Shown here: positions 1-64,000 of the stretch, one piece after another | How the letters are laid out: every line of letters starts with the position of its first letter | Position numbering within the stretch: position 1 is the first letter of the stretch | Assembly (NCBI GenBank): GCA_046350615.1 | Contig: JAXMAA010000001.1 | Span: 200,480 to 264,479 of the forward strand | Origin: Candidatus Saccharimonadales bacterium | GTDB taxonomy: Bacteria > Patescibacteriota > Saccharimonadia > Saccharimonadales > UBA7683 | Reading direction: 5' to 3' | Length of the DNA stretch: 64,000 bases | The notes under the pieces: model-generated | What the model was told of the DNA's origin: nothing | The model's input: the letters and a program-made list of their open reading frames with translations, nothing else | Database searches by the model: none | Position numbers and translations under genes: made by a program

Positions 1-13
1 AGCAAAAGAACAC

Positions 14-51
14 AAAAAACTGCGTAATCATTCGTTGGTGCGCAGTTTTTT
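14..51 (+). terminator. possible hairpin terminator of the gene upstream of the window
   Basis: aaaaaactgcg (14-24) is the reverse complement of cgcagtttttt (41-51). 16-nt loop. T-run on + strand and A-run on the other side. Only 5 G/C pairs. Confidence 0.3.
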
Positions 52-382
52 AATTTCATCAACCCCTCCACTATCGTTACCGCCCCTTAAACCAACCCCG
101 TACACCGATGCAGCCCCTCCAACCAGAACTCACCAAGACGATGTCCTAAGCCAAGTCTTGCTCTTGGGTTGCTGCGGAATCCTCCTCCGCCAAGGCTACG
201 GAAGGACAGGCTCGCTCTTCACCCTGTGCATCGAAGCCTTGGTGGAGATGTATCGGTTGGATCGGTGGTTGGGAGGGCTGCAGTGGCGTAGGTAGGCTGG
301 TTTTAGTTAACTCGTGAGGGCAGGATCTATTGGGTTTCCACCGTTTCTGAGGCTTTATCCACTAGCATTTTGCTCAGATGTA

Positions 383-398
383 TGACAATATATAGTCA
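383..398. promoter_or_regulatory. NrdR-box-like AT-rich near-palindrome 2 nt upstream of the nrdR start
   Basis: tgaCAATATATAGtca. The central 12 nt fit the remembered NrdR-box consensus acaCwAtATaTwGtgt; the outer arms do not. Single copy only. Confidence 0.25.
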
Positions 399-670
399 TA
401 TGAAATGCCCCTTTTGTCACAATAAGACGGAAATTTACAATTCTCGTGCTTCCCATAAATCTACGCAAACCTGGCGGCGGCGCAAATGCACTAGCTGTAA
501 TAAAAGCTTCACCACACGGGAAAAAATCGATTGGAGCGGCCAGATCACCGTCCGTGAGAGTAAACAGGAAACACCCTATAGTCATGACCGCCTGCTGTTA
601 AGCGTTGTGCGAGCGTCGGAAGGCGCCATGTTGGCCCCAGAAATGGTGACAGAACTCGTTGACAGCGTCG

Positions 671-1255
671 AAATAAACTTCCCACGACCTCACGGTCGGG
701 GTATTGGCTCCTTCAAACTAACCGAAGGTTAGTTTGCCCACTATCCTGTTTGCCTTGGTTTTCTATGTAGCTTCGTATAGTGCTTTCGTTTATGCCAACT
801 GTGCTAACAAAGTAGCCTTCCGACCAAATACTGTCTGTGCCCCAGTAGATCTTTTTTAGAAATGGTAGCTCGGCCTTCATGCCTCTTGCAGTGTTTGCCT
901 TAATTATACCCACCACCTTACCTACGGACCACGTTGGTGGAATGGAAACGAGCATGTGTATGTGGTCTTTGTCGGTATTGGCAGTTTTGAAGATGACTTC
1001 AGGGTAGTGGTCCTGGATTTCTTTGATACGAGATGTAATGAAGGCCTTAACGCCTTCGTTGATGATACTGCGTCGGTATTTGGTCGGAAACACTATATGG
1101 TAGTCACAGAGGAATACACAGTGGGATTTATGACGATAGAGCGTTGGCATTACCTACTCATGATAGTCGGTGCAGGCCGAAAGCGGCAAACAAGCTAGTG
1201 GGTTAGGGCATACTGCCCACGACCTTACGGTCGGGGTACTGTGCGCCTGGAATAG
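671..1255 (-). mobile_element. IS200/IS605-family element, tnpA-only (IS200 type), copy 1
   Basis: Appears identical over 585 bp to 49586-50170 (visual comparison; encoded TnpA identical). Subterminal hairpins cccacgacc-tcac-ggtcgggg (681-701) and cccacgacc-ttac-ggtcgggg (1216-1236) lie in the same orientation. No terminal inverted repeats. aata is repeated at both edges, so the true element is probably 579 bp (672-1250). Confidence 0.9.
713..1150 (-). CDS. tnpA: IS200-family Y1 (HUH) transposase TnpA, 145 aa
   Basis: HUH motif in DKDHIHMLVSIPP and C-terminal catalytic Tyr context RSYIENQ. Size is typical of IS200 TnpA. Confidence 0.9.
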   Translation of the reverse strand: MPTLYRHKSHCVFLCDYHIVFPTKYRRSIINEGVKAFITSRIKEIQDHYPEVIFKTANTDKDHIHMLVSIPPTWSVGKVVGIIKANTARGMKAELPFLKKIYWGTDSIWSEGYFVSTVGINESTIRSYIENQGKQDSGQTNLRLV

Positions 1256-1470
1256 CCCTCCAGAGCGCTTTTTCGGCTCAAGCAGTCATTGAGACCACCA
1301 CTATCACTCAAACAGCCACAGCAATCCTCTCTCGGCATAATACGCACGTGGCCTTACGGTATGTGCAACACGTCTACAACAATAAACCTCCACTAGAGCT
1401 TGTACGGCAACTTATGGCTGAGGATAAGAACAGAACCTCGAAACTTAGTTTTTAGAGTATTTACTCTATT

Positions 1471-1497
1471 AGATCTCTCCACTACGGTCGAGATGAC
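1471..1497. repeat. hairpin repeat unit (GATC...GATGAC family)
   Basis: agatctctccactacggtcgagatgac. Same unit type as 16963-16988 and 24459-24485. Followed by the ctaagaactaag..agatctaagatct motif. Confidence 0.7.
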
Positions 1498-1552
1498 CGG
1501 CTCACCCTAAGAACTAAGCTCTGAGATCTAAGATCTATCTACTCTGCGGGGT

Positions 1553-3226
1553 TCAATGCCTCTCGTTCGCAGCAGCCTTATCATCCACCTTGCCCTTGTA
1601 CGTCAGTTTAAACTTATCGAGATATTTACCGAGCATCAGATGTGTTTGTGAGTTCAACCCCGCCAATGAGCCATACACAATGCTCGTCACCGGCAAAAGG
1701 ATCCACTGCGCAAGCATAAGAAACGAACGATGACGTTTATACCTTGCTGGTCGGGGCGGTAAAAATTTCATGGAGAAGAATATTGAAATAACGAGACCGG
1801 TCAGTGCAATTGTTTGGGCGTAGCTTGCAATTACGGGCAGTTGGTGAGCAACAATACTCTTATCTGCCTGATTGCCGATGAGCAGTGGTATACGTGCTGC
1901 CAGCATCAAAAGTAGCGCCGCTGTCGCCCAACTCACATGCGTATCGAGCAAACGGAAGAACTTTGGGATAAAGCTACTGAGCGGAACTATCCTATTTTTT
2001 TTACTTTTAAAACCAAGGTTAGCAATATATGGAATATCGGAGGCGCCGTATGCCCACCGCTGCACCTGTACAAATTGCGCTTTCAGTGTTTCCCGGTAAG
2101 TATCGGAAAGCACGGCATCTTGATAAGTTGGCGCAAAAATTGGCACCACCTGGTGATTGCCCTTAAACGCAAAATAACTTCGCCAGAATTGATGGCCGTC
2201 TTCCACAATGGTTCGGGTACTCCAAAAATCGGTTTCAATCAGCGCATCGAGGCTTTGAGCATGGCTTGAAAAATTACGAAGTAAATGGGGCCTCACGGAT
2301 TGCGTAATGGTAAAAAACGAGTTCCCAACTGCAAGTACACGCATTGCAGCAGGCACATCCCATATATTATTTGTGTAGAGCGCGAGCGGCTGGTACGAAT
2401 GATGTTTACGATCGTGAGTTAGGATATACGAATAGGTCAAGTGGGCAAAGTAATTGGGGTGCACACGGTTATCCGCATCGAGGGTAGTGACCAGCACACG
2501 CTGCGGATTGATCTTCATCTTCTTGAAATAAGGTAATGCCTCTCGAGCGGCCCATGTTACATTACCACCCTTCCCGACCACTTCGTTCGGCTGATCGGTG
2601 TGTTTTGTGGCAGTCGCATACTTGAACTGAGACCCAAAGTGCTTCAAAAGTTTTTGCGCAGTCGCCTCGGCCCCTGTTCCGCCCCTTTCCTCATAGGCGA
2701 TCACCAACACAAGCTGATCAGTCGGATACTCAGAATCAAGCAGCGACTGAAGGGTTGGCGCAATGACCTCATATGTCTCTCTCCACATCGGCACAATAAT
2801 AAGCTGCTCGACATCACTCGGCTTGAGATCACGCAGATCGCCATCGGCCATATACTCACGCAGGTTCAGCAGATGTTGCTTTTCGTAGGAATGGCGAATC
2901 TGTTTACTGCCAAGCCTATCAATCGCAGTCTCGGAGTTCTCTAGATCATCAAGCCACTGCTGCCAAGGAATTTTTACAGATTCCTTCATTCGTTTGTAGC
3001 CCTGAATTGTCCGAAATGCGATACCTATGGAACGATAGAACCAGCTCATCATAAAAAAAAGTATGAAGATTGCTGCTAACCGGGAGGTTTTATCTATCCT
3101 GGTTAAGATTACCGGTAAAAGCAAGATGGACCAGCTCATTGCCCCTGGCAAGATCTCGAAAAAGCGGTACTTAAATGTTCGTTTACCAACAGGAATTTCT
3201 AAAGCTGCCGGAAATCTCCCAGCCAT
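1553..3226 (-). CDS. membrane-bound family 2 glycosyltransferase (processive, cellulose/chitin-synthase-like)
   Basis: 557-aa ORF with multiple hydrophobic segments. Has the DAD motif (TTLDADNRV) and QxxRW motif (QVQRWAYG). Confidence 0.7.
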   Translation of the reverse strand: MAGRFPAALEIPVGKRTFKYRFFEILPGAMSWSILLLPVILTRIDKTSRLAAIFILFFMMSWFYRSIGIAFRTIQGYKRMKESVKIPWQQWLDDLENSETAIDRLGSKQIRHSYEKQHLLNLREYMADGDLRDLKPSDVEQLIIVPMWRETYEVIAPTLQSLLDSEYPTDQLVLVIAYEERGGTGAEATAQKLLKHFGSQFKYATATKHTDQPNEVVGKGGNVTWAAREALPYFKKMKINPQRVLVTTLDADNRVHPNYFAHLTYSYILTHDRKHHSYQPLALYTNNIWDVPAAMRVLAVGNSFFTITQSVRPHLLRNFSSHAQSLDALIETDFWSTRTIVEDGHQFWRSYFAFKGNHQVVPIFAPTYQDAVLSDTYRETLKAQFVQVQRWAYGASDIPYIANLGFKSKKNRIVPLSSFIPKFFRLLDTHVSWATAALLLMLAARIPLLIGNQADKSIVAHQLPVIASYAQTIALTGLVISIFFSMKFLPPRPARYKRHRSFLMLAQWILLPVTSIVYGSLAGLNSQTHLMLGKYLDKFKLTYKGKVDDKAAANERH

Positions 3227-3228
3227 AT

Positions 3229-3597
3229 CTAAACCCTGCTCACTAACCCTAAGAGTGCATTGCTGATTAAAAAACCGAACAAAGCTATGACAATGTAAAT
3301 TACCAGAAGACCAATAGCAAAAATTCGATTTCCTTTATGGAGTCTATACGCCAAAAAAATACTCGCCGCAGCACCAAAAAGCGCAATCAAGGCGAGACTA
3401 TAAAGTGAATACCACGATGAAGACTGCACCACACTTCCGTCATTCACAATATATTGAACTGGCACTTTAAAATCGTGACTTTTAAGCCGGACGAGTATTG
3501 AAATAACGGTTGCTAGTGCGAGTAAACCAGAAGCAATCGAGAGTATCATGATTGTTTTATCTTTTGTAAACAGTGTGTGTTCGTTCAATTTTTCCAT
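3229..3597 (-). CDS. small integral membrane protein (122 aa)
   Basis: ORF 3229-3867 trimmed to Met at 3597 (MEKLNEH...) because the upstream part overlaps tRNA-Gly. Three predicted hydrophobic helices. Confidence 0.55.
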   Translation of the reverse strand: MEKLNEHTLFTKDKTIMILSIASGLLALATVISILVRLKSHDFKVPVQYIVNDGSVVQSSSWYSLYSLALIALFGAAASIFLAYRLHKGNRIFAIGLLVIYIVIALFGFLISNALLGLVSRV

Positions 3598-3625
3598 CAG
3601 TTGTACTCTATTATACCCCAATACG

Positions 3626-3646
3626 TCTGGTGCGGGTACAGAGAAT
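3626..3646 (-). repeat. 21-nt duplicate of the tRNA-Gly 3' end
   Basis: tctggtgcgggtacagagaat at 3626-3646 is identical to 3721-3741 (2 nt of flank plus CCA, discriminator, acceptor and part of the T stem). Confidence 0.85.
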
Positions 3647-3722
3647 ATGCTTCGCATATATCTTCGTTGCTTACTCGGAGCAAGCTCCTGTGTAAGCTCC
3701 TCGCTATCGAACTTCTGTTCTC

Positions 3723-3797
3723 TGGTGCGGGTACAGAGAATCGAACTCTGCTCTCGACCTTGGGAAGGTCGCATATTAGCCACTATACGATACCCGC
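3723..3797 (-). tRNA. tRNA-Gly (anticodon CCC)
   Basis: Manual cloverleaf: GCGGGTA/TACCCGC acceptor, anticodon arm CGACC-TTCCCAA-GGTCG, T arm CAGAG-TTCGATT-CTCTG, encoded CCA. Confidence 0.9.
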
Positions 3798-3952
3798 CTG
3801 GGCTGAAGCTTCGGCGGGCAAGCCCGCTAAGATTCAGGTTAAGTTGAAAGCGCCAACGAGTGTGCACTTTTAACTTTAAAGCTTAACTCTTGATCGTAAG
3901 TTTAATAATTAAGCTTGCCTTAATTATGGGAACTGCAGATGCAAGGGTAAGC

Positions 3953-4028
3953 TGGAGCCGATGAGCGGGTTTGAACCGCTGACCTACGCTTTACGAAAGC
4001 GCCGCTCTACCAACTGAGCTACATCGGC
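3953..4028 (-). tRNA. tRNA-Thr (anticodon CGT)
   Basis: GCCGATG/CATCGGC acceptor, D arm GCTC-AGTTGGTA-GAGC, anticodon arm GCGCT-TTCGTAA-AGCGT, T arm AGCGG-TTCAAAC-CCGCT, encoded CCA. Confidence 0.9.
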
Positions 4029-4242
4029 ATAAATTAACAGACGCTATTGTAGCAAATATTATAGGAATATACATTGTAAAACAGATGAAATTTTGCTACT
4101 ATACTCTAGTCTTTCAATGGTGTTATCGCCAAATTCAAAAACAAAGCACATGCGACTTTTTGAATTTGAAAGGAAGCAAAGCGGAAAGTGGCTGCTTACG
4201 TGCATCAGTGCATCAGCAAAAACTTACAGCACTTGCTGATGC

Positions 4243-4320
4243 GGGCTCGTAGTGAAGTTGGCCTATCACGTCTCCCTGTCACGGAGAAGATCGCCGGTTC
4301 GAATCCGGTCGGGCCCGCCA
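4243..4320 (+). tRNA. tRNA-Asp (anticodon GTC)
   Basis: GGGCTCG/CGGGCCC acceptor, D arm GTGA...TCAC, anticodon arm TCTCC-CTGTCAC-GGAGA, T arm GCCGG-TTCGAAT-CCGGT, G discriminator plus CCA. Confidence 0.9.
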
Positions 4321-4327
4321 AGTGGAC

Positions 4328-4355
4328 AAAATACCATTTTTATGGTATTTTTTAT
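4328..4355 (+). terminator. weak AT-rich hairpin plus T-run after tRNA-Asp
   Basis: aaaatacca (4328-4336) pairs with tggtatttt (4343-4351), followed by more T. Only 2-3 G/C pairs. Confidence 0.35.
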
Positions 4356-4357
4356 TT

Positions 4358-4957
4358 ATGAGCAGTCTTATGCCAGAGGTGCCCGATAGTCGATACGCCC
4401 CAATTCCTCAAAAGAAATATCACTGTGTTCCAGCATGCTTGCAAATGATCTTAACGAAGCACGAACTTCATGTACCCTCACAAGATGAGATTGGTTATAA
4501 TCTAGGAGTAATTGTACCTTCTGATGAAGCTGGCAATTTTGATCCAGTTAGAGTTGGTATTGAACCAGATGGTTGTCACGGAACTCATCTGGAAAAACCT
4601 GAGTATGACTTTAATACCGTCGCTCGCGCACTTGGTTGGGGTGTAAAAATGACCTGTCGCTCTCCTGATAACTTCACGACATCTGAGTCCCTACTCGACT
4701 ATCTAACCCAAGCCGAGGAAGCGGATAAAGATGTAATCCTTTGCTATGACTTTCCTGCGCTCTATGAGAACGGCAGTGGTGGTCACACAAACCTCTTCGA
4801 CAGAGTCAGACCAGAGGGTATCAGAGTTATTGAGCCAATTGAAATAGCTGCCCGCCCAAACTATCTGTGGCGCACACAAGACCCTACCGAACTTCTAACA
4901 GCGATGCAAGTTCACGCGGACTATATGGGTGGTACCTGGGAAATTGAGCTAACCTAG
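4358..4957 (+). CDS. hypothetical protein (possible papain-like Cys peptidase fold, unverified)
   Basis: ORF 4322-4957. Start moved to ATG 4358 because 4322 abuts the tRNA and crosses the hairpin. The motif YHCVPACLQMIL resembles a Cys-peptidase active-site context. No firm family assignment. Confidence 0.4.
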   Translation: MSSLMPEVPDSRYAPIPQKKYHCVPACLQMILTKHELHVPSQDEIGYNLGVIVPSDEAGNFDPVRVGIEPDGCHGTHLEKPEYDFNTVARALGWGVKMTCRSPDNFTTSESLLDYLTQAEEADKDVILCYDFPALYENGSGGHTNLFDRVRPEGIRVIEPIEIAARPNYLWRTQDPTELLTAMQVHADYMGGTWEIELT

Positions 4958-5049
4958 AATAATAGTTCCAGATCTCCAAAGTTACGGTCCACCAAATATT
5001 GACTTAATGTCATTTTTATGATAATATTTTTCTATAGCATAAGCATAGA

Positions 5050-5910
5050 ATGAACTACGAATTAATACCTACTACTCCTAGAAGTGCTGATCTTATTGCT
5101 GAAATGCATGGATATAATGATGCAAAAGATTTTGCTGCAAGTTTACCCGAGGGAGCCAATGTTCTAGATGTAGGGTCAGGTGATTCAACTTTTGGCAAGA
5201 CGATTGCTGAACTAAGGCCTGATATATCTTGGACTAATTTTGATTATAGTTATGAAGATAAAGAAGCTCTAGCAAGGATAAGTGAAGGGGCACCCGAGAA
5301 TATTGAATATGTAGCTGGTGATGCTACAAAACTTAGCGAGCTATATGAGCCCGAAACCTTTGATGCGGTATTTTCATATTGGATGATGCCACATCTTTCC
5401 ATAGATGACATGAAGCCAGCTTTAGATGCTGCAAAGTCCATATTTGAGGTCGTCAAAAAGGGAGGCCTAATTTCTATTGGGCCTGTCGCAGGTGATAGTC
5501 ACCTATCATACTTTCGTTCCGGTAAAGCCTTCAGTGTGGTTAAGGATGAAACACTCGACGCTGATGGCTTCGCAGAGATGATAGCAGGTAAAACCAAGTT
5601 GCCCAGAGTTGCACGCTTTATTCAGAAAACAGCCAATGAGGTAGTGACACCTACACTTGGTACTTCACGCTGGTCTATTCATGATGAGTTTATACCCAAG
5701 GTACGCGACCCCAAAACAAGAGACTATGTGTCTCCGTTTAGTAAAAGAGGTCTAGCTGTAGCCAGAGACCTAACCGTTGCAGGCGCACGCTATGTCAGCG
5801 CAGAGTATCCAGAAAAAGTGTCTGCAGCCAAGAGGCTAGTCTTAGGCGCTGGTATTATAGCAACTACTACCGTAGCAGGTTCTCACGCCAGAAAACAAAG
5901 AAGAAATTAG
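5050..5910 (+). CDS. class I SAM-dependent methyltransferase with C-terminal hydrophobic tail
   Basis: Motif I VLDVGSGDS, then acidic post-I and motif II-like regions. 286 aa. Confidence 0.65.
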   Translation: MNYELIPTTPRSADLIAEMHGYNDAKDFAASLPEGANVLDVGSGDSTFGKTIAELRPDISWTNFDYSYEDKEALARISEGAPENIEYVAGDATKLSELYEPETFDAVFSYWMMPHLSIDDMKPALDAAKSIFEVVKKGGLISIGPVAGDSHLSYFRSGKAFSVVKDETLDADGFAEMIAGKTKLPRVARFIQKTANEVVTPTLGTSRWSIHDEFIPKVRDPKTRDYVSPFSKRGLAVARDLTVAGARYVSAEYPEKVSAAKRLVLGAGIIATTTVAGSHARKQRRN

Positions 5911-6057
5911 GGAGTAGGTTGTACTGATCTTCAATTGAAATAGTTCCGATCACCTTTCGCAGGCTGGCTATCTCCATGAACAAGGAGTGGGTTTTCTTGT
6001 ACGGCTATTAAGGAGATAGTTCCTGGTTCCTAAGATTATAGACCGCCAAGCAAAGCC

Positions 6058-7125
6058 CTACTCTGCTTGTTCTTCTGTGGTGGATTGTTGTAATTTTATG
6101 TATTCTTTTATTTTGTTTTGTTCTCGGTATTCTTTGAGGTATTGGGTCATGTCTTTTACTTTTACTCTAACAATTGAGACTTTGGCTCGGTTTTCATCTA
6201 CTTTCTCGGTTACAGTAACAATAAAGTAATCGCTTGATGTTTTAATAACATCACTTACCTGCCCAGGTTGTAATTGAAAGACCTTCTCCGAGACCTCTGG
6301 CGGAAGATTGGCACGCCCCTTTTCAACGACACCAATATCCCCGCCAAGTTGTTTGGTTTCAAGGTCTTCAGATGAAGCCCGAGCCACATCTGCAAATGGT
6401 TTGCCGGCCTTAATTTCGGCCAAGATGGCCTCAGCGCGTTTTGGCGCTCCCGCATCAAGCTCACGAGCTACTTTCTGACGTAAAATGTTGTCTTTTATGT
6501 AACGACGTAGCTCAGATTCGGTAAAATTAAAACTTTCGCCCAAGATCTGGCTCAGATCACCACCACTTGACTTAACCCGTGCTACGACATCATCAACCTC
6601 TTTGTCGTCGACTGTGATCTTATGTTGCTTAGCTAGCGATCGGGCGATTGTGTTGGTCATTGCCTTATCGAGAGCGGAGCGTTTTAAATATTCTATTTGA
6701 CGCTTTCCATCTGGCGACTTTAAATCTGTAGTTCCGTATTTTTCTTGCCAGTGCAACGAGGAGCTAAGCTCAAATAAATAACTCTCGTATGATGTGCGTG
6801 ACCCATTCACCCTTGCTACAGGAAATGGTAGAATGCCGGTTACACCTTTTGTGAAATCACTAGTATCCTGCCAGCGGTAGAGCTGCAATCCGGTGTATCC
6901 ACCCAGAAGGAGAAGGGCTACAACTACAACAATCATTGAAATGATCGCCACCCTATGCTTTGAATGCTGGAATGGATATTTAAACTGACGGCCTTTGCTT
7001 AATACTTCATCACGGTGACGAGAAACGGTGTCATTAGTAACCCGCTGTTCAGTTTGGCTTGCTGCTGCTTCAGGCTTCTTCTGACGCTTTAACTTATTGA
7101 GCATCTGCTTCGGCTTTTTCATCAA
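6058..7125 (-). CDS. membrane-anchored PpiC/parvulin-type peptidyl-prolyl isomerase (SurA/PrsA-like)
   Basis: N-terminal TM helix (AIISMIVVVVALLLLGG). C-terminal parvulin domain (GGDIGVVEKG...VSDVIKTSSDYFIVTV). Confidence 0.7.
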   Translation of the reverse strand: MMKKPKQMLNKLKRQKKPEAAASQTEQRVTNDTVSRHRDEVLSKGRQFKYPFQHSKHRVAIISMIVVVVALLLLGGYTGLQLYRWQDTSDFTKGVTGILPFPVARVNGSRTSYESYLFELSSSLHWQEKYGTTDLKSPDGKRQIEYLKRSALDKAMTNTIARSLAKQHKITVDDKEVDDVVARVKSSGGDLSQILGESFNFTESELRRYIKDNILRQKVARELDAGAPKRAEAILAEIKAGKPFADVARASSEDLETKQLGGDIGVVEKGRANLPPEVSEKVFQLQPGQVSDVIKTSSDYFIVTVTEKVDENRAKVSIVRVKVKDMTQYLKEYREQNKIKEYIKLQQSTTEEQAE

Positions 7126-7636
7126 GTTCTACTCCGCTTTCTTTTATTGCTGCAACTATCTCAGCTTGGGTCTCGGCAGGATGCGGTACTTTTGAAATGA
7201 CAAAATCCCCCACCAAGGTTTGTATAATTATTGTACCAAATCCCAGCAAAGTTTCTAGCATACCACGCACTTCGTAGTTAACACTTAAGATACGCCTCAG
7301 ACTAATGTCATTCACACTGCGACTTTTAAAAATACCTTTTTGACGGATTTGCATAAATCGCTGACTCGTGACCAAGCAAATACTGTAGTACCACCCAATC
7401 CAATAATAGAAGAAGCCGATAGCGCCAATCAAAAGACCAATGCCTATTGGTCTTAAAAACTGTACCAAGAAATCACCCATAGTGAGTGCATTCTTGCTAG
7501 TAAACAAGCCAACAATTGCGCCAGCCAGTAGTGCAAACATCATGATTAATAGGCCCTTGCGCATCACAATAGGATGCCGCCGAAACGTTAATAAAACATC
7601 TTCATCTTGAAACTGCCCAGGAAACTGCCTCTTCAT
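7094..7636 (-). CDS. membrane protein with bacterial PH (YdbT/YdbS-like) domain
   Basis: ORF trimmed to Met 7636 because the 5' extension overlaps tRNA-Arg. Two TM helices followed by a PH-like region. Functional call is tentative. Confidence 0.5.
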   Translation of the reverse strand: MKRQFPGQFQDEDVLLTFRRHPIVMRKGLLIMMFALLAGAIVGLFTSKNALTMGDFLVQFLRPIGIGLLIGAIGFFYYWIGWYYSICLVTSQRFMQIRQKGIFKSRSVNDISLRRILSVNYEVRGMLETLLGFGTIIIQTLVGDFVISKVPHPAETQAEIVAAIKESGVELDEKAEADAQ

Positions 7637-7669
7637 GCTTATCCTTAGTATACCCCATGATACACAAAC

Positions 7670-7744
7670 TGGTATCCCCACTACGATTCGAACGTAGATC
7701 TACTCCTTAGGACGGAGGTATTCTATCCATTGAACTATGGGGAC
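7670..7744 (-). tRNA. tRNA-Arg (anticodon CCT)
   Basis: GTCCCCA/TGGGGAT acceptor (G1-U72 wobble), D arm GTTC-AATGGATA-GAAT, anticodon loop GTCCTAA, T arm CTACG-TTCGAAT-CGTAG, ACCA end. Confidence 0.8.
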
Positions 7745-7799
7745 ACGCTGCTCATATTATACCAGTTCGGCTAGAATTTGGTCCTCCGTCTGCTTTTTT

Positions 7800-7922
7800 C
7801 ATCTCGAGTGAAATCGAGAGATCTATTCTCGGTCGGCACAAAACCTCCCCCTCCGTCATCCTGAACTTGTTTCAGGATCTATACTAATAACCAACTGGAT
7901 CCTGAAACAAGTTCAGGATGAC
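7800..7922. repeat. composite hairpin-repeat block including a 68-bp inverted-pair element (7855-7922)
   Basis: catctcgagtgaaatcgagagatc + attctcggtcggcacaaaacctccccctcc + gtcatcctgaacttgtttcaggatc-18 nt-gatcctgaaacaagttcaggatgac. A diverged relative of the 138-bp pil repeat arms. Confidence 0.85.
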
Positions 7923-8028
7923 AGCTAAGGTTGATCGTTTCTTGGATTGAAAAATGAGTGTAGACTGGCTAATTACCCCTAAGCGTACGGACATCTTTAG
8001 AGCTTCTATTCTATAGATACTCGATCAA

Positions 8029-8658
8029 TTAGTAGTACTTGGCGTACATAACGGCTTCTGAGCCGAGGTCGTAGCTTGGAATGTCTTCACCTTCAAACCA
8101 CAGGCCAATTTCGTACTCGGCCTCTGGCTCCACTTCGCTTGCGTGGAAAAGGTTGTGAATTGAGCGGCCCTCTACATTGGCAACCGATGGGCTATCTACC
8201 GAATAATCTCCCCGGATGGTACCAACATCGGCTTTGAATGGTAACGTGTGACCAGCGAGCTTTCGCACCATATCAACCGCCTGGATACCCTCAACCACCA
8301 TTGCCACTACTGGTCCAGAAGTCATAAATTCAACAAGACCTGCTACCACGTTCTGACCAATGGTGGTTTTATCGGTGGTACCTAAAACCTCACCAGCGTC
8401 AGCCTCCAGATTATCGAAGGCGCTGAGCGACTTTTCGCCTAAGCGAGCAACCCACGCCTCATCACTCACTGGGTAATGCTTTCTCACCTGCTCTTCGGTT
8501 GGAATAAGCATCTTCATGGCAACAACTTTGAGGCCAGCTTTTTCAATTCTCTGAATAATATCACCTATTAAACCTCGCTTCACGCCATCGGGCTTAATTA
8601 AACAGAATGTTCTTTCAAATCGAATGCTTTGAACTGCTGGATGTGTTTTTGAACTCAT
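8029..8658 (-). CDS. ndk: nucleoside diphosphate kinase (long form)
   Basis: TFCLIKPDGVKRGLIGDIIQRIEKAGLKVVAMKM and the NxxHxS region (NLFHASE). Confidence 0.85.
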   Translation of the reverse strand: MSSKTHPAVQSIRFERTFCLIKPDGVKRGLIGDIIQRIEKAGLKVVAMKMLIPTEEQVRKHYPVSDEAWVARLGEKSLSAFDNLEADAGEVLGTTDKTTIGQNVVAGLVEFMTSGPVVAMVVEGIQAVDMVRKLAGHTLPFKADVGTIRGDYSVDSPSVANVEGRSIHNLFHASEVEPEAEYEIGLWFEGEDIPSYDLGSEAVMYAKYY

Positions 8659-8685
8659 TAAGTATTCGCTCCTTACCTTAGATGT

Positions 8686-9489
8686 TTATAGTATTTTAAC
8701 AGATACCAGAAGAATAAGCACGAGTGCTAAAATAATTCGGTACCAGCCAAACCAATAAAGACCCTTCTTCGCCAAAATCTTCAGAAGAATGTGGATAGCC
8801 ACCATACCCGATACAAACGAGATGGCGTTAGAGAAAATGAAAACAGCGGTTTCAGTTTGAATAAACTTTTGACCCTCAGCACTCACTAATACCTTCAGTG
8901 CAGCACCAAAAATTACTGGCACACTCATCAAGAAGCTCCATTCAGCCGCTACTTTCGTTTTAATACCAAGCTTTAACGCCATGAGCATTGTTACACCCGA
9001 ACGAGACGAACCAGATATAAGCGAAACGCACTGGGCCAAGCCAATAAGTAGCACTTGTGTATAGGTAATTTTGTGAAGGTCTAGATTAACCCTCAAACTC
9101 TCATCTGGCTTCCAGTTAGCTGAGAGTATCATTAGAATTCCGATGAGCAGGAGCATGATAATGGCTGTCGATGTACCGTGAAGATGTGCTGAAATAAAAT
9201 CTTGTAACGTGAAGCCGACCAATACCGCAGGTATAGTTGCAACTAAAAGTTTGAGCGTTAAACTGAAATCTCTTCTTTGCAGAATATCAAGAATAATCTC
9301 AATGAACCGTTTTCTGTAATAGATAATCACCGCAAGAAGCGTACCGAAACTCACAAGTACATCAAATTCAAACGAACTTGGGTTATTCAAAAGTCTACTG
9401 AAGATAAGCACATGCCCAGAGCTTGAGACAGGCAAGAATTCGGTAACGCCTTGGATAAGGCCGAGAATGACCGCAATCAAAATGCTCAT
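8686..9489 (-). CDS. uppP: undecaprenyl-diphosphate phosphatase
   Basis: GVTEFLPVSSSGH signature near the N-terminus. Polytopic membrane protein of 267 aa. Confidence 0.85.
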   Translation of the reverse strand: MSILIAVILGLIQGVTEFLPVSSSGHVLIFSRLLNNPSSFEFDVLVSFGTLLAVIIYYRKRFIEIILDILQRRDFSLTLKLLVATIPAVLVGFTLQDFISAHLHGTSTAIIMLLLIGILMILSANWKPDESLRVNLDLHKITYTQVLLIGLAQCVSLISGSSRSGVTMLMALKLGIKTKVAAEWSFLMSVPVIFGAALKVLVSAEGQKFIQTETAVFIFSNAISFVSGMVAIHILLKILAKKGLYWFGWYRIILALVLILLVSVKIL

Positions 9490-9681
9490 GAGGTCTAGTA
9501 TAGCACTCTGGCAGGAGTTCGCCTGCCACGTGGTTGGTAGTTTTTAGTTCATGGGTCGCCCGGCCTCGATCTCATTGTTCTTTCCCTTATTTCATTTTTC
9601 GTATTCCATGCCTCTTACTACATACTATTTTTTACAAGACTAGTTACCTCGCGATGCACCAGTATCACTACTAAACACATA

Positions 9682-10766
9682 ACACTCTGACTTGCCCACA
9701 TTCCTCAATTGCCTGACAATATGTCAAGTGAATGAAAAACAAATAGCAGAAATCCAAACCTTTCGTAAAACAACTACTGAAGTAGCAGCAGCACATCGGG
9801 CGCTGGCAGTATTACTGCTCGTGCAAGGTGGTGACATGCACTTCTCGGTATACGGCATTGACCATGCTAGACGCCTGAAATATGCATACCTTAGACACGG
9901 TATTGACGCTTTCTTGGATAAGCGCAGGAGTAATCGGAAGCGAGTCCTGACGGCAGCTGAACGCCAAGCGGTTATCTTTGTACTGCAGCACCGTGAGCCG
10001 AAAGACTTGGTTCCAGGTTGTGAATCTGAGCAGTGGTCAACCTACTGGTTGGGACAATACATCTTGGCCTTCACGGGTAAGCGCTACAAGTCTAAGACCA
10101 GTCACTACCTGTTATTCAAAGAAGCCAAGCTGAGCTTTCATCTGCCGGGTAAAGTCTACGAACGCTCTGACCCAGAGACACGAGCCACCTGGATAGAGAC
10201 AACGGAGCCCCTCCTCGTTCGCTACTGGGCTGACCCTAATACGGTTATTCTCTGTGAAGATGAGATGGTGCTCACCAACGCTACTACCACCCAAAGGATA
10301 TGGTTGCCAAAAGGAGCCTATCCACCAGTCTTAGACGTAAACACTACTAAGAAACGCTGTAGCTTCTACGGCTTCTTGAACCTAAAGACTGGTCAACAAC
10401 ATACCTTTACCGCAGACTGGCAGAATATGTACATAACAGCTGAGATACTTACTAAAGTACGAGCACTCTACCCAAAGAAGAAGCTGATCCTCATCTGGGA
10501 CAATGCAGGCTGGCATAGAGGTAGTGAGGTACAAAAGTGGATTGAACAGGATGGTAATACCCAAACCATTTACTTCCCACCCTACACCCCGGACTTAAAC
10601 CCTCAGGAACACGTCTGGAAAGCAGGCCGAGTAGCGGTGACTCACAACCAGCATATTACCAACCTAGCAGAAACAGCCGAACGGTTCAGGCACTACCTGA
10701 CAAATAGAACATTTACCTACGAGCTACTCGGCTTCCGAGCTGACCCAGGTGGGCAAGTTTAAGTGT
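9682..10766 (+). mobile_element. IS630 (Tc1/mariner superfamily) insertion sequence, apparently intact
   Basis: Imperfect 18-bp terminal inverted repeats acactctgacttgcccac (9682-9699) / gtgggcaagtttaagtgt (10749-10766). Flanked by TA at 9680-9681 and 10767-10768 (the TA target duplication typical of IS630). Confidence 0.85.
9692..10762 (+). CDS. IS630-family DDE transposase
   Basis: ILIWDNAGWHRG and PPYTPDLNPQEHVWK motifs. No in-frame ATG near the 5' end; start is TTG 9692 or GTG 9728. Confidence 0.85.
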   Translation: MPTFLNCLTICQVNEKQIAEIQTFRKTTTEVAAAHRALAVLLLVQGGDMHFSVYGIDHARRLKYAYLRHGIDAFLDKRRSNRKRVLTAAERQAVIFVLQHREPKDLVPGCESEQWSTYWLGQYILAFTGKRYKSKTSHYLLFKEAKLSFHLPGKVYERSDPETRATWIETTEPLLVRYWADPNTVILCEDEMVLTNATTTQRIWLPKGAYPPVLDVNTTKKRCSFYGFLNLKTGQQHTFTADWQNMYITAEILTKVRALYPKKKLILIWDNAGWHRGSEVQKWIEQDGNTQTIYFPPYTPDLNPQEHVWKAGRVAVTHNQHITNLAETAERFRHYLTNRTFTYELLGFRADPGGQV

Positions 10767-10776
10767 TATTTCTTTA

Positions 10777-10801
10777 GATCCCGGATCAAGTCCGGGATGA
10801 C
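10777..10801. repeat. hairpin repeat unit
   Basis: gatcccggatcaagtccgggatgac (stem atcccgga/tccgggat), followed by the ctaagaactaaggtctaagatct motif at about 10826-10860. Confidence 0.75.
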
Positions 10802-10879
10802 AGAAGGGAAAGCTCTTCTAAGCTCCGAGATCTAAGAACTAAGGTCTAAGATCTATTTACTATCTGATACAATGAGCTT

Positions 10880-11809
10880 ATGGCTAGCCCGTATTTGTCT
10901 GATACCATCATTGAATTTTTGGAGTATTTGGAGATTGAACAAAATCGTTCACAGAAAACGATTGCCAATTACCACCACTATCTCATGCGACTTGTTGAAT
11001 TTGCGGGTGATGTGCCTGTTGATAAAATCAGCCCAGAAACCGTACGCAAATGGCGGTTGTGGCTCAACCGGCTAGAAAATGAACAGAAAAACGAGATCTC
11101 GACCACAACACAAAATTATCATCTCATCGCCCTCAGAAGTTTTTTAAAATTTTGTTCAAAACGAAATATTGCCTCGCTGCCGCCTGAAAAGGTTGAACTT
11201 GCCAGGGTAAAACGTAAACGGGTTACTTTCTTAACAACAGATGAACTGGAGGCATTATTTGCCCAGCCTGACGTGAATACAGAAATTGGTCTGCGAGATA
11301 GAACCATTCTGGAGTTGCTCTTTAGCGGAGGTCTGCGGGTTTCAGAACTTGTTGGGCTGGACACCGCGCACGTTAGCGCCAAACGTCGTGAATTTACTGT
11401 TCGTGGGAAGGGCCAGAAAGATCGGCCGATATTTATGGGTGAAGCCGCAGCATATTGGATTGATACCTACACTAGCAAACGCACCGATAGCTCACCGGCC
11501 CTCTTTATTCGATACGGAGGCAGCAAAGAGCAAGATACAAGTGGTGATTTTCTACGGCTCACACCAAGGAGTATTCAACGAACTATAATTCGCTATGCAA
11601 AGCTAGCTGGCATTACTAAAAAAGTTACTCCACACACACTTCGACACAGCTTTGCCACTGACCTTCTCATGAACGGAGCCGATATTAGAAGTGTCCAAAC
11701 AATGCTTGGCCATAGCGATATTTCAACAACACAAATTTACACTCACGTAACCGATCCGCACCTCAAAGAAGTCCATAAAAAGTTTCACCGTGATATTACT
11801 AGTCGGTAA
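10880..11809 (+). CDS. tyrosine site-specific recombinase (XerC/XerD-like)
   Basis: C-terminal HTLRHSFATDLLMNGADIRSVQTMLGHSDISTTQIYTHV (R..HxxR..Y catalytic pattern). SAM-like N-terminal domain. Confidence 0.8.
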   Translation: MASPYLSDTIIEFLEYLEIEQNRSQKTIANYHHYLMRLVEFAGDVPVDKISPETVRKWRLWLNRLENEQKNEISTTTQNYHLIALRSFLKFCSKRNIASLPPEKVELARVKRKRVTFLTTDELEALFAQPDVNTEIGLRDRTILELLFSGGLRVSELVGLDTAHVSAKRREFTVRGKGQKDRPIFMGEAAAYWIDTYTSKRTDSSPALFIRYGGSKEQDTSGDFLRLTPRSIQRTIIRYAKLAGITKKVTPHTLRHSFATDLLMNGADIRSVQTMLGHSDISTTQIYTHVTDPHLKEVHKKFHRDITSR

Positions 11810-12890
11810 GCGGATTGCACTTACTGTTAAATTCTTCAGGCTTGTCGGTAACGCTAAATAATTTACAGATCCCTTCAGCAGATATAACAGCCGCATCTGG
11901 AGTTGTATCGTTAAAATACCCACCTGCAATCGGGAACGCCTGACGCACTCGACGATAGACATCCTTAGCCCTACCCGTAACATCAATTGTCGCCTGTGTA
12001 TCGGCCAGCTCCACATCTATACCACCTCGAGAGAGAGTAACTTCAAAATCAGTACTGCGATAAATTGAACCTACCCTTAAGTACAGAATATCGCTGCCGA
12101 AATCGTAACCATTTAAGTTAATTGTTTTCTCGCAGAAATAACCACTCGTTGATTGGCAATCAGCATTTGAAATCAGAGTGTCTCCTGAGTTTGCGCTTCC
12201 CTTTGTAAATGCAAGCGACGAGTTTTGTTTAGCTGGGTTCAGAAAAGCTACGCTCTGACCGATAGCATCACGTGATATCGCAGTTTTTGGGTGGTTAATC
12301 AGCGAGACTCTGAGCATTGAGTTAAATTCTCCGTTGGCATTCTTCCAGTCTGTGATCTGAGGTAAAGTTTGTTGGCTGTTTTCTCGCGCAGCTGGCAAAT
12401 TACTCACAGGCGTCGTATTAGTTGGCTTAAGTGACCACCTTATCCTCAGCACATAATTGCCACTGCTCGGCAGGCTTACCGGATTCAACCGGAACATTGC
12501 TGTACTCTGATTTGGAAAAGGACTTGTGGTACCAGAAATATTCTTTGGCGTACGATCGATGATCTGGCACGTATAAGAAAGTCCGTAATCATACGGTTGG
12601 CCCGATGGTTTGAGCGAAGTATCGCCCAGTCTTCCTTGACTATCACCACCGAGAAACGGCTTACAATCTGGTCGGTTAAGACCCGGATCTGCCTTAAATG
12701 CCCGCAGCGCATCTTGAATACCAGATTCGGCAGAATAATAGGCGCGGGTACTCATATCGTAATTCACTGCACTGCGCTGCTGTGAAAGTGCGCTCGCCAA
12801 ATACGCCAGTATCACTATGGTAATAATGATGATAAATATAACCACACTTATAAGCGACACTGCTCCACGCTGATCTAGTTGCTTCTTCAT
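11799..12890 (-). CDS. PilX-like pilus-associated protein
   Basis: N-terminus QRGAVSLISVVIFIIIITIVILAYL...YYSAESGIQDAL resembles the PilX N-terminal domain. Last gene of the minor pilin operon (4-nt overlap). Confidence 0.55.
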   Translation of the reverse strand: MKKQLDQRGAVSLISVVIFIIIITIVILAYLASALSQQRSAVNYDMSTRAYYSAESGIQDALRAFKADPGLNRPDCKPFLGGDSQGRLGDTSLKPSGQPYDYGLSYTCQIIDRTPKNISGTTSPFPNQSTAMFRLNPVSLPSSGNYVLRIRWSLKPTNTTPVSNLPAARENSQQTLPQITDWKNANGEFNSMLRVSLINHPKTAISRDAIGQSVAFLNPAKQNSSLAFTKGSANSGDTLISNADCQSTSGYFCEKTINLNGYDFGSDILYLRVGSIYRSTDFEVTLSRGGIDVELADTQATIDVTGRAKDVYRRVRQAFPIAGGYFNDTTPDAAVISAEGICKLFSVTDKPEEFNSKCNPLTD

Positions 12891-13519
12891 TTCAAGGAAC
12901 CTCTTGCATTAATAATAAAACTGAAACGCTCCACGGCACAAGTTCTGACGGCAGAATTGAGCGCTCCACCTTGGCAGCGAACTTTTTCCGGATCATTAAC
13001 ATCATGAAAGATAGTGTCTTGACCTACCGTTCTAAATGTCCCCGAAACCTTGAACAACGCGCCAGAAAGCTGCTCTTTGGCGGTCGTATCAGCTGGTCTA
13101 ATATTCGTTACTTCAAGCTTTGCCACATGGTATCTGTCGTCAACAAGCTCGAGTCTACCCTCGACACCCTCCACTTTTTCGGTGCAGCTATTGGTGTCTC
13201 GATAAAGTCCAGTGGCCTCATCGCCTATCGGCCAATAATACCGAGCGCCGGCTAAGCAGAGAACCTCCCACGTATCACCTTCACGTTTTTCAGATTGCGC
13301 TACGGCATTTTGGGGCATATTACGTAGCGTGCGCGTGATATCCTCGGTAGTACGTTGCACCGCCTCTGAAAGCTGCTTTCTAACCGTTCCCCGTGTGAAG
13401 CTGCGGTTCATTGCAATAAAACCGGCCGTGCTAATTACCATCACGGTAGTAAAAATGGTCATTGAAAGCAAAAGCTCCACAAGCGTAAACCCCTGTTGAT
13501 TAGCTCGTTTTCTGCTCAT
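12887..13519 (-). CDS. minor (pseudo)pilin with prepilin-type N-terminal methylation motif
   Basis: Leader MSRKRANQQG then FTLVELLLSMTIF (G/F cleavage site, Glu at +5). Confidence 0.75.
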   Translation of the reverse strand: MSRKRANQQGFTLVELLLSMTIFTTVMVISTAGFIAMNRSFTRGTVRKQLSEAVQRTTEDITRTLRNMPQNAVAQSEKREGDTWEVLCLAGARYYWPIGDEATGLYRDTNSCTEKVEGVEGRLELVDDRYHVAKLEVTNIRPADTTAKEQLSGALFKVSGTFRTVGQDTIFHDVNDPEKVRCQGGALNSAVRTCAVERFSFIINARGSLK

Positions 13520-14040
13520 TTATTGATCCTCACAATAAACTGCGAGTTATCAAGCTTCTGAGTGCCACCCGTAACTCGCCAACAGGCTCGAACATAAAAG
13601 TCATAGTAATCACCTGCTCCACTGCCGACTTTACGTTGATACCAGACTCGCTGAGTTAGATCATCTATCTTCTTTGTGCCACCGGTTGGTACAATCTGAC
13701 CGGCATCCTCTGTTATCCAAGCGCTGCCACTGCCGGCAGATTCGTCTTTAGTAAGATCAATATCATCACAAGGATTCTCTTTCGGCGTTACTGATCCCAA
13801 AAGTGCACCCTTAACAAGATCTTCGTGATTAATCTGATTATACGCTTTAATGAGCTCGGCCTGTTCTTTTAATTGATTTACCATTACGACTCGCTGGCGT
13901 GCCGCAAGACTTATTTGCGATGCTCGGTTGGTGACTGACCAAGATGTAAAGAGCACAAGCGCCAAAAGGGCCATTGCTAAAATAACCTCTATAATCGTGT
14001 CGCCGGACTGGCTCATCCTTAATTTATTCATGTTGTACAT
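13516..14040 (-). CDS. minor (pseudo)pilin, atypical +1 residue
   Basis: …SQSG then DTIIEVILAMALLALV (Glu at +5, hydrophobic helix). Translationally coupled to its neighbours. Confidence 0.6.
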   Translation of the reverse strand: MYNMNKLRMSQSGDTIIEVILAMALLALVLFTSWSVTNRASQISLAARQRVVMVNQLKEQAELIKAYNQINHEDLVKGALLGSVTPKENPCDDIDLTKDESAGSGSAWITEDAGQIVPTGGTKKIDDLTQRVWYQRKVGSGAGDYYDFYVRACWRVTGGTQKLDNSQFIVRINK

Positions 14041-14780
14041 CCTTTACTGTTCAGTTCTGGCTGAGAGCTCGTGGTTGTAAACGTGAGTGATGCCTTGCGA
14101 CCCGAAAGGCTCAGTGTTGCACACTGGTTTGATACGTCGCTCAACACTGTTCCGGAGCTGCCTATGGCTAGTAGTTGGTCTTCTGCATCTGTAAATGTTA
14201 GGTTCGGGTCATAGAAGAAGTAGTGCTTGCTTGTACTGTTCGGGTTCTGTACATAACCAAAGCGCACAACAGGATCGACTTGCATACCGCTTTTGTGGGC
14301 CTTCTTGATAGGCTTATCTTCATCACTCGTTAAGATACGAGGCTTAAAACAATCTACAATAGTTGCAATGTCATCCTGCTGACAATCTTCAGGCACATCG
14401 GCGGTTCTTAACGAAATAATGGAGTAATAGGCTGCCTCATCTTTTGTAAGTTCAACCAAACGACCGTTCACAACACAGCCGGCTGAAGTGCCCGCCTCGG
14501 AGCCAGCTGATGTAAAAACTGGCGCCTCTTTACCCGCGACTAATCCTTTTTGACATGAGCCATTAGCCCGACGATTGACGCCAACTTCAGTGTTACTGAT
14601 TTCGCGCACAATATCGGATTGGAGTGAACGAGTAGCATCAGTAAAACGCGTATTACGCAGGCGCGGCCCCAGACCGGTAAAAGCAATCAAAGCCAGTGCA
14701 CTTGAGATCGCTAAAAAGAGCATTACCTCAAGTAATGTGTAGCCGCCTCCACCACTGGATAATCTGGTTGGTCTTCTCAC
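14028..14780 (-). CDS. minor (pseudo)pilin (GspH/FimT-like size)
   Basis: …SSGGGG then YTLLEVMLFLAISSAL prepilin motif. 250 aa. Confidence 0.7.
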   Translation of the reverse strand: MRRPTRLSSGGGGYTLLEVMLFLAISSALALIAFTGLGPRLRNTRFTDATRSLQSDIVREISNTEVGVNRRANGSCQKGLVAGKEAPVFTSAGSEAGTSAGCVVNGRLVELTKDEAAYYSIISLRTADVPEDCQQDDIATIVDCFKPRILTSDEDKPIKKAHKSGMQVDPVVRFGYVQNPNSTSKHYFFYDPNLTFTDAEDQLLAIGSSGTVLSDVSNQCATLSLSGRKASLTFTTTSSQPELNSKGCTT

Positions 14781-14832
14781 CCGTTCTCCTTGGCTTTATT
14801 TTACCATAAGAGCTTTACCAATAAAGCTTATT

Positions 14833-15660
14833 TTAAACAGCAAGACCACTTACTTTGAGATACCAATCGATAATAGCTTGACCCCAGAGTAGTGCAAAGT
14901 ATGCTCCCAGCAGCAGGAATGGACCGAATGGCACTCGCATTTTTTTATGATATTTGCCCATGAATAGCAGTACGAGTACCACCGCAAGCGCAAGATATGT
15001 TGCAGCCGTCAGACCGATAATCGAACCCTGCCAACCCAGAATGAGCCCGAGCACAAAACCCAGTCTTACATCGCCACCGCCAATCCATTTGCCTTTTGAA
15101 AGCTGATACAAAATATAGAAGAATCCACCAAACCCAATGCTGCCAAGCAACCCAGAAATTATTGGCATAAAGCTTGCCTGGTCAACCGAACTAAGTGCCA
15201 CAAAAAGTACTGCAAAAAGACCCAACCAGTACACTAAACGTGTCGGCAAAATCATCCACTTGATATCCGAAAGGCTCAGTGCAATCGCTATTGTGAGAAA
15301 GCCTAAAAAGGCACCATATACACCAATCTGGGCTGCCGCACCAAGCTGATGTGGCCAGAAGATGTACGAAGTTGCAAAAAGTAGTGCCGTAAGCAGCTCC
15401 ACCAAAACATAATGAAGACTGACCGGTTTTTTACAGTATCGACACTTGCCTTTCAGGATAATAAAACTTACGACCGGTATGAGATCCTTCCAACCAAGTA
15501 CATGGCCGCAGTCAGTACACATCGAACGACCTTTTATAATAGAAAGTTCAGCTTTTTTAAACTTTGACTTCTTTTTATCTTGTTCGTGCACCCGCCAGAC
15601 AAACGCATTTATAAAGCTCCCGAACGCTAACCCAAGAATAATAAGAATAGCGATTATCAT
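14833..15660 (-). CDS. pilD: prepilin peptidase (A24 family)
   Basis: Cys-rich Zn-binding loop CTDCGHVL...CRYCKKPV, polytopic membrane protein, GGGDVRLG aspartyl motif. Confidence 0.85.
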   Translation of the reverse strand: MIIAILIILGLAFGSFINAFVWRVHEQDKKKSKFKKAELSIIKGRSMCTDCGHVLGWKDLIPVVSFIILKGKCRYCKKPVSLHYVLVELLTALLFATSYIFWPHQLGAAAQIGVYGAFLGFLTIAIALSLSDIKWMILPTRLVYWLGLFAVLFVALSSVDQASFMPIISGLLGSIGFGGFFYILYQLSKGKWIGGGDVRLGFVLGLILGWQGSIIGLTAATYLALAVVLVLLFMGKYHKKMRVPFGPFLLLGAYFALLWGQAIIDWYLKVSGLAV

Positions 15661-15675
15661 GCAAGAATATTCTCA

Positions 15676-16176
15676 CTACTGCCGAGAATCACGACAAGTC
15701 TCACCCTTCTCAAGCTTCATTCTAATAACGTAATCTCTGTTGTTGCCGTTAATTTTGCCGCCATCACACATGGTCATGATTTTTAACCCAAAGAAGTTCT
15801 CGGGATAATAACTAATTGACCCGGGTGCAGCAGACGCATAGCCGTCTTGCGCAATTGTTTCAATGTACGGGGTATCTGAAGATGGGTCTTTCAGCGAAGG
15901 TATGTACTCTGTCTTAAAGTTTTTAAACTCCTCACTACCATTATTGACAACATACGTTGGGTACTTACCGTTATTATCTGCAGCATAGTTTTCAAGCTCA
16001 CCAGCAATTTTAGCGAGATCAGCCCGCCTCTGTGAATCTCTCCGGTTAGCTGAAGCCTGGCCGTAGGCAACAAACGCCATAGCAAATATTAAACTCCCCA
16101 CTGCAAGCACCAAGATCACTTCAATTAGAGTAAACCCTACGATATCTTTTTTAAGTCTGTACATGTTATCTCGCAT
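15676..16176 (-). CDS. type IV pilin, paralog 2
   Basis: Leader …KKDIVG then FTLIEVILVLAVGSLIF. The C-terminus KLEKGETCRDSRQ parallels the neighbouring pilin. Confidence 0.8.
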   Translation of the reverse strand: MRDNMYRLKKDIVGFTLIEVILVLAVGSLIFAMAFVAYGQASANRRDSQRRADLAKIAGELENYAADNNGKYPTYVVNNGSEEFKNFKTEYIPSLKDPSSDTPYIETIAQDGYASAAPGSISYYPENFFGLKIMTMCDGGKINGNNRDYVIRMKLEKGETCRDSRQ

Positions 16177-16231
16177 GGAACCTAACCGGTTGTTATAGTT
16201 ATCAATAAGAAACGTACCAACTGAAGCTAGC

Positions 16232-16711
16232 CTAGCTCCCGGAATCTCGGCAAGCTATGCCTTTTTCAAGCTTAACTTCTAACATATAGTTCTTTGACCC
16301 ACTCGCCCCAGAACATGTAGTGCCGGGTGTGTAGAGTATGTAATTAGGCTTACTTGATGTCGCTGCAAAGTTTGTTGCATTCACTGATTCGTAGGTATTT
16401 CCTTCAGGATCCTTAAACTCAGCACCCTTCATATAGGTGTTGAGAAAATAGTTGAATGTAGGCTTTGCTGCTGTTGCTCCTGAAACACCTACAGAAGCCG
16501 TTGGAATTACATTCTGATTATCGCCAGAATAATTGGCAATTTCAGCAACAATCCTGCCGGCATCATTTCTCCTTTGGGTATCACGACGATTCGTTGCAAC
16601 TTGCTGATAGGCAAGAAATGCCAAGAGGAATATTAGGCCACCGATTGCCAGTACTAAAACAACTTCAATCAGTGTGAAGCCTTTTTTGTTTAATTTTTTA
16701 CTCATGCCCAA
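16232..16711 (-). CDS. pilA: type IV pilin, paralog 1 (likely major pilin)
   Basis: Leader MSKKLNKKG then FTLIEVVLVLAIGGLIFLLAF. C-terminal Cys pair (TCSGAS...IACRDS). First gene after the pil core block. Confidence 0.8.
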   Translation of the reverse strand: MGMSKKLNKKGFTLIEVVLVLAIGGLIFLLAFLAYQQVATNRRDTQRRNDAGRIVAEIANYSGDNQNVIPTASVGVSGATAAKPTFNYFLNTYMKGAEFKDPEGNTYESVNATNFAATSSKPNYILYTPGTTCSGASGSKNYMLEVKLEKGIACRDSGS

Positions 16712-16864
16712 CCCTTTCTACTTATATCTTCTAAGATGCTAGTGCTTATTATAGTCCCACCCCTTGGGATGTCAATAGGGAAGGTTCGTGGTTCGTTGAT
16801 CGTAAGCCGTGATTGGTTTTATCTTCCTATCTTTTTCGTTTTTCAACCTTAAAGTCCGTCTTTT

Positions 16865-16933
16865 GTCATCCTGAACTTGTTTCAGGATCTGGGTTTGGTA
16901 CTCGGTTGGATCCTGAAGCAAGTGCAGGATGAC
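16865..16933. repeat. 69-bp inverted-pair hairpin element
   Basis: gtcatcctgaacttgtttcaggatc-19 nt-gatcctgaagcaagtgcaggatgac. Its right unit is the outer end of pil inverted-repeat arm A. Confidence 0.85.
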
Positions 16934-17047
16934 GGAGGGGAGGGTTTGTGCCAACCGAGAATAGATCTCTCCACAAGGTCGAGATGACAGCCTTTGTGTA
17001 TATTGTCTCAGGTCTACCCTCTATTAGCTATTTGCTGTTATCTGCTC
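16910..17047. repeat. pil inverted-repeat arm A (138 bp)
   Basis: The reverse complement matches 23863-24000 at 137/138 positions (g17027 vs a23883). Ends 2 nt before the pilC stop codon. Confidence 0.95.
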
Positions 17048-17049
17048 CC

Positions 17050-18264
17050 CTAAGGAGCGATGCTCTCACTGGCCAGATTATAGACTGGCAGCAAGATCGC
17101 CAAAACAATACCACCAACGACGATTGCCAAAATCACCATCAAGATAGGTTCAATAGTTGTGCTGATGGTTTTAATCTTATTATCAAGCTCATTTTCGTAA
17201 TACGTTGCTGCTTTATCCATCATTTTATCAATTGCACCCGATTGTTCCCCCACCTTGAGCATTTGCGGGACCAGTGGCAAGAATGTGTCTGGCTCGGCCT
17301 TAAGTGCAACGGAAAGCGCCTTACCACCCTTTACTTTCACTGCAGCATTTGTGATAGCTTTTGAAACCTGCACGTTATCTACCGCCTGAGAGGTGATCCT
17401 TAGCATCTCTAGCATCATCACACCACTACCCATTAACGTCTCGCCGGTTCTGCAAAATCGTGCCATGTAGAGCTTTTGGAACAGATCGCCAAAAAGCGGT
17501 ACGCGAAGCTTAAACTCATCAATTACCGCTCTGCCCGGACCCGTGCGTGCCCAGCGCACAAGGAAGAATGCAGCCGCTGCCACAATAAGAATTACTAGCC
17601 ACCAGAAGTTAATAATAAACTTGGCTAACCCAATAAGAATTCCTGTCAAAAACGGAAGTTCTTTGTTGAAGTCTTTATAGATAAGCTCTATCTGCGGCAC
17701 CACTGTTGTGAGAAGGAAGATCACCACAGCAGTGATCACAATAACCACAATGATCGGATATACAAGCGCACCGCGAACCTTGCTTACGATATCGGCATCT
17801 TTCTCTTGTTGCATAGCAATTCTATCGAGCGCTTTATCAAGCGTACCTGAGGCTTCACCCGCAGCCACCAGAGCAACATATACGTTATTAAAGACCCTCG
17901 GATGCTTGCCAAGCGACTCAGCAAACGACGTACCGCCTTCAACAGATGAAACAACCTTTGCCAAAACCTCTTTAAGAGGTTTTGAGTCGGTTTGCTCTTG
18001 CGCAGTCCTGAGACTCTGCGTGAGCGGTAAGCCGGCATTGATCAGAGTTGCAAGCTGGCGAGTAAAAATGATGCGATCTTTGGTGCGAACTTTTGAACTA
18101 CTTCGGCCGAATAATCCTTGGTTCGTTAGCTGCGACTTGATTTTGAGCGGCGCAAGTTCTTGGGCCACCAATAACTTTGCAGCCGCCCCTTCAGACTCTG
18201 CCTCAACAATGCCCTTTACGGTATTGCCCACCTTATTTTTAGCTGTATATTCGTAGCTCAGCAT
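17050..18264 (-). CDS. pilC: type IV pilus platform protein (GspF/PilC family)
   Basis: 404 aa, duplicated T2SS-F domain, three TM segments. Motifs IFTRQLATLINAGLPL and FCRTGETLMGSGV. Confidence 0.9.
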   Translation of the reverse strand: MLSYEYTAKNKVGNTVKGIVEAESEGAAAKLLVAQELAPLKIKSQLTNQGLFGRSSSKVRTKDRIIFTRQLATLINAGLPLTQSLRTAQEQTDSKPLKEVLAKVVSSVEGGTSFAESLGKHPRVFNNVYVALVAAGEASGTLDKALDRIAMQQEKDADIVSKVRGALVYPIIVVIVITAVVIFLLTTVVPQIELIYKDFNKELPFLTGILIGLAKFIINFWWLVILIVAAAAFFLVRWARTGPGRAVIDEFKLRVPLFGDLFQKLYMARFCRTGETLMGSGVMMLEMLRITSQAVDNVQVSKAITNAAVKVKGGKALSVALKAEPDTFLPLVPQMLKVGEQSGAIDKMMDKAATYYENELDNKIKTISTTIEPILMVILAIVVGGIVLAILLPVYNLASESIAP

Positions 18265-18274
18265 TCTACAACCC

Positions 18275-19345
18275 CTAGCCTCTCATCAACCGTTCAAATT
18301 CTTCAAGATCAACCGCAAAAGTACGAGCCTCATCATAGGTAATCGTACCAGCCTTTATTAAAGCCACGAGCGTTCGGTCCATAGATTGCATGCCTTTATC
18401 GGCGCCAGTCTGAATTACGGCATCAAGCTGATGACTCTTACCTTCACGAATAATGTTGCGCACCGCAGGGTTTGCAATTAAAACCTCGGCTGCCGCAACA
18501 CGACCACCACCAATGGCTGGAACCAATCGCTGAGAACAGATAGCCATCAAGATATTTGCCAGCTGCGAACGAATCTGCGGCTGCTGATGCGGTGGAAAGA
18601 CATCAATCATACGATCAATCGACTGAGCAGCCGAGTTGGTATGGAGCGTTGCAAACACCAGGTGACCAGTTTCGGCAATGGTAATAGCGGCTGCAATAGT
18701 TTCAAGATCGCGCATTTCGCCAATCAGGACAACATCGGGATCTTGACGTAAACTTGAGCGCAGCGCGGCAGAAAAACTGTACGTATCATAATGTACCTCG
18801 CGCTGTACAACCACCGATTTTTTAGAAGTATGGGTATATTCAATTGGATCCTCAATGGTAATGATATGCTCAGCTCGCTCTTGGTTGATTTTATCTATCA
18901 AGCCAGCGAGCGTTGTTGATTTACCAGATCCAGTTGGGCCAGTTATTAATACCAATCCTCGCGGAAAATCCGCAAAACTATTGACCACAGCAGGCAAGCC
19001 AAGGTTGTCGGTACTTAAAATCTGATTTGGAATCAACCGCAGTGCCGCTGCGACATTCCCCCGCTCGTGATAGGCGTTCACACGGAACCTACCAAGATCG
19101 CCAAAGGCAAACGAGAAATCGAACTCTTTATCTTTGAGCAAAATCTGCTTCTGATCGGCATCAAGAATTGAAAATACCAGTTGCTCAACCTGTGCCTCTG
19201 TTAAAACTGTAGATCCAGTCGCAGGCGCAAGCTTGCCATCAACACGAATCATAGCAGGCAACCCAACCTGCAAATGAAGGTCAGATGCCTTCTTGGTGAT
19301 CACCTGCTCAAGCAAGGTTTCAATTCTCAGTGCTGCTGTTGTCAT
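18275..19345 (-). CDS. pilT: twitching-motility retraction ATPase
   Basis: Walker A GPTGSGKST, Asp/His boxes, and the PilT signature AVRNIIREGK. 356 aa. Confidence 0.9.
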   Translation of the reverse strand: MTTAALRIETLLEQVITKKASDLHLQVGLPAMIRVDGKLAPATGSTVLTEAQVEQLVFSILDADQKQILLKDKEFDFSFAFGDLGRFRVNAYHERGNVAAALRLIPNQILSTDNLGLPAVVNSFADFPRGLVLITGPTGSGKSTTLAGLIDKINQERAEHIITIEDPIEYTHTSKKSVVVQREVHYDTYSFSAALRSSLRQDPDVVLIGEMRDLETIAAAITIAETGHLVFATLHTNSAAQSIDRMIDVFPPHQQPQIRSQLANILMAICSQRLVPAIGGGRVAAAEVLIANPAVRNIIREGKSHQLDAVIQTGADKGMQSMDRTLVALIKAGTITYDEARTFAVDLEEFERLMRG

Positions 19346-19357
19346 CCCACCTCCTGT

Positions 19358-21175
19358 TTAGGCATTATCCGTCGCCGTTACGCGATTCACCTCTTCAAGT
19401 GTTGTGATACCAGAAATTGCTTTTAGGTATCCATCTTCGCGCATCGTAACCGTTCCTTGCTCAACCGCTTTTGATTGAATCTCATTCGCGGTAGCTCTGT
19501 TTAAGATCATTGATTCAATTACATCGTTGACGTCAATCACCTCATAGAGCCCAACTCGCCCCTTATACCCACCAGGTGTAAGCGACGTGTCTTTGCCTCT
19601 GTATAAAGTATAAGCGTTTTGGGTCATAACAGGCAAGCTCTTATAGCCAAGTTGCTGGCTAACACTACTTACATCTGCTGATTTCTGGGGCAACAAACGG
19701 CCAACATTATCATTTATGGCTTGTATTTCAGTTTTATCGGCTTGATAACTCGATTTGTTTTCAGCCACTCGACGAACAAGACGCTGGCCGATAATTGTAT
19801 TAACCGTTGAGGCAATCAGGTACGGCTCAATCCCCATATCAAGTAGTCGTGGCAACACACCGGCCGCAGAGTTTGTGTGCAGGGTTGAGAATACCAAGTG
19901 ACCCGTTAAAGCCGCCTGCACCGCAAGCTCGGCTGTTTCTTTGTCGCGAATTTCTCCCACCAGCACCACATCTGGGTCTTGGCGCAAGATTGAACGAAGC
20001 CCCGTAGCAAATGTTAGCCCGACCTCAGGATGCACTTGAATTTGATTAACGCCGCTCATCTTATATTCAACCGGATCTTCAAGCGTAACAATATTAATAC
20101 TATCGCTCTTGATCTCTTCAATCAGTGCATAGAGGCTTGTCGACTTACCAGAGCCTGTTGGCCCAGCGGTGAGTATCATGCCGTGTGGTTTTTGTAAGCC
20201 CTTCCTGATTGCCTCCAGACTACGGCCCGCGTAGCCGAGATCTTCAAGCTTAAAGCTCGTGGCGCTTTTATCAAGGATACGTATAATTACTTGCTCCCCC
20301 CAAACCACTGGCGAGATAGCAATACGAAGGTCGGCATCTTGCTTACCAATACGAACGGTAAACTGACCATCCTGCGGAATACGATGCTCATCGATTTTAA
20401 GGTTGGAAAGGATTTTAACTCTCGAGATTAATGCCGGCTCAATCGATTTTGGCAACTTCATGATTTCTCGCAGGACGCCGTCAATACGACACCGAATGCG
20501 CAAACTTTCTTCAAGCGGCTCAATATGAATATCCGAAGCCCGAGAACGCACAGCATATTCAAGAATGGTACTCAGCGCACGACTAATGGGAGAATCTTGA
20601 ACAATTGTTTTAATTTCATCTTTTTCTTGCTTCTTCGACTTATTGCCGCCTAGCACTGCCTGCAGCGAATCCTCGTCAGTAGCTTCGGTTTCATTGGCGG
20701 AATTGATAGCCTCACTCACACCTTTCTGCAGATCAGTATTGTACTGTTCGAGCACATGCCGAACACCCTCTTCTGAGGCCATATAGACTTTAAGTGGCCG
20801 ACCAATTTTATTTGAAAGGAAATCAACTGCCTGCACATTATTAGGGTCAAGCATTGCAATTGCAAGTCGGTTTTCCATCTCGCCGAGAGGCACTGCCATA
20901 AAACGCTCGGCTACATCTCGGCTCAACAAATTAAGAATATTCGGGCTTACCCTAGATGCCACCAAGTTAACATACGGGATACCAAGTACCTGAGAGGTGA
21001 CTTTGGTAAATTGCTCACTCGTAATGTGGTTATTCTGCAATAAAAAGCTCAAAAACGGCATCTTTTGCGCCATTGCCTCAGCCTTAAAAGTCTCTATCTG
21101 GTCTTGAGAGAGCAGCTTGCTAGAAACAAGAAGTGCCTCGAGTTTTTTCTGGTTTTCTTCAAGAAGAACGCTCAC
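19358..21175 (-). CDS. pilB: type IV pilus assembly ATPase (GspE/PilB family)
   Basis: 605 aa. N-terminal GSPII domains, Walker A GPTGSGKST, Walker B/Asp box VVLVGEIRD, His box TGHLVFSTLHTN. Confidence 0.9.
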   Translation of the reverse strand: MSVLLEENQKKLEALLVSSKLLSQDQIETFKAEAMAQKMPFLSFLLQNNHITSEQFTKVTSQVLGIPYVNLVASRVSPNILNLLSRDVAERFMAVPLGEMENRLAIAMLDPNNVQAVDFLSNKIGRPLKVYMASEEGVRHVLEQYNTDLQKGVSEAINSANETEATDEDSLQAVLGGNKSKKQEKDEIKTIVQDSPISRALSTILEYAVRSRASDIHIEPLEESLRIRCRIDGVLREIMKLPKSIEPALISRVKILSNLKIDEHRIPQDGQFTVRIGKQDADLRIAISPVVWGEQVIIRILDKSATSFKLEDLGYAGRSLEAIRKGLQKPHGMILTAGPTGSGKSTSLYALIEEIKSDSINIVTLEDPVEYKMSGVNQIQVHPEVGLTFATGLRSILRQDPDVVLVGEIRDKETAELAVQAALTGHLVFSTLHTNSAAGVLPRLLDMGIEPYLIASTVNTIIGQRLVRRVAENKSSYQADKTEIQAINDNVGRLLPQKSADVSSVSQQLGYKSLPVMTQNAYTLYRGKDTSLTPGGYKGRVGLYEVIDVNDVIESMILNRATANEIQSKAVEQGTVTMREDGYLKAISGITTLEEVNRVTATDNA

Positions 21176-21189
21176 CCGTTCATCCTCGC

Positions 21190-21432
21190 TTAATTAGAAA
21201 ACGGCTGATCAGTCGCCTGGCCGTTGCCATTAATGGTTACTGTTGGGTCAATTGCTTGGTCGTTGAAAACTCTGGCATCAGGTGTTGGGAAGCTCGGGGC
21301 AATAGTAGTAATTTGTTCAACCTGCACTGGATTATTTTTTGGCTGGCCTATCACCGCATTGGCAATAAAGTACGAGATCACACCGGTGACCGCAACAATA
21401 AGCACTATCGCTGCAATATCATTCTGCTTCAT
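21190..21432 (-). CDS. small membrane-anchored protein in the pil operon (PilP-position, unassigned)
   Basis: 80 aa, single N-terminal TM helix, 4-nt overlap with the upstream pilO-like gene. Confidence 0.5.
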   Translation of the reverse strand: MKQNDIAAIVLIVAVTGVISYFIANAVIGQPKNNPVQVEQITTIAPSFPTPDARVFNDQAIDPTVTINGNGQATDQPFSN

Positions 21433-22070
21433 CGTACCTCCATTTTAGTTACATCAAATGAACGGGCTGGCTGATAGTACGTTACCCCTTGAATTTGAGC
21501 CTCTAAGGATTCGTTACTTCCAGAAAATGTCACACTATTAACTTGTATTGGTCGGATACTTCGTTCCAAATTGGCCATAAACTTTTTAATAGATTCGTAT
21601 GAGCCACTGACCTGTAATGTAATTGGGATCTCAACCGGCTGAGAGACTGGTGATGATGTCAGCGCATCTGCAGAAGTATCTTGCCCAGCACTACCACTAA
21701 ACTTGACCCCCGAGGTAATTGCAATCGAGTTAAGTGACGTTGTAAGGGCTGCGTAATCGTATACCGGCGGAAGTGCGTGAAGAATGGTGTTTGCATTCGT
21801 TGTAGCACTACTATCGAGCGCCGAGAACTGTTCGGTCAGTTTATCAAGATTTTGAACATTGCTATTTACGTCATTGCGAGCTTTCGTTTTGGCTGCTATC
21901 ACACGATCGTTATAACTTTTTTTATTCCACATAAACCGTGCCGATATCAAACTAAACATAACAATCACTGCACCAACCGCTACTGCAGCGAAAACAACAC
22001 TGTTGGCTCGTTCCACCTGCTCGCGCTTGCTCTTTTTCTTCATCAACATGCTCATTCTATTGCCCCCCAC
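21429..22070 (-). CDS. pilO: PilO-like pilus alignment protein
   Basis: Basic N-terminus, one TM helix, coiled-coil then an alpha/beta domain. Position between pilN and pilB. Confidence 0.6.
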   Translation of the reverse strand: MGGNRMSMLMKKKSKREQVERANSVVFAAVAVGAVIVMFSLISARFMWNKKSYNDRVIAAKTKARNDVNSNVQNLDKLTEQFSALDSSATTNANTILHALPPVYDYAALTTSLNSIAITSGVKFSGSAGQDTSADALTSSPVSQPVEIPITLQVSGSYESIKKFMANLERSIRPIQVNSVTFSGSNESLEAQIQGVTYYQPARSFDVTKMEVR

Positions 22071-22755
22071 TTACTGGTGCTGCTCCAAAAGGCTGGGCAC
22101 TCGGCAGTAATAACTTTTCTGAGGCCGCATCAACTGTTAACTTGCCTTCGCTGACGCCCTCATTAAACAAAGCGGGATCTACGCTAAACGTAAGCTGAAA
22201 GGCAACACTGCGCGTAGTATCGGTCTGGTCAGACTTGCCAAGGCTCGTAAAGACAATGCGTGAAAATGGTTGTACCTTAGATTCGTTATCGCCTTGTTTG
22301 TATGTAAACATGGCGCTCTTGAGATTATTAGTAAGTTCACTTGTTTGCTCAAAAGTGTTAGCCTGTCCGGTAAGCGAGACTGTATTGGCGGTAAGATCAA
22401 GCCGAACCTCGCCATAATTTACTGATTGCGGAGTTACGCTTGTTAAATAAGTAAACAGTCTGGAGGTGAGCAGTTTTTTATCTTGTAGTGCCGGAATCTG
22501 CTCAAGAACTCCTTGCACAGTAACTATCTTAACGGCGTCTTGCTTGCCTTTTAGTTCGTTGAGCCCACTGTCGATATCACGCTGAAGATTTGCCCTGTGA
22601 CGCGGCTGAACAACCTGTACATAGAGGAACAGAATTGCTAATACCACCACAGAAATAAGTGAGAGCAGTACAGAAGCAACAACTACAAGATGCTTGGTTT
22701 GCTGCGCTCGCAGATACTCCTGTTTGACATCTGGCAGAAGATTAATTTGGATCAT
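22057..22755 (-). CDS. pilN: PilN-like fimbrial assembly protein
   Basis: N-terminal MIQINLLPDVKQE (INLLP motif) followed by a TM helix. Confidence 0.75.
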   Translation of the reverse strand: MIQINLLPDVKQEYLRAQQTKHLVVVASVLLSLISVVVLAILFLYVQVVQPRHRANLQRDIDSGLNELKGKQDAVKIVTVQGVLEQIPALQDKKLLTSRLFTYLTSVTPQSVNYGEVRLDLTANTVSLTGQANTFEQTSELTNNLKSAMFTYKQGDNESKVQPFSRIVFTSLGKSDQTDTTRSVAFQLTFSVDPALFNEGVSEGKLTVDAASEKLLLPSAQPFGAAPVSGGQ

Positions 22756-23801
22756 AGACCACTCCTAAGCGCTAAACCAACCGCAACCGCAAACTGGTGG
22801 TTTATACCCATAAGCTGTTCGTGCACCGAGTTGCTATAGCTCACATGCTGCCAGCTATTGCCCGGCTGTACCGGTAAATTACCACTCGCCGCTGAAATAT
22901 ACTGATGAAATCCTGGTAAAAGTGCGGCACTCCCTGAAGTAAGTATCTGCCCAATACTGGTATTCGTATAGCGTGACGTGAAAAATTGCAGCGATTTTTT
23001 AACTTCAGAACTAATCAACTCTGCGGTTGATTCAAGCGCTCGAGATATTTGACCCTCTAATCTTGTATTGTCCAAACCAAATTTGTACACAAACTGACGT
23101 GCCTGATTTTCCTCAACGCTCAGTGATTGCATAACCGATTTCACCAACGCCTGCGCCCCAGTAGGAATTGAGCGCACTAATCTCGGAGCGCCGTTAAAAA
23201 TAACGATGATATCGGTAGCAAACTCACCAATATCAACCACGAGCTGTGCAGCAGCGCCACCGGTTGTGAGTGAACGTGCAATCGCCAGAGCATCTGGCTC
23301 CAGGCCAATCACATTCAGCCCAAGTGATTCCAGCATCTCTAGACGCTTCTCAACAAAAGTATTGCTCACACTTGCCAGTAGTACTTCACTTTTATCTGGA
23401 CTACTAGGCGAATCTCCTAAAATTGACCAATCAAGCTTCGCCTCGTCAATGCTCATAGGAATGAACTGGTCGGCCTGGTACTTAATAGTACTTTCCATCT
23501 CTTGGCTGGAAAGTTTTGGCATATCAACAATCGTTACAAACGTCTTACCTGAGGGCAAACCGGCCACAACATTCTTGGTGCCAATACCAACATCTGCCAG
23601 CAGACCGGCAACTGCTTCGGTGACCTTTGCTTGATCCGCAGGAGCATCAGAAAGAGAGATTTTTGGATCTATCGGAGTTGCGCCGTAGCGAACGAGCGTA
23701 TGATTATTACCTCCACCATGAAGCTGCAGTGCGCGTATGCCAGAACTACCAATATCAAGTGCGAAAAAGTCGCCCACCACATTAAAAATCGAACCTTTCA
23801 T
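22752..23801 (-). CDS. pilM: PilM, actin-like ATPase of the pilus alignment complex
   Basis: FALDIGSSGIRALQL and VVDIGEFATDIIV phosphate-binding motifs. 349 aa. 4-nt overlap with pilN. Confidence 0.85.
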   Translation of the reverse strand: MKGSIFNVVGDFFALDIGSSGIRALQLHGGGNNHTLVRYGATPIDPKISLSDAPADQAKVTEAVAGLLADVGIGTKNVVAGLPSGKTFVTIVDMPKLSSQEMESTIKYQADQFIPMSIDEAKLDWSILGDSPSSPDKSEVLLASVSNTFVEKRLEMLESLGLNVIGLEPDALAIARSLTTGGAAAQLVVDIGEFATDIIVIFNGAPRLVRSIPTGAQALVKSVMQSLSVEENQARQFVYKFGLDNTRLEGQISRALESTAELISSEVKKSLQFFTSRYTNTSIGQILTSGSAALLPGFHQYISAASGNLPVQPGNSWQHVSYSNSVHEQLMGINHQFAVAVGLALRSGL

Positions 23802-23862
23802 ACTTGGTTTAAGTGTACCATAAGCATTTTCGAGATACCAGAGAAAACGACTGGTTTGTAGA

Positions 23863-24000
23863 GAGCAGATAACAGCAAATAGATAATAGAGGGTAGACCT
23901 GAGACAATATACACAAAGGCTGTCATCTCGACCTTGTGGAGAGATCTATTCTCGGTTGGCACAAACCCTCCCCTCCGTCATCCTGCACTTGCTTCAGGAT
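23863..24000. repeat. pil inverted-repeat arm B (138 bp)
   Basis: See arm A. Starts 61 nt upstream of the pilM start codon. Confidence 0.95.
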
Positions 24001-24536
24001 GACAACAGACAATAGGTTAATTCAGTTTTGAGGTTTAGACCCAATGAACTCGAATCTCAAAGCCTCCCCGTTCGTCATTCCCGTACTCGATCAAAGTCGA
24101 GCATAAACTCCGGCGTGAATCTAGTTCTAGTACTGGATCCCAGCCTTCGCTGGGATGACGCTGCATAGATTTTAAGATTTGGGTCCAATGAACCCCAATC
24201 ACGAAGACCACTCTGTCATCCCGACCGAAGTGGAGGGATCTAGTAAACCCCGTAGCAGATATAGGTAGATCTTTCCTCCTTCGCTGAAGCTACGGTGGGC
24301 AGGTCGACTATGTTTATGCTCGACTTTGATCGAGTACTTAAGATGATGAGTAAGGGGGTATTTGTTTTGTGATTGGGGTTTGTAATATTTGACAAAGCTT
24401 ATGTTTATTGCTATACTTGATTTATTGCTTTGCTCGGTATGGGCAAAAACAGATAAACAGATCTCTCCACAAGGTCGAGATGACGGCACATGTAGTCTAT
24501 GTCTTAATCTAAGGACTAAGGTCTGAGATCTAAGCA
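24001..24536. repeat. dense nest of hairpin units and short inverted/direct repeats (non-coding)
   Basis: Units at 24135-24159, 24215-24240 and 24459-24485. 26-bp inverted pair 24083-24108 / 24312-24337. Direct repeat gacccaatgaac.c.aatc at about 24037 and about 24182. The ORF 24199-24537 is translated repeat DNA. Confidence 0.8.
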
Positions 24537-27500
24537 CTAATACACCGGTGGCAGCTCAACAGTTGAGACGGAGTTGCTGACACTTTGGTCTGCATTCATA
24601 TTAAAACGACCCACGTAGCCTTCTGGACTGAAGTTTACGTATTCTGCAGCACACCCCGAAGCTCCGTTGGTGTAATGACAACCTGCATCGAAAACACCGC
24701 CAGCCTTATCCCCGACTGTACCCTGCGTGCCTTTCCATAGCACTCTGCGGGCCGTAAGCGAACCGTTCACAACAAGTCTGCGATTACAGGAGTCTAGTGT
24801 TAAGGCTGCGCCCCATGCACCGTTTGCACCAGTGCCACTACAGGTATCTATCATTCCATCACTGGCACTGCGCGGATAGGCAACAAACTGTCCATCAATC
24901 TGAGAAACAGCCTTATCTATGTAAATATTGTCTGCGATAATCTTTAAATACGGAATTTGGTTAGATGCTGTAGAGCCAGCATAGGCAATATTACCTTTAA
25001 TAGTTACTGAACCATCTACTATCAGCGTCTTGGCGCCAGTAAGATTAGTAGTACCATCAAGCACCAGATCACCAGAAACATATATATCACCGCTCAATGA
25101 AAGCCCGCCAAGCAAGCTAAACTCTGCCGTTGTTAAAGGCCTTGTCATACGCCATCCGTTGTTCAAGGCACGCTTCTTCAATTGTTCAAGCTGAAGATCG
25201 ATACATGGAATAGCGGCCTCATTGCCTCCATAGAAATCACCTGCTGATTCTACCGGTTTGCCGGTGAGAACGTTAGCAAAAAGCAAATCCTTCTTGAGAT
25301 CGCGTAGGTACCCACTGTTGGCCAGGAATGTATTCTGCTCCGATCCGCCAATACTTCCACTGGCATATGTTGCGTATTGACCCCCAGAACTACCCCAGCT
25401 GTCTTTATTCTCCAAAAACCCATTAGTTTGTACTTTTGCTGCCTTAGCACTCGCTGTAGGAGAACATATGCCACTACTATCAACAAATGCCTCCCCGCTA
25501 ACAACATCTGAGCCATCAATTTTAAGGTAAGGACGATTAGCAGGGATCTCTTCGTCAACTGAAACTGTTACTGTACAAGTCCAGTCATGGTCGTTAGGAA
25601 ATCTTTTAATCATAATCTCGCATGCGCTAGCATTTGAGTCATTCATAATGCTTTGTTCGTATTCGTCAAGCGTTTTAGTATACGCATCTATGAATGTTTG
25701 TATATGCCGCGCGTACATTGTATTTGATTCAGAGTTTTGATAACCGTTATCCCAACCACTTTGTAGGCCTTCTAGGAATTGAACGAGAGTCATTGTGCCA
25801 GCATAGCCACTAGGGTAAGAGTTATGGAAGTATTTGTGATTATTGGTTGGCATTTCTGTTTGGGTCAGTGTGGGCATTGGCCACTTTTCGCTATCACTAA
25901 AGTTTGAATATGGAAGCGCGATAAGCATATTTGTCATCTTATCAACATCGCTCGCGATACTTCGCGGATTTTGAGCATTAGGTCGACCTTGAGTAACAAG
26001 CCAGAATTGATTAGTCCAGAAAGGATACGCCTGAATGGAGCCCTGATTGCCTCGAGTAAAATTGGCGCGAGCATTCTTAATATTCTGCAGTTCCGACCTT
26101 ACGGCGCCTATTTTCTCCCTTAGAGTATTTACATTGTCTGGATTCCGAATGTAATCCCTAAAAGCCAGTGCCTGTTGCTGCGCATAGCCCTGTTGATGCA
26201 CTCTATAAGTAGTAGTTTTTTCAGGAGCAACTGTGAGTGAGAATACTCCATCACCCTTTAAAAGCAACGATCCATTACTTGCTACAGTGTTTAAACTTCG
26301 CTCAGGTGATGCTGCGTTAATTGTTGGACCAAGCGTTGCATTTGGCTCGCCAGTTTTATCAATCGGATAATCACCATCTTCACGCCCAACCTGGAATGAG
26401 ACCACACCATTGCCGTTGCTCCAGCGATTGGCGGGCAGCTGCCATTTTAAGGCTATGCTCTGGCCTCGCTTAATCTCGACTGTTCTTCTCCACTGGGCGC
26501 CACTACCGATTGAAATACCGGGTGTCAGAAGAGAGCACATCCGTTTTTGCGCGCAAGGTTCACCGAATGGCACATACGAACCATCTTCGCAGCGAGTTTG
26601 GGGCGAACAATCAATGCCTAAAGTTTGACAATTATCAAAAGTTCCGCAGCCAGTCCCGGTGCAGCAGTTGCTGCCGGTGCAGCCACCACCCCCTCCGCCA
26701 CCACCCGTTGTATTAGGCTCGATAGTTACTGAACAAGTTCTCACACGCCTCTGTCCACCACTTTCTGTGATCTTTAGCGTATACGTACTACTTTTAGTTG
26801 AAGATGGTGATATTGGGCTATTGCTTCCACTTAATCCAGTTTTGACACCAGTGGAAACGCTACTGGTAACCTCACCACTCCAGCCTGTTGTGACACCACT
26901 GGACCATGTAAGGTAATATTTTATATCAGGAGCTTTTCCGGTCGAGCTCCATGAGATAGAACATACGGCATCAGGATCTTCTTGCTGCTGAGGAGGCGGA
27001 TCTTTCTTATATTTGAAAGTTACCGTCATGCTTCCATTATTCATCCAGGTTCCAGTTGTTTCTTGAGAACTATATTTATAACCACTCACATTTGGTGCCC
27101 AAAATGCCCAACTTTGACCAACGCAGTCAAGGCCAATCGACCCAACGCCCCAGATAGTTTTAGTAACAGTTTGCCAACCCGAATCCCCAGTAATTGTATA
27201 TCCGTTATTCCGATAGTCATTAGGGTCACATGTGTCCATGTCGCGCGTAGCAGATGCCGCGAAAGAACCAGCCACTCCCGCCAAAGAGGCCCCCGTATCA
27301 ATATCCACAGCTCTAAATGTATAGGCAACTGGCACCTGATGACTTGCACATGGTACGCTTCCAGCCGCATATGCAGCCTGTGCGTGAAAAGGGTTCAAAT
27401 ACTTAGTGATAGAGCTAACTCTACTCAGCACGGCCTTAAGTAAAGATTGCTTTTCGCCTTGTTTCGAGCGAGGTTTGCCGGCATTTTCGCGGGCTTTATT

Positions 27501-28028
27501 CAAAAAATCATCCCAGCTTTGATACTCACCGCCGCTCATGCTCTCAAGCCGAGCCAACACAGATCTTCCGCCAGCAAGCCTCTCAATACCTATCACCTGC
27601 CCTTTTTTTGTAGCCTTAGCAAAAAAGTCTCTATCATCCACGCCACCGCCGTAAGGCGTTTTGCTGTACGTTATTTCGTACGGGTTCTCAGATTGCACAA
27701 TTGTTGGCGCACCTTGGGCAACAGTGAATGCACGTTCTGTCTGCTCTCCGTTACTGACATCCGAAAACTCTGCAAGCTTCTGAATTTCGGCAAATGGAAC
27801 GCCGGATTCCAGTTTATCCTTAAATGTTGCACGTAGAGCCTCCTCGCGCGCTGCAATTTCTTGTTCAAAATTGCCAGATCCACTGCCCTCAACTCTACCC
27901 CGAACCATGTCCCATCTAACGTACGCAACAGTAAATGTCTTACGTGCAATCAGGCTCTCTTCAAGTTTGGTCTTTAAATATTCGGTAGTACGATGCATGC
28001 GTATATACATCTTCCTCACTCCAGCCAT
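24537..28028 (-). CDS. giant surface/secreted protein B (1163 aa) sharing a C-terminal domain with 28562-31822
   Basis: Long clean ORF. Cys-bounded beta-rich module, G8/Cys-rich linker (TTGGGGGGGGCTGSNCCTGTGC). Last ~340 aa are homologous to the neighbour and end VSTVELPPVY. No signal peptide of its own. Confidence 0.75.
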   Translation of the reverse strand: MAGVRKMYIRMHRTTEYLKTKLEESLIARKTFTVAYVRWDMVRGRVEGSGSGNFEQEIAAREEALRATFKDKLESGVPFAEIQKLAEFSDVSNGEQTERAFTVAQGAPTIVQSENPYEITYSKTPYGGGVDDRDFFAKATKKGQVIGIERLAGGRSVLARLESMSGGEYQSWDDFLNKARENAGKPRSKQGEKQSLLKAVLSRVSSITKYLNPFHAQAAYAAGSVPCASHQVPVAYTFRAVDIDTGASLAGVAGSFAASATRDMDTCDPNDYRNNGYTITGDSGWQTVTKTIWGVGSIGLDCVGQSWAFWAPNVSGYKYSSQETTGTWMNNGSMTVTFKYKKDPPPQQQEDPDAVCSISWSSTGKAPDIKYYLTWSSGVTTGWSGEVTSSVSTGVKTGLSGSNSPISPSSTKSSTYTLKITESGGQRRVRTCSVTIEPNTTGGGGGGGGCTGSNCCTGTGCGTFDNCQTLGIDCSPQTRCEDGSYVPFGEPCAQKRMCSLLTPGISIGSGAQWRRTVEIKRGQSIALKWQLPANRWSNGNGVVSFQVGREDGDYPIDKTGEPNATLGPTINAASPERSLNTVASNGSLLLKGDGVFSLTVAPEKTTTYRVHQQGYAQQQALAFRDYIRNPDNVNTLREKIGAVRSELQNIKNARANFTRGNQGSIQAYPFWTNQFWLVTQGRPNAQNPRSIASDVDKMTNMLIALPYSNFSDSEKWPMPTLTQTEMPTNNHKYFHNSYPSGYAGTMTLVQFLEGLQSGWDNGYQNSESNTMYARHIQTFIDAYTKTLDEYEQSIMNDSNASACEIMIKRFPNDHDWTCTVTVSVDEEIPANRPYLKIDGSDVVSGEAFVDSSGICSPTASAKAAKVQTNGFLENKDSWGSSGGQYATYASGSIGGSEQNTFLANSGYLRDLKKDLLFANVLTGKPVESAGDFYGGNEAAIPCIDLQLEQLKKRALNNGWRMTRPLTTAEFSLLGGLSLSGDIYVSGDLVLDGTTNLTGAKTLIVDGSVTIKGNIAYAGSTASNQIPYLKIIADNIYIDKAVSQIDGQFVAYPRSASDGMIDTCSGTGANGAWGAALTLDSCNRRLVVNGSLTARRVLWKGTQGTVGDKAGGVFDAGCHYTNGASGCAAEYVNFSPEGYVGRFNMNADQSVSNSVSTVELPPVY

Positions 28029-28488
28029 GGGTTTGCTGCATATATTTCATGTAGCCCTCTTTACCACTGTACTGTTGGTACATACTCTCAAGATTTTTAT
28101 CAATAAGGTCATGGCCGTACGGGATTTTTTGCTTATCAGCCTCGGTCTTCAGTGCAGCTAGCATGATAGCGCGGTCCATCGCCTCTTCTTTATCGCCGTC
28201 ATCAGCCTTGCCGCGTGACTTTTCCAAAGCGCTCGCGATATGACTAACATCACCATGCGTAACTTTGTAACTACCAACCTTGAAAGGGAGTCTGCCGATA
28301 ATAACAAGCGCTCCGGATACCAAGATGCACAATATTACAGCAGAAAACAAGCTAAGCAATATCAACCTTGAGCGCCGAGAGCCCAAAAGCCGCGCCTTCA
28401 ATCGTCCGCGCAGTGATTGATCAGCTTTATAGACAACTGTGCCACCTACAGTGTCGGAAATCCGTTCATTCTCCTGCTTATTCTGCAT
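27961..28488 (-). CDS. membrane-anchored protein (175 aa); possibly the detached N-terminus of protein B
   Basis: TM helix LILLSLFSAVILCILVSGALVIIG. The ORF overlaps the start of 24537-28028 by 68 nt in the +1 frame. Confidence 0.55.
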   Translation of the reverse strand: MQNKQENERISDTVGGTVVYKADQSLRGRLKARLLGSRRSRLILLSLFSAVILCILVSGALVIIGRLPFKVGSYKVTHGDVSHIASALEKSRGKADDGDKEEAMDRAIMLAALKTEADKQKIPYGHDLIDKNLESMYQQYSGKEGYMKYMQQTHGWSEEDVYTHASYYRIFKDQT

Positions 28489-28561
28489 CTTAAACCCTCA
28501 TAGTTCTTTTGGTTATTATTCTAACCTATTACAGCGAGTGATGAAAGAAGCGAGTGGCAAC

Positions 28562-31500
28562 TTAATACACCGGTGGCAGCTCAACAGTCGAAACCGGGTT
28601 GCTCACAAGTTGACTAGCTTGGTTATTAAACAGTCCCAAGTAACCTTCTGCGCTAAAAATGACATGCTCGGCTGCGCAATCAGTTGAGGACTTACTATAG
28701 AGACAACTGCCATCAATTACCCCTTCTGTTATCCCAACAGTACCATACGTGCTTTTCCATATGATTCGACGGGCCGTAAGAGAGCCGTTCACTACTAATG
28801 CTCTTCCTCTGTTGCAAGAATTGCCAGCACCGTTTATAGTAAGTCGCTCTCCCCACTGACCAGCACCACCAACTGTACTGCAAGTGTCAATCACGCCATC
28901 TCCTGAAACTCGAGGGTAGGCAATCAACTGAGCATCAATCTGGTTTACACCACGTTCAATGTAGATATTATTGGCAATGATGCGCAGATACGGAACTTCG
29001 GCGGCGCTATTAGCAAGCGGCTTGTACTTGAGATCCCCCGTTATGGTAACGTTTCCCTTCACTACCAATGTCTTATTACCGGCTATCTCTGTCGTTCCAC
29101 TCAGCGTAAGGTCACCGGTTAGGACCACGTTTCCAGGGCCTGGTGCCTTTAGTATCACATCTTTTATGGCTCCAAATGAGCCGGCAGGACCTTCCGCAAA
29201 TGCGGAAGCTTTGATTTCATCTGGATTAAGATTGATGCAAGGCACAGGCATGGCATCACCACTCAGTCCGTAGAACTTTCCTGCTGAACCGACAGGTTCG
29301 TTAAGACTTGCATTAAAGACATTAGCAAATAATAGATCTTTGATGTCACCAGAGCCTCGTAAGTAACCGCTCTTGGCAAGGAAAGTGTTCGGCTCCTGTC
29401 CGCCGACCGCGCCGCTGGCGTATGCAGCATACTGAGCAGATGAAGTGCCCCATGTGTTTCGGTTTTCAAGGAAACCATTGGTTTGAATGGAGGCGTTTTG
29501 GGCTGCACTAGTTGGCTTACAGCTAGTAGCGGGATCAGGGGTGCTAAAAGCGGCACCGCTAACTACATCCGAACCATCAATTTTAAGGTAAGGACGATTA
29601 GCCGGAAGCTCAACATAGATAGTAATCACGCAGTAACGAGCCGCCGGATTAGCGGTTGGTGAGGTAGCTAGATAGTAAGTAGTGGTTGCATCGGGTTTGA
29701 CGGTAGCACCTGCGGCCGTTTCTCCAATAGCACCGCTTATCTCCGATCCGCTCTCGACGTATGCTTTTAGGCTACTCCCGCCACTGCCAATAGTCTTCCA
29801 CTTAATAAGTGTGCTCTGGCCCTTGAATATCGTCTTAGAAACCGGTACTCCGATAGCCCCAGCAGGGCTCAGCGCCTGGCATTGTTGAGTGTTTGTTGGC
29901 GGGCAATCATCAGTCGGATCATTGGGGTTACAGTTTGTTGGCGGGCAAGTCTGCGATGTACATGAGCCACTAATGACAATGGAGAATGTCGCCGAAGATC
30001 GGTTACAACCCGAGTCATTCAGGCTACCCGCTGGTTTTAAAGCAGGGCTGGCACACACTAAAGCACCGTTTGCTCGTGCAGTTTGCACCGCAGTTGTACT
30101 TATGGTAACAATATACTGCATATTTGGGTCAAGGCTATTTAAGCCGTTCAATGTAAAGGGGAAATTTCCAACTCCAGTATGCGTAAGCCCAGGTCTATTC
30201 GCATACTGTGCATCACGACTTAATACAATTGATTTACCAACGATACCACTGATACTGAGCCCCGCCACATTCACGCTCGCACTCTCAATATAAATGGCGT
30301 CGCCATTGATTGTTTGGTTGTTAACTCGCCCATCAGTCGCATTCACATTTGTATAGCCAGCCCCCTCACATACCCAACCAGCGCCATTAACTTTTAAGCC
30401 AATTGAATTGGCACCGCCACCTGTGATTGGACCCCGGCTACCACTACTATCAGTCAACCAGTAGTCTCGTGCGTGCAAAAAGGTGTTGGCTGTACCGTTT
30501 TGACAATCCGCACCCGAAACAGGTCCGAACGGAATGCCGCCACCATTGTTAATAAATCTAAATGCAGTTGTCTCAGAGCCGGTACCGTCATTTGTAACTT
30601 GCGCGCTACAAGAGGTAATCATGGCATTGTTAGTAGGATTATAAATAAGTATTACGTATGTTGAGGTACCTGTTGGTGGGCTAATTTCTTTTTGTCCGTT
30701 GAGAGCAAGCCCTTTATTCTCTTCTGTTGGCGTCCCTCGATAAAGCCACGCCTTATACGAACTATTGATGGCTGCGCTTGACTTCCACTTTGCAATAAAT
30801 TTTGAGCCCTCTTTAGATATCTTTAGATCACAATTATTTCCAGTCGGTACTTCTGGTTCTCCAGTTGTTTGAGTAAGGTCCACACCGGCATTACACGTGA
30901 GATATTGCTTACCAGTGTCGTCGTAGGCACGGAACTCATATACAGTGTACTTACCATCTGGAGGAGAGACTGTCCTGCCACTGTTATTGTTAAGTGAGAG
31001 ACCAGAGGCGATCTCAGTAAAGCTACTCTCTCCTGTACTCTTTCTGAATAGTTTCGAACGCCCTTCACCCAACCAGTTGGTCGTATTTGAATTCCACGTC
31101 ATTTTATACGTACTATCCCATTGCAGATTTACCGCCAAGCTACAGGAATTTGTTCCAGCAGGCGGTGCTTCGTCTACGCCTATGGTGACCGTATCGGTAC
31201 AGTCAGCAGTCCAGTTGACCGTAATTTTATATGTTACTGTGCCCGTAAGGGGGCCAGTTGAGACACCTGAACTATTATTGGCTGCTGGGGAAGAAAGACC
31301 CGGCCCCTCAACACTCACTACACTACCACCCGAACTCGACCACTTAACCATTGTTGACCCACCGTAATTAAGCCTCGTTGTGTCCGCCCAGATATCACAG
31401 CTGATGTTTGTCTGCGGGGGTGGCGTTGTCGGTGTTGTTAGGGTGAACGAGCCACTGCAACCATCACCATAGTATTTTGAGCCGACATAAAAGCTACCTG

Positions 31501-31822
31501 AGACGCTCCAACTGCTACTAAGTGTGAGGCTTGTGGAGCCCGATCTTTGACTGTTGCCGCCCGCAGAATTAACACTTGCACTGCTTGTGCCCCACTTTGT
31601 TGCGTCAGAAGAGAAGTACCAAGAAACACTTACTATCGTCCCAGCCGGCCCACTACTTGGCGATACGGTCATTGCGCAAGTTGCAGCCGAGGCGGAATTT
31701 GATTTTGCAAGAAACAGCGTACAGCTAAGTACAACAAACACAAATACCAAAAGAGGTTTTTTGGCCAGAAGCGACTGTTGTGTCAGGTTATTAAAAAACT
31801 GTTTGTATTTTTGGTAACTCAC
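28562..31822 (-). CDS. giant secreted protein A (1086 aa), paralog of protein B in its C-terminal domain
   Basis: Signal/anchor LLVFVFVVLSCTLFLAKSNSASAATC. At least four ~85-aa Cys-to-Cys beta-rich modules. Pro/Cys linker, then the shared C-terminal domain ending VSTVELPPVY. Confidence 0.8.
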   Translation of the reverse strand: MSYQKYKQFFNNLTQQSLLAKKPLLVFVFVVLSCTLFLAKSNSASAATCAMTVSPSSGPAGTIVSVSWYFSSDATKWGTSSASVNSAGGNSQRSGSTSLTLSSSWSVSGSFYVGSKYYGDGCSGSFTLTTPTTPPPQTNISCDIWADTTRLNYGGSTMVKWSSSGGSVVSVEGPGLSSPAANNSSGVSTGPLTGTVTYKITVNWTADCTDTVTIGVDEAPPAGTNSCSLAVNLQWDSTYKMTWNSNTTNWLGEGRSKLFRKSTGESSFTEIASGLSLNNNSGRTVSPPDGKYTVYEFRAYDDTGKQYLTCNAGVDLTQTTGEPEVPTGNNCDLKISKEGSKFIAKWKSSAAINSSYKAWLYRGTPTEENKGLALNGQKEISPPTGTSTYVILIYNPTNNAMITSCSAQVTNDGTGSETTAFRFINNGGGIPFGPVSGADCQNGTANTFLHARDYWLTDSSGSRGPITGGGANSIGLKVNGAGWVCEGAGYTNVNATDGRVNNQTINGDAIYIESASVNVAGLSISGIVGKSIVLSRDAQYANRPGLTHTGVGNFPFTLNGLNSLDPNMQYIVTISTTAVQTARANGALVCASPALKPAGSLNDSGCNRSSATFSIVISGSCTSQTCPPTNCNPNDPTDDCPPTNTQQCQALSPAGAIGVPVSKTIFKGQSTLIKWKTIGSGGSSLKAYVESGSEISGAIGETAAGATVKPDATTTYYLATSPTANPAARYCVITIYVELPANRPYLKIDGSDVVSGAAFSTPDPATSCKPTSAAQNASIQTNGFLENRNTWGTSSAQYAAYASGAVGGQEPNTFLAKSGYLRGSGDIKDLLFANVFNASLNEPVGSAGKFYGLSGDAMPVPCINLNPDEIKASAFAEGPAGSFGAIKDVILKAPGPGNVVLTGDLTLSGTTEIAGNKTLVVKGNVTITGDLKYKPLANSAAEVPYLRIIANNIYIERGVNQIDAQLIAYPRVSGDGVIDTCSTVGGAGQWGERLTINGAGNSCNRGRALVVNGSLTARRIIWKSTYGTVGITEGVIDGSCLYSKSSTDCAAEHVIFSAEGYLGLFNNQASQLVSNPVSTVELPPVY

Positions 31823-32321
31823 TTGAGTTCTCCTCTGTAATCAGATTTACTATCGCCGGTCCCATCTCCCTAATTGTCTTTCTGCCTTGCAGACCATAAG
31901 CCTTTGCAAAACCAACGTCATCTTTATAGCTCTTCTGCATCTTCATGTAATATTCTTCCGCCTTCCTTCCATCACCAGAGCGAATATAAAACACAACCAT
32001 CGGATACAAACAGCTCGCATCAGATTCAAAATTTTTCTGCTTCTTTACCTTTTCAACAAGTAACTTTAAATCATCTTGAAAAAGTTGGCCCATTGCGTAC
32101 TGGGCTTCATCATAAATCTTACCTTCTCTAGTTCCTTGACATTGGTTGTTAAAAAGCTCGTCTCTTCGGTAATAAACAAATGCACTACTAGCAAGTAAAG
32201 CTAATGCCAGCAGGATAAGCAGCAGCTTCCGCCAACTAAAAATTGGCTTTTTGCCGGTACCAGTGACCCTACCCGCCGGTGCAGCTAGAAATTCTTTGTT
32301 GAGCTTTTTCCTTTTGAACAT
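31791..32321 (-). CDS. membrane-anchored helical-repeat (TPR-like) protein
   Basis: 176 aa. N-terminal TM helix LLLILLALALLASSAFVYY. Overlaps the start of protein A by 32 nt (operon). Confidence 0.5.
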   Translation of the reverse strand: MFKRKKLNKEFLAAPAGRVTGTGKKPIFSWRKLLLILLALALLASSAFVYYRRDELFNNQCQGTREGKIYDEAQYAMGQLFQDDLKLLVEKVKKQKNFESDASCLYPMVVFYIRSGDGRKAEEYYMKMQKSYKDDVGFAKAYGLQGRKTIREMGPAIVNLITEENSSELPKIQTVF

Positions 32322-32837
32322 AGATAATAAGGGGCCTCTCTACCTAAGCTTATGCTTACCAGTGTAACTCCCGTTCTTAATTACCGCAACTTTAAGATCC
32401 CCCACCGAGATAGCTGAAACCATCTTTGCCAAGAGAATAACGGTTACAACACGGCCAAGAAAGGCCCGAGCTCCTTCGGCGCAAAAAGCAAACCAAATTC
32501 AAGCACGCCTGCCATAAGAGGCAAGCATATGCCCATACACTTTCCTATTCATCCCTTAATTCTACAAATATCTCAGGTAAAATACTACTAGCGAGTTCAT
32601 TTGCAGGAATCATGGGACATTAAATATCCCACACTTTCTGTAGCTTGAATTAAATTTTGTACTCAGGCTTAAAGCTGTCTGCCAAAGGTAGTGTTGCTGA
32701 AAGACTCTCAATCTCTTTTTTATCTAAGGTTGCATAGCTATAGATGCCGTCTCTAGCAGCAATGTCTTCTGCGTAAGGGTTAGCGACCACAGTTACACCA
32801 TTGCTGTATTCAGTGTATGGATCACTACCAGTTCTAT

Positions 32838-32942
32838 CTACCGAACGGTTTTAGACCGGGCTGTAACGTCAAGGCGGTCAATAAAATCTTCAACAGCCCG
32901 CCGACCGCCCGGTGTTGTATAGAACAAAATCTCCCACGCCAT
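32838..32942 (-). pseudogene. truncated Gp49/HigB-like toxin fragment
   Basis: MAWEILFYTTPGGRRAVEDFIDRLDVTARSKTVR-stop parallels the N-terminus of the intact toxin at 34089-34433 (MIWEIIYYDTPSGKEVIKDFIDGL...). No continuation in frame. Confidence 0.6.
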
Positions 32943-32989
32943 ATTATGATCTTACCCTGTTATCTGGCAGAACACCATTGATACCGAAT

Positions 32990-33631
32990 CTAAACATCCA
33001 TGGGTTTTATTGAACTTGAGACTTCTTGGACATCTTTTTTAACTAGGTTTGCGGTGATTCCTTGATAATACAGCTGGATATCGCCAGCGCCATTGCCCGA
33101 AACAACATACTGTTCGTTTGGCTCCATATTCTCATATCGTATTACCATTTTGTTTTTCTCAAAGTTGTAGCCTATGAGTTTTGAGTATGGCAGCGAGACA
33201 ACTTGAGAGCCTAAGAACATCAATCTTTTGCTTGTAAAGATGAGTGTGCCTTGATCGATCGCTTCAAGACGCGTAACAGTCTGCTGCGTAGTACGCATAT
33301 TACTCTTACCGCCGGCAGTAGCTGCGCCAGCAACCAACCCAACTGGCCCAAGTAGAACGCCCCCGACAATACCACGTGTTATCACGCCCTTTTTCTTTGA
33401 TTTACCAGTAGTCGTTTCAACTATATGCTGCCTGTCAGCCATACGCTTTGCATTAAATGCCGCATAAGCCTTCTCGCCTGGCTCAAGATTAACAGTAACC
33501 TGAATCGGCTGAATCTTTCCTGCGAGAATATCATTCTTTCTTTGTTCTTCTGCTTCCTTCTTTGCCACCTGTGCATCTTTATAATCATTTGCAGCTTTTT
33601 GAATCTTATTCGCAAAATCTTTTAATCCCAT
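32990..33631 (-). CDS. hypothetical protein with Gly-rich hydrophobic segment and PH/GRAM-like C-terminus
   Basis: 213-aa ORF. GIVGGVLLGPVGLVAGAATAGG. C-terminal TLIFTSKRLMFLG pattern. No family assignment. Confidence 0.4.
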   Translation of the reverse strand: MGLKDFANKIQKAANDYKDAQVAKKEAEEQRKNDILAGKIQPIQVTVNLEPGEKAYAAFNAKRMADRQHIVETTTGKSKKKGVITRGIVGGVLLGPVGLVAGAATAGGKSNMRTTQQTVTRLEAIDQGTLIFTSKRLMFLGSQVVSLPYSKLIGYNFEKNKMVIRYENMEPNEQYVVSGNGAGDIQLYYQGITANLVKKDVQEVSSSIKPMDV

Positions 33632-33749
33632 AAAACTCCGATCATTTAATTACCCTTTGAGCTAAAACTATTGTAGCACCGACTGATAGAGGTGGCCGGG
33701 GCTACTCCGATGAATATGTAGCCCAGATTACAGAAGAACTCTTGAACCG

Positions 33750-34025
33750 CTAATTACTAGCGACTAATCTAAATTCTTTACCCAACGCCCCTGCTACTCG
33801 ATTGACGGTCTCTACGGTGGGATTAGTCGTACCGCTCTCCAAACGAGTTACGACTACCCGACTAACACCAGCCTTTTCAGCTAATTCTGCTTGGGTCATT
33901 TTCTTGCCTAAGCGTGCCCGAATAAGTTCACTCGCCAATCTATATTCAGGCTCTAGCTCATTATAAGCTGCTTTGAACTTGGGGTTCTTGAGTAATTCTT
34001 GTTTGTGCTGTTTCCATGTAGTCAT
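33750..34025 (-). CDS. XRE-family HTH antitoxin (HigA-like)
   Basis: KMTQAELAEKAGVSRVVVTRLESG helix-turn-helix. 91 aa, directly downstream of the toxin gene. Confidence 0.75.
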   Translation of the reverse strand: MTTWKQHKQELLKNPKFKAAYNELEPEYRLASELIRARLGKKMTQAELAEKAGVSRVVVTRLESGTTNPTVETVNRVAGALGKEFRLVASN

Positions 34026-34088
34026 AATTTTTGTTCTCCTCTGTATATTGTATCGTATATGTTACATCTGTGTCAAGTAAAATGTAAC

Positions 34089-34433
34089 TTATATGTTACG
34101 CTCTTTAATCTCTGCCTGACGCTGGCGAGCAATATCCAGCTCTTTTTTAGGAGTTGTTTGGGTTTTCTTGATAAAACCGTGCAACAGATAAATACGCTTG
34201 CCAAGTGCAAAGGCATAAAATACACGCACTTCTTGCTTGCCCCGTACCCTGAGCTCAATCAGGCCACCGCCCATAGCTTTAGCGTGCGGCATACCAAGCT
34301 GATTACCGTGTTCTTCCAGCAAATCCAACTGGCGACCTAACTTCGCCTGGGTATTTTCTTGCAAGCCGTCAATGAAATCTTTAATGACCTCTTTGCCACT
34401 CGGCGTGTCGTAGTAGATAATCTCCCAGATCAT
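34089..34433 (-). CDS. RelE/HigB-superfamily toxin (phage Gp49-like)
   Basis: Start set at Met 34433. ...ELRVRGKQEVRVFYAFALGKRIYLLHGFIKKTQTTPKKELDIA is the typical Gp49-like core. Confidence 0.75.
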   Translation of the reverse strand: MIWEIIYYDTPSGKEVIKDFIDGLQENTQAKLGRQLDLLEEHGNQLGMPHAKAMGGGLIELRVRGKQEVRVFYAFALGKRIYLLHGFIKKTQTTPKKELDIARQRQAEIKERNI

Positions 34434-34483
34434 ATGCTGATGATAACAGCTCGAACTAGGGGTAACAAGGAAGGCGCAATGTT

Positions 34484-35317
34484 TTACCAATTGTCATGGG
34501 CAGTCAGGAAAGTTTTTTTGAGATCATCGCGTTTGGTAGCACTCCGTAAGGTAGGTTCAATTTTGTCGTAAAGATCTTCAAGATGCACGCTTCCGAACAG
34601 ATGCAAACCATCGCTATCGTCAATCATTTCCAGGATGATCTCCTGATGCAGATTTTCCAGTTCTAACAACGCATTTATTGAGGTCGCAGGATCAGTCACT
34701 GGGACACGCTGGATGATTATGCGAACGAGTGCGCAGAAAGCCGCCACCATCTCCCCGGCACAAAAGTATGGGTCAAAATTACTTGCTCTCGACCATTGTT
34801 TAAACTGCTTTGCTGCCTGTTTAATCTCTTCCAGGTCAAGCGGTGCATTTAGATTATCGATTATTGTGGGGCTGACGGGTAAGGTTTTGTGCGAGCGATG
34901 CCAGTCTCCCACTTCGTCAGCCAGGGTCCGCATGATATTGAGATCAGCATGAAGTGGATCTTTGTACATTCGGTCAATATCATGACGTGTGACTAGTGGT
35001 GGAGGAATTGATTCAGCCTCAACCTCATCTGGTGATGGCGTCTTAAGGCCCCTTTTTTGATCCCAAACTATTGCGACAGCCACCATGTGCTTACAAAAGT
35101 CACCGTTAAACGGACAGTTGCAGTGACGGCTTAATCCGCCACTGCGAAACGCTAATCTCGTCACGTAGTCGCCGCTGCCATGAACAGCAGCTATGGCTTG
35201 TTTATCATCCCACTCTTCCAGCTCAACCGCGCCAGCTCTCATGTAAGCTTCACCACGCTTCCACACCTCTTGATGGCAACGATATAAAATAAGGTCAGAT
35301 GCAGATTCCATGCTCAT
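34484..35317 (-). CDS. SWIM zinc-finger protein
   Basis: CNCPFNGDFCKHMVAV (CxCxnCxH SWIM motif) in the N-terminal third. 277 aa. Confidence 0.7.
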   Translation of the reverse strand: MSMESASDLILYRCHQEVWKRGEAYMRAGAVELEEWDDKQAIAAVHGSGDYVTRLAFRSGGLSRHCNCPFNGDFCKHMVAVAIVWDQKRGLKTPSPDEVEAESIPPPLVTRHDIDRMYKDPLHADLNIMRTLADEVGDWHRSHKTLPVSPTIIDNLNAPLDLEEIKQAAKQFKQWSRASNFDPYFCAGEMVAAFCALVRIIIQRVPVTDPATSINALLELENLHQEIILEMIDDSDGLHLFGSVHLEDLYDKIEPTLRSATKRDDLKKTFLTAHDNW

Positions 35318-35450
35318 ACGTTAACAGATAAGATATAATGATTCTATGTCACAGCTTCAAATTGGGAAAGCCAGACGCTAAACATTCCATATTTTCTGAA
35401 TTTTGAAATGCCACCACGCAACAAGCGCGGCTACGCAAAAGAATTCGTCT

Positions 35451-35972
35451 CTAACCTAAGTCTAGAATCTTCTTATAAGTAACGTCTATCTGATTCCCGT
35501 CTAGGATGATTGGATTAAAACCTTGGGCTTCCTTGATCAGATGGTCTTGCCAGTTCATGAAGTTCTTTCGTTGCTCTGGCGTCTTGCCAAACGGATTGTT
35601 ACGATCTGGACTCGCAAGATTCGAGAGCAGTTCTTCATCTGTTTTCTTCATAATCACAATCTTGTCGAACAGTCCGTAAAAGTCAGTGATGTTCTCGGAT
35701 GATCCACACAAAATAGCGTTAGGATGCTTTGCTAAGAACTCTTTCAATACATCTTCACGCCAGTACCAGCCATACTCTGCGTACCAATCATCTTGGCCAG
35801 TCTCTTTGTATTCAGTGACCAGACCGAGAACTTTGCCTGTCTCGAACTCGCGCCATTCACACAAACCCGAAATTTCATCTGTATCAAAAAACTGTTCGTT
35901 CCCAATAGATTGAGCGTGCCCAACGAGCGTCGTCTTACCTGATCCAGGAGTGCCTGTTACAAGAGTCGCCAT
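35451..35972 (-). CDS. P-loop NTPase/kinase-like protein
   Basis: Walker A GTPGSGKTTL at the N-terminus. 173 aa, the size of nucleotide/nucleoside kinases. Confidence 0.55.
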   Translation of the reverse strand: MATLVTGTPGSGKTTLVGHAQSIGNEQFFDTDEISGLCEWREFETGKVLGLVTEYKETGQDDWYAEYGWYWREDVLKEFLAKHPNAILCGSSENITDFYGLFDKIVIMKKTDEELLSNLASPDRNNPFGKTPEQRKNFMNWQDHLIKEAQGFNPIILDGNQIDVTYKKILDLG

Positions 35973-35973
35973 A

Positions 35974-36627
35974 TTACTCTTCGTGAGACTTATTAAACCA
36001 CTCGTGTTCTAACTCGCTGCGTGGCGAATCGATAACTTTCCACTCACTATCTTCGACCAATAGTGCCTGGTCGTCTGTCAAAAGTACCATTTCAAATTTG
36101 TCACTATATTTGGCTTTAATCTCATCAATACTTTGTGTTCGTGCCTTCATGTCGTAGTGCGGAATAGGGACAACCTCTACCCAACCCATACCCTTGGTAG
36201 ATTCTAAGCCAGTCACCTTTTCTGGCTCATCTATTGAAGAAATCGCACCGATATCAGGACCAGCAATTAACGCTCCTGCGCTTGCGCCTGCGTAGAGACC
36301 GCCATTTCTAACATAGTCGTCGAGCAATTTATCAAAACCCGTCACACGAAGCTGCTTTAAAAAGTGAAATGTATTTCCCCCTGCAACATACACAATATCC
36401 GTAGCTGCAAGCTGACTCTTCATTTCGTCTTCTGATGCACTTTCAATGTCTAGTTCGGCAATCTGAAAGCCCATTTTATGGAGTACGTCACGGTCTTTAT
36501 CTATCCACCACACGTCTTCATCGAGATTACCAGCAGTTGGGATAAATAGCAGCTTTGTCTTCTCGGCTTCACGACCAACAAACGTCTTAATGTATTCTAA
36601 GCCACTAGATGCAAGGAAGAGTTTCAT
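35974..36627 (-). CDS. peptidase S51 (dipeptidase E-like) family protein
   Basis: LLFIPTAGN, VYVAGGNTFHFL and GASAGALIAGPDI motifs, typical of S51/class I GATase-like proteins. Confidence 0.7.
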   Translation of the reverse strand: MKLFLASSGLEYIKTFVGREAEKTKLLFIPTAGNLDEDVWWIDKDRDVLHKMGFQIAELDIESASEDEMKSQLAATDIVYVAGGNTFHFLKQLRVTGFDKLLDDYVRNGGLYAGASAGALIAGPDIGAISSIDEPEKVTGLESTKGMGWVEVVPIPHYDMKARTQSIDEIKAKYSDKFEMVLLTDDQALLVEDSEWKVIDSPRSELEHEWFNKSHEE

Positions 36628-37142
36628 AGTTTCACCTCAGTTCTTTTATCAACGTAATCACCACCTTTTTCGCCTTCATCGTTCATCCAGACTTTCCGCG
36701 GAATGGCTTTATAAATACGAACAGCACCTTCGCCTGTCATTTGTTCTAACTTCCAGTACGGCACAGGTCGCCGATTCTGCAGCAAAGCATGCACTCGCTT
36801 AATTTCCTCTGCGTCAGTTACCTCTTCTGCCAACGCTTGGATGTATACACCTTCACCCTTACCTGCTGGAATTGTTGAGTCGTAAACCGTAATAAAAACT
36901 TTGTTGTTTGCAGCAATATTCTGAGAGTGTTGGGCATCTTTATCCGAACCCCAATATAGATTGTATTGCTCATCATATGCGCTAAACACGGCGGTGTTCC
37001 ATGGCTGGCCGTTTTGGTCGGTCGTGGCAACATTTAGATAAATTACTTGTTCGATAATTTCTTTAGCACGGTCACCACTGACACTTGGAGTTGGGTACAT
37101 ATTACTCATTTGTTTCTGCATTTTCTGGACTTCGTGTTTCAA
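36624..37142 (-). CDS. pyridoxamine 5'-phosphate oxidase-like FMN-binding protein
   Basis: NVATTDQNGQPWNTAVFSAYD...YWGSDKDAQHSQNI split-barrel pattern. The true start may be Met at 37121, 37109 or 37100. Confidence 0.55.
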   Translation of the reverse strand: MKHEVQKMQKQMSNMYPTPSVSGDRAKEIIEQVIYLNVATTDQNGQPWNTAVFSAYDEQYNLYWGSDKDAQHSQNIAANNKVFITVYDSTIPAGKGEGVYIQALAEEVTDAEEIKRVHALLQNRRPVPYWKLEQMTGEGAVRIYKAIPRKVWMNDEGEKGGDYVDKRTEVKL

Positions 37143-37755
37143 TGCGTTTTTGTAAGATCGAAGGACCTACGTAAAGTGTTTGTGAAAACGCCTCCAATAG
37201 AGCCATCATCTCTGAGGCATCCTCGGGCTTTACTTCAGTAGTATCTTCTGCATTTTCTGGGCGTGGATGAGCGCCGTTGTTACCTACGCCGCGAACTTCG
37301 TGCGCCATTTCTTTTAGAGGTTTCGTGATAATTTGCTCTTTGAGCAGCCAGTCGATTTGTCTCGCAAGGTCATTGCTGACCTCCCGCTCTTTTCCAGTCT
37401 TATCTTTTACAGTCCGCTTGCTCGGTGCTCCTTGATCTAAACATATCCCTTGTAGCGCACGTCTTGCCATAGTAACGGCAGCACGCATGGCGCCAACACT
37501 TTCACAGAGCAATGCTTCCTCAAAATCAGCTTTAATACTTGGGGGCAGTGAGTCGCTTACCACCCTAGGTAATGCTTTTGGATTCAAACTAACAATCTTC
37601 GCACTTGGCAAAATCCTTTGAACTAGAAAGTGTTGTTGACAGTTATTACATTCACCAACTTCGTATCTAAAATTCGTTGTATCGTATTGCGCTCTCCTGA
37701 TAAGCGTGGTGCCAGTCCTGCAATTTGGACATATTATTGAATTTAGGTCAGCCAT
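37102..37755 (-). CDS. Zn-ribbon + DUF4145 (HEPN-like) protein
   Basis: N-terminal CPNC...CNNC ribbon. C-terminal MRAAVTMARRALQGI ... VRGVGNNGAH, matching the remembered DUF4145 RxxGNxxxH signature. Confidence 0.6.
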   Translation of the reverse strand: MADLNSIICPNCRTGTTLIRRAQYDTTNFRYEVGECNNCQQHFLVQRILPSAKIVSLNPKALPRVVSDSLPPSIKADFEEALLCESVGAMRAAVTMARRALQGICLDQGAPSKRTVKDKTGKEREVSNDLARQIDWLLKEQIITKPLKEMAHEVRGVGNNGAHPRPENAEDTTEVKPEDASEMMALLEAFSQTLYVGPSILQKRIETRSPENAETNE

Positions 37756-37820
37756 AATAAACTTATTTTAACCTGTTATTTAGTAAAAAACCACTGAGGT
37801 TGTGTAGCCCACAAGGCTGC

Positions 37821-39641
37821 CTACAGCCTGTCTTTAATTTGCTTGAATAGTTTTTCGACAGCACTAATCGTAGTTTTTGCAAAGTCATCTTTCTTGAAGT
37901 CTCCGTTTTCAACTGCCAAGCAAAACTTAACCGCCATAAGAACCTTTGATTCTTTATTACTACCCATGTAAGCCGAGTTTGACTCGGTGTAAGTAAGTGT
38001 TTTGTCACCTAGCACATGGGTCTTGAAGTCACCCTTGGTAAATATGTCTTCGACCCCTTCACATCCATCAATCGGTAATAAGTTTGCTTTTGCCAAGTCA
38101 TCGTTACCGCCGTAAACTTCTGATTTTAACTTTCTCCGAATCCTCTTGCCAGCATCATCGTCGTCGGTCAGCACAATGAATTGAAGCCCCCACCCAAGGA
38201 AAAGATTAACTAGCAGTGGTATCTTAGTTACGCCAGTTGAGGGAATAAAATTCATCTCGTGTGCTTCACCAAGCAGGTGCTTGAATGCCTTCAGGTAGTA
38301 AAACGCACTCGGCTCTTCGAGTATGATATTATTTTTTGCTTTTATGACTCTCTGGTGCTGCAGATTTACTCCAATAAGTGTGTAGATGGGTAGCAACGTA
38401 TCTTGTGATGCTGTACCAAGCTCGTGAACACCGTAGACTTTCGTTTCACTGTTATCATCATCTTCATTCGACCTCTGTACCGCCAGCAGTCTATAAAGCG
38501 TATCGGCTTCTATGAGGTAGGGTGAGTGCGTAGTGTATATAATCTGAAGACTCTTTTTAATATCTTCAAAGACTTTTAGCACATCTTCTTGCGCCTTACC
38601 ATGCAAACTTGCACCGGGCTCGTCTATTAGTAGTACTTGTCCCTTTTCGCTCAACATAGCGCTTGCTTTGAGCTGCAAGAAAAAGGAAAGAAACCACTGC
38701 ACACCCTTACTGCGCTGCGCTGGGTGCAGGACCTCCTCACCATCCTTCACCCAGAAAACTAGATATGGTTGGCCTGCTGTCGCAGGGTCTGTATCACTAT
38801 GTCTCTTTAGATCAAACTCAATCTCTATCTTATTATTTTTTCCTATGTACTGACTCCAGAATTCTTGAAATTCCTTCGTGAGTTTTTTGTTAGCATCCCT
38901 GATTCGCCGTTCAATAATTCTCTCGTTGTCGCCAGATATATCCTCTGGTTTTATCCCGATTATCGTCAGGAAGTTTTGCGCGCCTTTTATGCCTTTAGTT
39001 TTCTGATTATTCTTCACTACATCTGACAGGTCTATCTTTGCCGGGAGCAGACTACCATAGTCTGCAAATAATTCGAATACTGGCATCTCATCCGACAGGC
39101 CAGACAAGAATTCATCTGCTGTTGGTTGTGACTTACTTTCAACTTCCGGCTCGGGTGTTGCCTCGGGCGTAGTGCCCGGCTCACCATCACCAGGTTCAGG
39201 CGCATCCTCGTTCACGGCCGCATCGCCCACTTGACCCGTGTCTTCCTCTTCTTGCCAGTAATCTATCAAGTTGCTCTGCTCAAGAGAAAAGACGCTATCC
39301 TTTTCGGTAACACCAGACCAACGCCGAACAAAGTTCACTCTGTTTTTGTTCTTCTTAATGACTCCGATTAGATCCTCGTGAAGCTCAAAGTTCTCAAATA
39401 TATCGATTAGCTCAGATTCAGTCAGCTCAAAGGAGCAGCATACTTCTGGATATGACCCATCACTCCTCAGGTAATCTTCATCTAAGACACCATTATCAAA
39501 ACTGTGAAGCGCCTCAAGAACTGAACTTTTGCCCGATTCATTTTGACCAATAAGTCCAGTTATATTGTCGGTCGACAAGTCGCGCCAGCCCGTATCTAAG
39601 ATGGATCGAAAGTTTCTTATCCTAAATGCAATCAATTTCAC
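37821..39641 (-). CDS. OLD-family nuclease (ABC-type ATPase + TOPRIM)
   Basis: Start moved to GTG 39641 (aaggagg 7 nt upstream). Walker A GQNESGKSS, Walker B LLIDEPGASLH, H-loop YTTHSP, TOPRIM Glu (IILEEPS) and DxD (VLTDDDDAGKR). Confidence 0.85.
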   Translation of the reverse strand: MKLIAFRIRNFRSILDTGWRDLSTDNITGLIGQNESGKSSVLEALHSFDNGVLDEDYLRSDGSYPEVCCSFELTESELIDIFENFELHEDLIGVIKKNKNRVNFVRRWSGVTEKDSVFSLEQSNLIDYWQEEEDTGQVGDAAVNEDAPEPGDGEPGTTPEATPEPEVESKSQPTADEFLSGLSDEMPVFELFADYGSLLPAKIDLSDVVKNNQKTKGIKGAQNFLTIIGIKPEDISGDNERIIERRIRDANKKLTKEFQEFWSQYIGKNNKIEIEFDLKRHSDTDPATAGQPYLVFWVKDGEEVLHPAQRSKGVQWFLSFFLQLKASAMLSEKGQVLLIDEPGASLHGKAQEDVLKVFEDIKKSLQIIYTTHSPYLIEADTLYRLLAVQRSNEDDDNSETKVYGVHELGTASQDTLLPIYTLIGVNLQHQRVIKAKNNIILEEPSAFYYLKAFKHLLGEAHEMNFIPSTGVTKIPLLVNLFLGWGLQFIVLTDDDDAGKRIRRKLKSEVYGGNDDLAKANLLPIDGCEGVEDIFTKGDFKTHVLGDKTLTYTESNSAYMGSNKESKVLMAVKFCLAVENGDFKKDDFAKTTISAVEKLFKQIKDRL

Positions 39642-39726
39642 CCTACACCTCCTTTGAGCAATTGTTGATTTAATTATAACCTTTCCACGTCTCAAAATAA
39701 ATACTGTATAATGCTTATGCTTATTG

Positions 39727-40272
39727 TCAAATTCCCTCTTCTTTTCTACTGATGGCTAGTGCGAGCAGCTCTCCCCAGCCCTTGCCAATGCCCTCTTCAC
39801 TCTCTGGCTTCGCGGCACTAACACTAGTTGGAAGCCCCATAATCACTCGCTCGCCATCAATTGCAGTCTTGAGCGCCCTCGCCAAGCTCGCCAGCTGACT
39901 AGCATCAACTGAGGAAACTCTAATTCTCTCGCCGGTTGTTGGGTCAACCAGAATTTTACCTTCCTGAGCAATTTCAGCGATCATACTAGATATAACGATT
40001 TGCAGGTTACGGTATTGCATTAAATGCTGTTCGTTTCGAGCAGTCGCTGATTTCTTATAGTCCTGTTCTGTCTTTTTCCCAGCCTTTTCGCCTAACAAAC
40101 GCCGACGCATCGCCCACGTTGTTTTGGAGCCATCTGGTCTTACTTTGGCTGCCTGGCGTTCAACAGCTCGCTTTGTGACATTAAACTCCTTGGCAACGTC
40201 TGAATAAGACCTGGTGGCGTCTTCTATAAACCAGGCGTACGCTTTGTTCCAATCTACTTTTTGAGTTGCCAC
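39727..40272 (-). CDS. hypothetical protein with putative N-terminal HTH (phage small-terminase/regulator-like)
   Basis: YSDVAKEFNVTKRAVERQAAK looks like a helix-turn-helix. GTG start with gaaagg upstream. 181 aa. Confidence 0.45.
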   Translation of the reverse strand: MATQKVDWNKAYAWFIEDATRSYSDVAKEFNVTKRAVERQAAKVRPDGSKTTWAMRRRLLGEKAGKKTEQDYKKSATARNEQHLMQYRNLQIVISSMIAEIAQEGKILVDPTTGERIRVSSVDASQLASLARALKTAIDGERVIMGLPTSVSAAKPESEEGIGKGWGELLALAISRKEEGI

Positions 40273-40320
40273 GCTAAAACCTTTCGTTTATGCGTGGTTG
40301 CTTATGCTTAGTATATCAGA

Positions 40321-41040
40321 TTAGTGTGTTGGCGCTTTCGCGTGTTCGGCAACATACCGCTTTGCGTTACCAGCTGCAACCTCACTGTATTTAATATTCA
40401 TTTCAGTGAAGTCGCGTGTCATCTTGCCCATGCTACCACCACCGGTATTACCACTATCGATCTGTTTCTCAAGCTCGATATCACCCGTAGTTGTATGCAG
40501 AACATAGTAAAAGTTTCCTTTGACTCTGCCTTGTTCCTTCTTCTTTGGCGCAGCCAACGCAAAAACACCAACTGTTGCCAGCCGAGTAGCCGTGACACGC
40601 TGTGATGAGCTCATTTGTCTTTCATCACTTGATTGCTTATCAAAACTAATAATCTGATCCCATGGTAGTTCTTTTATAACCACCCGCTTATTCTTGCGCT
40701 TGCCATTCGTAACCGTTACGCCAAGCTCACCAAATTCAAGCTCAAGGTATTCTTGGCCGTGAATATCTGGGTGTGAGCTGTAATAGATGCCGCTAACCGC
40801 CAGCTTCTTTTGTTTTGCATCCTTGTCCTGAGGTGTATTAAGTTCTTCCTCCGATTTTGATGCAATTATGATGATGTCGATGAGCCACCAAATACCTAAA
40901 CCGCCCAAGGTGCAAAGTTTTAGGATACCTGTACCAATCTTGCCTTGATAAAAACGGTCCGCACCGATTGTGCCTGCAAATATTGCTAGTAACAGTGCTG
41001 TTTGCTTGCTTTTGTTGGTTGATTCTTTTGCTTCGCTCAT
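40321..41040 (-). CDS. TM2-domain membrane protein with cytoplasmic C-terminal domain
   Basis: LLAIFAGTIGADRFYQGKIGTGILKLCTLGGLGIWWLIDIIIIA is a TM2 domain. Confidence 0.7.
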   Translation of the reverse strand: MSEAKESTNKSKQTALLLAIFAGTIGADRFYQGKIGTGILKLCTLGGLGIWWLIDIIIIASKSEEELNTPQDKDAKQKKLAVSGIYYSSHPDIHGQEYLELEFGELGVTVTNGKRKNKRVVIKELPWDQIISFDKQSSDERQMSSSQRVTATRLATVGVFALAAPKKKEQGRVKGNFYYVLHTTTGDIELEKQIDSGNTGGGSMGKMTRDFTEMNIKYSEVAAGNAKRYVAEHAKAPTH

Positions 41041-41130
41041 ACTACCCCCAGATTAATGTTGATCTGTACGGCAAAACAAAAAGCCCGCCGCCAGCGATGG
41101 CCGAAGCCACCCATACCCTTTCGAGTATGA

Positions 41131-41175
41131 CCATTCCGAATAGTGCTCTGACGACGAGCTTATTATTCGGAATGG
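41131..41175. repeat. 12-bp perfect inverted repeat in a divergent promoter region
   Basis: ccattccgaata (41131-41142) / tattcggaatgg (41164-41175), 21-nt spacer. Lies between the divergent genes 40321-41040 (-) and 41282-41956 (+). Confidence 0.7.
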
Positions 41176-41281
41176 ATTTTGGTGACCATGCCAATTGCTT
41201 GGTTTAGGTCGTAGTGGTTTGACCACTTACCAATATTATACCCTGTTATTTACTATTTGTGATGGCATATACTCATAGGTA

Positions 41282-41956
41282 ATGAAAGCCAACCATGATA
41301 TAGAAAAAAGCCGCTGGTGGATGCTCGAAAAGATCAAGCAAGACAGCGAGACCAGCAAGAGTAAGAAGTTTATAACGAGCCTCGGTGAACCGGATGACGA
41401 ATACACCTCATCTCAACAACGAAAGGTTCTGCTTAGTTTCGTTGCCGATGGCATACTGCGCCTCAAGCCGCATCGTGAGCCATTAGCTGATCTTATTGCT
41501 ACCGCTAATCCTGAAACCTATTACCATGTCGACTCATTTGTCGTGACTCTGATTGAGCCAAACTTTACAGAAGTTCATGAAAAATATGCCAGCAAATTCC
41601 GGAACTACACTGCAAACCTTAGAAAAGAGTATGACGAGTTATACGTTGATATTAGTGATAGAAAGTACTTAATCCACAAGTATAAAGCCGGCTCTACGCT
41701 TGATGATTTGATTGATGAGCTATTCTTCAAACAGCACAATAAAAGAGTTCAACGAGATGATCTAATCAACCAAGGCATACTCCGAAAAACCGACAAGTCC
41801 CTCGCTAAGCTGATGCATAAAGCTGGCTTCACTGGGATCATTGCCCAAATATTCGTGCCTATTAGAGAGGCGACTGAGGTCAAACTTTCAACTTCTGCCG
41901 TCATTTCAACCGATCAAATGAACGCCATAGAACAGCATTTCAAGAGCACAAACTAG
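41282..41956 (+). CDS. hypothetical protein (224 aa)
   Basis: Clean ORF, first gene of the recombinase-side arm of the island. No recognisable motif. Confidence 0.5.
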   Translation: MKANHDIEKSRWWMLEKIKQDSETSKSKKFITSLGEPDDEYTSSQQRKVLLSFVADGILRLKPHREPLADLIATANPETYYHVDSFVVTLIEPNFTEVHEKYASKFRNYTANLRKEYDELYVDISDRKYLIHKYKAGSTLDDLIDELFFKQHNKRVQRDDLINQGILRKTDKSLAKLMHKAGFTGIIAQIFVPIREATEVKLSTSAVISTDQMNAIEQHFKSTN

Positions 41957-42079
41957 ACCACTCGCGAGTCTGTGCGTTCCCATAATTAGGCGGTTCAAAC
42001 TATTACACGATCCCCTAACGTTCCCTTAGGATTCCCTTCAAGCATCGTGAGGTACTTTTTGCTAGAAGATAACTGAGAT

Positions 42080-42373
42080 ATGAACTCAGTAGCGAAATTA
42101 TTAGAAAATCAAATCGAGAATGAGAATGAGAACTGGAAAGACATTCTTGATTTTCGGTTTGTTGATGAGTTCGTAGATGGCTTAGTAAGAAGATATAGGA
42201 ACCCTGAGTTCCGACGATGGTACTGCAAACTTGTTTATAACATCGGGCCTTATCGCATAAACGAGATTCAGGGGCGTGTTCAGGGCGCTAAAGATGAAGC
42301 GAAGTTGTTTAGTAAGTTAGCGAATCAGGAGCTGCAGCTGGTACTGAACAAGAAAAAGAGGCGTGATGGGTAA
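42080..42373 (+). CDS. hypothetical protein (97 aa)
   Basis: ORF with a basic C-terminus. Overlaps the next ORF by 11 nt. Confidence 0.45.
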   Translation: MNSVAKLLENQIENENENWKDILDFRFVDEFVDGLVRRYRNPEFRRWYCKLVYNIGPYRINEIQGRVQGAKDEAKLFSKLANQELQLVLNKKKRRDG

Positions 42374-42578
42374 ACATCAACAAAACCCATCATTGCAGTA
42401 TTCACTTACTGAAAACACCGCTGATGCCTCAGCTATTGATGCTGTATTTAATCAAATTTTCGAGGAGGTAACGACACAACAAGGGCTTACAAACAAAACC
42501 AGTAGCACTACAATGCCAACAGAGGTAAAAATCGAAAGGAACGATCATGAAACGAGTAGCGATATATGCGAGGGTTAG
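42363..42578 (+). CDS. hypothetical small protein (71 aa), uncertain
   Basis: Overlaps both neighbours. Its position immediately 5' of the recombinase would suit a directionality factor, but there is no sequence support. Confidence 0.3.
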   Translation: MMGKHQQNPSLQYSLTENTADASAIDAVFNQIFEEVTTQQGLTNKTSSTTMPTEVKIERNDHETSSDICEG

Positions 42579-44148
42579 CACCGCTCGCCAAGAAGAGGAA
42601 GAAACTATTGAGTCACAGATCGGTGCAATCAAAGACCGTGTCAAACAAGACGAACTTAGTGTTGATGAAGGCGCCATATATAAAGACGAGGGCTATACTG
42701 GCTCTATTATCGAACGCCCCTCCCTCGATAGATTACGTGATGCCTGCAAAGAACGGCTCTATGATGTAGTTTACGTGTTCGATTACGGTAGATTTTCGCG
42801 TGATCTAACGAACTTAATGCTAGTCAAAGACGAGATCGAAAAGCGTGAAATTGAAGTCCGATCACTCCACGAACGCATAACCGGTGAGTCAGCAATCGAT
42901 CGCCTGCTCTTGCAAGTTATGGGAGCATTTTTTGAGTACGAGAAAAAGAAGATTGCGCAGCGATTTCACAACGGCAAGATTCAAAAAGCAAAGCGTGGTG
43001 ACATTGTGGGCTATAATCCTCCGTATGGTTACACCTACATCAAAAAGTCCGACAAAACTCCTGGCAAGATAGAAATCAACCCAGCCGAAGCGGCGGTTGT
43101 GAAACAAATATTTGACTGGGTAACCGAAGATAACCTATCCACGTATGCGGTAATCAAGAAACTAGCTGAACATGGGATTCTCCCCCGCAAAAACAAAAGC
43201 AAATACTGGACTCGAGGCCCAATTAAAAGAATCCTCAACAACGAAACCTACATTGGCCTGCATCATTACAACAAGAGTGAGGCCATAGAACCGCGATATA
43301 GACTCAAGCAAACTAAGTACCGCAAGCAGCAGAAAACGGGTCGGCGACAACGACCTCGTGAGCAATGGCTTCCCTGTAAAGTTGATGCAATCATCACGAA
43401 ACAACAGTTTGACGAAGCACAGAAGCAAATGCAACGACAAAAGAAGTATCGCCGCCGCAATATCAGACACCCCTATTTGCTTACCGGCATGATTGAATGC
43501 CCGTGTGGATCAAGACGTAATGGTGACGGACCTGACGGCAAGAAATATTACCGATGCATAATCAGGCACCTGTATTACGACCGAATCAATCGTTGTACTG
43601 TTGGGGGTCTGAACGTTCAAATACTCGACCGACTCGTCTGGTCAGAGATTGAACAACTTCTCACCCGCCCCGATGTCATTCGCTCACATGCCGAACAGTG
43701 GCTCTCAAAGCGCAATGAACACCAAGAACCGCAAGATGATGTAGATAGTAAGCTCAAGCAGCTCAGAGCGGTCGAGAACGAGCAAAGACGCTATGTTGAT
43801 GCATACGGCAAAGGCAGCCTGAGCGAAGAGTTGTTCAACGAAAAAATGGCCGAAACAAATGCTAGTCTCAAGTTGATCAAGAAACAGATACAAGAGTCCT
43901 CGCAAAACAGAGGTGAAGCTGTTAAAATAAGTGTTGATCAAATCGTTGAAATGGCCGTATTCAAAATTGAGAGCCTCGACTTTGCAGCAAAACGCGATAT
44001 TGTCGAACGAGTAATAGACAAAGTAATCGCCGATCCGAAAGAGGTAAAAATATGGGGACACTTACCCGTCAATACAGAAAAGGTAAACTATGAGCCTAAG
44101 CATCGGAATTGTAGGTCTGCCGAATGTTGGGAAGTCGACGTTGTTTAA
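42547..44148 (+). CDS. large serine recombinase (resolvase + recombinase + Zn-ribbon domains)
   Basis: RVAIYARVSTARQ catalytic Ser region, recombinase-domain motifs (YGY...), CPCGS...YYRC Zn ribbon, coiled-coil tail. 533 aa. The last 59 nt overlap ychF. Confidence 0.85.
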   Translation: MKRVAIYARVSTARQEEEETIESQIGAIKDRVKQDELSVDEGAIYKDEGYTGSIIERPSLDRLRDACKERLYDVVYVFDYGRFSRDLTNLMLVKDEIEKREIEVRSLHERITGESAIDRLLLQVMGAFFEYEKKKIAQRFHNGKIQKAKRGDIVGYNPPYGYTYIKKSDKTPGKIEINPAEAAVVKQIFDWVTEDNLSTYAVIKKLAEHGILPRKNKSKYWTRGPIKRILNNETYIGLHHYNKSEAIEPRYRLKQTKYRKQQKTGRRQRPREQWLPCKVDAIITKQQFDEAQKQMQRQKKYRRRNIRHPYLLTGMIECPCGSRRNGDGPDGKKYYRCIIRHLYYDRINRCTVGGLNVQILDRLVWSEIEQLLTRPDVIRSHAEQWLSKRNEHQEPQDDVDSKLKQLRAVENEQRRYVDAYGKGSLSEELFNEKMAETNASLKLIKKQIQESSQNRGEAVKISVDQIVEMAVFKIESLDFAAKRDIVERVIDKVIADPKEVKIWGHLPVNTEKVNYEPKHRNCRSAECWEVDVV

Positions 44149-45190
44149 TGCGTTGACGAAGAATGATATTTTGGCGGCCAATTACCCGTTTGCCACGATT
44201 GAGCCGAATACAGGGATTGTGCCGGTACCAGATGAACGGCTACTGAAATTAAGCGAGCTGTATAATAATGCGCCGATTGTACCGGCCGCAGTTACGTTTG
44301 TTGATATTGCAGGTTTGGTTGCAGGCGCAAGCAAGGGCGAGGGCCTTGGTAATCAATTCTTGGCTAATATTCGCGAGTGTGCCGCCATCGTCCACCTGGT
44401 GCGGGCTTTTGAGAATAATGATATTGTTCACGTTCACGATCGTATTCACCCGAAAGAAGATATTGAAATCATTAACACTGAGTTGATGCTGGCAGATCTG
44501 CAAACGGTGGAGAAAAGTTTGCCTCGAATTGCCAAGGAGGCCAAAGCTAATCCGAAGTTTAAGCCAATTCTCGAGTTGCTTACCCAACTGCAACAGCTCC
44601 TTGAAGCCGGCGATATTATTGGTATCCACGGACTGGTAAAAGATCTGGATCCTGAATCGGAATCCGGGATGACGCTTCGCTCAATGCAGCTGATGAGCGT
44701 AAAACCAGTAATTTATGTGTTCAATATTGATGAGGAAAACTTAACGAACACCGAGAAGCAGCAAGAGCTAACTCAATTAGTTGCCCCCGCCCAAAGTTTG
44801 TTTGTAAACGCCCAATTAGAGGCTGAGCTCAAAGATATGCCCGAAACTGATGCCGCAGAACTATTAGAGAGCTACGGGCAAACCGAATCTGGCCTCACAA
44901 AGGTTATCCACGCCGCCTTCTCTACCCTTAGGCTTCAAAGCTATCTCACAGCTGGTGAAAAAGAGGTGCGAGCCTGGACCATCAAGCAAGGCTCTACCGC
45001 TCCTGAAGCTGCTGGCGTTATTCACGGCGATTTTGAGCGCGGATTCATCGCCGCCGAAGTAGTAACCTGCAACGATCTCCTCACCGCAGGCTCAGTTTCT
45101 GCCGCCAAAAGCGCCGGCAAGGTTCGCACTGAAGGCAAAACCTACATCATGCAACCCGATGACATCGTCGAATTCCGCTTCAATGTATAG
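44090..45190 (+). CDS. ychF: redox-regulated ribosome-binding ATPase YchF
   Basis: GIVGLPNVGKSTLFNALT, DIAGLV.GASKGEGLGNQFL, and the C-terminal TGS domain ...DFERGFIAAEV...GKTYIMQPDDIVEFRFNV. Confidence 0.9.
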   Translation: MSLSIGIVGLPNVGKSTLFNALTKNDILAANYPFATIEPNTGIVPVPDERLLKLSELYNNAPIVPAAVTFVDIAGLVAGASKGEGLGNQFLANIRECAAIVHLVRAFENNDIVHVHDRIHPKEDIEIINTELMLADLQTVEKSLPRIAKEAKANPKFKPILELLTQLQQLLEAGDIIGIHGLVKDLDPESESGMTLRSMQLMSVKPVIYVFNIDEENLTNTEKQQELTQLVAPAQSLFVNAQLEAELKDMPETDAAELLESYGQTESGLTKVIHAAFSTLRLQSYLTAGEKEVRAWTIKQGSTAPEAAGVIHGDFERGFIAAEVVTCNDLLTAGSVSAAKSAGKVRTEGKTYIMQPDDIVEFRFNV

Positions 45191-45195
45191 GCCGA

Positions 45196-45216
45196 GATCT
45201 TAGATCTTAGATCTTA
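45196..45216. repeat. 3 x 7-nt tandem repeat gatctta
   Basis: gatctta gatctta gatctta directly after the ychF stop. Related to the ..agatctaagatct.. motif at 1508-1545, 10826-10860 and 24507-24536. Confidence 0.8.
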
Positions 45217-45671
45217 GAAAATAGTTTATGAAAACAAGCACCCAACAATCCCCGCGAAGCGGGTCAGCTAGCCCCCACCCCCTCGCCAAAACCCGAATAC
45301 CGGAAGTCTGGTTTTTTCGAGTCAAGGAGCAACTTGCCCGAACCCATAGTTCTATAGCATGTGAGGGATGCTTGTCATTGTTGCGACGCGGAAAAACCAG
45401 ACTGGAGGTATATCGAGCTTTTGGTGCTGGGGGTGCAGTTTTTGTTCTCTTTTTGCTGACAAAAAGGAGAGAAAGAAAAACATTCTCCTCACCACTTTTG
45501 ACAGCAAAAGTGGAGCAAAACTGCCAACCAGAACTCACCAAGACGATGTTACGAGCGGTTGGTTCGATGGTTAGGAAGGAAGCTGTATCGCCAGCGATGA
45601 TAGCAACCGGGCCCCTGCCAGAGCCTGTGCTTAATTTGATCGGATACAGGCTATGCCGAAGATGCAAGTTG

Positions 45672-46277
45672 CTATGTCTGGGAGACTTCGAGTTCTAGAA
45701 CCTGGCGGCCTGCTTTATTTGAGCGAGAGGCTACATCAACGAAGCGCGAAGCACGGCGCCAGCGCGCAATTCTGTTGGCAAGATACTGTTCGAGCTGCGG
45801 GTTCATTTTATAAAGTGGCCGTACCACTTCTTGCTCAAGCACAGTCGTTTGGGTAGAGTTCGGATCCACCATATGAGAAGCAGTTCGTCTCCTCTCTTGT
45901 ACTTCGAACATCTTCTGCTGAACCATCTGTGCAAGCAGCCTGAGTTCTCTGCGATGCCACGAACGAAACTGCATCTCACGACCCGCGTAGTAAAAGCGAA
46001 TGGAAGCCATGATAGCTTGTTGGCTAAAGTTTACCTCTTTAATTGACTCGAAGCGAACATCTTCAAAGCTGGAGCGCATCAACTTTTTATCAACCAGAAG
46101 TATCCGCCTTGATGTTACACAGAGAACAGCTGTTCCCGCAGTATAAATGCCGCTGATGACTGCTAAAACTCGCTCATCGGGCATCAGCAAACGAGGCAGC
46201 TCAATCATTTCTCGTTTTGAAAAGAAATTTAATCGAGTTAGTGCTTGTGTTGGGTAACTTGTCACCTGTGCCATCAC
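45672..46277 (-). CDS. bacterial PH-domain (YokE-like) protein
   Basis: LLMPDERVLAVISGIY...VLCVTSRRILLVDKKL...SIKEVNF pattern. 201 aa. Confidence 0.55.
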   Translation of the reverse strand: MMAQVTSYPTQALTRLNFFSKREMIELPRLLMPDERVLAVISGIYTAGTAVLCVTSRRILLVDKKLMRSSFEDVRFESIKEVNFSQQAIMASIRFYYAGREMQFRSWHRRELRLLAQMVQQKMFEVQERRRTASHMVDPNSTQTTVLEQEVVRPLYKMNPQLEQYLANRIARWRRASRFVDVASRSNKAGRQVLELEVSQT

Positions 46278-46347
46278 ATATCCTCCGCTTACAACCTCAG
46301 TATAGGTCCCGTCAGGCTTATGAACTGTGCGCTGTTACACAAAGGGC

Positions 46348-46363
46348 TGTGATTTTTATCACT
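46348..46363. promoter_or_regulatory. CRP/FNR-type operator
   Basis: TGTGA-tttttA-TCACt (consensus TGTGA-N6-TCACA), 59 nt upstream of the Crp-family gene and 71 nt upstream of the divergent gene. Confidence 0.5.
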
Positions 46364-46421
46364 ATAAGCTACTTTTAAATTAGGCTTTGCGCTCGCAGAT
46401 CTGTTCTGTCATAATTAAGCT

Positions 46422-47069
46422 ATGTTAGCCGATCAAGCAGCGCACGATCAGTTAGTGGAGTTTTTTCAAACTGGCACACAGCTCAATTACAAAAAGGGCG
46501 AGTCTATTGTTCATTCCGGCGATGAACCCCGCGGCATTTACTACATTACCAAGGGTTTTGTGAAAGCCTACGCCATTACGAAGTACGGCGAGGAAAACGC
46601 GTTAATCGTTCGTCAGAATGGTGATATCTTCCCTTTAATCTGGGCTTTCACTGGTTTACATCGTGATATCACCTACGAAGCCATGAGCGATACGACCCTA
46701 TGGCGGGTAGCCCGGAGCGAGTTCCTAGCATTCTTAAAAAAGAACGAGCACGTAGTGCCCGTTCTTTTAGATATGGCCATCGAGGCCTACCGCCTCCATT
46801 CCGAACGCGTCAATACCCTCGAGTACCGTACTGTCCGTGAACGCTTGGCCAGCTTTCTGCTCACCCACGTTGACCGCTTTGGCAGCCAAGGCGTGAAAGG
46901 CAAATCCTTAAGCGCCCCGATCCGACGCGCTGACATTGCCGCCTCAATCAATGCCTCCAGAGAAAGCACCAGCCGCGAACTCTCCGCCCTTGCCCGCGGC
47001 GGCTATATCGACCTCACCACCCCATTCATAGAGATCATCAACGAACCAAAACTCCGCGAGTTACTCTAG
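46422..47069 (+). CDS. Crp/Fnr-family transcriptional regulator
   Basis: N-terminal cNMP-binding beta-barrel (GDEPRGIYYITKGFVKAY). C-terminal HTH (RADIAASINASRESTSRELSAL). Confidence 0.8.
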   Translation: MLADQAAHDQLVEFFQTGTQLNYKKGESIVHSGDEPRGIYYITKGFVKAYAITKYGEENALIVRQNGDIFPLIWAFTGLHRDITYEAMSDTTLWRVARSEFLAFLKKNEHVVPVLLDMAIEAYRLHSERVNTLEYRTVRERLASFLLTHVDRFGSQGVKGKSLSAPIRRADIAASINASRESTSRELSALARGGYIDLTTPFIEIINEPKLRELL

Positions 47070-47072
47070 ATC

Positions 47073-47660
47073 TCAGCCCCGGTAGCCAACATTGGCTACT
47101 TTTCCGCGTCGGATAATTAGGTAAACGCTGAATAAGCCGTTCGCCAGCACCCATGTTAAAGGATACAGGATCGTAACAATCGTGTACCTTTCAAGTGCAT
47201 ATAGCGCTAAGCAAAAACGAACAGTATTTACAACATAACTTATAAGTGTTTCCTCTCCTGGCTTATGCCACGACTTTCTAATAGTTGGGATGAATCCCAA
47301 GATATCAATAAGTGATAAGAGAATGACTGACAGCACCGCTTGCTCAGCGAACAGCCAGAGCACAAGCGCCACCATTGAAAGCACTAGAAACATTGTGTCT
47401 GATTTGGTTATCTCTTTGCTGCCTTTTCTCAGACCAATCAAAGCTATGGCAAGACACACAATTGCAGCCGCTAGCGTAACAAATGCTCCCGGTCCCGCCT
47501 TGTCGCTCAGTTGAAGCCCAAATGCAACTGCCGTTACAAACCCCCATATAAACCAGGTAAATATGTGGGGCTTTGTCTTACCCTTAATCGTATCTCTAAT
47601 GTACGGAATATACCCTATAAACGTGAGGGCGACCGCAATTATCCCGACTAGGTTCTTCAT
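47073..47660 (-). CDS. polytopic membrane protein, unassigned
   Basis: 195 aa, about 6 hydrophobic helices. Confidence 0.5.
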   Translation of the reverse strand: MKNLVGIIAVALTFIGYIPYIRDTIKGKTKPHIFTWFIWGFVTAVAFGLQLSDKAGPGAFVTLAAAIVCLAIALIGLRKGSKEITKSDTMFLVLSMVALVLWLFAEQAVLSVILLSLIDILGFIPTIRKSWHKPGEETLISYVVNTVRFCLALYALERYTIVTILYPLTWVLANGLFSVYLIIRRGKVANVGYRG

Positions 47661-47683
47661 ACGTTATTTATAATAGCAGAGTA

Positions 47684-48490
47684 CTAATGCATACTTATTT
47701 TTAGTAAATAGAAGCGCTCTAGATTGCCTTTTTCGCCGGCTACCGAGCTATCGGATTTTTTAAGTAGTACAAATCCATTCTGTTTAACCCATTGCTCAAA
47801 GTTTTGCAGGATATCGCGGCGCTGGGCGTTATTTTTCACCACACCCTTATTAAGCTGATCTTTACCGGCTTCAAACTGGGGTTTAAGCATCGCTACGATC
47901 TGACCATTTTTTGTAATAAGCTTGGCTACACTCTCAAGTACTTTAGTCATGGAGATAAAACTGACATCAATTAATGCAATATCCGCTTTATCCATAAGGT
48001 ATAAATGCTTGTCATCCTGAACTTGTTTCAGGATCTGATCTGGCTGCGCGTTGGATCCTGAAACAAGTTCAGGATGACAGTGGACGTTACGAATGTCAGT
48101 TTTTTCATGCAGCTCTACTCGCTCGTCCCCGCGCAGCCGCGGATGCAGCTGATTGGTGCCGACATCCACAGCAATTACCTTTTTAGCACCGTGTTGCAAC
48201 GCGTAATCGGTAAAACCGCCGGTGCTAGAACCAACATCGAGCACTATCTTACCTTTGAAGTCTAAGTTTAGCGCTTGGGCTACGGAAGCCAACTTCAAAG
48301 CAGCTCGTGAAACATATTGTTCTTTCGCCCCGAATTCGATTTTAGATTCCTCAGATACAAAGTAACCCGGTTTTTTAATTAGCTTGCCATCAACTTTCAC
48401 TTGGCCGAGACGAATATAGCTCTCCGCCTGGCTGCGGGTTGGCACCAATTGTTTTTGAACTAATAAATGATCGAGCCGATGCTTATTCAT
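47684..48490 (-). CDS. tlyA: TlyA-family rRNA 2'-O-methyltransferase carrying an in-frame hairpin-repeat insertion
   Basis: S4 domain (RLDHLLVQKQLVPTRSQAESYIRLGQVKVDG), SAM motif LDVGSSTGGFTD, DVSFIS motif. Start set at Met 48490. Confidence 0.85.
   Translation of the reverse strand: MNKHRLDHLLVQKQLVPTRSQAESYIRLGQVKVDGKLIKKPGYFVSEESKIEFGAKEQYVSRAALKLASVAQALNLDFKGKIVLDVGSSTGGFTDYALQHGAKKVIAVDVGTNQLHPRLRGDERVELHEKTDIRNVHCHPELVSGSNAQPDQILKQVQDDKHLYLMDKADIALIDVSFISMTKVLESVAKLITKNGQIVAMLKPQFEAGKDQLNKGVVKNNAQRRDILQNFEQWVKQNGFVLLKKSDSSVAGEKGNLERFYLLKISMH
48011..48078. repeat. 68-bp inverted-pair hairpin element inside tlyA
   Basis: gtcatcctgaacttgtttcaggatc-18 nt-gatcctgaaacaagttcaggatgac. Same 25+18+25 architecture as 7855-7922. 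Translated as CHPELVSGSNAQPDQILKQVQDD. Confidence 0.9.
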
Positions 48491-48737
48491 ATGTCCCGTT
48501 ACAAGCCGTGCCAATTGCTATAATCGCCAATGCCGTAAATGCAATAAATACGGCAAACGGCACACTTATCCATCCAAGTACACGAAGCCAGGTATTGGTA
48601 CGTTTTATAAGGTTTCTTGAAATGAACACAATGAAAAGTATTGTTAAAACAAAGATCACCAATTGTGCTATATTAGCGTTTCGCATATCGGTTCGATTGC
48701 AAGGACCAGTTCCTAAAAAAGCAATGTAGTTTAACAT
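48483..48737 (-). CDS. small membrane protein (84 aa)
   Basis: Two hydrophobic helices. 8-nt overlap with tlyA. Confidence 0.45.
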   Translation of the reverse strand: MLNYIAFLGTGPCNRTDMRNANIAQLVIFVLTILFIVFISRNLIKRTNTWLRVLGWISVPFAVFIAFTALAIIAIGTACNGTYE

Positions 48738-48786
48738 CTCAAACTATTGTAGCAGCTAAATAATATAATATGCGCCAGATTGAGGC

Positions 48787-49032
48787 TCATAGATTCTTAT
48801 ACGTCTTTTCATTGCGATTCGTGATGCGCCTTATCTCAAAATGATTCTCATCCTGAAAATATACCACCCGTATTCTGCCGACCCTTGCTCGAAATAAGCC
48901 ACCCTGGTTCTTGAGTGCTTTAATATCTATATTTGAGACCTGGCCTGCCGCCAGCTTCCTAAGCATCGCTAGTACTTTTTCACGCTCTTTTGGAGATAGA
49001 CGCAGTAAAAATTTAGTTACTTTGTCGGCCAT
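48787..49032 (-). CDS. RelE/ParE-family toxin
   Basis: ...GGLFRARVGRIRVVYFQDENHFEIRRITNRNEKTY pattern. 81 aa. Overlaps the upstream antitoxin gene by 20 nt. Confidence 0.65.
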   Translation of the reverse strand: MADKVTKFLLRLSPKEREKVLAMLRKLAAGQVSNIDIKALKNQGGLFRARVGRIRVVYFQDENHFEIRRITNRNEKTYKNL

Positions 49033-49258
49033 TTTCGTGATCTTGCAATTTCTGGAGTGCCGTAATTAAATCGGCAACCGGCACGCCCCTCTCAGAAATC
49101 TCGGTAAAGTCCAAATCCCAGACAGCATCCTTAACAGGCTCTATATTGAAAACCGGCTTTGAACGCTTAATAACCGTAAAGGTTACCCCATTGGCAACTG
49201 CCTCTATAACTGCCGGGAAGTCAGTTCGTAACTGTTTTAAACTAATTGTTGTCTTCAT
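49013..49258 (-). CDS. Phd/YefM-family antitoxin
   Basis: MKTTISLKQLRTDFPAVIEAVANGVTFTVIKRSKPVFNI is a typical Phd/YefM N-terminus. Confidence 0.7.
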   Translation of the reverse strand: MKTTISLKQLRTDFPAVIEAVANGVTFTVIKRSKPVFNIEPVKDAVWDLDFTEISERGVPVADLITALQKLQDHENGRQSN

Positions 49259-49328
49259 GTTAGGATTTTATCTAAAGTTTAACTTAAAGTCAACTAAATA
49301 TACCCCGTTCTCAAAATCAGCTCGTCCT

Positions 49329-49450
49329 GTCATCCTGAACTCGTTTCAGGATCTCCTTCGTCTGCCAGGGTTTTTCTGGATTCTCAGTCGAGCTGAGAAT
49401 GACAGAAATATGCTCTCGAGGGTTGTCATTCTCGACCTGATCGAGAATCC
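49329..49450. repeat. three hairpin repeat units
   Basis: 49329-49353 gtcatcctgaactcgtttcaggatc; 49378-49403 ggattctcagtcgagctgagaatgac; 49425-49450 gtcattctcgacctgatcgagaatcc. Confidence 0.85.
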
Positions 49451-49585
49451 AGTTATTCAAAATCATCAGTTAAATCCTTCCACGTGGGGTTATCTTTTTC
49501 GATTAGCTCAATTTTCCATATGCGATTCCAGTGCTTCAACTGCTTCTCGCGATAGATAGCTTCTTCGACACTGTTCGTTTCCTCA

Positions 49586-50170
49586 AAATAAACTTCCCAC
49601 GACCTCACGGTCGGGGTATTGGCTCCTTCAAACTAACCGAAGGTTAGTTTGCCCACTATCCTGTTTGCCTTGGTTTTCTATGTAGCTTCGTATAGTGCTT
49701 TCGTTTATGCCAACTGTGCTAACAAAGTAGCCTTCCGACCAAATACTGTCTGTGCCCCAGTAGATCTTTTTTAGAAATGGTAGCTCGGCCTTCATGCCTC
49801 TTGCAGTGTTTGCCTTAATTATACCCACCACCTTACCTACGGACCACGTTGGTGGAATGGAAACGAGCATGTGTATGTGGTCTTTGTCGGTATTGGCAGT
49901 TTTGAAGATGACTTCAGGGTAGTGGTCCTGGATTTCTTTGATACGAGATGTAATGAAGGCCTTAACGCCTTCGTTGATGATACTGCGTCGGTATTTGGTC
50001 GGAAACACTATATGGTAGTCACAGAGGAATACACAGTGGGATTTATGACGATAGAGCGTTGGCATTACCTACTCATGATAGTCGGTGCAGGCCGAAAGCG
50101 GCAAACAAGCTAGTGGGTTAGGGCATACTGCCCACGACCTTACGGTCGGGGTACTGTGCGCCTGGAATAG
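49586..50170 (-). mobile_element. IS200/IS605-family element, copy 2
   Basis: Same 585-bp block as 671-1255 including both subterminal hairpins. Probable true limits 49587-50165. Confidence 0.9.
49628..50065 (-). CDS. tnpA: IS200-family Y1 transposase TnpA (identical to 713-1150)
   Basis: 145-aa product identical to copy 1. Confidence 0.9.
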   Translation of the reverse strand: MPTLYRHKSHCVFLCDYHIVFPTKYRRSIINEGVKAFITSRIKEIQDHYPEVIFKTANTDKDHIHMLVSIPPTWSVGKVVGIIKANTARGMKAELPFLKKIYWGTDSIWSEGYFVSTVGINESTIRSYIENQGKQDSGQTNLRLV

Positions 50171-50342
50171 ACGAGCCTGTGAACATCGTATTTACTTGTG
50201 AAGCTCTGATGATCTGCAGATTTATGTTGATCCGCTCTTTTAGTAAGATCATTTGTAACACCAATGTATAGTGTGCCGTTTTTCTTACTAGACAAGATAT
50301 AGATGTAATATGTATTCACGGAGATTATTGTACAGTTTTTCT

Positions 50343-50368
50343 GGATTCTCAGTCGAGCTGAGAATGAC
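50343..50368. repeat. hairpin repeat unit (part of a 36-nt direct repeat with 49371-49406)
   Basis: tttttctggattctcagtcgagctgagaatgacaga occurs at 49371-49406 and 50336-50371, on both sides of the GIY-YIG gene. Confidence 0.85.
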
Positions 50369-50378
50369 AGAGAAGTGC

Positions 50379-50936
50379 CTACTTCTTGCGCTCGCGGTAG
50401 CTACCGTCTTCAGTGCTGACCGAGATGATATCACCTTGTTTGATAAAGGCTGGCACCTTAACAATTAAGCCCGTTTCAACGGTTGCGTCTTTGGTGATGG
50501 CATTGGCGGTATCACCTTTGACTACATCTTCAGCATAGGTTACCTCAAGATAGACGTTCTTCGGCAGCTCAAGGTTAATAACCTGACCATCAAAAAATTG
50601 GAGACCAGCGGAATCGCCCTCTTTCAGATAGAATTTAGCATCCTCAGCAATATCAGTTGCAATCGAAAACTGCTCAAAGCTTTCCGGATCCATAAAGTGA
50701 TACTCTTGGTCAGTGTACAGATACTGTACTGTTTGCGTGTTCACACTGGCTGGCTCAATCTTGTCGGCACCTTTAAAGGTTTTGGCCAGTACATTGCCAT
50801 CAATCAAGTTCTTCAAGCGCACATTTACAATAGAGCCGCCGCGACCCATCACCTTTTGACTATATTCGATAACTTTAAATGGCTTGCCGTCTAGTTGAAC
50901 CACAGTGCCTTTTTTAAGGTCAGTTGGACTTAACAT
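50379..50936 (-). CDS. efp: translation elongation factor P
   Basis: MLSPTDLKKGTVVQLDGKPFKVIEYSQKVMGRGGSIVNVRLKNL... 185 aa. Confidence 0.9.
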   Translation of the reverse strand: MLSPTDLKKGTVVQLDGKPFKVIEYSQKVMGRGGSIVNVRLKNLIDGNVLAKTFKGADKIEPASVNTQTVQYLYTDQEYHFMDPESFEQFSIATDIAEDAKFYLKEGDSAGLQFFDGQVINLELPKNVYLEVTYAEDVVKGDTANAITKDATVETGLIVKVPAFIKQGDIISVSTEDGSYRERKK

Positions 50937-50979
50937 AGATTATTGATTTTAGATTATGGATTATTGCATTAATCCAATA

Positions 50980-51369
50980 TCACAGACGCTCCTTATTCGC
51001 CTTTATTAATCCGTACAACAGCTTTTGTGTTAATGTTGTTTGATGCAGAAGTCTCTGCAAACCGGTTGCTTTTAGAAACGTGACATCCGAAGCTATGTAA
51101 GCCTGAGTTTCAACTTCTACCAAAGAACCGTTAGCAATGTAGTAAAATTGATTCTTCTCTCTTGCGCTTGCCCTGCCAAAACCCTCTGCGATGTTACTTG
51201 GTACTGATACCGCCGCACGTTTCATCTGAGATGATAACCCGTATTTCTCATCTATCGGAAACTCACTTGTTAACGCGTACACCATCTTTGCGAGTTTTCT
51301 CGCTTCCTGCCAGACAATTAAGTCCGTATATTTGGCAATTGTGCGTTCTTTATATTCTTGATGCCCCAT
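50980..51369 (-). CDS. four-helix-bundle protein (23S rRNA intervening-sequence protein family)
   Basis: LIVWQEARKLAKMVY...QMKRAAVSVPSNIAEGFGR signature. Confidence 0.75.
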   Translation of the reverse strand: MGHQEYKERTIAKYTDLIVWQEARKLAKMVYALTSEFPIDEKYGLSSQMKRAAVSVPSNIAEGFGRASAREKNQFYYIANGSLVEVETQAYIASDVTFLKATGLQRLLHQTTLTQKLLYGLIKANKERL

Positions 51370-51419
51370 ATCAATTGCCCCTTCTATAATCGATAATCAA
51401 AAATCTATAATCAGCAGCT

Positions 51420-51650
51420 TTAGCCCTGTGCTACGAATGGCAAGAGTGCTAAATGGCGGGCTCGCTTTACAGCCGTTGCTAGAGCTCGTTGCTGCTTAGC
51501 CGATAGGCCAGTCTTGCTAGCTGGCTCTATCTGACCAAACTGGTTAATAAACTTCTGGATGGTTTTAACATCCTTGTAATCAAAATATGTAATGTCTGGT
51601 TTTCTTTTTCCGTTCATAATTATCCTTTTGTCATATTTATCACGTAGCAT
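51420..51650 (-). CDS. rpsR: 30S ribosomal protein S18
   Basis: ...[49 protein letters not shown]. The true start may be the internal Met (MNGKRK). Confidence 0.85.
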
Positions 51651-51738
51651 TGATCATTGACCAGAGATGTTTCGTTGAACATGTTACATGTTACTTGCTA
51701 CATCTATGCTACATGCAAATTGTTACATGTTAAATTTA

Positions 51739-52206
51739 CTAAAATGGTATTTCGCTTAAATCAATTGGTTTGTCGTCGATGTCTTCAATCACGACATCAT
51801 CGTTCTTTTTAGAATCGCTAGAGCTACTTGAGCTTGAGCTGCTAGAAGAGCCGCCACTAAAGCCACCACCATCGTTGCCACCGCCCACAAAGTTGAAATC
51901 TTCTACAATCACCTCGACCTTGCTACGCTTTTGACCGTCTTGATCCCAGCTACGCTGATCGAGTCGACCGGAAACTAAGATAGGACGACCTTTTTGCATG
52001 TACTGCGCAATAACTTCACCGGTCCGCCCCCAAGCAACACAGTCAATAAAGCTTACTTGCTCCTGGGTGGATCCATCCTGGCCCTTCCAAGTACGGTTTA
52101 CTGCGAGGGCAAAGTTAGTAACACTTTGCCCGTTTGGCGTCTGACGCGTTTCAGGATCACGCGTCAGGTTACCCATCAAAATTACTTTGTTAAACCCTTT
52201 TGTCAT
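51739..52206 (-). CDS. ssb: single-stranded DNA-binding protein
   Basis: NKVILMGNLTRDPETRQTPNGQSVTNFALAV OB fold, Gly/Ser-rich linker, acidic tip DLSEIPF. Confidence 0.9.
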   Translation of the reverse strand: MTKGFNKVILMGNLTRDPETRQTPNGQSVTNFALAVNRTWKGQDGSTQEQVSFIDCVAWGRTGEVIAQYMQKGRPILVSGRLDQRSWDQDGQKRSKVEVIVEDFNFVGGGNDGGGFSGGSSSSSSSSSSSDSKKNDDVVIEDIDDKPIDLSEIPF

Positions 52207-52264
52207 ATGTGGCTCCTTTCAGCCGCAGAAAAATGGAATATGAAAAATGAAAAAAGCTGTAATT

Positions 52265-52327
52265 GTCATCCCGAACTTGATTCGGTATCCGATAATTGAT
52301 TAGATTCTGAATCAAGTTCAGAATGAC
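52265..52327. repeat. 63-bp inverted-pair hairpin element (variant stems)
   Basis: gtcatcccgaacttgattcggtatc ... gattctgaatcaagttcagaatgac. Confidence 0.8.
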
Positions 52328-52337
52328 AAACCCGCCG

Positions 52338-52365
52338 TATTTCTTATTTCTTATTTCGTATTTCA
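52338..52365. repeat. 4 x 7-nt tandem repeat tatttc(t/g/a)
   Basis: tatttct tatttct tatttcg tatttca between the rpsF stop and ssb. Confidence 0.8.
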
Positions 52366-52375
52366 TGCAGTTACT

Positions 52376-52717
52376 TTACTCCTCGCTTACACTCTCATCG
52401 TCAGATTTTGCCTCACCAGCAACTGGCGCCTTCAAGTCCTTCTCTACCATCAGGTAACGAACAGCTTCGTCGGTAATATTGAGCAAGCTCTGCACCTTGT
52501 TGGCATTTGCTGGTGCAATTGAAACCTCAAACAGCACATACACCGCAAAATCTTGTTTTTTAATTGGGTAGGCAAGCTTCTTTTTACCCCAGTTGTCTTT
52601 AGAGACAACCTTACCACCGTTATCGGTAATGATTTTTTCCACCTTCGCCAGTGGTTTTTCCAGATCAATTTCAAGATCCGGGTGTAGTAGTACGGTTAAT
52701 TCGTACAATTTCTCCAT
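52376..52717 (-). CDS. rpsF: 30S ribosomal protein S6
   Basis: YELTVLLHPDLE...KDNWGKKKLAYPIKKQDFAVYVLFE. Acidic C-terminus. Confidence 0.9.
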   Translation of the reverse strand: MEKLYELTVLLHPDLEIDLEKPLAKVEKIITDNGGKVVSKDNWGKKKLAYPIKKQDFAVYVLFEVSIAPANANKVQSLLNITDEAVRYLMVEKDLKAPVAGEAKSDDESVSEE

Positions 52718-52806
52718 CGAGAACTCCCTTCGGTTCCATCCTTCGCATAAAGCTTCGGAGGAGCGTAATCTCTCTAAATTACGCTTGAGTTAATATTGTA
52801 GTGACA

Positions 52807-52835
52807 ATTATATCAAATTTACCCCTGTTGGTCAA
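52807..52835 (-). promoter_or_regulatory. near-consensus sigma-70-type promoter for rpsF-ssb-rpsR
   Basis: Minus strand TTGACC (52835-52830), 17-nt spacer, TATAAT (52812-52807). About 85-nt leader with hairpin agcgtaat/attacgct before the aagggag RBS. Confidence 0.55.
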
Positions 52836-52925
52836 ATCAACCTTCATTCCCTAATTTTCGATTTTGCACCCTTAAGGAGGCGTCCTCCGCATGTACTTTT
52901 TACTTCGCCTAGAACCAGCAAAAGA

Positions 52926-55130
52926 CTAAGCTGATCCAGTCAATTCCCCTTCATCTGCCACTTCACCACCGCCAAACACATCATCAAGGCTGGAGACTAG
53001 TACATCTCGAGGTCGGGCGCCATCAGCGGGTCCGATAATACCTTGTTCTTCCATATCTTCAATTAAGCGGGCGGCACGAGCGTAGCCAACTCGTAAGCGT
53101 CGCTGCAGCAGGCTGGCGGAGGCTTTACCACTTTCAATTACGCAGCGAACGGCGTCTTGAAACATTGCATCATCACTACCGGTATCGCTATCCATAACAA
53201 GGCCACCCTTACCAGAAATCTGGACTGGCTGGGTTACTACCTCATCATTATATTCTGGAGGTCGCTGCATCTTAATAAAGTCTGTTACTTTCATTACTTC
53301 GGGATCATCAACAAACACACCTTGCACACGACGTGGCTTTGGATTGGCCGCCGTTGTGATAAGTAGATCGCCCTTGCCGAGAAGCTTTTCGGCCCCCGCT
53401 TGATCAATAATAGTCCGTGAATCAATCTGACTTGCCACCGTAAACGCAATACGAGCCGGAATATTTGCCTTAATCAAGCCAGTAATAACGTCAACGCTTG
53501 GACGTTGAGTTGCAAGCACTAAATGGATACCGACAGCACGAGCTTTTTGGGCAATGCGGACAATGAGCGCCTCAACATCGCGAGCCGCCAGCATCATCAA
53601 ATCCGCCAGCTCATCGATAACAATCACAATGTAGGGCATGTGATCTTCTTTATTAGCGGCATTATAGCCAGCAATATTACGTTGCTTCTTTTCGGCCAAG
53701 TGCGTGTAGCGGCGCTCCATCTCATTCACCGCCCACTTCAGTGCTGAGATACATTTTTCTGGCTCTGTGATAACCTCTGTTAAAAGATGTGGCATATGGT
53801 TATATGGTGCGAGCTCAACCTGTTTTGGATCTACTAAAATCATCTTAAGATCGGCCGGCGAATTTCGATACAACAAGCTGGTAAGCAGTGTGTTGATCAT
53901 CACCGATTTACCAGAACCCGTTTGACCAGCAATCAGCAAATGCGGCATGCTCTCAAGCTCACCGATGACCGCCTGCCCAGATATGTCTTTACCAATTGCA
54001 AAACCAAGTGGTGAGCCACTGTTCTTCCAGTTATTCGATTCTAAAATGCTACGCAGGTTGACCATTGCCGCTTTTTTGTTCGGCACCTCAATACCAACTG
54101 CACGTTTACCAGGGATCGGAGCCTCAATACGGATCGCCTCCGCGCCAAGGCTCAAAGCTAAGTTACCATCAAGTGAAGAGATCTTGGAAAGTCGTACTCC
54201 GGATGGTGGTTTCAGCGTATATTGGGTAACCTTTGGCCCAACGTTGGCCTCCTCCATCTCAACACTAATCTTGAAATCCGCCATGGTATCTTTAATGACC
54301 TGTGCGTTGTGTTTAATATCGCCTGCGTCAGCCTTGCTCTGTTTGTTACTTAATAGATCGAGTTCAGGCAGGTTCCAATTAGGATCGCTTGCCATGGTAA
54401 GCGCATTTTTGTTCTCTTCAATCTTATCTTGCACAACTGAGTTTTTTAAAGAAGAAAGGCGTGGCTTGGCCTCCTCTTTACCTCCTTCGGTGTCCTCTTC
54501 CAACAATCCACCGGTATTAAGTTTGAGTTCTGGCTCTTTACCGACATCCTTCTTTTGCAAACCATCCTCAGGCAACTCATCACGCTTAAAGATGCCGAAG
54601 AACGCCAAGAAGACACTTTTAATTGGAATTTTAAAGATAAACAGAACTGAGAGGAGAATGAGTGCAAACAAAACAACACCAGCGGCAATCGGACTTAAAA
54701 AGCCACTTAAAAACTGGTCGAACGTAGCGCCGACCATACCACCACCCTTGCCCGCGTTTACTACCTGAGCAGATTCAAATTTATCAACAAACAGATGCAG
54801 AAAGCTGCTCAAGCTTGCTATAAATACAAATGCACCAAAGTAGACACTAAGCGAGAGACGATTATCCTCAGAAAGCATCTTTTGTACTGTCAGTACAATG
54901 AGTACCAACGGCAGCACGAAAGCACTATAGCCAAACAGTGTTCGGGAGGCATCAAGCAACCCTTGAGGGAATGGGCCTGCCAGATTGAAAATTGCCAGAA
55001 TGAGGAGCACTGCGGTTAACCCGATAACGATACTAACCACCTGCTCCCACCAACCACTCGGCAGCAGATGCTGAGCCTTAGGTGGCGCATTCTTTGCAGA
55101 TTTCTTAGATGCCTTTTTTCTTTTTGCCAT
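52926..55130 (-). CDS. ftsK: DNA translocase FtsK/SpoIIIE
   Basis: N-terminal TM helices, Walker A GQTGSGKSV, Walker B VIVIDELADL, C-terminal gamma (winged-helix) domain. Confidence 0.9.
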   Translation of the reverse strand: MAKRKKASKKSAKNAPPKAQHLLPSGWWEQVVSIVIGLTAVLLILAIFNLAGPFPQGLLDASRTLFGYSAFVLPLVLIVLTVQKMLSEDNRLSLSVYFGAFVFIASLSSFLHLFVDKFESAQVVNAGKGGGMVGATFDQFLSGFLSPIAAGVVLFALILLSVLFIFKIPIKSVFLAFFGIFKRDELPEDGLQKKDVGKEPELKLNTGGLLEEDTEGGKEEAKPRLSSLKNSVVQDKIEENKNALTMASDPNWNLPELDLLSNKQSKADAGDIKHNAQVIKDTMADFKISVEMEEANVGPKVTQYTLKPPSGVRLSKISSLDGNLALSLGAEAIRIEAPIPGKRAVGIEVPNKKAAMVNLRSILESNNWKNSGSPLGFAIGKDISGQAVIGELESMPHLLIAGQTGSGKSVMINTLLTSLLYRNSPADLKMILVDPKQVELAPYNHMPHLLTEVITEPEKCISALKWAVNEMERRYTHLAEKKQRNIAGYNAANKEDHMPYIVIVIDELADLMMLAARDVEALIVRIAQKARAVGIHLVLATQRPSVDVITGLIKANIPARIAFTVASQIDSRTIIDQAGAEKLLGKGDLLITTAANPKPRRVQGVFVDDPEVMKVTDFIKMQRPPEYNDEVVTQPVQISGKGGLVMDSDTGSDDAMFQDAVRCVIESGKASASLLQRRLRVGYARAARLIEDMEEQGIIGPADGARPRDVLVSSLDDVFGGGEVADEGELTGSA

Positions 55131-55196
55131 TACCCTAGTAGTATACCATAAGCGTTATAAAATTACAACAGTTATTTGCAATTGCTTCAACCGGCC

Positions 55197-55745
55197 TTAT
55201 GTAGTGACCGCATCAATGATCTCAGAAAACCTTCTGGTCATCGCCTCGTCTACCGTTTTTTGTTCAAAATCCAGATCATTACTCGTAACAACGGCAAAAC
55301 GATGATAGACCTCGCCACCCATAGTTCGCGCCACATCTTGAAGATGTACGCATGGTAGCAGTGCCGTAGATCCAGAACCCACACCAACGAGTACTACTTG
55401 TTTACCCTCAAGAGCGTCACCAAGCATGCAATCGAGAGCATTTTTTAGAACGCCCGTGTACGAACCGTTATAAATAGGGCTCACCAGACATACAACTTCG
55501 GCTTCAGCGATTGCGACCGCAAGCCCTTCAACATTTCCGTCATTGCTCAAACTTGGGTTCTTGTGCCAAGCATGTTGGGCAAGCGGTAAGGGCTTATACC
55601 CCAGCTTCCAAATCACTGGCTTTACACCTAGATCTAAAGCACGCTCTTCGATCACATCAACTATGAAATTACTCTTTGATTCTTCTTGCCGTACACTGCC
55701 ACCAATTATTAACATCTTCTTACTCATGAAATCATCATAACACAT
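55197..55745 (-). CDS. NAD(P)H-dependent FMN reductase family protein
   Basis: MLIIGGSVRQ... and SPIYNGSYTGVLKNALD motifs. The start may be Met at 55727. Confidence 0.7.
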   Translation of the reverse strand: MCYDDFMSKKMLIIGGSVRQEESKSNFIVDVIEERALDLGVKPVIWKLGYKPLPLAQHAWHKNPSLSNDGNVEGLAVAIAEAEVVCLVSPIYNGSYTGVLKNALDCMLGDALEGKQVVLVGVGSGSTALLPCVHLQDVARTMGGEVYHRFAVVTSNDLDFEQKTVDEAMTRRFSEIIDAVTT

Positions 55746-55752
55746 TTAACTA

Positions 55753-55780
55753 TTGAAATATATAGAAAGTTTGATATAAT
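55753..55780 (+). promoter_or_regulatory. sigma-70-type promoter giving a leaderless or near-leaderless ArsR-family transcript
   Basis: TTGAAA (55753-55758), 16-nt spacer, TATAAT (55775-55780). The GTG start at 55789 is only 8 nt downstream of the -10 element. Confidence 0.45.
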
Positions 55781-55788
55781 AAAATCTA

Positions 55789-56118
55789 GTGGAAGATCTA
55801 TCAAAGTTATTTAGCGCCCTAAGCAACCCTGTCCGACTGGAAATATATCAGCGAATACTCACTGAGGCTTGTGAGTGCGAGCTTGATAACAAAAAAAGTA
55901 TTTCTGGTAACTGCGTTGGTGAGCTTGCAAAAGATCTAAAGCTTAACCAGCCTACTGTTTCGAACCACATTAAAGAACTCATTGCCGCTGACCTCATCGG
56001 TATTCGCAAAGTTGGCACTAGATCTTACTTGTTCGGGACTAAACAGTCGGTAAGTGACATGGGTGCTTTTGCTAACCACATTTACGCAGAAGTAAATCGC
56101 ACCCCTAACTCGTTCTAG
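55789..56118 (+). CDS. ArsR/SmtB-family transcriptional regulator
   Basis: ALSNPVRLEIYQRIL and ...LNQPTVSNHIKELIAADLI HTH. Confidence 0.8.
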   Translation: MEDLSKLFSALSNPVRLEIYQRILTEACECELDNKKSISGNCVGELAKDLKLNQPTVSNHIKELIAADLIGIRKVGTRSYLFGTKQSVSDMGAFANHIYAEVNRTPNSF

Positions 56119-56122
56119 TATT

Positions 56123-57370
56123 ATGTGTAACATCAAAAGACTACATCTAGTTGCCTTACTGAGTGGAGCAAACTTTACTGCAACTATATTCACACTTTAC
56201 TTATTAGCAAATACCATCAGCCTGCAGCAAGTAATTATCTCTCAAATTATTTACGCTGTTGCTTCATTCGTTGGAGAGATACCTTCCGGCATGATTTCCG
56301 ACAAGTTCGGTCATAAGAAAACGGTAATTACCGGCTATGCCACGTTGATGCTCAGCCCCATTATGATGATTCTTGCTCCTTCCGCTACCACCCTCTACAT
56401 CTCACAGGCGTTTAACGGACTAGCTGGTTCTGCGCTCAGCGGAAGTGAAGAAGCTCTATACTACGACTCTTATCAGGAAGAAGGACGCCCAAAGCAAGAT
56501 TTTACAAAATTTTTCTCAAGGTACAGTTCATTACCTATCTTAGGTTTCATTATCGCGTCTATTGTGAGTGGTATTCTACTTCAATTGTTTGATAGCGAGT
56601 CCTATATACCAATCTACCTGCTCAATCTTATTAGCTCCGCAGCAACTACTATTGTTGCTGCCACTTTAGTAAGCACTAAAAAAGAATTGGAGGTTATCGA
56701 AGAGAATCCAATTAGCCTGCTCAGAAATAGTTGGAAGACGGTTCGAAGTAGCAAGATATTATTTTCGCTAGCAATGTTCGGCCTTTTATCACTTAACGGT
56801 GAGTATTTCCTACGTCAGACATACCAGCCATTCTTTCAACAAGTCGGTGTATTACCATTATTTATGGGTGTCGTCCTAGCGGTTGGGTCAGCACTTAACT
56901 TTTTAGTAGTTCGTTACTCGTATAAGTTAGAAAAGTTCATGAATTTAGAGCACATCCTACTGCTTCATACCTTATTACAAGGGTTCTTATTTATCGCTCT
57001 TGGTATGCTAGGTCAGCCTGTAGGCGTGGTGATCCTGTTCGTCTTGCTATTTAGTATGTTCAATGCACAGAACCCTGTTGTGTCTGATTACGTAAACTCT
57101 AGAATTGAACCAAACCGTCGTGCAACTGTACTTTCTACAATTTCTTTCGTACGACAAATTGGGCAAACACTCATACGATTTGTATACGCTATTCTACTTG
57201 GCTACATTGGCGTGGCGCATAGCTACAAAATTCAAGGATTCTATTTAGTACTTGGTGGCTTGCTAGGATACTGGCTTCTTGTTAAATGCGGCTGTACATA
57301 CAAGATTCCACGTCATGAACCTGCGCCTTTACCGACCGAAGTTAAGCAAGGAGGACCATTTGAGCTTTAA
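56123..57370 (+). CDS. MFS transporter
   Basis: 415 aa, about 12 hydrophobic segments, GxxSDKFGHKK-type loop 2-3 motif (GMISDKFGHKKT). Confidence 0.7.
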   Translation: MCNIKRLHLVALLSGANFTATIFTLYLLANTISLQQVIISQIIYAVASFVGEIPSGMISDKFGHKKTVITGYATLMLSPIMMILAPSATTLYISQAFNGLAGSALSGSEEALYYDSYQEEGRPKQDFTKFFSRYSSLPILGFIIASIVSGILLQLFDSESYIPIYLLNLISSAATTIVAATLVSTKKELEVIEENPISLLRNSWKTVRSSKILFSLAMFGLLSLNGEYFLRQTYQPFFQQVGVLPLFMGVVLAVGSALNFLVVRYSYKLEKFMNLEHILLLHTLLQGFLFIALGMLGQPVGVVILFVLLFSMFNAQNPVVSDYVNSRIEPNRRATVLSTISFVRQIGQTLIRFVYAILLGYIGVAHSYKIQGFYLVLGGLLGYWLLVKCGCTYKIPRHEPAPLPTEVKQGGPFEL

Positions 57371-57479
57371 TTCTAGTACAAGAAGTGAAAGCTCACAAAC
57401 AAATTATCAGTTCTGATTTTGCCCGTCTTGGATTAGGTCCCAACTTTGGACGGATCGCGAGCAAGACAATTTTTGAGTT

Positions 57480-57922
57480 ATGGTATACTGGGTAATTATG
57501 TCGGACCACGATCCACACTATTTAGCTGCTACCAATGTTTTGCTGGTGCGAGAAGGCAAAGTTCTCCTTAGCCGCAGGCAGAACAAGGGTTGGGGTGACG
57601 GCATGCTTTGCATTCCAGGAGGCCATGTTGAGCCGGGAGAAACGCCCGCCCAAGCAGCAGTACGTGAGCTGAAGGAAGAGCTCGGTATGCGCATTGATAC
57701 TTTCTTTGCGTTGAAGCAAGACAGTCCCCCGGAAGGAACTATCTCAGTACCATCTTCACGCTCGAAACCGACCAAGAACCAACTAATAATGAACCTCGTG
57801 AGTGTAGCGAATTAGTCTGGGTCGACCCCAAAAACCTCGGTGATGATGTAATCGAAAACTTTAAACTGATCATCCAAAAGGCCTACGTTCATGATAAGCA
57901 CTACATCGAGTTCCAGGCTTAA
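57480..57922 (+). pseudogene. Nudix hydrolase with a frameshift at a C5 run (57726-57730)
   Basis: Nudix box GGHVEPGETPAQAAVRELKEELGM in frame 1 (stop at 57815). The conserved C-terminal part (…NYLSTIFTLETDQEPTNNEPRECSELVWVDPKNL…) continues in the -1 frame to 57922. Confidence 0.7.
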
Positions 57923-57923
57923 G

Positions 57924-58544
57924 CTACACTTTTCGGGCAATTAAGCGGGCGCTGGTGAAGCCCGTTGCATTTCCGGTTTCCTCGTAGTACAGAATCTCCC
58001 AGTCAGCGTAGAGCTGTTTTAGTTCATCTGGTTGCAAGAGAAATGTGAAGTAACCTGGTGCTATGCGCGGATCGGTATGAATTATAGGCTGCTCAATGTA
58101 CGAGCTAATGACATTAATACCGCCCTTTTCTGTTACACGCTGAATATTTTTAATGGATTGATACGCTTCTTCGTTTTTAAGAAAATGCAGCACCATCTCG
58201 CAAACCACTAGGTCGAAGCTGCCTTCTGGAAAATCTGGCAAGGTCTGCTCAAGTACTACTAAGTCCGGCTGTTTTTTAGCCACTTTTTGTAGATATGCAA
58301 CTGCTTCGGGATTTGGGTCAGTCGCCACAACCTTCCAGCTCTTTTTAAGCAAAACCTTTACCTCGTTACCAAAACCAGCGCCAATATCCAATGCTTTGCC
58401 AGCCTTTTGAATATACGAAAGTGCCTTACTAAATGTTGCTCGCTGGCCGCCATAGTAGTAAAAGCCGCCAGATTCAAACTTATTGCGCTGCGTTCTCCCA
58501 AACAAATTTCTGGTTACAATGAACTTCTCAATTTTTTCTTTCAT
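57924..58544 (-). CDS. class I SAM-dependent methyltransferase (TehB-like)
   Basis: ALDIGAGFGNEV motif I, DLVVCEMVLHFL motif. 206 aa. Confidence 0.7.
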   Translation of the reverse strand: MKEKIEKFIVTRNLFGRTQRNKFESGGFYYYGGQRATFSKALSYIQKAGKALDIGAGFGNEVKVLLKKSWKVVATDPNPEAVAYLQKVAKKQPDLVVLEQTLPDFPEGSFDLVVCEMVLHFLKNEEAYQSIKNIQRVTEKGGINVISSYIEQPIIHTDPRIAPGYFTFLLQPDELKQLYADWEILYYEETGNATGFTSARLIARKV

Positions 58545-58637
58545 GATTTTCCTTTTTAATCCCTGTCGAGTGAGTTGGCTAATACCTCAAGCATTGCGAA
58601 CCACCCTATATATTTTCACCGCATTTTTGTCTTTCGA

Positions 58638-58662
58638 GATCCTGAAACAAGTTCAGGATGAC
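58638..58662. repeat. hairpin repeat unit
   Basis: gatcctgaaacaagttcaggatgac, identical to the right unit of 7855-7922 and 48011-48078. Confidence 0.85.
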
Positions 58663-58682
58663 AGATTGTGCCGCTTGCTGAA

Positions 58683-60674
58683 TTAACGGCCGGAATCTGC
58701 TTGGGGTTTTGGTTTTTGACTGCTTTGGCCGTTTGGCCCTATGACGTTTACAACTGGAATGAGGACGGGGCTGCGGCGAGTGTGTTCGTACAGGTAATGG
58801 CCAATGTGGTCTTTTAGTTCTTGCTTGAAGCGATCGAGGTCCACTCGAGTGAAGCGCTGTGAGGCGGCTCTTTTAAGCTCGTTTCTGAGGCCATCCATGA
58901 GCTCGGTGTTGTCTCGAATATAGATGAAACCACGAGTGATGATATCAGGACTCGTGAGCAAACGACCAGTTTTACGATCTACTGTAAGCATCACCACTAC
59001 CATACCTTCTTCGCTCATCAACAAACGATCCTTGGCTACCAAGCCAGGAACAACCGCCCCGGTTTGATCTACCAAAACTGCGCCAGCGGGCGCCTCTTGG
59101 CCTTCATACATCTTGCCGTCTTTATCGAATTCAACGATTGAACCATTTCGAGCAAGTATCACCTGCTCTCGACTCATACCCGCCTCAATAGCTATGTCTT
59201 TGTGGTAAGTGCGATCAAGCATACTTCCATGGTGTGGTAGTAACCATTTTGGTCGTGTGAGCTCAATCATTTCTCGGTGCTCATCACGACGAGCGTGACC
59301 AGAAACGTGTAGAGGACCACAGCCGTCAACATCTGTCGATACGGCCCTAAATAAGTGCACGCCCAACTCCGCAAGGTCAGCACCAATCTGTTGGTAGCGG
59401 ATTTCGTTGCCAGGAATTGGTGTAGAGCTAATCACTACGGTATCTTCGCTCTTAAGCTTAATGTGTTTGTGCTCGCCAATACTCATACGCTGCAACGCCG
59501 CGTTTGGCTCTCCCTGGCCACCAGTACAGACCACCACCAGCTGATCGTCTTTGACATTTGGCGCTTCGCGCATTGGCACAACAGTTCCTTTTGGAATCTT
59601 GAGGTTGCCCAGACGCACTGCCAGCTCTGCCACCCACATCATAGAACGGCCGTCAAATGCTACCTTTTTGCCTGCAGCAGCGGCGGAGTTAATAATCATC
59701 TGAATGCGATTCATGTTAGTCGAGAAGATTGCCACAAAAATTCTGCCGGGAGCCCGAGCAAAAATGTCATCAAAGCTTTTTTGTAGCGTATGTTCAGTCT
59801 GTGTTCTGCCAACGGCATCAGTGTAGCTGCTTTCGCTCATCAAGAGCAGAACACCCTCGTCACCGGCCTGTCTTAGACGAGCGATGTCTGATGGCTGATG
59901 ATCAAGTGGCTCAGGATCAAGCCTAAAATCGCCCGTGTTGATAATCCTTCCAACAGGTGTATCTATGATAACTGCCGAGGCGTCAGGAATGGAGTGAGTG
60001 ATCCGTATACATTCAATTGTAAACGGCCCAATCACTAGGCGCTGGTGATTATCCATATGCATCTCAACCAACTCTGGTTCAAAATCGATACCGTTTTCTT
60101 GTGAGTTCTCAAACTGCTTACCAACCATACCAACAGTAAAGTGACTGCCGTAAATTGGTGCCGGATACTTTGGCACTACATACGGCAAGCCACCTGTGTG
60201 GTCCATGTGGCCATGCGTGATCACATAGCCGCGAATTTTATCTTTAATTGTTTCTAAATAATTAGTGGCAGGGATAGCGAAGTTAACACCGGGTAGATCA
60301 ACTGAGAGATCAAAACCGCAATCTACCACAATGGCATCGTTGCCGTATTCAATCACCGACATGTTCTTCTCACCGATACCCTCTAGGCCTCCGAGGATGG
60401 TAATGCGAAGTCGCTCAGGTTGCAGCTTTGGAATAGTCTCAACTTGATGTTCGTGATGCTTTTCAAACACATTCCACCGATCAACCGCCTTATCAGCTGT
60501 TTCAAAATTACGTCGACCGGCGCGCATTGCCTCGCCCCGATTGGTTTGCATTTGACTGATCTGCACCCGCTTTTGCGGCTGCCCATTTTGCCTACTCTTA
60601 TTTTCGTACTTATTCACCTTCTCCCGTCTTTGTTCGGGCTCTTTTGGCTGCATTCTTGGTTTTACCATATTCAT
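58683..60674 (-). CDS. rnj: ribonuclease J (metallo-beta-lactamase/beta-CASP) with basic N-terminal extension
   Basis: ITHGHMDHTGG motif, beta-CASP region, C-terminal domain. 663 aa. Confidence 0.85.
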   Translation of the reverse strand: MNMVKPRMQPKEPEQRREKVNKYENKSRQNGQPQKRVQISQMQTNRGEAMRAGRRNFETADKAVDRWNVFEKHHEHQVETIPKLQPERLRITILGGLEGIGEKNMSVIEYGNDAIVVDCGFDLSVDLPGVNFAIPATNYLETIKDKIRGYVITHGHMDHTGGLPYVVPKYPAPIYGSHFTVGMVGKQFENSQENGIDFEPELVEMHMDNHQRLVIGPFTIECIRITHSIPDASAVIIDTPVGRIINTGDFRLDPEPLDHQPSDIARLRQAGDEGVLLLMSESSYTDAVGRTQTEHTLQKSFDDIFARAPGRIFVAIFSTNMNRIQMIINSAAAAGKKVAFDGRSMMWVAELAVRLGNLKIPKGTVVPMREAPNVKDDQLVVVCTGGQGEPNAALQRMSIGEHKHIKLKSEDTVVISSTPIPGNEIRYQQIGADLAELGVHLFRAVSTDVDGCGPLHVSGHARRDEHREMIELTRPKWLLPHHGSMLDRTYHKDIAIEAGMSREQVILARNGSIVEFDKDGKMYEGQEAPAGAVLVDQTGAVVPGLVAKDRLLMSEEGMVVVMLTVDRKTGRLLTSPDIITRGFIYIRDNTELMDGLRNELKRAASQRFTRVDLDRFKQELKDHIGHYLYEHTRRSPVLIPVVNVIGPNGQSSQKPKPQADSGR

Positions 60675-60812
60675 TTACTCCTTTGTCGTAAACTATTTAT
60701 CATTTTGCATGTTTCATTGATCATAGATGTAACATTTAACATGTAGTTGCTCGAGCCGAAAGGCTGATACATGTTACATGAAAAATCTATGCTACTTGTT
60801 ACATGAGACATG

Positions 60813-61511
60813 CTAAATCTTCTCCAATATAGCTGGAATTCGGCTGAAGTCGTCCAGAAGTGTTTGACGCATGCCACCGTTATACAGTGCCGCTGCCGGA
60901 TGAAACAGCGGTAGGACAACCAAACTGTAGGTACTCTGCTGTGTTGATGCCTCCGCTGCTCGTTCTTCGTATTGTCCATACGCATCACTCTGCTGCTCGG
61001 CCTCACCTTGCATACCACCCGCAGTTTGGCTCCCCATCTTGCCTCCTGATTCATTCCTCTTGATTCTAATCCTTTTTGGCTCACCGTGGATGGCACTAAT
61101 TTTTTGGCTCGGCAGAAAATATTCCATGCTGTGCCGACCTAATGTTACTACCAACTCTGGTTGTATAACATCGAGTTGACGCACCAAGTATGGCCAAAAA
61201 GCCTTCTTCTCATCCGGTTCAGGGTCACGATTATTCGGTGGCCGATACTTCACAATATTGGTGATATAAATATCTTCGCGTTTCATCCCGATACTTTCCA
61301 GCATCTCGTTTAAGAACTTGCCAGCTGCACCCACAAAAGGCTTCCCCTGTTCATCTTCATTCTTACCTGGCGCTTCACCAATAAAAACAATGTCTGCATC
61401 AGGGTTCCCATCCGCAAACACCAACTGCGTCGCCCCATCACGCAGCTCAGGACAAACATTGTTTTTCACAATATCATCCGCAATTTTCTGTAGGTCATCT
61501 TTTTTACTCAT
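60813..61511 (-). CDS. udg: family 4 uracil-DNA glycosylase with an internal low-complexity insertion
   Basis: VFIGEAPGKNEDEQGKPFVGAAGKFLNEML and ...LPLFHPAAALY motifs. About 45 extra residues lie between the HG and HP motifs. Confidence 0.8.
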   Translation of the reverse strand: MSKKDDLQKIADDIVKNNVCPELRDGATQLVFADGNPDADIVFIGEAPGKNEDEQGKPFVGAAGKFLNEMLESIGMKREDIYITNIVKYRPPNNRDPEPDEKKAFWPYLVRQLDVIQPELVVTLGRHSMEYFLPSQKISAIHGEPKRIRIKRNESGGKMGSQTAGGMQGEAEQQSDAYGQYEERAAEASTQQSTYSLVVLPLFHPAAALYNGGMRQTLLDDFSRIPAILEKI

Positions 61512-61523
61512 TCTTAGAGCAGT

Positions 61524-61916
61524 CTACTTTCGTTTCTTTGCTATCAGATAGCCGACAATAATACCGCTGAACATCATTAAGAATGCACCCGTTACCGTAT
61601 AGCCATCATTGCCAGACCAATCCGAGGGGCCAGCCGCAAAACGCCAGCCCACTATAAACAAAGTGATTGCTGCTAAGCTTAAGCTCCCGTCTATAAGCTT
61701 GCTCTTGGTTAGGCTCTTTCTCATGAACACTAATGCAATAGCAAAGGCTATAAGTATTATGCTGAGCGGGCTTGTGATGTACATTAATGCTTCTCGAGAA
61801 ACGGTAAGCCCAAAGAATGTTTTTGCATTTCCCACTACACCCGAGAGCAATAAACAAGCAACAATTAGTCCCCAAACCTTTTTTGTATCTACGTACTTCT
61901 GCGCAGCTTTACCCAC
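61524..61916 (-). CDS. small polytopic membrane protein
   Basis: 130 aa, four hydrophobic helices. Confidence 0.5.
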   Translation of the reverse strand: MGKAAQKYVDTKKVWGLIVACLLLSGVVGNAKTFFGLTVSREALMYITSPLSIILIAFAIALVFMRKSLTKSKLIDGSLSLAAITLFIVGWRFAAGPSDWSGNDGYTVTGAFLMMFSGIIVGYLIAKKRK

Positions 61917-61917
61917 A

Positions 61918-64000
61918 TCAATTCTCCTTTGCGGCTTTTATTGAGAGGTTCATGCGACCCCTATCATCAATTGCCATTAGCTTCACTTTTACTTCATCGC
62001 CTTCGTTGACAACATCGGTTACTTTCTCTACGCGCTCATCGGCGAGCTCAGAAATATGTACCATTCCGTCAATGCCAGGCATAAAGTTTACAAAAGCACC
62101 AAAGTCCATTACTTTCACTACTTTACCGCTGTAGATTTTGCCAACTTCTGGCTCTTCAACTAAGCCCTTAATCCACTGCAATGCCTTTTCAATCGATTCA
62201 GTATCAACGGCAGCAATCGTCACCAGGCCGTCGTCTTTAATATCAACTTCAGCACCGGTTTCTGAGGTGATCTTATTAATGGTTTCTCCACCCTTGCCAA
62301 TAATGGCACCGATTTTTTCAGGATTTACCATCAATTTTTCAATTCGTGGGGCGTAGGGGCTGAGCTTTTCGCGCGGCTCTGCCAGCACTGAAACCATGTG
62401 CTCCAAAATTTTTGCTCGACCAACCTTACCTTTTTCAATCGCTTCACGCAGCACTGAAACTGGCAAACCATGAACTTTCATATCCATCTGCAGCGCCGTG
62501 ATGCCTTTTTCAGTACCAGTTACCTTAAAGTCCATATCGCCCGCAAAATCTTCAGCATCGGCGATATCGCTCAGCACATAAGGGGTATCGCCATCCATCA
62601 TAAGGCCCATTGCAATACCAGAAACTGGGCGTTTCAACGGAACACCGGCATCCATTAATGCCAGACAGCTTGAACAGGTTGCCGCCATAGAGGTGGAACC
62701 ATTTTGAGACATAATTTCGGTGACTGAACGAATGGCATATGGGAAGTCTTCAACATTTGGTAGCACCGCTGTTAAAGCGCGTTCCGCTAAATAGCCATGG
62801 CCAATTTCACGCCTGCCCGGTGAGCCGAGGCGTCGAACTTCGCCAACCGTCCAGTAAGGTGCATTGTAATGATGCATGTAACGGCGTTCACCGTCGTTTT
62901 GTTCCATAGTGTCAACCATCTGGGCATAACTGAGTGGCGCCAAGGTGACAATATTGAAGGCTTGGGTCATACCGCGCGTGAAGATGCTTGAACCGTGAGT
63001 TCGTGGCAGCACACCAACCTGGGAACTCAACGGGCGAATCTCATCAAGTTTACGGCCGTCTGGTCGTAGTTGATGGGTAACGATGCCTTTACGCACATCC
63101 TCGTGAAGTGCCTTGGTGAAGGCTTCATCGTATTCTGCCTGCAACCCTTTATACGCTTCTTCTCCATGCTTTTCGGTCATTTCATCGTGCAGTTGGGCTC
63201 GAAGTACTGAGATAAGCTCATTGCGCTCCGGGTATTCTTTTCTAATAGCATCACCTAGCTTGCCTTCAACCCATTCGTTGATTTCGTTCTGAATCGCCTC
63301 ATCTGGTAGTACGAGTTCATATGCGAGTTCTTTTGGCTGAATCTTTTGAACAAGCTCTTCTTGCAAAGCGATTGCTGGCTGCATCGCTTGCAGTGCCCAT
63401 TCAAGGCCATCGCCGATAATTTGCTCACTTACTTCATTTGCGCCCGCCTCAACCATAATGATGGCATCTTTGGTACCAGCAACCACTAAGTCAAGTTCGG
63501 CCTTTTCAAGCTCTTCTCGAGAAGCGAATGCCTTGTATTCGCCGTCAATATGCGTAACCCGAAGCCCCGCAACCGGACCGTCAAATGGCGCACCGGTCAA
63601 CATCAAGGCAGTTGATGCGGCAATCATACCAATCATATCGGGGCGGAAGTTTGGATCCATCGAAAGTACGGTTGCCACTACTTGCACTTCTTGACGGTAT
63701 CCCTTAGGGAACAGTGGCCGAATAGGGCGGTCTATCAAACGGCCAATCAAAATTGCCTCGTCTGAAGGTCGGCCTTCTCGTTTTATGAACCGACTGCCGC
63801 TAATCTTCCCAGCCGCATAAAATTTTTCTTCATAATCAATCGAAAGCGGGAAATAATCCAGCACTACAGGTCGAGAACCAACCATCGCCGTTCCAAGCAC
63901 TACTGTTTCACCATAGCTCACCAAAACACTGGCGGTTGTTCTAAAACCAACCCGATTTACTTCTAAGCTCAGGGTCTTGCCTTGAAATTCGGTTTCTACC
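61918..64000 (-). CDS. pnp: polynucleotide phosphorylase (5' end beyond the window)
   Basis: Two RNase PH domains, KH and S1 domains (…GKIYSGKVVKVMDFGAFVNF…). The reading frame stays open from 63925 to the window edge. Confidence 0.9.
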   Translation of the reverse strand, partial: VETEFQGKTLSLEVNRVGFRTTASVLVSYGETVVLGTAMVGSRPVVLDYFPLSIDYEEKFYAAGKISGSRFIKREGRPSDEAILIGRLIDRPIRPLFPKGYRQEVQVVATVLSMDPNFRPDMIGMIAASTALMLTGAPFDGPVAGLRVTHIDGEYKAFASREELEKAELDLVVAGTKDAIIMVEAGANEVSEQIIGDGLEWALQAMQPAIALQEELVQKIQPKELAYELVLPDEAIQNEINEWVEGKLGDAIRKEYPERNELISVLRAQLHDEMTEKHGEEAYKGLQAEYDEAFTKALHEDVRKGIVTHQLRPDGRKLDEIRPLSSQVGVLPRTHGSSIFTRGMTQAFNIVTLAPLSYAQMVDTMEQNDGERRYMHHYNAPYWTVGEVRRLGSPGRREIGHGYLAERALTAVLPNVEDFPYAIRSVTEIMSQNGSTSMAATCSSCLALMDAGVPLKRPVSGIAMGLMMDGDTPYVLSDIADAEDFAGDMDFKVTGTEKGITALQMDMKVHGLPVSVLREAIEKGKVGRAKILEHMVSVLAEPREKLSPYAPRIEKLMVNPEKIGAIIGKGGETINKITSETGAEVDIKDDGLVTIAAVDTESIEKALQWIKGLVEEPEVGKIYSGKVVKVMDFGAFVNFMPGIDGMVHISELADERVEKVTDVVNEGDEVKVKLMAIDDRGRMNLSIKAAKEN

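Follow-up and report, generated by a model that had tools for sequence, protein, structure and literature searches.

A probable large serine recombinase island in Saccharibacteria that occupies the 5' end of ychF and supplies the start of the gene

In the window, the 64,000-nt stretch of a Saccharibacteria (CPR) genome analyzed here, the ORF of a large serine recombinase (LSR) runs 59 nt into ychF (Table 1), raising the question of how the block of genes upstream arrived and how ychF remained intact. The first-pass annotation had proposed an integrative defence/TA island, or a prophage remnant, just upstream of ychF, and its ORF layout, including the overlap, was reproduced. The favored reading, at a probability of about 0.85, is that of an ~11.5-kb island inserted by an LSR in the 5' end of ychF, which supplies the ychF start, carries defence cargo and belongs to a large family.

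Table 1. Positions of island and flanking features in the window
Feature	Position	Strand	Basis or remark
ABC-transporter gene remnant, first 48 codons of 572 aa	32385..32528	-	host DNA, not element
attL host arm: displaced native ychF promoter and decayed ychF codons 1-6	32570..32607	+	alignments
attL core GG (32606-32607) and element P' arm GGAATCATGGGACATTAAATATCCCAC; island left end	32606..32632	+	shared motifs
Gp49/HigB-like toxin pseudogene fragment, in-frame stop	32799..32948 (approx.)	-	tblastn against intact island Gp49
213-aa hypothetical, cargo	32990..33631	-	weak matches to PHROGs of unknown function
HTH_3 (XRE) antitoxin of HigBA-like pair	33750..34025	-	Pfam HTH_3 7e-15
Gp49/HigB-like toxin	34089..34490	-	Pfam Gp49 4e-28
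SWIM zinc-finger protein	34484..35317	-	Pfam SWIM 1e-5
Small P-loop NTPase/kinase-like protein	35451..35972	-	Pfam AAA_18 1e-3, below curated cut-off; weak
Peptidase S51 (PepE/cyanophycinase-like)	35974..36627	-	Pfam Peptidase_S51 2e-43; NCBIfam PepE 6e-16
PNPOx-like flavin/F420-type protein	36624..37142	-	Pfam PNPOx_N 3e-10
DUF4145 protein resembling PD-T7-4 single-gene defence protein	37102..37755	-	DUF4145 4e-16; PADLOC PD-T7-4 5e-8
OLD-family ABC-type ATPase with C-terminal nuclease (TOPRIM) region, 624 aa	37821..39695	-	Pfam, PADLOC, PDB
181-aa hypothetical	39727..40272	-	weak phrog_1558 match
TM2-domain membrane protein, first cargo-arm gene	40321..41040	-	Pfam TM2 6e-20
Cargo-arm control region, three parts	41085..41263	-	45 nt upstream of TM2 start codon
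Terminator-like hairpin with T-run	41097-41085	-	terminator scan
LOOT RNA, head of cargo arm	41210-41096	-	Rfam RF03000
Promoter-like site (10/12)	41263-41235	-	promoter scan
224-aa hypothetical, first gene of integration arm	41282..41956	+	no family match
97-aa all-helical protein	42080..42373	+	conserved with recombinase
71-aa ORF	42363-42578	+	looks spurious
Large serine recombinase, 533 aa	42547..44148	+	Resolvase, Recombinase, Zn_ribbon_recom
attR element arm within recombinase ORF	44073..44106	+	codon comparison, L282 alignment
ychF, host target gene, intact, 366 aa	44090..45190	+	Pfam MMR_HSR1, YchF-GTPase_C

Alignment with related genomes yielded island-free sites and delimited both ends of a mobile-type island at ~32608-44106. 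The closest relative, L170, was 91 to 94% identical to the window at the nucleotide level in the flanks; blastn homology stopped at 32600 and restarted at 44087 (92% identity from there onward), a few bases from both predicted junctions. Four order-level relatives (L001, L003, L005 and L006) kept the synteny of the pilus cluster and ychF and had no homologue of any island gene, and in L001 the homologue of the window gene at 31791-32321 sat 128 bp from ychF. In L193 to L195, whose YchF was 86% identical, the native ychF site was intact. The block was missing in all relatives examined, spanning 61 to 96% YchF identity. L170 was not a clean empty site, as it carried 2.4 kb of unrelated sequence (ABC1 kinase) after an attL-type scar, and the local history therefore appears to comprise more than one event. 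A core, vertically inherited block merely resembling an island would fit the composition, in which the predicted contrast with the flanks was present but weak (GC 44.3% in the island against 45.6%; tetranucleotide distance 0.175 against 0.154 ± 0.011), as well as the partly correlated divergence of recombinase and YchF (Spearman 0.47). That reading was rejected and retains a negligible probability, because distant relatives were checked for the gene block at this position and did not have it, the breakpoints coincide with att-type junctions, and the cargo is different in each family member.

At the right end, the attachment junction, previously expected in or beside the 3' end of the recombinase gene, could be made exact. 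The window ychF aligned over its full length to relatives and was host DNA from codon 6 onward. Codons 2 to 5 read AGT TTA TCn ATn at every unoccupied site examined (L001 to L006; L193 to L195, with TTG for Leu), TCT/TCC CTC AGT ATA in element-bearing loci, and AGC CTA AGC ATC in the window. The 17-nt attR arm was identical in the window and L282, whose recombinase is 78% identical, and identity between the two loci was 56/60 to the left of GG and 39/60 to the right. These comparisons place the crossover at GG 44105-44106 of ychF codon 6 (Gly), at codon 6-7 and inside the recombinase ORF. Judged by the same alignments, the SD, ATG and codons 2 to 5 of ychF belong to the element and sit within the 3' end of the recombinase gene, in the order SD-like GAAAAGG followed by the surrogate start ATG AGC CTA AGC ATC GG; the last 14 recombinase codons and the stop lie in host ychF DNA.

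The arrangement suggests a mechanism in which the island's own LSR would insert it at the GG of ychF codon 6. The right end of the element brings the SD-like sequence and the ATG, together with four substitute codons, all out of frame with the last recombinase codons in which they are embedded. At the crossover they run on in frame into host ychF, which is kept intact in this way, while the native near-leaderless ychF promoter and first codons form a scar at the other end, 11.5 kb upstream. Transcription of ychF would then have to start inside the element, the simplest route being read-through of the recombinase operon. A point against the model is that a consensus scan found no promoter just upstream of the new ychF start. 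The recombinase stop, TAA, would be formed by the host Phe-Asn codons of ychF; since the ORF ends in host sequence, the C-terminal tail of the enzyme is probably not the same before and after excision. The attP junction of the circle would read …CATCGG joined directly to AATCATGGGACATT….

The left edge, 32322-32989, had been counted as island throughout, but 32322-32607 proved to be host DNA outside it. The ABC-transporter protein of L170 matched the remnant in this segment at 90% over residues 1-48 (tblastn), with ~1.57 kb of the gene deleted in the window relative to L170 (blastn), and attL of both L081 and L277 also has this gene as its neighbor. The scar was located by best local alignment, with all eight attB/attL queries converging on 32552-32630. 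Its host arm retains the displaced promoter (-10-like taaaat; aaaatactacta), of which aaaatactacta is identical in the native promoter of L194. The ychF scar reads GCGAGTTCATTTGCAGG and has lost its start codon; at the homologous position, L170 has an intact ATGAGTTTATCCATTGG, from which the window arm differs at 8/17 positions, by a 1-nt indel and by the loss of ATG. The adjoining P' arm shares the pattern GG.AT....GGAC.TTA..TAT.CC with L081, L086 and L277 and an outer CCCAC motif with L128, L151 and L159. The truncated Gp49-like fragment reported within the edge is real, being 36% identical over 50 aa to the intact island Gp49 protein (E 2e-10, tblastn) with an in-frame stop; on its own it gave no Pfam match.

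The recombinase matched Pfam Resolvase (3e-27), Recombinase (7e-18) and Zn_ribbon_recom (2e-5), and within A1 neither its catalytic YARVS motif nor its Cys residues vary. The enzyme looks functional, as none of the three LSR domains or of the invariant catalytic residues is missing. Of the three hypotheticals assigned to this arm, two held up. The 224-aa protein has the position and size of 231-236-aa ORFs in sister elements, although BLASTP against the L082 and L086 counterparts was not significant. In the close family, no accessory gene other than that for the 97-aa protein is conserved along with the recombinase (33 to 42% identity in 13/13 loci by tblastn; 71 representative clusters). The 97-aa protein, modeled by AF2 at pLDDT 81, had no fold match in the PDB and is, by position alone, a candidate directionality factor or regulator. 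An HTH_17 excisionase-like gene, which lies beside the recombinase in L282 and L086, was absent upstream of it in the window.

With a degraded attL host arm and no HTH_17 gene, the window copy may be locked in place and no longer moving. In the stronger form of this idea, to which slightly less than even odds were given, the island was inserted as described but is now fixed and behaves as ordinary chromosome, its recombinase kept only for the ribosome-binding site and start of ychF and perhaps for the ychF transcript. The decay of the scar beside its intact counterpart in L170, the missing HTH_17 gene, a left end that carries a toxin pseudogene and borders on a deleted host ABC-transporter gene, and the nearly ameliorated composition point in this direction. 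Against it, the recombinase ORF is not truncated and retains every invariant catalytic and zinc-ribbon residue, the attR element arm is identical to that of a sister element, and the conserved 97-aa partner gene is intact; HTH_17 may also be dispensable, as L277 and L082 have intact scars and likewise lack it. These signs of immobilization, the element-supplied ychF start and the same-target family described next go beyond the first-pass annotation.

The start of ychF lies inside the recombinase ORF in all complete close-family loci (recombinases 52 to 78% identical; L081 to L089, L277 and L282, the partial L093 being excluded), and the 59-nt overlap recurs in most members. In 53/89 related loci, including some with recombinases only 33 to 41% identical, the ychF start lies at the recombinase 3' end or within it. 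Displaced native ychF starts and promoters were found at the far element end in L081, L086, L277, L099, L151, L159, L154 and L128, and the scar of L170 is of the same kind; in all, attL-type scars were seen in nine loci other than the window, two of them doubtful or aberrant. Delimited elements span ~7-10.4 kb. The cargo differs in every member while the ychF target stays fixed, and elsewhere includes Gabija (GajA 1.5e-159, GajB 2e-127), a retron-type RT (2e-55), an R-M pair, HEPN_Apea and CHAT, and Schlafen. Sequence comparison indicates that ychF-targeting LSR islands are a large, widespread family in Saccharibacteria with distant relatives in other lineages. Host and element histories disagree, with the window 58% identical to L081 in the recombinase and 62% in YchF, and 55% and 68% identical, respectively, to L082. 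ychF is already on record as a target of LSRs in actinobacterial pipolins. The window island has no piPolB gene; a family of such islands with anti-phage defence genes is apparently undescribed.

Integration always parts ychF from its promoter and swaps its translation start, a design conserved across a deep recombinase clade, and the island could be imagined as a regulatory switch of the "active lysogeny" type, in which reversible excision and integration mainly toggle ychF between leaderless and element-driven expression and the defence cargo is secondary. There is a precedent in a pneumococcal prophage adjoining ychF, whose integration reduces ychF expression and whose excision restores it (PMC6375853). 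This was nevertheless considered improbable: the elements restore a complete ychF with its own SD, which speaks for neutralizing the insertion rather than switching the gene off, variable defence cargo dominates the content, and the window copy looks poorly excisable.

The favored reading, an LSR island with defence cargo, is consistent with the content of the divergent and exchangeable cargo arm, which is headed by a LOOT RNA and which, by its HMM matches, fits a defence island. Pfam supported the earlier calls of TM2, OLD, DUF4145, PNPOx, S51, SWIM and HigBA-like proteins, and the arm also includes a few genes of metabolic type; the P-loop kinase found only a weak match, and the 181-aa protein, previously called an HTH protein, showed no detectable HTH and no Pfam, PADLOC or NCBIfam match. 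The OLD protein matched Pfam AAA_15 (6e-24) and AAA_21 (1e-18) and PADLOC AriA (1e-25), Old (1e-22) and AbiLi (2e-22), and its best PDB sequence match was the class 1 OLD 6p74 over residues 342-552. The N-terminus of the SWIM protein resembled the candidate defence protein PDC-S62 (PADLOC 4e-13) and the DpdE N-terminus (2e-6), and the 213-aa protein had neither a Pfam nor a PADLOC match.

Defence-type matches fit one half of the original proposal, and the other half, a prophage remnant, fits less well. As a leftover temperate phage, or a phage-parasitic satellite using a serine integrase, the island would account for the match of the recombinase to a PHROG integrase family (5e-95), the resemblance of TM2-domain proteins to phage families, the occurrence of LOOT RNA on IMG/VR contigs, one also encoding a terminase, and Terminase_2 and DnaD_N matches in one distant family member each. 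As first reported, however, Pfam and PHROGs revealed no phage structural gene, and the island has no capsid, tail, portal, terminase, lysis, primase, replication or conjugation gene. The delimited family members are small, no recombinase relative exceeded 31% identity in IMG/VR or ~30% in GenBank phages, and the OLD gene had no relative in IMG/VR. A phage origin of either kind was accordingly judged very unlikely.

Within the cargo-arm control region, the LOOT RNA matched its Rfam model over the full length, scoring 70.9 bits (gathering score 46.4), and the fold z-score was -5.4. In the HigBA-like pair, the true start of the toxin is likely Met20, giving ~114 aa, and an 11/12 promoter-like site at 34076-34047 on the minus strand precedes the antitoxin gene.

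The window belongs to a Saccharibacteria (Saccharimonadales) genome, and among species-level genomes YchF had its best relatives in Saccharibacteria MAGs. At four unoccupied sites (L001, L003, L005, and L006), ychF lay within 2 to 3 kb after the type IV pilus cluster, the genes downstream of it were syntenic with those of the window, and no homologue of the genes between 32990 and 44148 was found; in L001, the homologue of the window gene ending at 32321 stood only 128 bp away from ychF. Because the island genes were absent and this homologue lay so close to ychF, the block was recognized as an insertion between position 32322 and the ychF start. Presence and absence at the same locus among close relatives, the mark of a genomic island, extended over YchF identities of 61 to 96%, which argues against a conserved core region and, together with scars of one type that recur across many hosts, supports repeated integration. 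Base composition, by which the first-pass annotation had proposed to set the block apart from its flanks, was only mildly atypical.

ORF calling reproduced the map of two divergent arms drawn in that annotation, including the 59-nt overlap of recombinase and ychF. Among the cargo names, Pfam bore out TM2, an AAA_15/AAA_21 ATPase, DUF4145, PNPOx_N, Peptidase_S51, SWIM, and a Gp49 toxin with an HTH_3 antitoxin, but the P-loop protein was weak and no HTH was detectable in the supposed HTH protein (181 aa). Of the three plus-arm hypotheticals, the 71-aa ORF ahead of the recombinase looked spurious; it was also dropped as a candidate excisionase, having no HTH; a genuine HTH_17 gene occupies that place in the closest sister element and has no counterpart in the window. 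As had been claimed, no phage structural genes were present in the island by Pfam and PHROGs, and the same searches detected no conjugation or polymerase genes in the island ORFs. The island is an integrated defence island of a large serine recombinase (LSR): the finding is real, and of the earlier choice between a defence or toxin-antitoxin island and a prophage remnant, the former fits better, as virion, packaging, and lysis genes or remnants of them were absent.

Coordinates of features in the window and in the comparison loci
Sequence	Feature	Positions	Strand	Remark
Window	1,163-aa ORF	24537-28028	minus	
Window	1,086-aa ORF	28562-31822	minus	
Window	Gene with homologue close to ychF in L001	31791-32321		
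Window	Host DNA left of the island	32322-32607		
Window	7-mer palindrome	near 32345-32365		
Window	ABC-transporter gene remnant	32385-32528	minus	first 48 codons of 572 aa
Window	Best local alignment of attB/attL queries	32552-32630		
Window	Native ychF promoter box	32570-32590		
Window	attL (scar of native ychF 5' end)	32570-32607		
Window	L170 alignment, end and resumption	32600; 44087		
Window	Island	~32608-44106		~11.5 kb
Window	Promoter-box-like motif, three copies	32949-32981; 37764-37797; 41234-41255	plus	
Window	D4 repeat	32949; 37765		
Window	Cargo arm	41040 to 32990	minus	
Window	Match to L170 stretch	33652-33722		
Window	79-aa ORF	40968-41207	plus	opposite LOOT
Window	LOOT RNA	41096-41210	minus	model 1-121 of 121
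Window	LOOT with promoter-like site and hairpin (minus strand)	41085-41263		
Window	ychF-like CTGTTA...TACTAT motif	~41241-41256		
Window	Integration arm	41282 to 44148	plus	
Window	Promoter-like site	42486-42514	plus	
Window	Recombinase	42547-44148	plus	533 aa
Window	ychF	44090-45190	plus	
Window	GG at attR	44105-44106		codon 6 (Gly) of ychF
L170	Intact ABC-transporter gene	2820-4538		
L170	Scar to ychF	4575-7030		
L128	Two attL-type scars	1570; 2283		713 bp apart
L179	LOOT RNA	8399-8517		IMG/VR
L175	LOOT RNA	2421-2538		IMG/VR
L172	LOOT RNA	5520-5654		IMG/VR
L192	LOOT RNA	194-323		IMG/VR

The identification of the 533-aa protein as a serine recombinase held, with Pfam matches to Resolvase (3e-27, residues 4 to 152), Recombinase (7e-18), and Zn_ribbon_recom (25.3 bits, exactly at the cut-off). 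The stretch Y7-A8-R9-V10-S11 was invariant in 27 family sequences, Cys318, Cys320, Cys337, and Cys350 were invariant in the family alignment, and the C-terminal region of the A118 integrase matched weakly. In the PDB, the catalytic domain of TP901-1 was matched at 1e-16 and the SPbeta and A118 integrases weakly. Identity to GenBank phage integrases reached at most ~30%, and no close relatives of the recombinase clade were found in IMG/VR or among GenBank phages. Homologues of 50 to 57% identity (L081, L082 to L085, L086 to L089, and L277) and one of 78% (L282) were all situated directly upstream of ychF in Saccharibacteria contigs, and in every one of these sister loci ychF was full length and began inside the recombinase ORF. 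More widely, in 53 of 89 loci (L081 to L169) the start of ychF fell either at the 3' end of the recombinase gene or within it, 80 of the loci having been added by a metagenome scan with the recombinase alignment; the 53 include recombinases only 33 to 41% identical to that of the window, beside YchF proteins of 42 to 52% identity. No LSR was found within 10 kb of ychF in 80 genome loci (73 actinobacterial, with ~58 from Streptomyces, and 7 Saccharibacteria-type). The histories of recombinase and YchF are discordant, identities to the window being 58% and 62% for L081 but 55% and 68% for L082; overall, the divergences of the two proteins correlated with a Spearman coefficient of 0.47, which suggests that transfer occurs mostly among related hosts.

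The only other gene conserved in the close family encoded the 97-aa protein, ~100 to 600 bp upstream of the recombinase in 13/13 loci and found only beside ychF-targeting recombinases of that family. Its relatives formed ~70 representative clusters of proteins of ~70 to 160 aa, most of 90 to 110 aa, with the motif Y.N..FR.WYC..IY.LG..RV.EL..R..DAK.PGKLFSKLA. The AF2 model was all-helical and confident (pLDDT 81); neither profile search nor Foldseek gave a PDB match to its fold, and a word-based protein search gave 2 matches. From its position, the protein might be guessed to be a directionality factor or regulator. The 224-aa ORF had no detectable homology to the similarly placed ~230-aa ORFs of sister elements. 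Pfam detected neither relaxase, coupling-protein, or T4SS domains, the hallmarks of integrative conjugative or mobilizable elements, nor a polymerase domain indicative of piPolB, the hallmark of pipolins, in any island ORF or among 60 cargo ORFs from seven sister elements.

The right junction was resolved by comparing ychF start regions. At unoccupied sites, Ser-Leu-Ser-Ile was encoded as AGT TTA TCn ATn (L001 to L006) or with TTG for Leu (L193 to L195). In element-bearing loci, codons 2 to 5 were TCT/TCC CTC AGT ATA (AGC CTA AGC ATC in the window), and GGAAAGG or GAAAAGG preceded the start in place of the promoter. Between unoccupied and element-bearing loci, the Ser codon family switches from AGY to TCN and back, a change not accounted for by point mutation under selection. 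The window and L282 shared 17 identical nt, ATGAGCCTAAGCATCGG, and agreed at 56/60 positions left of the GG of attR and at 39/60 right of it, where the host ychF sequences differ. Because identity drops right of the GG, the crossover is placed at or just after it, in agreement with the earlier expectation of an attachment junction in or near the recombinase 3' end. The SD, ATG, and codons 2 to 5 of ychF are thus element sequence nested in the last codons of the recombinase. The overlap ranged from 44 to 158 nt among sister loci, with 59 nt the commonest; this length recurs because the recombinase frame reads to a TAA inside the conserved Phe-Asn codons of ychF (TTT AAT), and a TTC codon for Phe lengthens it. 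At the level of sequence comparison, it is established that the element rebuilds the ychF 5' end, with insertion at codon 6/7, supply of a start, displacement of the promoter, and a recombinase stop codon in host DNA.

At the left junction of sister elements, the ychF start was found again 7 to 10.4 kb upstream, in its native codons, behind a native-type promoter and with unrelated DNA following after GGN. Such scars were present in 9 other loci, two of which (L097 and L170) are doubtful or aberrant; L081, L086, L277, L099, L151, L159, and L154 had one, L128 had two tandem copies, and the site in L097 was less certain. The common core of attL and attR was GG(G/A)A(T) only, as expected for a serine integrase, and no flanking direct repeat of at least 14 nt was found around the island; a search for direct and inverted repeats as att sites likewise yielded nothing useful, again as expected for this enzyme class. 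In the window the exact scar was missing, and three lines of evidence pointed to the attL stretch listed in the table. Eight independent attB/attL queries all had their best local alignment there. L170, the closest relative (a Logan contig with YchF 96% identical and flanks of 91 to 94% nt identity), aligned to the window up to 32600, within this stretch, and again from 44087, just before the ychF start, and at the homologous position it carried a pristine ATGAGTTTATCCATTGG followed by foreign DNA. The promoter stretch 'aaaatactacta' recurs unchanged as the promoter of native ychF in L194, an unoccupied site, and right of the GG stood GGAATCATGGGACATTAAATATCCCAC, resembling the element-side arms of sister elements. 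The DNA from 32322 to 32607 is thus host DNA; the first-pass annotation had assigned it to the decayed left edge of the island, in which its Gp49-like fragment proved real, as a pseudogene with an in-frame stop. The host DNA includes the start of an ABC-transporter gene of which the other 1.57 kb are deleted in the window; the gene is intact in L170, and in L081 and L277 it flanks the integration site on the left.

Two other attL candidates were discarded. The D4 repeat sits upstream of minus-strand genes, and the 7-mer palindrome, which resembles an element arm, lies in host DNA 91% identical to L170. A plus-strand motif, (A/C)CCTGTTAT(C/T)T..., occurred three times in the island and resembled the native ychF promoter box, each copy closely preceding a start codon when read on the minus strand; two copies extended to a 33-nt repeat of 76% identity, and the third overlapped the divergent promoter region. 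In L170, the scar (ATGAGTTTATCCATTGG/TACACG...) was followed by a 2.4-kb segment encoding a membrane ORF of 72 aa and an ABC1 kinase, and then by ychF, which has a promoter of its own and AGT TTA GAA ATA (MSLEIG) as codons 2 to 5; immediately inside the scar, 72 bp matched the window at 76%. L170 is not a clean empty site and may hold the trace of an earlier island that was deleted or replaced. In L128, each of the two scars combined native-like ychF codons with the same kind of element arm (GGGATGGGCAG...CCCACTT.TAGAGT), which suggests that integrations occurred in tandem or within one another, or that an element has collapsed.

Excision of the island is predicted to give a circle with the attP junction ...GGTAAACTATGAGCCTAAGCATCGG/AATCATGGGACATTAAATATCCCAC... 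and a restored attB ...aaaatactacta ATGAGTTTATCCATTGG/AATTGTAGGTCTGCC..., where slashes mark the crossover, and to change the recombinase tail from ...NCRSAECWEVDVV in the integrated form to ...NHGTLNIPHFL. No attP-type junction was seen on contigs among the loci listed with recombinase homologues. The recombinase, with all invariant residues kept, and its 97-aa partner gene are intact, but the window copy may have become immobile: compared with the intact L170 scar, the attL host arm differs at 8/17 positions and has lost the ATG, and the left end of the island carries the toxin pseudogene. In addition, L282 and L086 have an excisionase-like HTH_17 gene overlapping the start of the recombinase, whereas the window has none and its homology to L282 begins exactly at the first base of the recombinase, although HTH_17 is also missing from other members with intact scars.

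With integration at codon 6, ychF would now be transcribed with the recombinase arm. Native ychF (L001 to L006 and L193 to L195) had, within 30 nt upstream, a conserved CTGTTA-(N)-TAnAAT-like box ending 5 to 10 nt before the ATG, its -10 element standing 5 to 8 nt from the ATG, and no SD, which suggests a leaderless or near-leaderless mRNA; in the window, the corresponding box remained at attL. A consensus promoter scan found none just upstream of the new ychF start but detected a plus-strand site ahead of the recombinase, and a ychF-like motif lay between the arms. The mode of initiation would accordingly pass from a near-leaderless native start to the SD-led (GGAAAGG-type) start of the element. 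It is tentatively proposed, with a probability of roughly 0.3, that a deep LSR clade has specialized on the first codons of ychF and taken over its expression, swapping in an SD-led start, coupling it to the integrase operon, and stabilizing the island, with the ychF 5' end as the main docking site for defence. If so, production of YchF would be tied to the integrase operon at the level of transcription and perhaps also of translation, and the island would be stabilized because loss or silencing of the module would cost ychF. The site would then be the main one for acquisition and exchange of defence systems in Saccharibacteria and possibly other small-genome CPR; as transfer genes are lacking in the elements, they could spread by natural transformation.

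LSR integrative elements are known from Bxb1, phiC31, A118, TP901-1, SPbeta, and SCCmec. The island shares with them the Resolvase, Recombinase, and zinc-ribbon domains, the recombinase gene at one element end, integration in a protein-coding gene, and junctions with a very short core (GGNA(T)) in place of long direct repeats; it differs in its target, codon 6 to 7 of ychF, and in having no phage or conjugation genes. A118 splits comK and SPbeta splits spsM, whereas the island does not split or inactivate its target but rebuilds the 5' end from integrase-nested sequence. Tyrosine integrase genes that span their own attP are known in Mx8 (intP/intX) and Sulfolobus SSV1; there, too, a crossover in the integrase ORF gives different C termini in the integrated and excised forms, but the island, with its serine enzyme, changes only ~14 non-conserved tail codons, and its overlap also encodes the host gene start. 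Integrative elements with defence hotspots, such as those of P4-like elements or P2 and the PICIs, likewise combine a conserved integration module with swappable defence cargo at a fixed site; unlike them, the island uses a serine integrase in a CPR host, has no helper-phage genes, and targets an essential-type GTPase/ATPase gene.

Two published cases concern ychF itself. From genetic context, it was reported as a new integration site for LSR pipolins of Actinomycetota (Mateo-Caceres et al., NAR 2024; PMC11551731), which, as described in the available excerpts, are likewise LSR-bearing, defence-rich, non-phage, non-conjugative islands. The present island and its sisters differ in lacking piPolB and in their Saccharibacteria/CPR hosts, and those excerpts of PMC11551731 describe neither the crossover nor a 5'-end replacement. 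In pneumococcus, a prophage located between dnaN and ychF modulates expression of the latter (Chen et al. 2019; PMC6375853); its integrase gene is also directly upstream of ychF and its integration also rearranges expression signals, but its attB, a repeat of 14 bp, lies in the -35 region of the ychF promoter, outside the coding sequence, and no replacement start is involved. No description of a codon-6 crossover, a nested replacement start, or Saccharibacteria islands of this kind was found in open full text. LSR islands and ychF as an LSR target are thus known, whereas the target-restoring junction and the large family are undescribed as far as checked. In this overlap, integrase gene, RBS, and host gene start share the same 30 to 40 nt, a natural case of overlapping coding in which insertion rewires rather than breaks its target. 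The family also offers natural attB/attP pairs for a conserved target, the P-loop region of ychF being nearly invariant across bacteria, and the set could serve serine-integrase engineering and genetic tools for Saccharibacteria.

The divergent arm differed in every element. That of the window carried, at 37821 to 39695, an OLD-family ATPase (AriA 1e-25, Old 1e-22, AbiLi 2e-22; AAA_15 6e-24) with class 1 OLD 6p74 as its best PDB match; its C-terminal region aligned to the PADLOC Old model (341 to 518) and to 6p74 (342 to 552, E 2e-6), no Pfam TOPRIM match was obtained, and a scan of IMG/VR found no close relative. A PD-T7-4-like DUF4145 protein, a PDC-S62-like SWIM protein, three metabolic-type genes, and a HigBA-like pair completed the arm, the pair consisting of Gp49 (4e-28) followed on the same strand, 63 nt apart, by HTH_3 (7e-15), in the order of a type II toxin-antitoxin system. 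Among sister elements, the cargo was Gabija in L086 (GajA 1.5e-159, GajB 2e-127), a methyltransferase and EcoO109I-type endonuclease pair with CHAT and HEPN_Apea proteins in L277, and an SMC-like ATPase with DUF2130 and an HNH protein in L082; two elements carried retron-type reverse transcriptases, and Schlafen/AlbA_2, SNase, and radical SAM proteins were also found. Such variation of cargo around a fixed docking module reads as the pattern of a defence island. Few CPR mobile elements have been described, and this recurrent family shows how tiny genomes gain anti-phage systems, making the region upstream of ychF a place to look for new ones.

At its head, the cargo arm also contained a full-length LOOT RNA (Rfam RF03000; 70.9 bits against a gathering threshold of 46.4, fold z-score -5.4). 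A promoter-like site (10/12) precedes the RNA and a terminator-like hairpin follows it, 45 nt before the TM2 gene. The ORF opposite it was not HTH-like. LOOT was rejected as part of the conserved module, being absent from all 13 close-family loci and from L001, L002, L170, and L171. It also occurred on four IMG/VR contigs, where it preceded unrelated genes and had serine recombinases, a reverse transcriptase, or a terminase as neighbours. To our knowledge, LOOT had been known only from human oral metagenomes, with no host assigned; the present data place it in Saccharibacteria and on mobile elements. The IMG/VR contigs L174, L181, L189, L190, and L191 were chance matches to the LOOT pattern and bear no relation to the island; among them they carry group I introns, a cluster of 13 tRNAs (L181), and a type II hammerhead ribozyme (L191).

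In four loci with no recombinase (L170, L171, L194, and L196), the 4 to 10 kb upstream of ychF held gene sets that differed and were mostly on the minus strand, including an ABC1 kinase, EamA, aldehyde dehydrogenases, isochorismatase, CutA1, HAD, PfkB, and TrmB, and the downstream side (bPH_3, Crp-like, FtsJ, EF-P, S18, SSB, and S6) was conserved. By gene content, the region upstream of ychF is a general hotspot of variability in this clade, even without recombinases. Adjoining the type IV pilus genes of the window were the ORFs of 1,163 and 1,086 aa, which have no Pfam domain; both matched one L001 ORF in its C-terminal region at 34 to 36% identity, and they appear to be diverged paralogues.

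Follow-up and report, generated by a model that had tools for sequence, protein, structure and literature searches.

The tlyA gene of a Saccharimonadales bacterium contains a perfect DNA palindrome that is translated in frame. The locus raises the question of where this palindrome came from, how long it has resided in the gene, and what has kept its arms alike. Here, this question is considered for the window, that is, the whole 64-kb stretch of DNA that was analyzed, and for related loci. The host belongs to the candidate phyla radiation, a group without prior description of such repeats. A literature search with the exact 25-mer of the arm returned no paper, and one on Saccharibacteria and palindromic repeats returned nothing relevant.

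The palindrome and its host gene

The tlyA gene (47684-48514, minus strand; annotated start at 48490) encodes a protein with an S4 domain and an FtsJ-like 2'-O-methyltransferase domain. The annotated product (P0001, 268 aa) contains the Pfam domains S4 and FtsJ and scores 219 bits in a profile search with TIGR00478, against a cut-off of 185.8. A Foldseek search with the structural model yielded 3opn (TM 0.83), 5kyg (TM 0.80), and 7s0s_B (E 1.7e-18). Thus, the protein belongs to TlyA both by its domains, which exceed the family cut-off, and by its fold. The motifs DVGSSTGGFTD, DVSFIS, and KPQFEAG are all intact; purifying selection still acts on the gene, and the enzyme motifs and the fold are preserved. 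The TlyA equivalog model NF049952 gives a score of 211.8, under its cut-off of 250, because the insert splits the profile match. The insert is thus relevant for annotation, as it drops an equivalog match below the cut-off.

A preliminary description had placed a 25+18+25 palindrome at 48011-48078, and this is exact: the segment consists of GTCATCCTGAACTTGTTTCAGGATC, 18 nt, and the exact reverse complement of GTCATCCTGAACTTGTTTCAGGATC. The perfect arms reach 26 nt, and the whole element, an SRM-type inverted doublet (48010-48079, minus strand), is a perfect palindrome of 70 nt (26+18+26) with 100% complementary arms. Arm 1 (48010-48035, plus strand) is the unit TGTCATCCTGAACTTGTTTCAGGATC, which is itself an 8-bp hairpin, ATCCTGAA/TTCAGGAT; arm 2 (48054-48079, minus strand) is the same unit inverted. 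The 18-nt spacer between them (48036-48053) is unique to the tlyA copy and ends with CAGATCA in the tlyA sense. The element folds at -46.8 kcal/mol as RNA (z -8.7) and at -29 kcal/mol as DNA (z -10.5). In a search of the whole window at Rfam gathering thresholds no family was found at the element, the only matches being four tRNAs and a LOOT RNA.

The element is translated as CHPELVSGSNAQPDQILKQVQDD, 23 residues that occupy positions 138-160 of P0001 between EKTDIR and DVSFIS, and the reading ...NVH CHPELVSGSNAQPDQILKQVQDD KHLY... proposed earlier was reproduced. The frame of tlyA is kept because, in either orientation, two of the three possible reading frames of the element contain stops, and the insert is read in the sole open one. 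Relative to PDB 3hp7, TlyA has about 23 extra residues (query 142-179 vs. chain 140-154), close to the 20 or so by which TlyA homologs had been said to be shorter. Relative to the closest allele, the loop is longer by 27 residues. Hence, the preliminary description was right about a frame-preserving insertion but not about its net size of 68 nt plus 1-2 nt: the nearest short-loop allele is shorter by 81 nt, so that 9 + 20 nt of the flanks are also new or remodelled. An AlphaFold2 model (overall pLDDT 90.3, about 58-66 in the insert) places the insert at the tip of a β-hairpin with strands 136-138 and 163-165. The insert is predicted to be a surface loop within the β3-β4 connection of the methyltransferase domain.

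The length of this loop varies from 13 to 70 aa among 164 Saccharimonadia loci. In 112 of them it has 13-14 aa and no insert, and these include the nearest relative, genome L001 (allele P0007), with 93% amino acid identity outside the loop. Many homologs, some with even longer loops, reach a similar length without repeats recognizable here, which might suggest a native protein loop with a chance palindrome. The refuting observation named earlier, an equally long segment in close homologs without the repeat, was thus made in part: many homologs show it, but the closest allele does not. However, the arms recur unchanged in dispersed intergenic repeats, for which no chance matches are expected. 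An assembly artefact is contradicted by homologous in-frame inserts in independent assemblies (Logan SRR28413663, SRR28640819, SRR31724235, and DRR438489; NCBI GCA_020050275.1). A native loop, a chance palindrome, or an artefact is therefore an explanation to which we assign almost no probability.

Hairpin units of the window and the NTS/SRM family

Ten occurrences of the 25-mer with at most three mismatches were found in the window, against none expected from 100 shuffles, and 13 GTCAT units in the window have a perfect hairpin. The tlyA unit can be summarized as TGTCAT-hairpin-GGATC. The units have the form TGTCAT + ATCCTGAA/TTCAGGAT hairpin + C, and their stems vary in a compensatory manner (CCTGAA, CCCGGA, CCCAGC, TCTCAG, TCTCGA, TCTGAA). 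An intergenic doublet at 7855-7922 has arms identical to those of the tlyA copy and, as noted before, the same architecture; both spacers are 18 nt long, although they differ in sequence. Another intergenic doublet (16865-16933) has 92% complementary arms and a 19-nt spacer. Solitary units include an exact intergenic match at 58638-58662 (minus strand) and a copy with one mismatch at 49328-49353 (plus strand). The latter lies in a cluster downstream of the remnant of an ssnA-like gene, which has two inverted units of the TCTCAG/TCTCGA type on its 3' side (49376-49452) and the unit TGTCATTCTCAGCTCGACTGAGAATCCAG on its 5' side (50341-50369, minus strand). No target-site duplication was found at any of the three doublets (48010-48079, 7855-7922, and 16865-16933). 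The window contains nine SRM sites in total, and tlyA is the only real gene that has been entered: two of the nine sites are inside ORFs, one of them spurious, against 87% expected (p=2e-5).

Such units resemble the NTS/dRS3 elements and Ssn-related motifs (SRM), short oriented hairpins flanking SsnA GIY-YIG genes, whose single-domain products cut NTS/SRM as ssDNA in many bacteria (Chenal et al., Nat Commun 2025, PMC11893778). The Ssn clade corresponds to CDD cd10448 (GIY-YIG_unchar_3), the ssnA product has ~94 aa, the gene order is NTS-ssnA-NTS, and NTS are rarely intragenic (2% in N. meningitidis), in-frame copies not being described (PMC11893778). The units of the window are likewise short (20-50 nt) hairpins with an oriented non-palindromic (H)GTCAT leader, they are multi-copy and mainly intergenic, and several variants coexist per genome. 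The similarity extends to a length of ~25-30 nt and to the ATC(YRG) tail, NTS being CGTCATTCCCGCGMAVGCGGGAATCYRG and the unit considered here TGTCATCCTGAACTTGTTTCAGGATC(TAG). In the related contig L084, the exact Neisseria NTS consensus surrounds a GIY-YIG remnant.

Several differences should be kept in mind. The stem of the tlyA unit is richer in A+T, and neither this unit nor the other CCTGAA-type units match the published degenerate string, HGTCWYN(0-2)YYVSBRHN(0-5)WNVSBRGN(0-2)RNCYNB, which was derived from 29 genomes for searching and does not define the class. A search with this string matched only CGTCATCCCAGCGAAGGCTGGGATCCAG at 24133-24160 (minus strand), the sole match in the window, and L084 at 7488-7515 and 7831-7858. 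The host is a member of Patescibacteria/Saccharimonadales, with no occurrences in the text of PMC11893778. Finally, the tlyA copy is a perfect inverted doublet that lies in a conserved housekeeping gene, where it is translated and its synonymous sites are conserved. On its architecture and gene association, as read from sequence, the tlyA unit is classified as SRM-like despite the string mismatch.

Candidate enzyme partners and other repeat classes

The ssnA-like single-domain GIY-YIG gene of the window (49456-50319, minus strand) is split by an IS200 copy; without the IS it reads ...YYIYILSSKKNGTLYIGVTNDL...HRLV|EETNSVEEAIYREKQLKHWNRIWKIELIEKDNPTWKDL. Its homologs in L081, L082, and L084 match PF01541. 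At loci L081, L082, L165, and L167, a ~100-aa GIY-YIG ORF (PF01541) is flanked on both sides by the exact unit (coordinates 2262-2649 in L081 and 770-1168 in L082), and these cassettes lie directly upstream of tlyA with the TGTCAT ends outward. The same architecture with genome-specific stems is observed in L007, L008, L013, L020, L075, L091, and L114. At least 12 loci have GTCAT units on the flanks of a GIY-YIG gene. The published arrangement, with the motif on both sides of a ~94-aa single-domain GIY-YIG gene, is thus reproduced here with genes of ~95-100 aa.

The association reaches tlyA itself. Among 11 tlyA loci with SRM-type inserts, eight have a GIY-YIG gene within 1.5 kb. In L165, L167, L170, and L082, an SRM precedes the tlyA start codon by 4-13 nt. 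Compared with short loops, long loops have a neighbouring GIY-YIG gene with an odds ratio of 9.8 (p=2.5e-4), an association that is suggestive only, the sample being partly selected and not phylogenetically independent. The ssnA-like gene of the window is inactivated and, like that of L166, flanked by another SRM variant, of the TCTCAG type; no cognate nuclease gene for the CCTGAA variant was seen within the 64-kb window. The Ssn partner is thus putative, known from sequence and gene context. For the GIY-YIG proteins, Pfam assigns no family beyond GIY-YIG itself, a specific model is lacking in NCBIfam, and the nearest solved relative is UPF0213 1zg2 (E 6e-5). We know of no mechanism for DNA insertion by a hydrolytic GIY-YIG nuclease; a literature search on GIY-YIG, miniature inverted elements, and transposases gave only irrelevant papers on eukaryotic transposable elements.

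Another scenario is that the doublet is a REPIN and the IS200-like genes of the window are its RAYT, a Y1 HUH transposase. REPs are extragenic by definition. Like the units described here, REP/REPIN/BIME hairpins are found alone or in inverted pairs that fold into one long hairpin, and they lie on both sides of a small nuclease-type gene dedicated to them. Moreover, the window has two Y1_Tnp genes, one of them 1.1 kb from tlyA. However, the 145-aa ORFs near the repeats are Y1 transposases of ordinary IS200 copies: the copy at 49586-50170 (minus strand; transposase ORF 49628-50065) scores 124.8 bits with NF033573 and only 19.9 with the RAYT model NF047646 (cut-off 80), and it is identical to the copy at 671-1255. 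Both 585-bp copies carry their own subterminal hairpins, CCCACGACCTCACGGTCGGGG, unrelated to the GTCAT units, which accompany GIY-YIG genes instead. With IS200 transposases as the only Y1 proteins present, we do not assign the element to REP/REPIN-RAYT systems, and this origin appears very improbable.

Miniature inverted-repeat elements (e.g., Correia/NEMIS and ERIC) also have terminal inverted repeats without an internal gene and occasional in-frame intragenic copies. The tlyA element has inverted ends as well, but it lacks direct repeats and a transposase parent, its parent cassette carrying a GIY-YIG nuclease gene, and both "terminal repeats" are autonomous hairpin units that are also found alone. 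It was not assigned to MITEs.

A formal parallel is provided by the Rickettsia palindromic elements (RPE), ten families of ~100-150 bp, nearly half of whose copies are intragenic and which occur in frame in housekeeping genes unrelated to one another (PMC10969869). The resemblance to RPE suggested by the preliminary description is valid insofar as the tlyA element is a dispersed palindrome, in frame and translated within a housekeeping gene, with a peptide compatible with the fold and function of the host protein and tolerated as a loop. It does not extend to the nature of the element, an SRM-type hairpin pair of 70 nt that is tied to GIY-YIG genes and whose site is the sole intragenic one among the nine of the window. 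Judged from RPE descriptions, the element is distinct from RPE in size, host, and GIY-YIG association. The Ssn GIY-YIG cassettes would thus offer both a concrete source and a candidate partner enzyme for a type of in-frame palindrome that is known but unexplained in Rickettsia.

Age of the insert and maintenance of its arms

The insert is found at the same codon and in the same phase in five other Saccharimonadales tlyA alleles with about 70% nucleotide identity. All six alleles have an 18-nt spacer, its non-canonical end CAGATCA, and the flanks NV(R/H)C...(K/T)HxY. The shared junction, length, and spacer end demonstrate, at the sequence level, an old insertion with one origin; with spacer identity down to 65%, the insert dates back as far as these alleles do. 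Less probably, one master doublet may have been inserted independently into one preferred target. In a neighbor-joining tree of 120 TlyA proteins, the insert-bearing alleles are scattered among short-loop alleles. Recurrent insertion, the first interpretation of this tree, was abandoned, given the shared junctions and spacer in the DNA and the outlying synonymous divergence of tlyA.

The arms have evolved differently from everything around them. Across the six alleles, nucleotide identity is 92.8% in the arms, 65.4% in the spacer, and 70.1% in the rest of the gene. Same-residue pairs have identical codons in 188 of 207 cases (91%) in the arms vs. 1217 of 2796 (44%) elsewhere; in 10,000 permutations the value never rose above 0.675 (p<1e-4). 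In these alignments the arms thus still match the family consensus, synonymous sites included, while the spacer and flanks have diverged. On the other hand, arm-arm covariation in 11 inserts is not above controls (79.7% paired vs. 77.7% in shuffles; 13 of 500 shuffles as high), and therefore no claim is made for selection on structure: what is conserved is the sequence.

A recent private insertion of a mobile 68-nt palindrome, RPE- or MITE-like and confined to this genome, would take the perfect arms as a sign of youth. The arms do pair at all positions (26/26) and match intergenic copies exactly, and the closest allele is devoid of the insert. But this simple scenario, implied by the preliminary description, is contradicted by the junctions, spacer length, and spacer 3' end shared with five divergent alleles, by the decay of the spacer, by the lack of a target-site duplication, and by equally perfect arms in the tlyA insert of L166. 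It is accordingly improbable. The short loop of the closest genome would be explained by allele exchange. Between the window and L001, same-residue codon identity is 0.56 for tlyA but 0.82-0.91 for SSB, Crp, bPH, YchF, and S6, and such excess synonymous divergence points to insert-bearing and short-loop tlyA alleles having been swapped between related lineages by recombination.

Based on these data, the tlyA element is probably an inverted pair of NTS-like SRM hairpins that was derived from a cassette and inserted once long ago, its arms having been maintained and the alleles exchanged since. The starting point would be the SRM-ssnA-SRM cassette adjoining tlyA in this group of Saccharimonadales. 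A two-unit doublet, equivalent to the cassette ends without the gene, would then have entered the β3-β4 loop. Its survival there is explained by the single stop-free frame and by its position at the tip of a surface β-hairpin, with the enzyme motifs and the fold unharmed. Recurrent gene conversion over short tracts, with the numerous identical SRM copies as donors, most likely maintained the arms; pressure from a cognate Ssn nuclease may have acted instead or in addition, and selection on the peptide does not appear to be responsible.

A different possibility is that the doublet is retained as a functional cis-element, whether for its hairpin, for its Ssn sites (one per strand), or for a 23-aa loop that alters ribosome recognition; it may control recombination or transformation at the locus, mark a site of ssDNA cleavage, or affect tlyA translation or mRNA stability. 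The conservation of the arms at synonymous sites, the very stable mRNA hairpin, and the SRM copies just upstream of the tlyA start are consistent with such a role. So are the hairpin-forming DNA in 20 of 46 long loop variants (vs. 2 of 92 control segments) and the synonymous divergence of tlyA in excess of its flanks. In Neisseria, NTS/SsnA modulates transformation, and diversity is raised near dRS3/NTS (PMC11893778). However, the element is dispensable, because 112 of 164 loci have the short loop; the arms are decaying in L082, L169, and L083; covariation is not significant; and gene conversion from abundant identical copies accounts for the arms without a function. We consider this role unlikely.

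Quite unlikely, too, is the broader view of the Ssn/SRM system as both generator and curator of coding insertions and allele exchange. If true, the system would (i) seed palindromes into permissive loops of neighbouring genes, (ii) keep the arms at the DNA level under a dual coding and nuclease-site constraint, and (iii) promote or gate recombination of the surrounding gene. Rickettsia-type in-frame palindromes, Neisseria dRS3/NTS diversity, and the Saccharimonadia TlyA loop would then reflect one mechanism.

The locus displays an unusual evolutionary signature: within coding DNA, repeat arms are conserved at the nucleotide level next to a drifting spacer and a drifting host gene. It can be used to test homogenisation by gene conversion against nuclease protection of short dispersed repeats. 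TlyA sets susceptibility to capreomycin and viomycin in other bacteria, and so this loop of the catalytic domain, which is hypervariable and has been invaded repeatedly, represents a natural experiment on how insertions are tolerated.

SRM-derived peptides (HPELVSGS, ILKQVQDD, and relatives) also account for many spurious small ORFs. A protein search with the duplicated 48-aa SRM peptide found four short hypothetical ORFs and missed TlyA itself, and was thus underpowered. The ILKQVQDD peptides reported earlier do occur in the window, on the minus strand in the small ORF 16772-16954 and on the plus strand in 58483-58686.

A dispersed hairpin unit in the window

The palindrome that a preliminary description had placed inside tlyA, with 25-nt arms and an 18-nt spacer, is borne out: positions 48011-48078 comprise GTCATCCTGAACTTGTTTCAGGATC, 18 nt and the exact reverse complement, and the perfect arms extend to 26 nt each (48010-48035 and 48054-48079). 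As was also proposed, the intergenic copy at 7855-7922 has the same architecture, with identical arms and a spacer of 18 nt; the two spacer sequences are unrelated. With up to three mismatches, the 25-mer occurs 10 times in the window versus 0 in shuffled sequences. A hairpin-aware scan yields 13 perfect GTCAT units, whose stems vary compensatorily (CCTGAA, CCCGGA, CCCAGC, TCTCAG, TCTCGA and TCTGAA). The tlyA arms are identical with this dispersed hairpin family. Apart from tlyA, no repeat site lies inside a real gene, though 87% of the window is ORF; the ILKQVQDD peptide is present, as noticed earlier, in both small ORFs (16772-16954 and 58483-58686).

Several minor features accompany these units, classed below as Ssn-related motifs (SRMs). 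The 137-aa ORF at 49146-49559 on the plus strand consists of little besides SRM units and antisense sequence of an ssnA remnant; it is spurious, though likely to be annotated as a hypothetical protein. Composite repeats at 7800-7922, 16865-16990 and 23920-24001 consist of a GTCATCTCGA...GAGAGATC unit, a conserved 30-nt linker TATTCTCGGTTGGCACAAACCCTCCCCTCC, and an SRM unit or doublet, recalling mosaic elements assembled from several repeat types. Simple repeats of the CTAAGAACTAAG type adjoin intergenic SRM units at 1507-1540, 10818-10865 and 24509-24542. The exact 25-mer GTCATCCTGAACTTGTTTCAGGATC also occurs on 22 viral contigs from IMG/VR (L171-L192; G+C 0.28 to 0.71), and none of these contigs has a GIY-YIG match.

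The host gene and its variable loop

The ORF at 47684-48514 on the minus strand encodes a bona fide TlyA (TIGR00478, 219 bits; Pfam S4 and FtsJ domains; phmmer matches to 3hp7, 3opn and 7s0s), with invariant SAM-binding and catalytic motifs. An identical TlyA protein (100%) is encoded by a Candidatus Saccharimonadales MAG, on a contig of 351 kb. Between the window and the closest genome, L001, tlyA is 94% identical in amino acids and 82% in nucleotides, which argues for purifying selection. The translated insert, CHPELVSGSNAQPDQILKQVQDD, lies between EKTDIR and DVSFIS, where it had been described. In either orientation, stops close two of the three reading frames across the element, so surviving intragenic copies necessarily read HPELVSGS...ILKQVQDD.

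Structure prediction supports the suggested surface loop. The AlphaFold2 model (pLDDT 90.3, pTM 0.84; input alignment of 76 sequences) superposes on the known TlyA structures 3opn (TM 0.83, rmsd 2.2 Å) and 5kyg (TM 0.80). The 22-23 repeat-encoded residues form the low-confidence tip (pLDDT about 58-66) of a beta-hairpin with strands at residues 136-138 and 163-165. The element is tolerated at this surface location.

The idea that TlyA homologs lack about 20 residues here holds for the nearest of them and fails for others, which carry other inserts of about that length. Among the best 120 homologs, the EKTDIR-DVSFIS stretch is of three classes: without insert (proteins of ~239 aa), with repeat-type inserts of the form (C/R)HPE..(E/S)GS...Q(D/N)D, and with other ~20-aa inserts. 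With the loop left out, the nearest protein, the insert-free P0007 of L001, is 93% identical, and all insert-bearing homologs are at most 85% identical. Of 164 tlyA loci taken from metagenomes and GTDB genomes, 112 have a loop of 13-14 aa and about 48 one of 20-70 aa, and long-loop sequences are very heterogeneous. Hairpin-forming DNA (z < -3) is found in 20 of 46 distinct long loops versus 2 of 92 control segments of equal length from the same genes. Long loops that are not palindromic have plausibly decayed from hairpin-forming ones. Palindromes other than SRMs occupy the loop in L064, L075, L020, L024 and L074. The hairpin arms of L114 and L007 contain the conserved Asp-Phe codons, and both loops resemble local inverted duplications with these codons as anchor.

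One shared insertion with conserved arms

Six alleles (the window, L081, L082, L165, L166 and L170) carry the insert at the same codon and in the same phase, always with a spacer of 18 nt. Common to all six are a non-canonical 3' end of the spacer, (C/T)CAGAT(C/G)A, and homologous flanking residues, NV(R/H)C ... (K/T)HxY. The six inserts have one origin. A fresh hop into the window's tlyA is disfavored relative to one old insertion common to six diverged alleles.

Pairwise nucleotide identity among these alleles is 92.8% in the arms, 65.4% in the spacer and 70.1% in the rest of tlyA. Arm changes number none in the window and L166, 2 of 52 positions in L081, L165 and L170, and 6 of 52 in L082. 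Pairs with the same residue use the same codon in 188 of 207 cases in the arms versus 1217 of 2796 elsewhere; in 10,000 random draws of 16 fully conserved columns, the highest codon identity was 0.675. Thus, the arms are conserved at synonymous sites and kept at the unit consensus while the spacer decays. L081 and L082 also have perfect intergenic copies of the unit, whose sequence is thus constant across species. Arm-arm covariation was not above controls, so the claim is one of sequence conservation and not of structural selection.

Four further loci (L167, L168, L083 and L084) carry another SRM variant, CCTGAGCyTGTCGAAGG, in an insert of identical total length with the same downstream junction. 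It may represent either a second insertion or a diverged form of the first. The SRM flanking the adjacent ssnA in L167 is not of this variant.

GIY-YIG cassettes, classification and proposed allele exchange

The hairpin family of the tlyA arms is associated with GIY-YIG genes. In L081 and L082, directly between EF-P and tlyA, the tlyA-type 26-nt unit occurs as TGTCATCCTGAACTTGTTTCAGGATC, followed by a ~100-aa ORF encoding a single-domain GIY-YIG protein (PF01541) and then by GATCCTGAAACAAGTTCAGGATGACA. In L165 and L167, where the layout is the same, 4 nt separate the distal unit from the tlyA start codon downstream of it; in L170 the distal unit is positioned likewise and the contig ends inside the GIY-YIG gene. 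Seven further loci have a hairpin-gene-hairpin layout with genome-specific stems. GIY-YIG genes are neighbors in 8 of 11 SRM-type tlyA loci, and long loops are enriched for such a neighbor relative to short ones (odds ratio 9.8, p=2.5e-4; the counts are not phylogenetically independent). In L165 (340-367), L167 (~588-613), L170 (~194-219) and L082 (1142-1168), an SRM unit precedes the tlyA start codon by 4-13 nt, at the position expected of a ribosome-binding site, and may affect tlyA translation.

The window has an ssnA-like GIY-YIG gene of its own, split by an IS200 copy (49586-50170). Without this copy, segments 50319-50171 and 49585-49456 join into one ORF, with a TCTCAG-type unit on either side (50341-50369 and 49424-49452). 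The identical 585-bp copy at 671-1255 abuts the 3' end of an NrdR-like ORF (370-732). Both copies have their own subterminal hairpins, CCCACGACCTCACGGTCGGGG, and Y1 transposase ORFs on the minus strand (713-1150 and 49628-50065).

This hairpin-GIY-YIG-hairpin architecture was described in 2025 for NTS and Ssn-related motifs together with SsnA, a family of site-specific ssDNA nucleases (PMC11893778); the published layout is NTS-ssnA-NTS, where NTS is CGTCATTCCCGCGMAVGCGGGAATCYRG and SsnA has ~94 aa. The exact Neisseria-type NTS consensus, CGTCATTCCCGCGCAGGCGGGAATCCAG, brackets a GIY-YIG remnant in L084 (7488-7515 and 7831-7858), a Saccharimonadales contig in which a second GIY-YIG gene is surrounded by TCTCAG-type SRMs. 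The CCTGAA-type unit of tlyA, however, does not match the published degenerate SRM search string, and its host phylum is not covered in that work (PMC11893778). The element fits best among SRM/NTS-like doublets, as a sequence variant that the published search motif does not cover (PMC11893778). Its architecture also resembles that of REPINs; membership was rejected, the Y1 genes of the window being plain IS200 copies. The suggested likeness to Rickettsia palindromic elements, which are in-frame, tolerated palindromic repeats that add a loop (PMC10969869), stands in these three respects and not in membership, the element being SRM/NTS-like instead. Its situation within a gene, where it is translated and its DNA sequence is conserved, is unusual; in N. 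meningitidis only 2% of NTS are intragenic (PMC11893778).

Because the unit flanks GIY-YIG genes in related loci, the 70-nt element looks like the two ends of an SRM-ssnA-SRM cassette minus the gene, and the doublet may have derived from such a cassette neighboring tlyA. GIY-YIG enzymes hydrolyse DNA and do not rejoin it. Gene conversion from other copies, Ssn-related pressure or both would keep the arms intact, and tlyA alleles would move by recombination. The finding opens two questions to direct test: how dispersed hairpin repeats are maintained, and where in-frame palindromes come from.

Comparison with L001 (window span 44090-52717) bears on the last step. SSB, Crp, bPH, YchF and S6 have a same-residue codon identity of 0.82-0.91, EF-P one of 0.72 and tlyA one of 0.56; this excess of synonymous divergence in tlyA suggests that alleles were replaced in the SRM-rich interval from EF-P to Crp. 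This interval is rearranged between the two genomes: an ssnA remnant, IS200, a toxin-antitoxin-like pair and a membrane ORF lie there in the window and are absent from L001. The loop region is 99 nt long in the window versus 18 nt in L001, and no clean junction was found between the two. The simplest reading is that old long (SRM-bearing) and short alleles were exchanged by recombination. The scattering of insert-bearing alleles in the TlyA protein tree fits such exchange, which also agrees with an older observation that genes beside dRS3/NTS are unusually diverse (cited in PMC11893778).

Other features of the window include a full-length LOOT RNA (Rfam RF03000, 70.9 bits) at 41096-41210 on the minus strand. 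Two very large adjacent ORFs on the same strand (24537-28028, 1163 aa, and 28562-31822, 1086 aa) have several common segments of 60-116 nt with 72-85% identity and are therefore tandem paralogs. Direct and inverted repeats rich in TGTTACATGTTAC, with 51-nt arms that are 73% complementary, occur in the intergenic regions 51682-51745 and 60695-60828 and might represent an operator or promoter element common to both.
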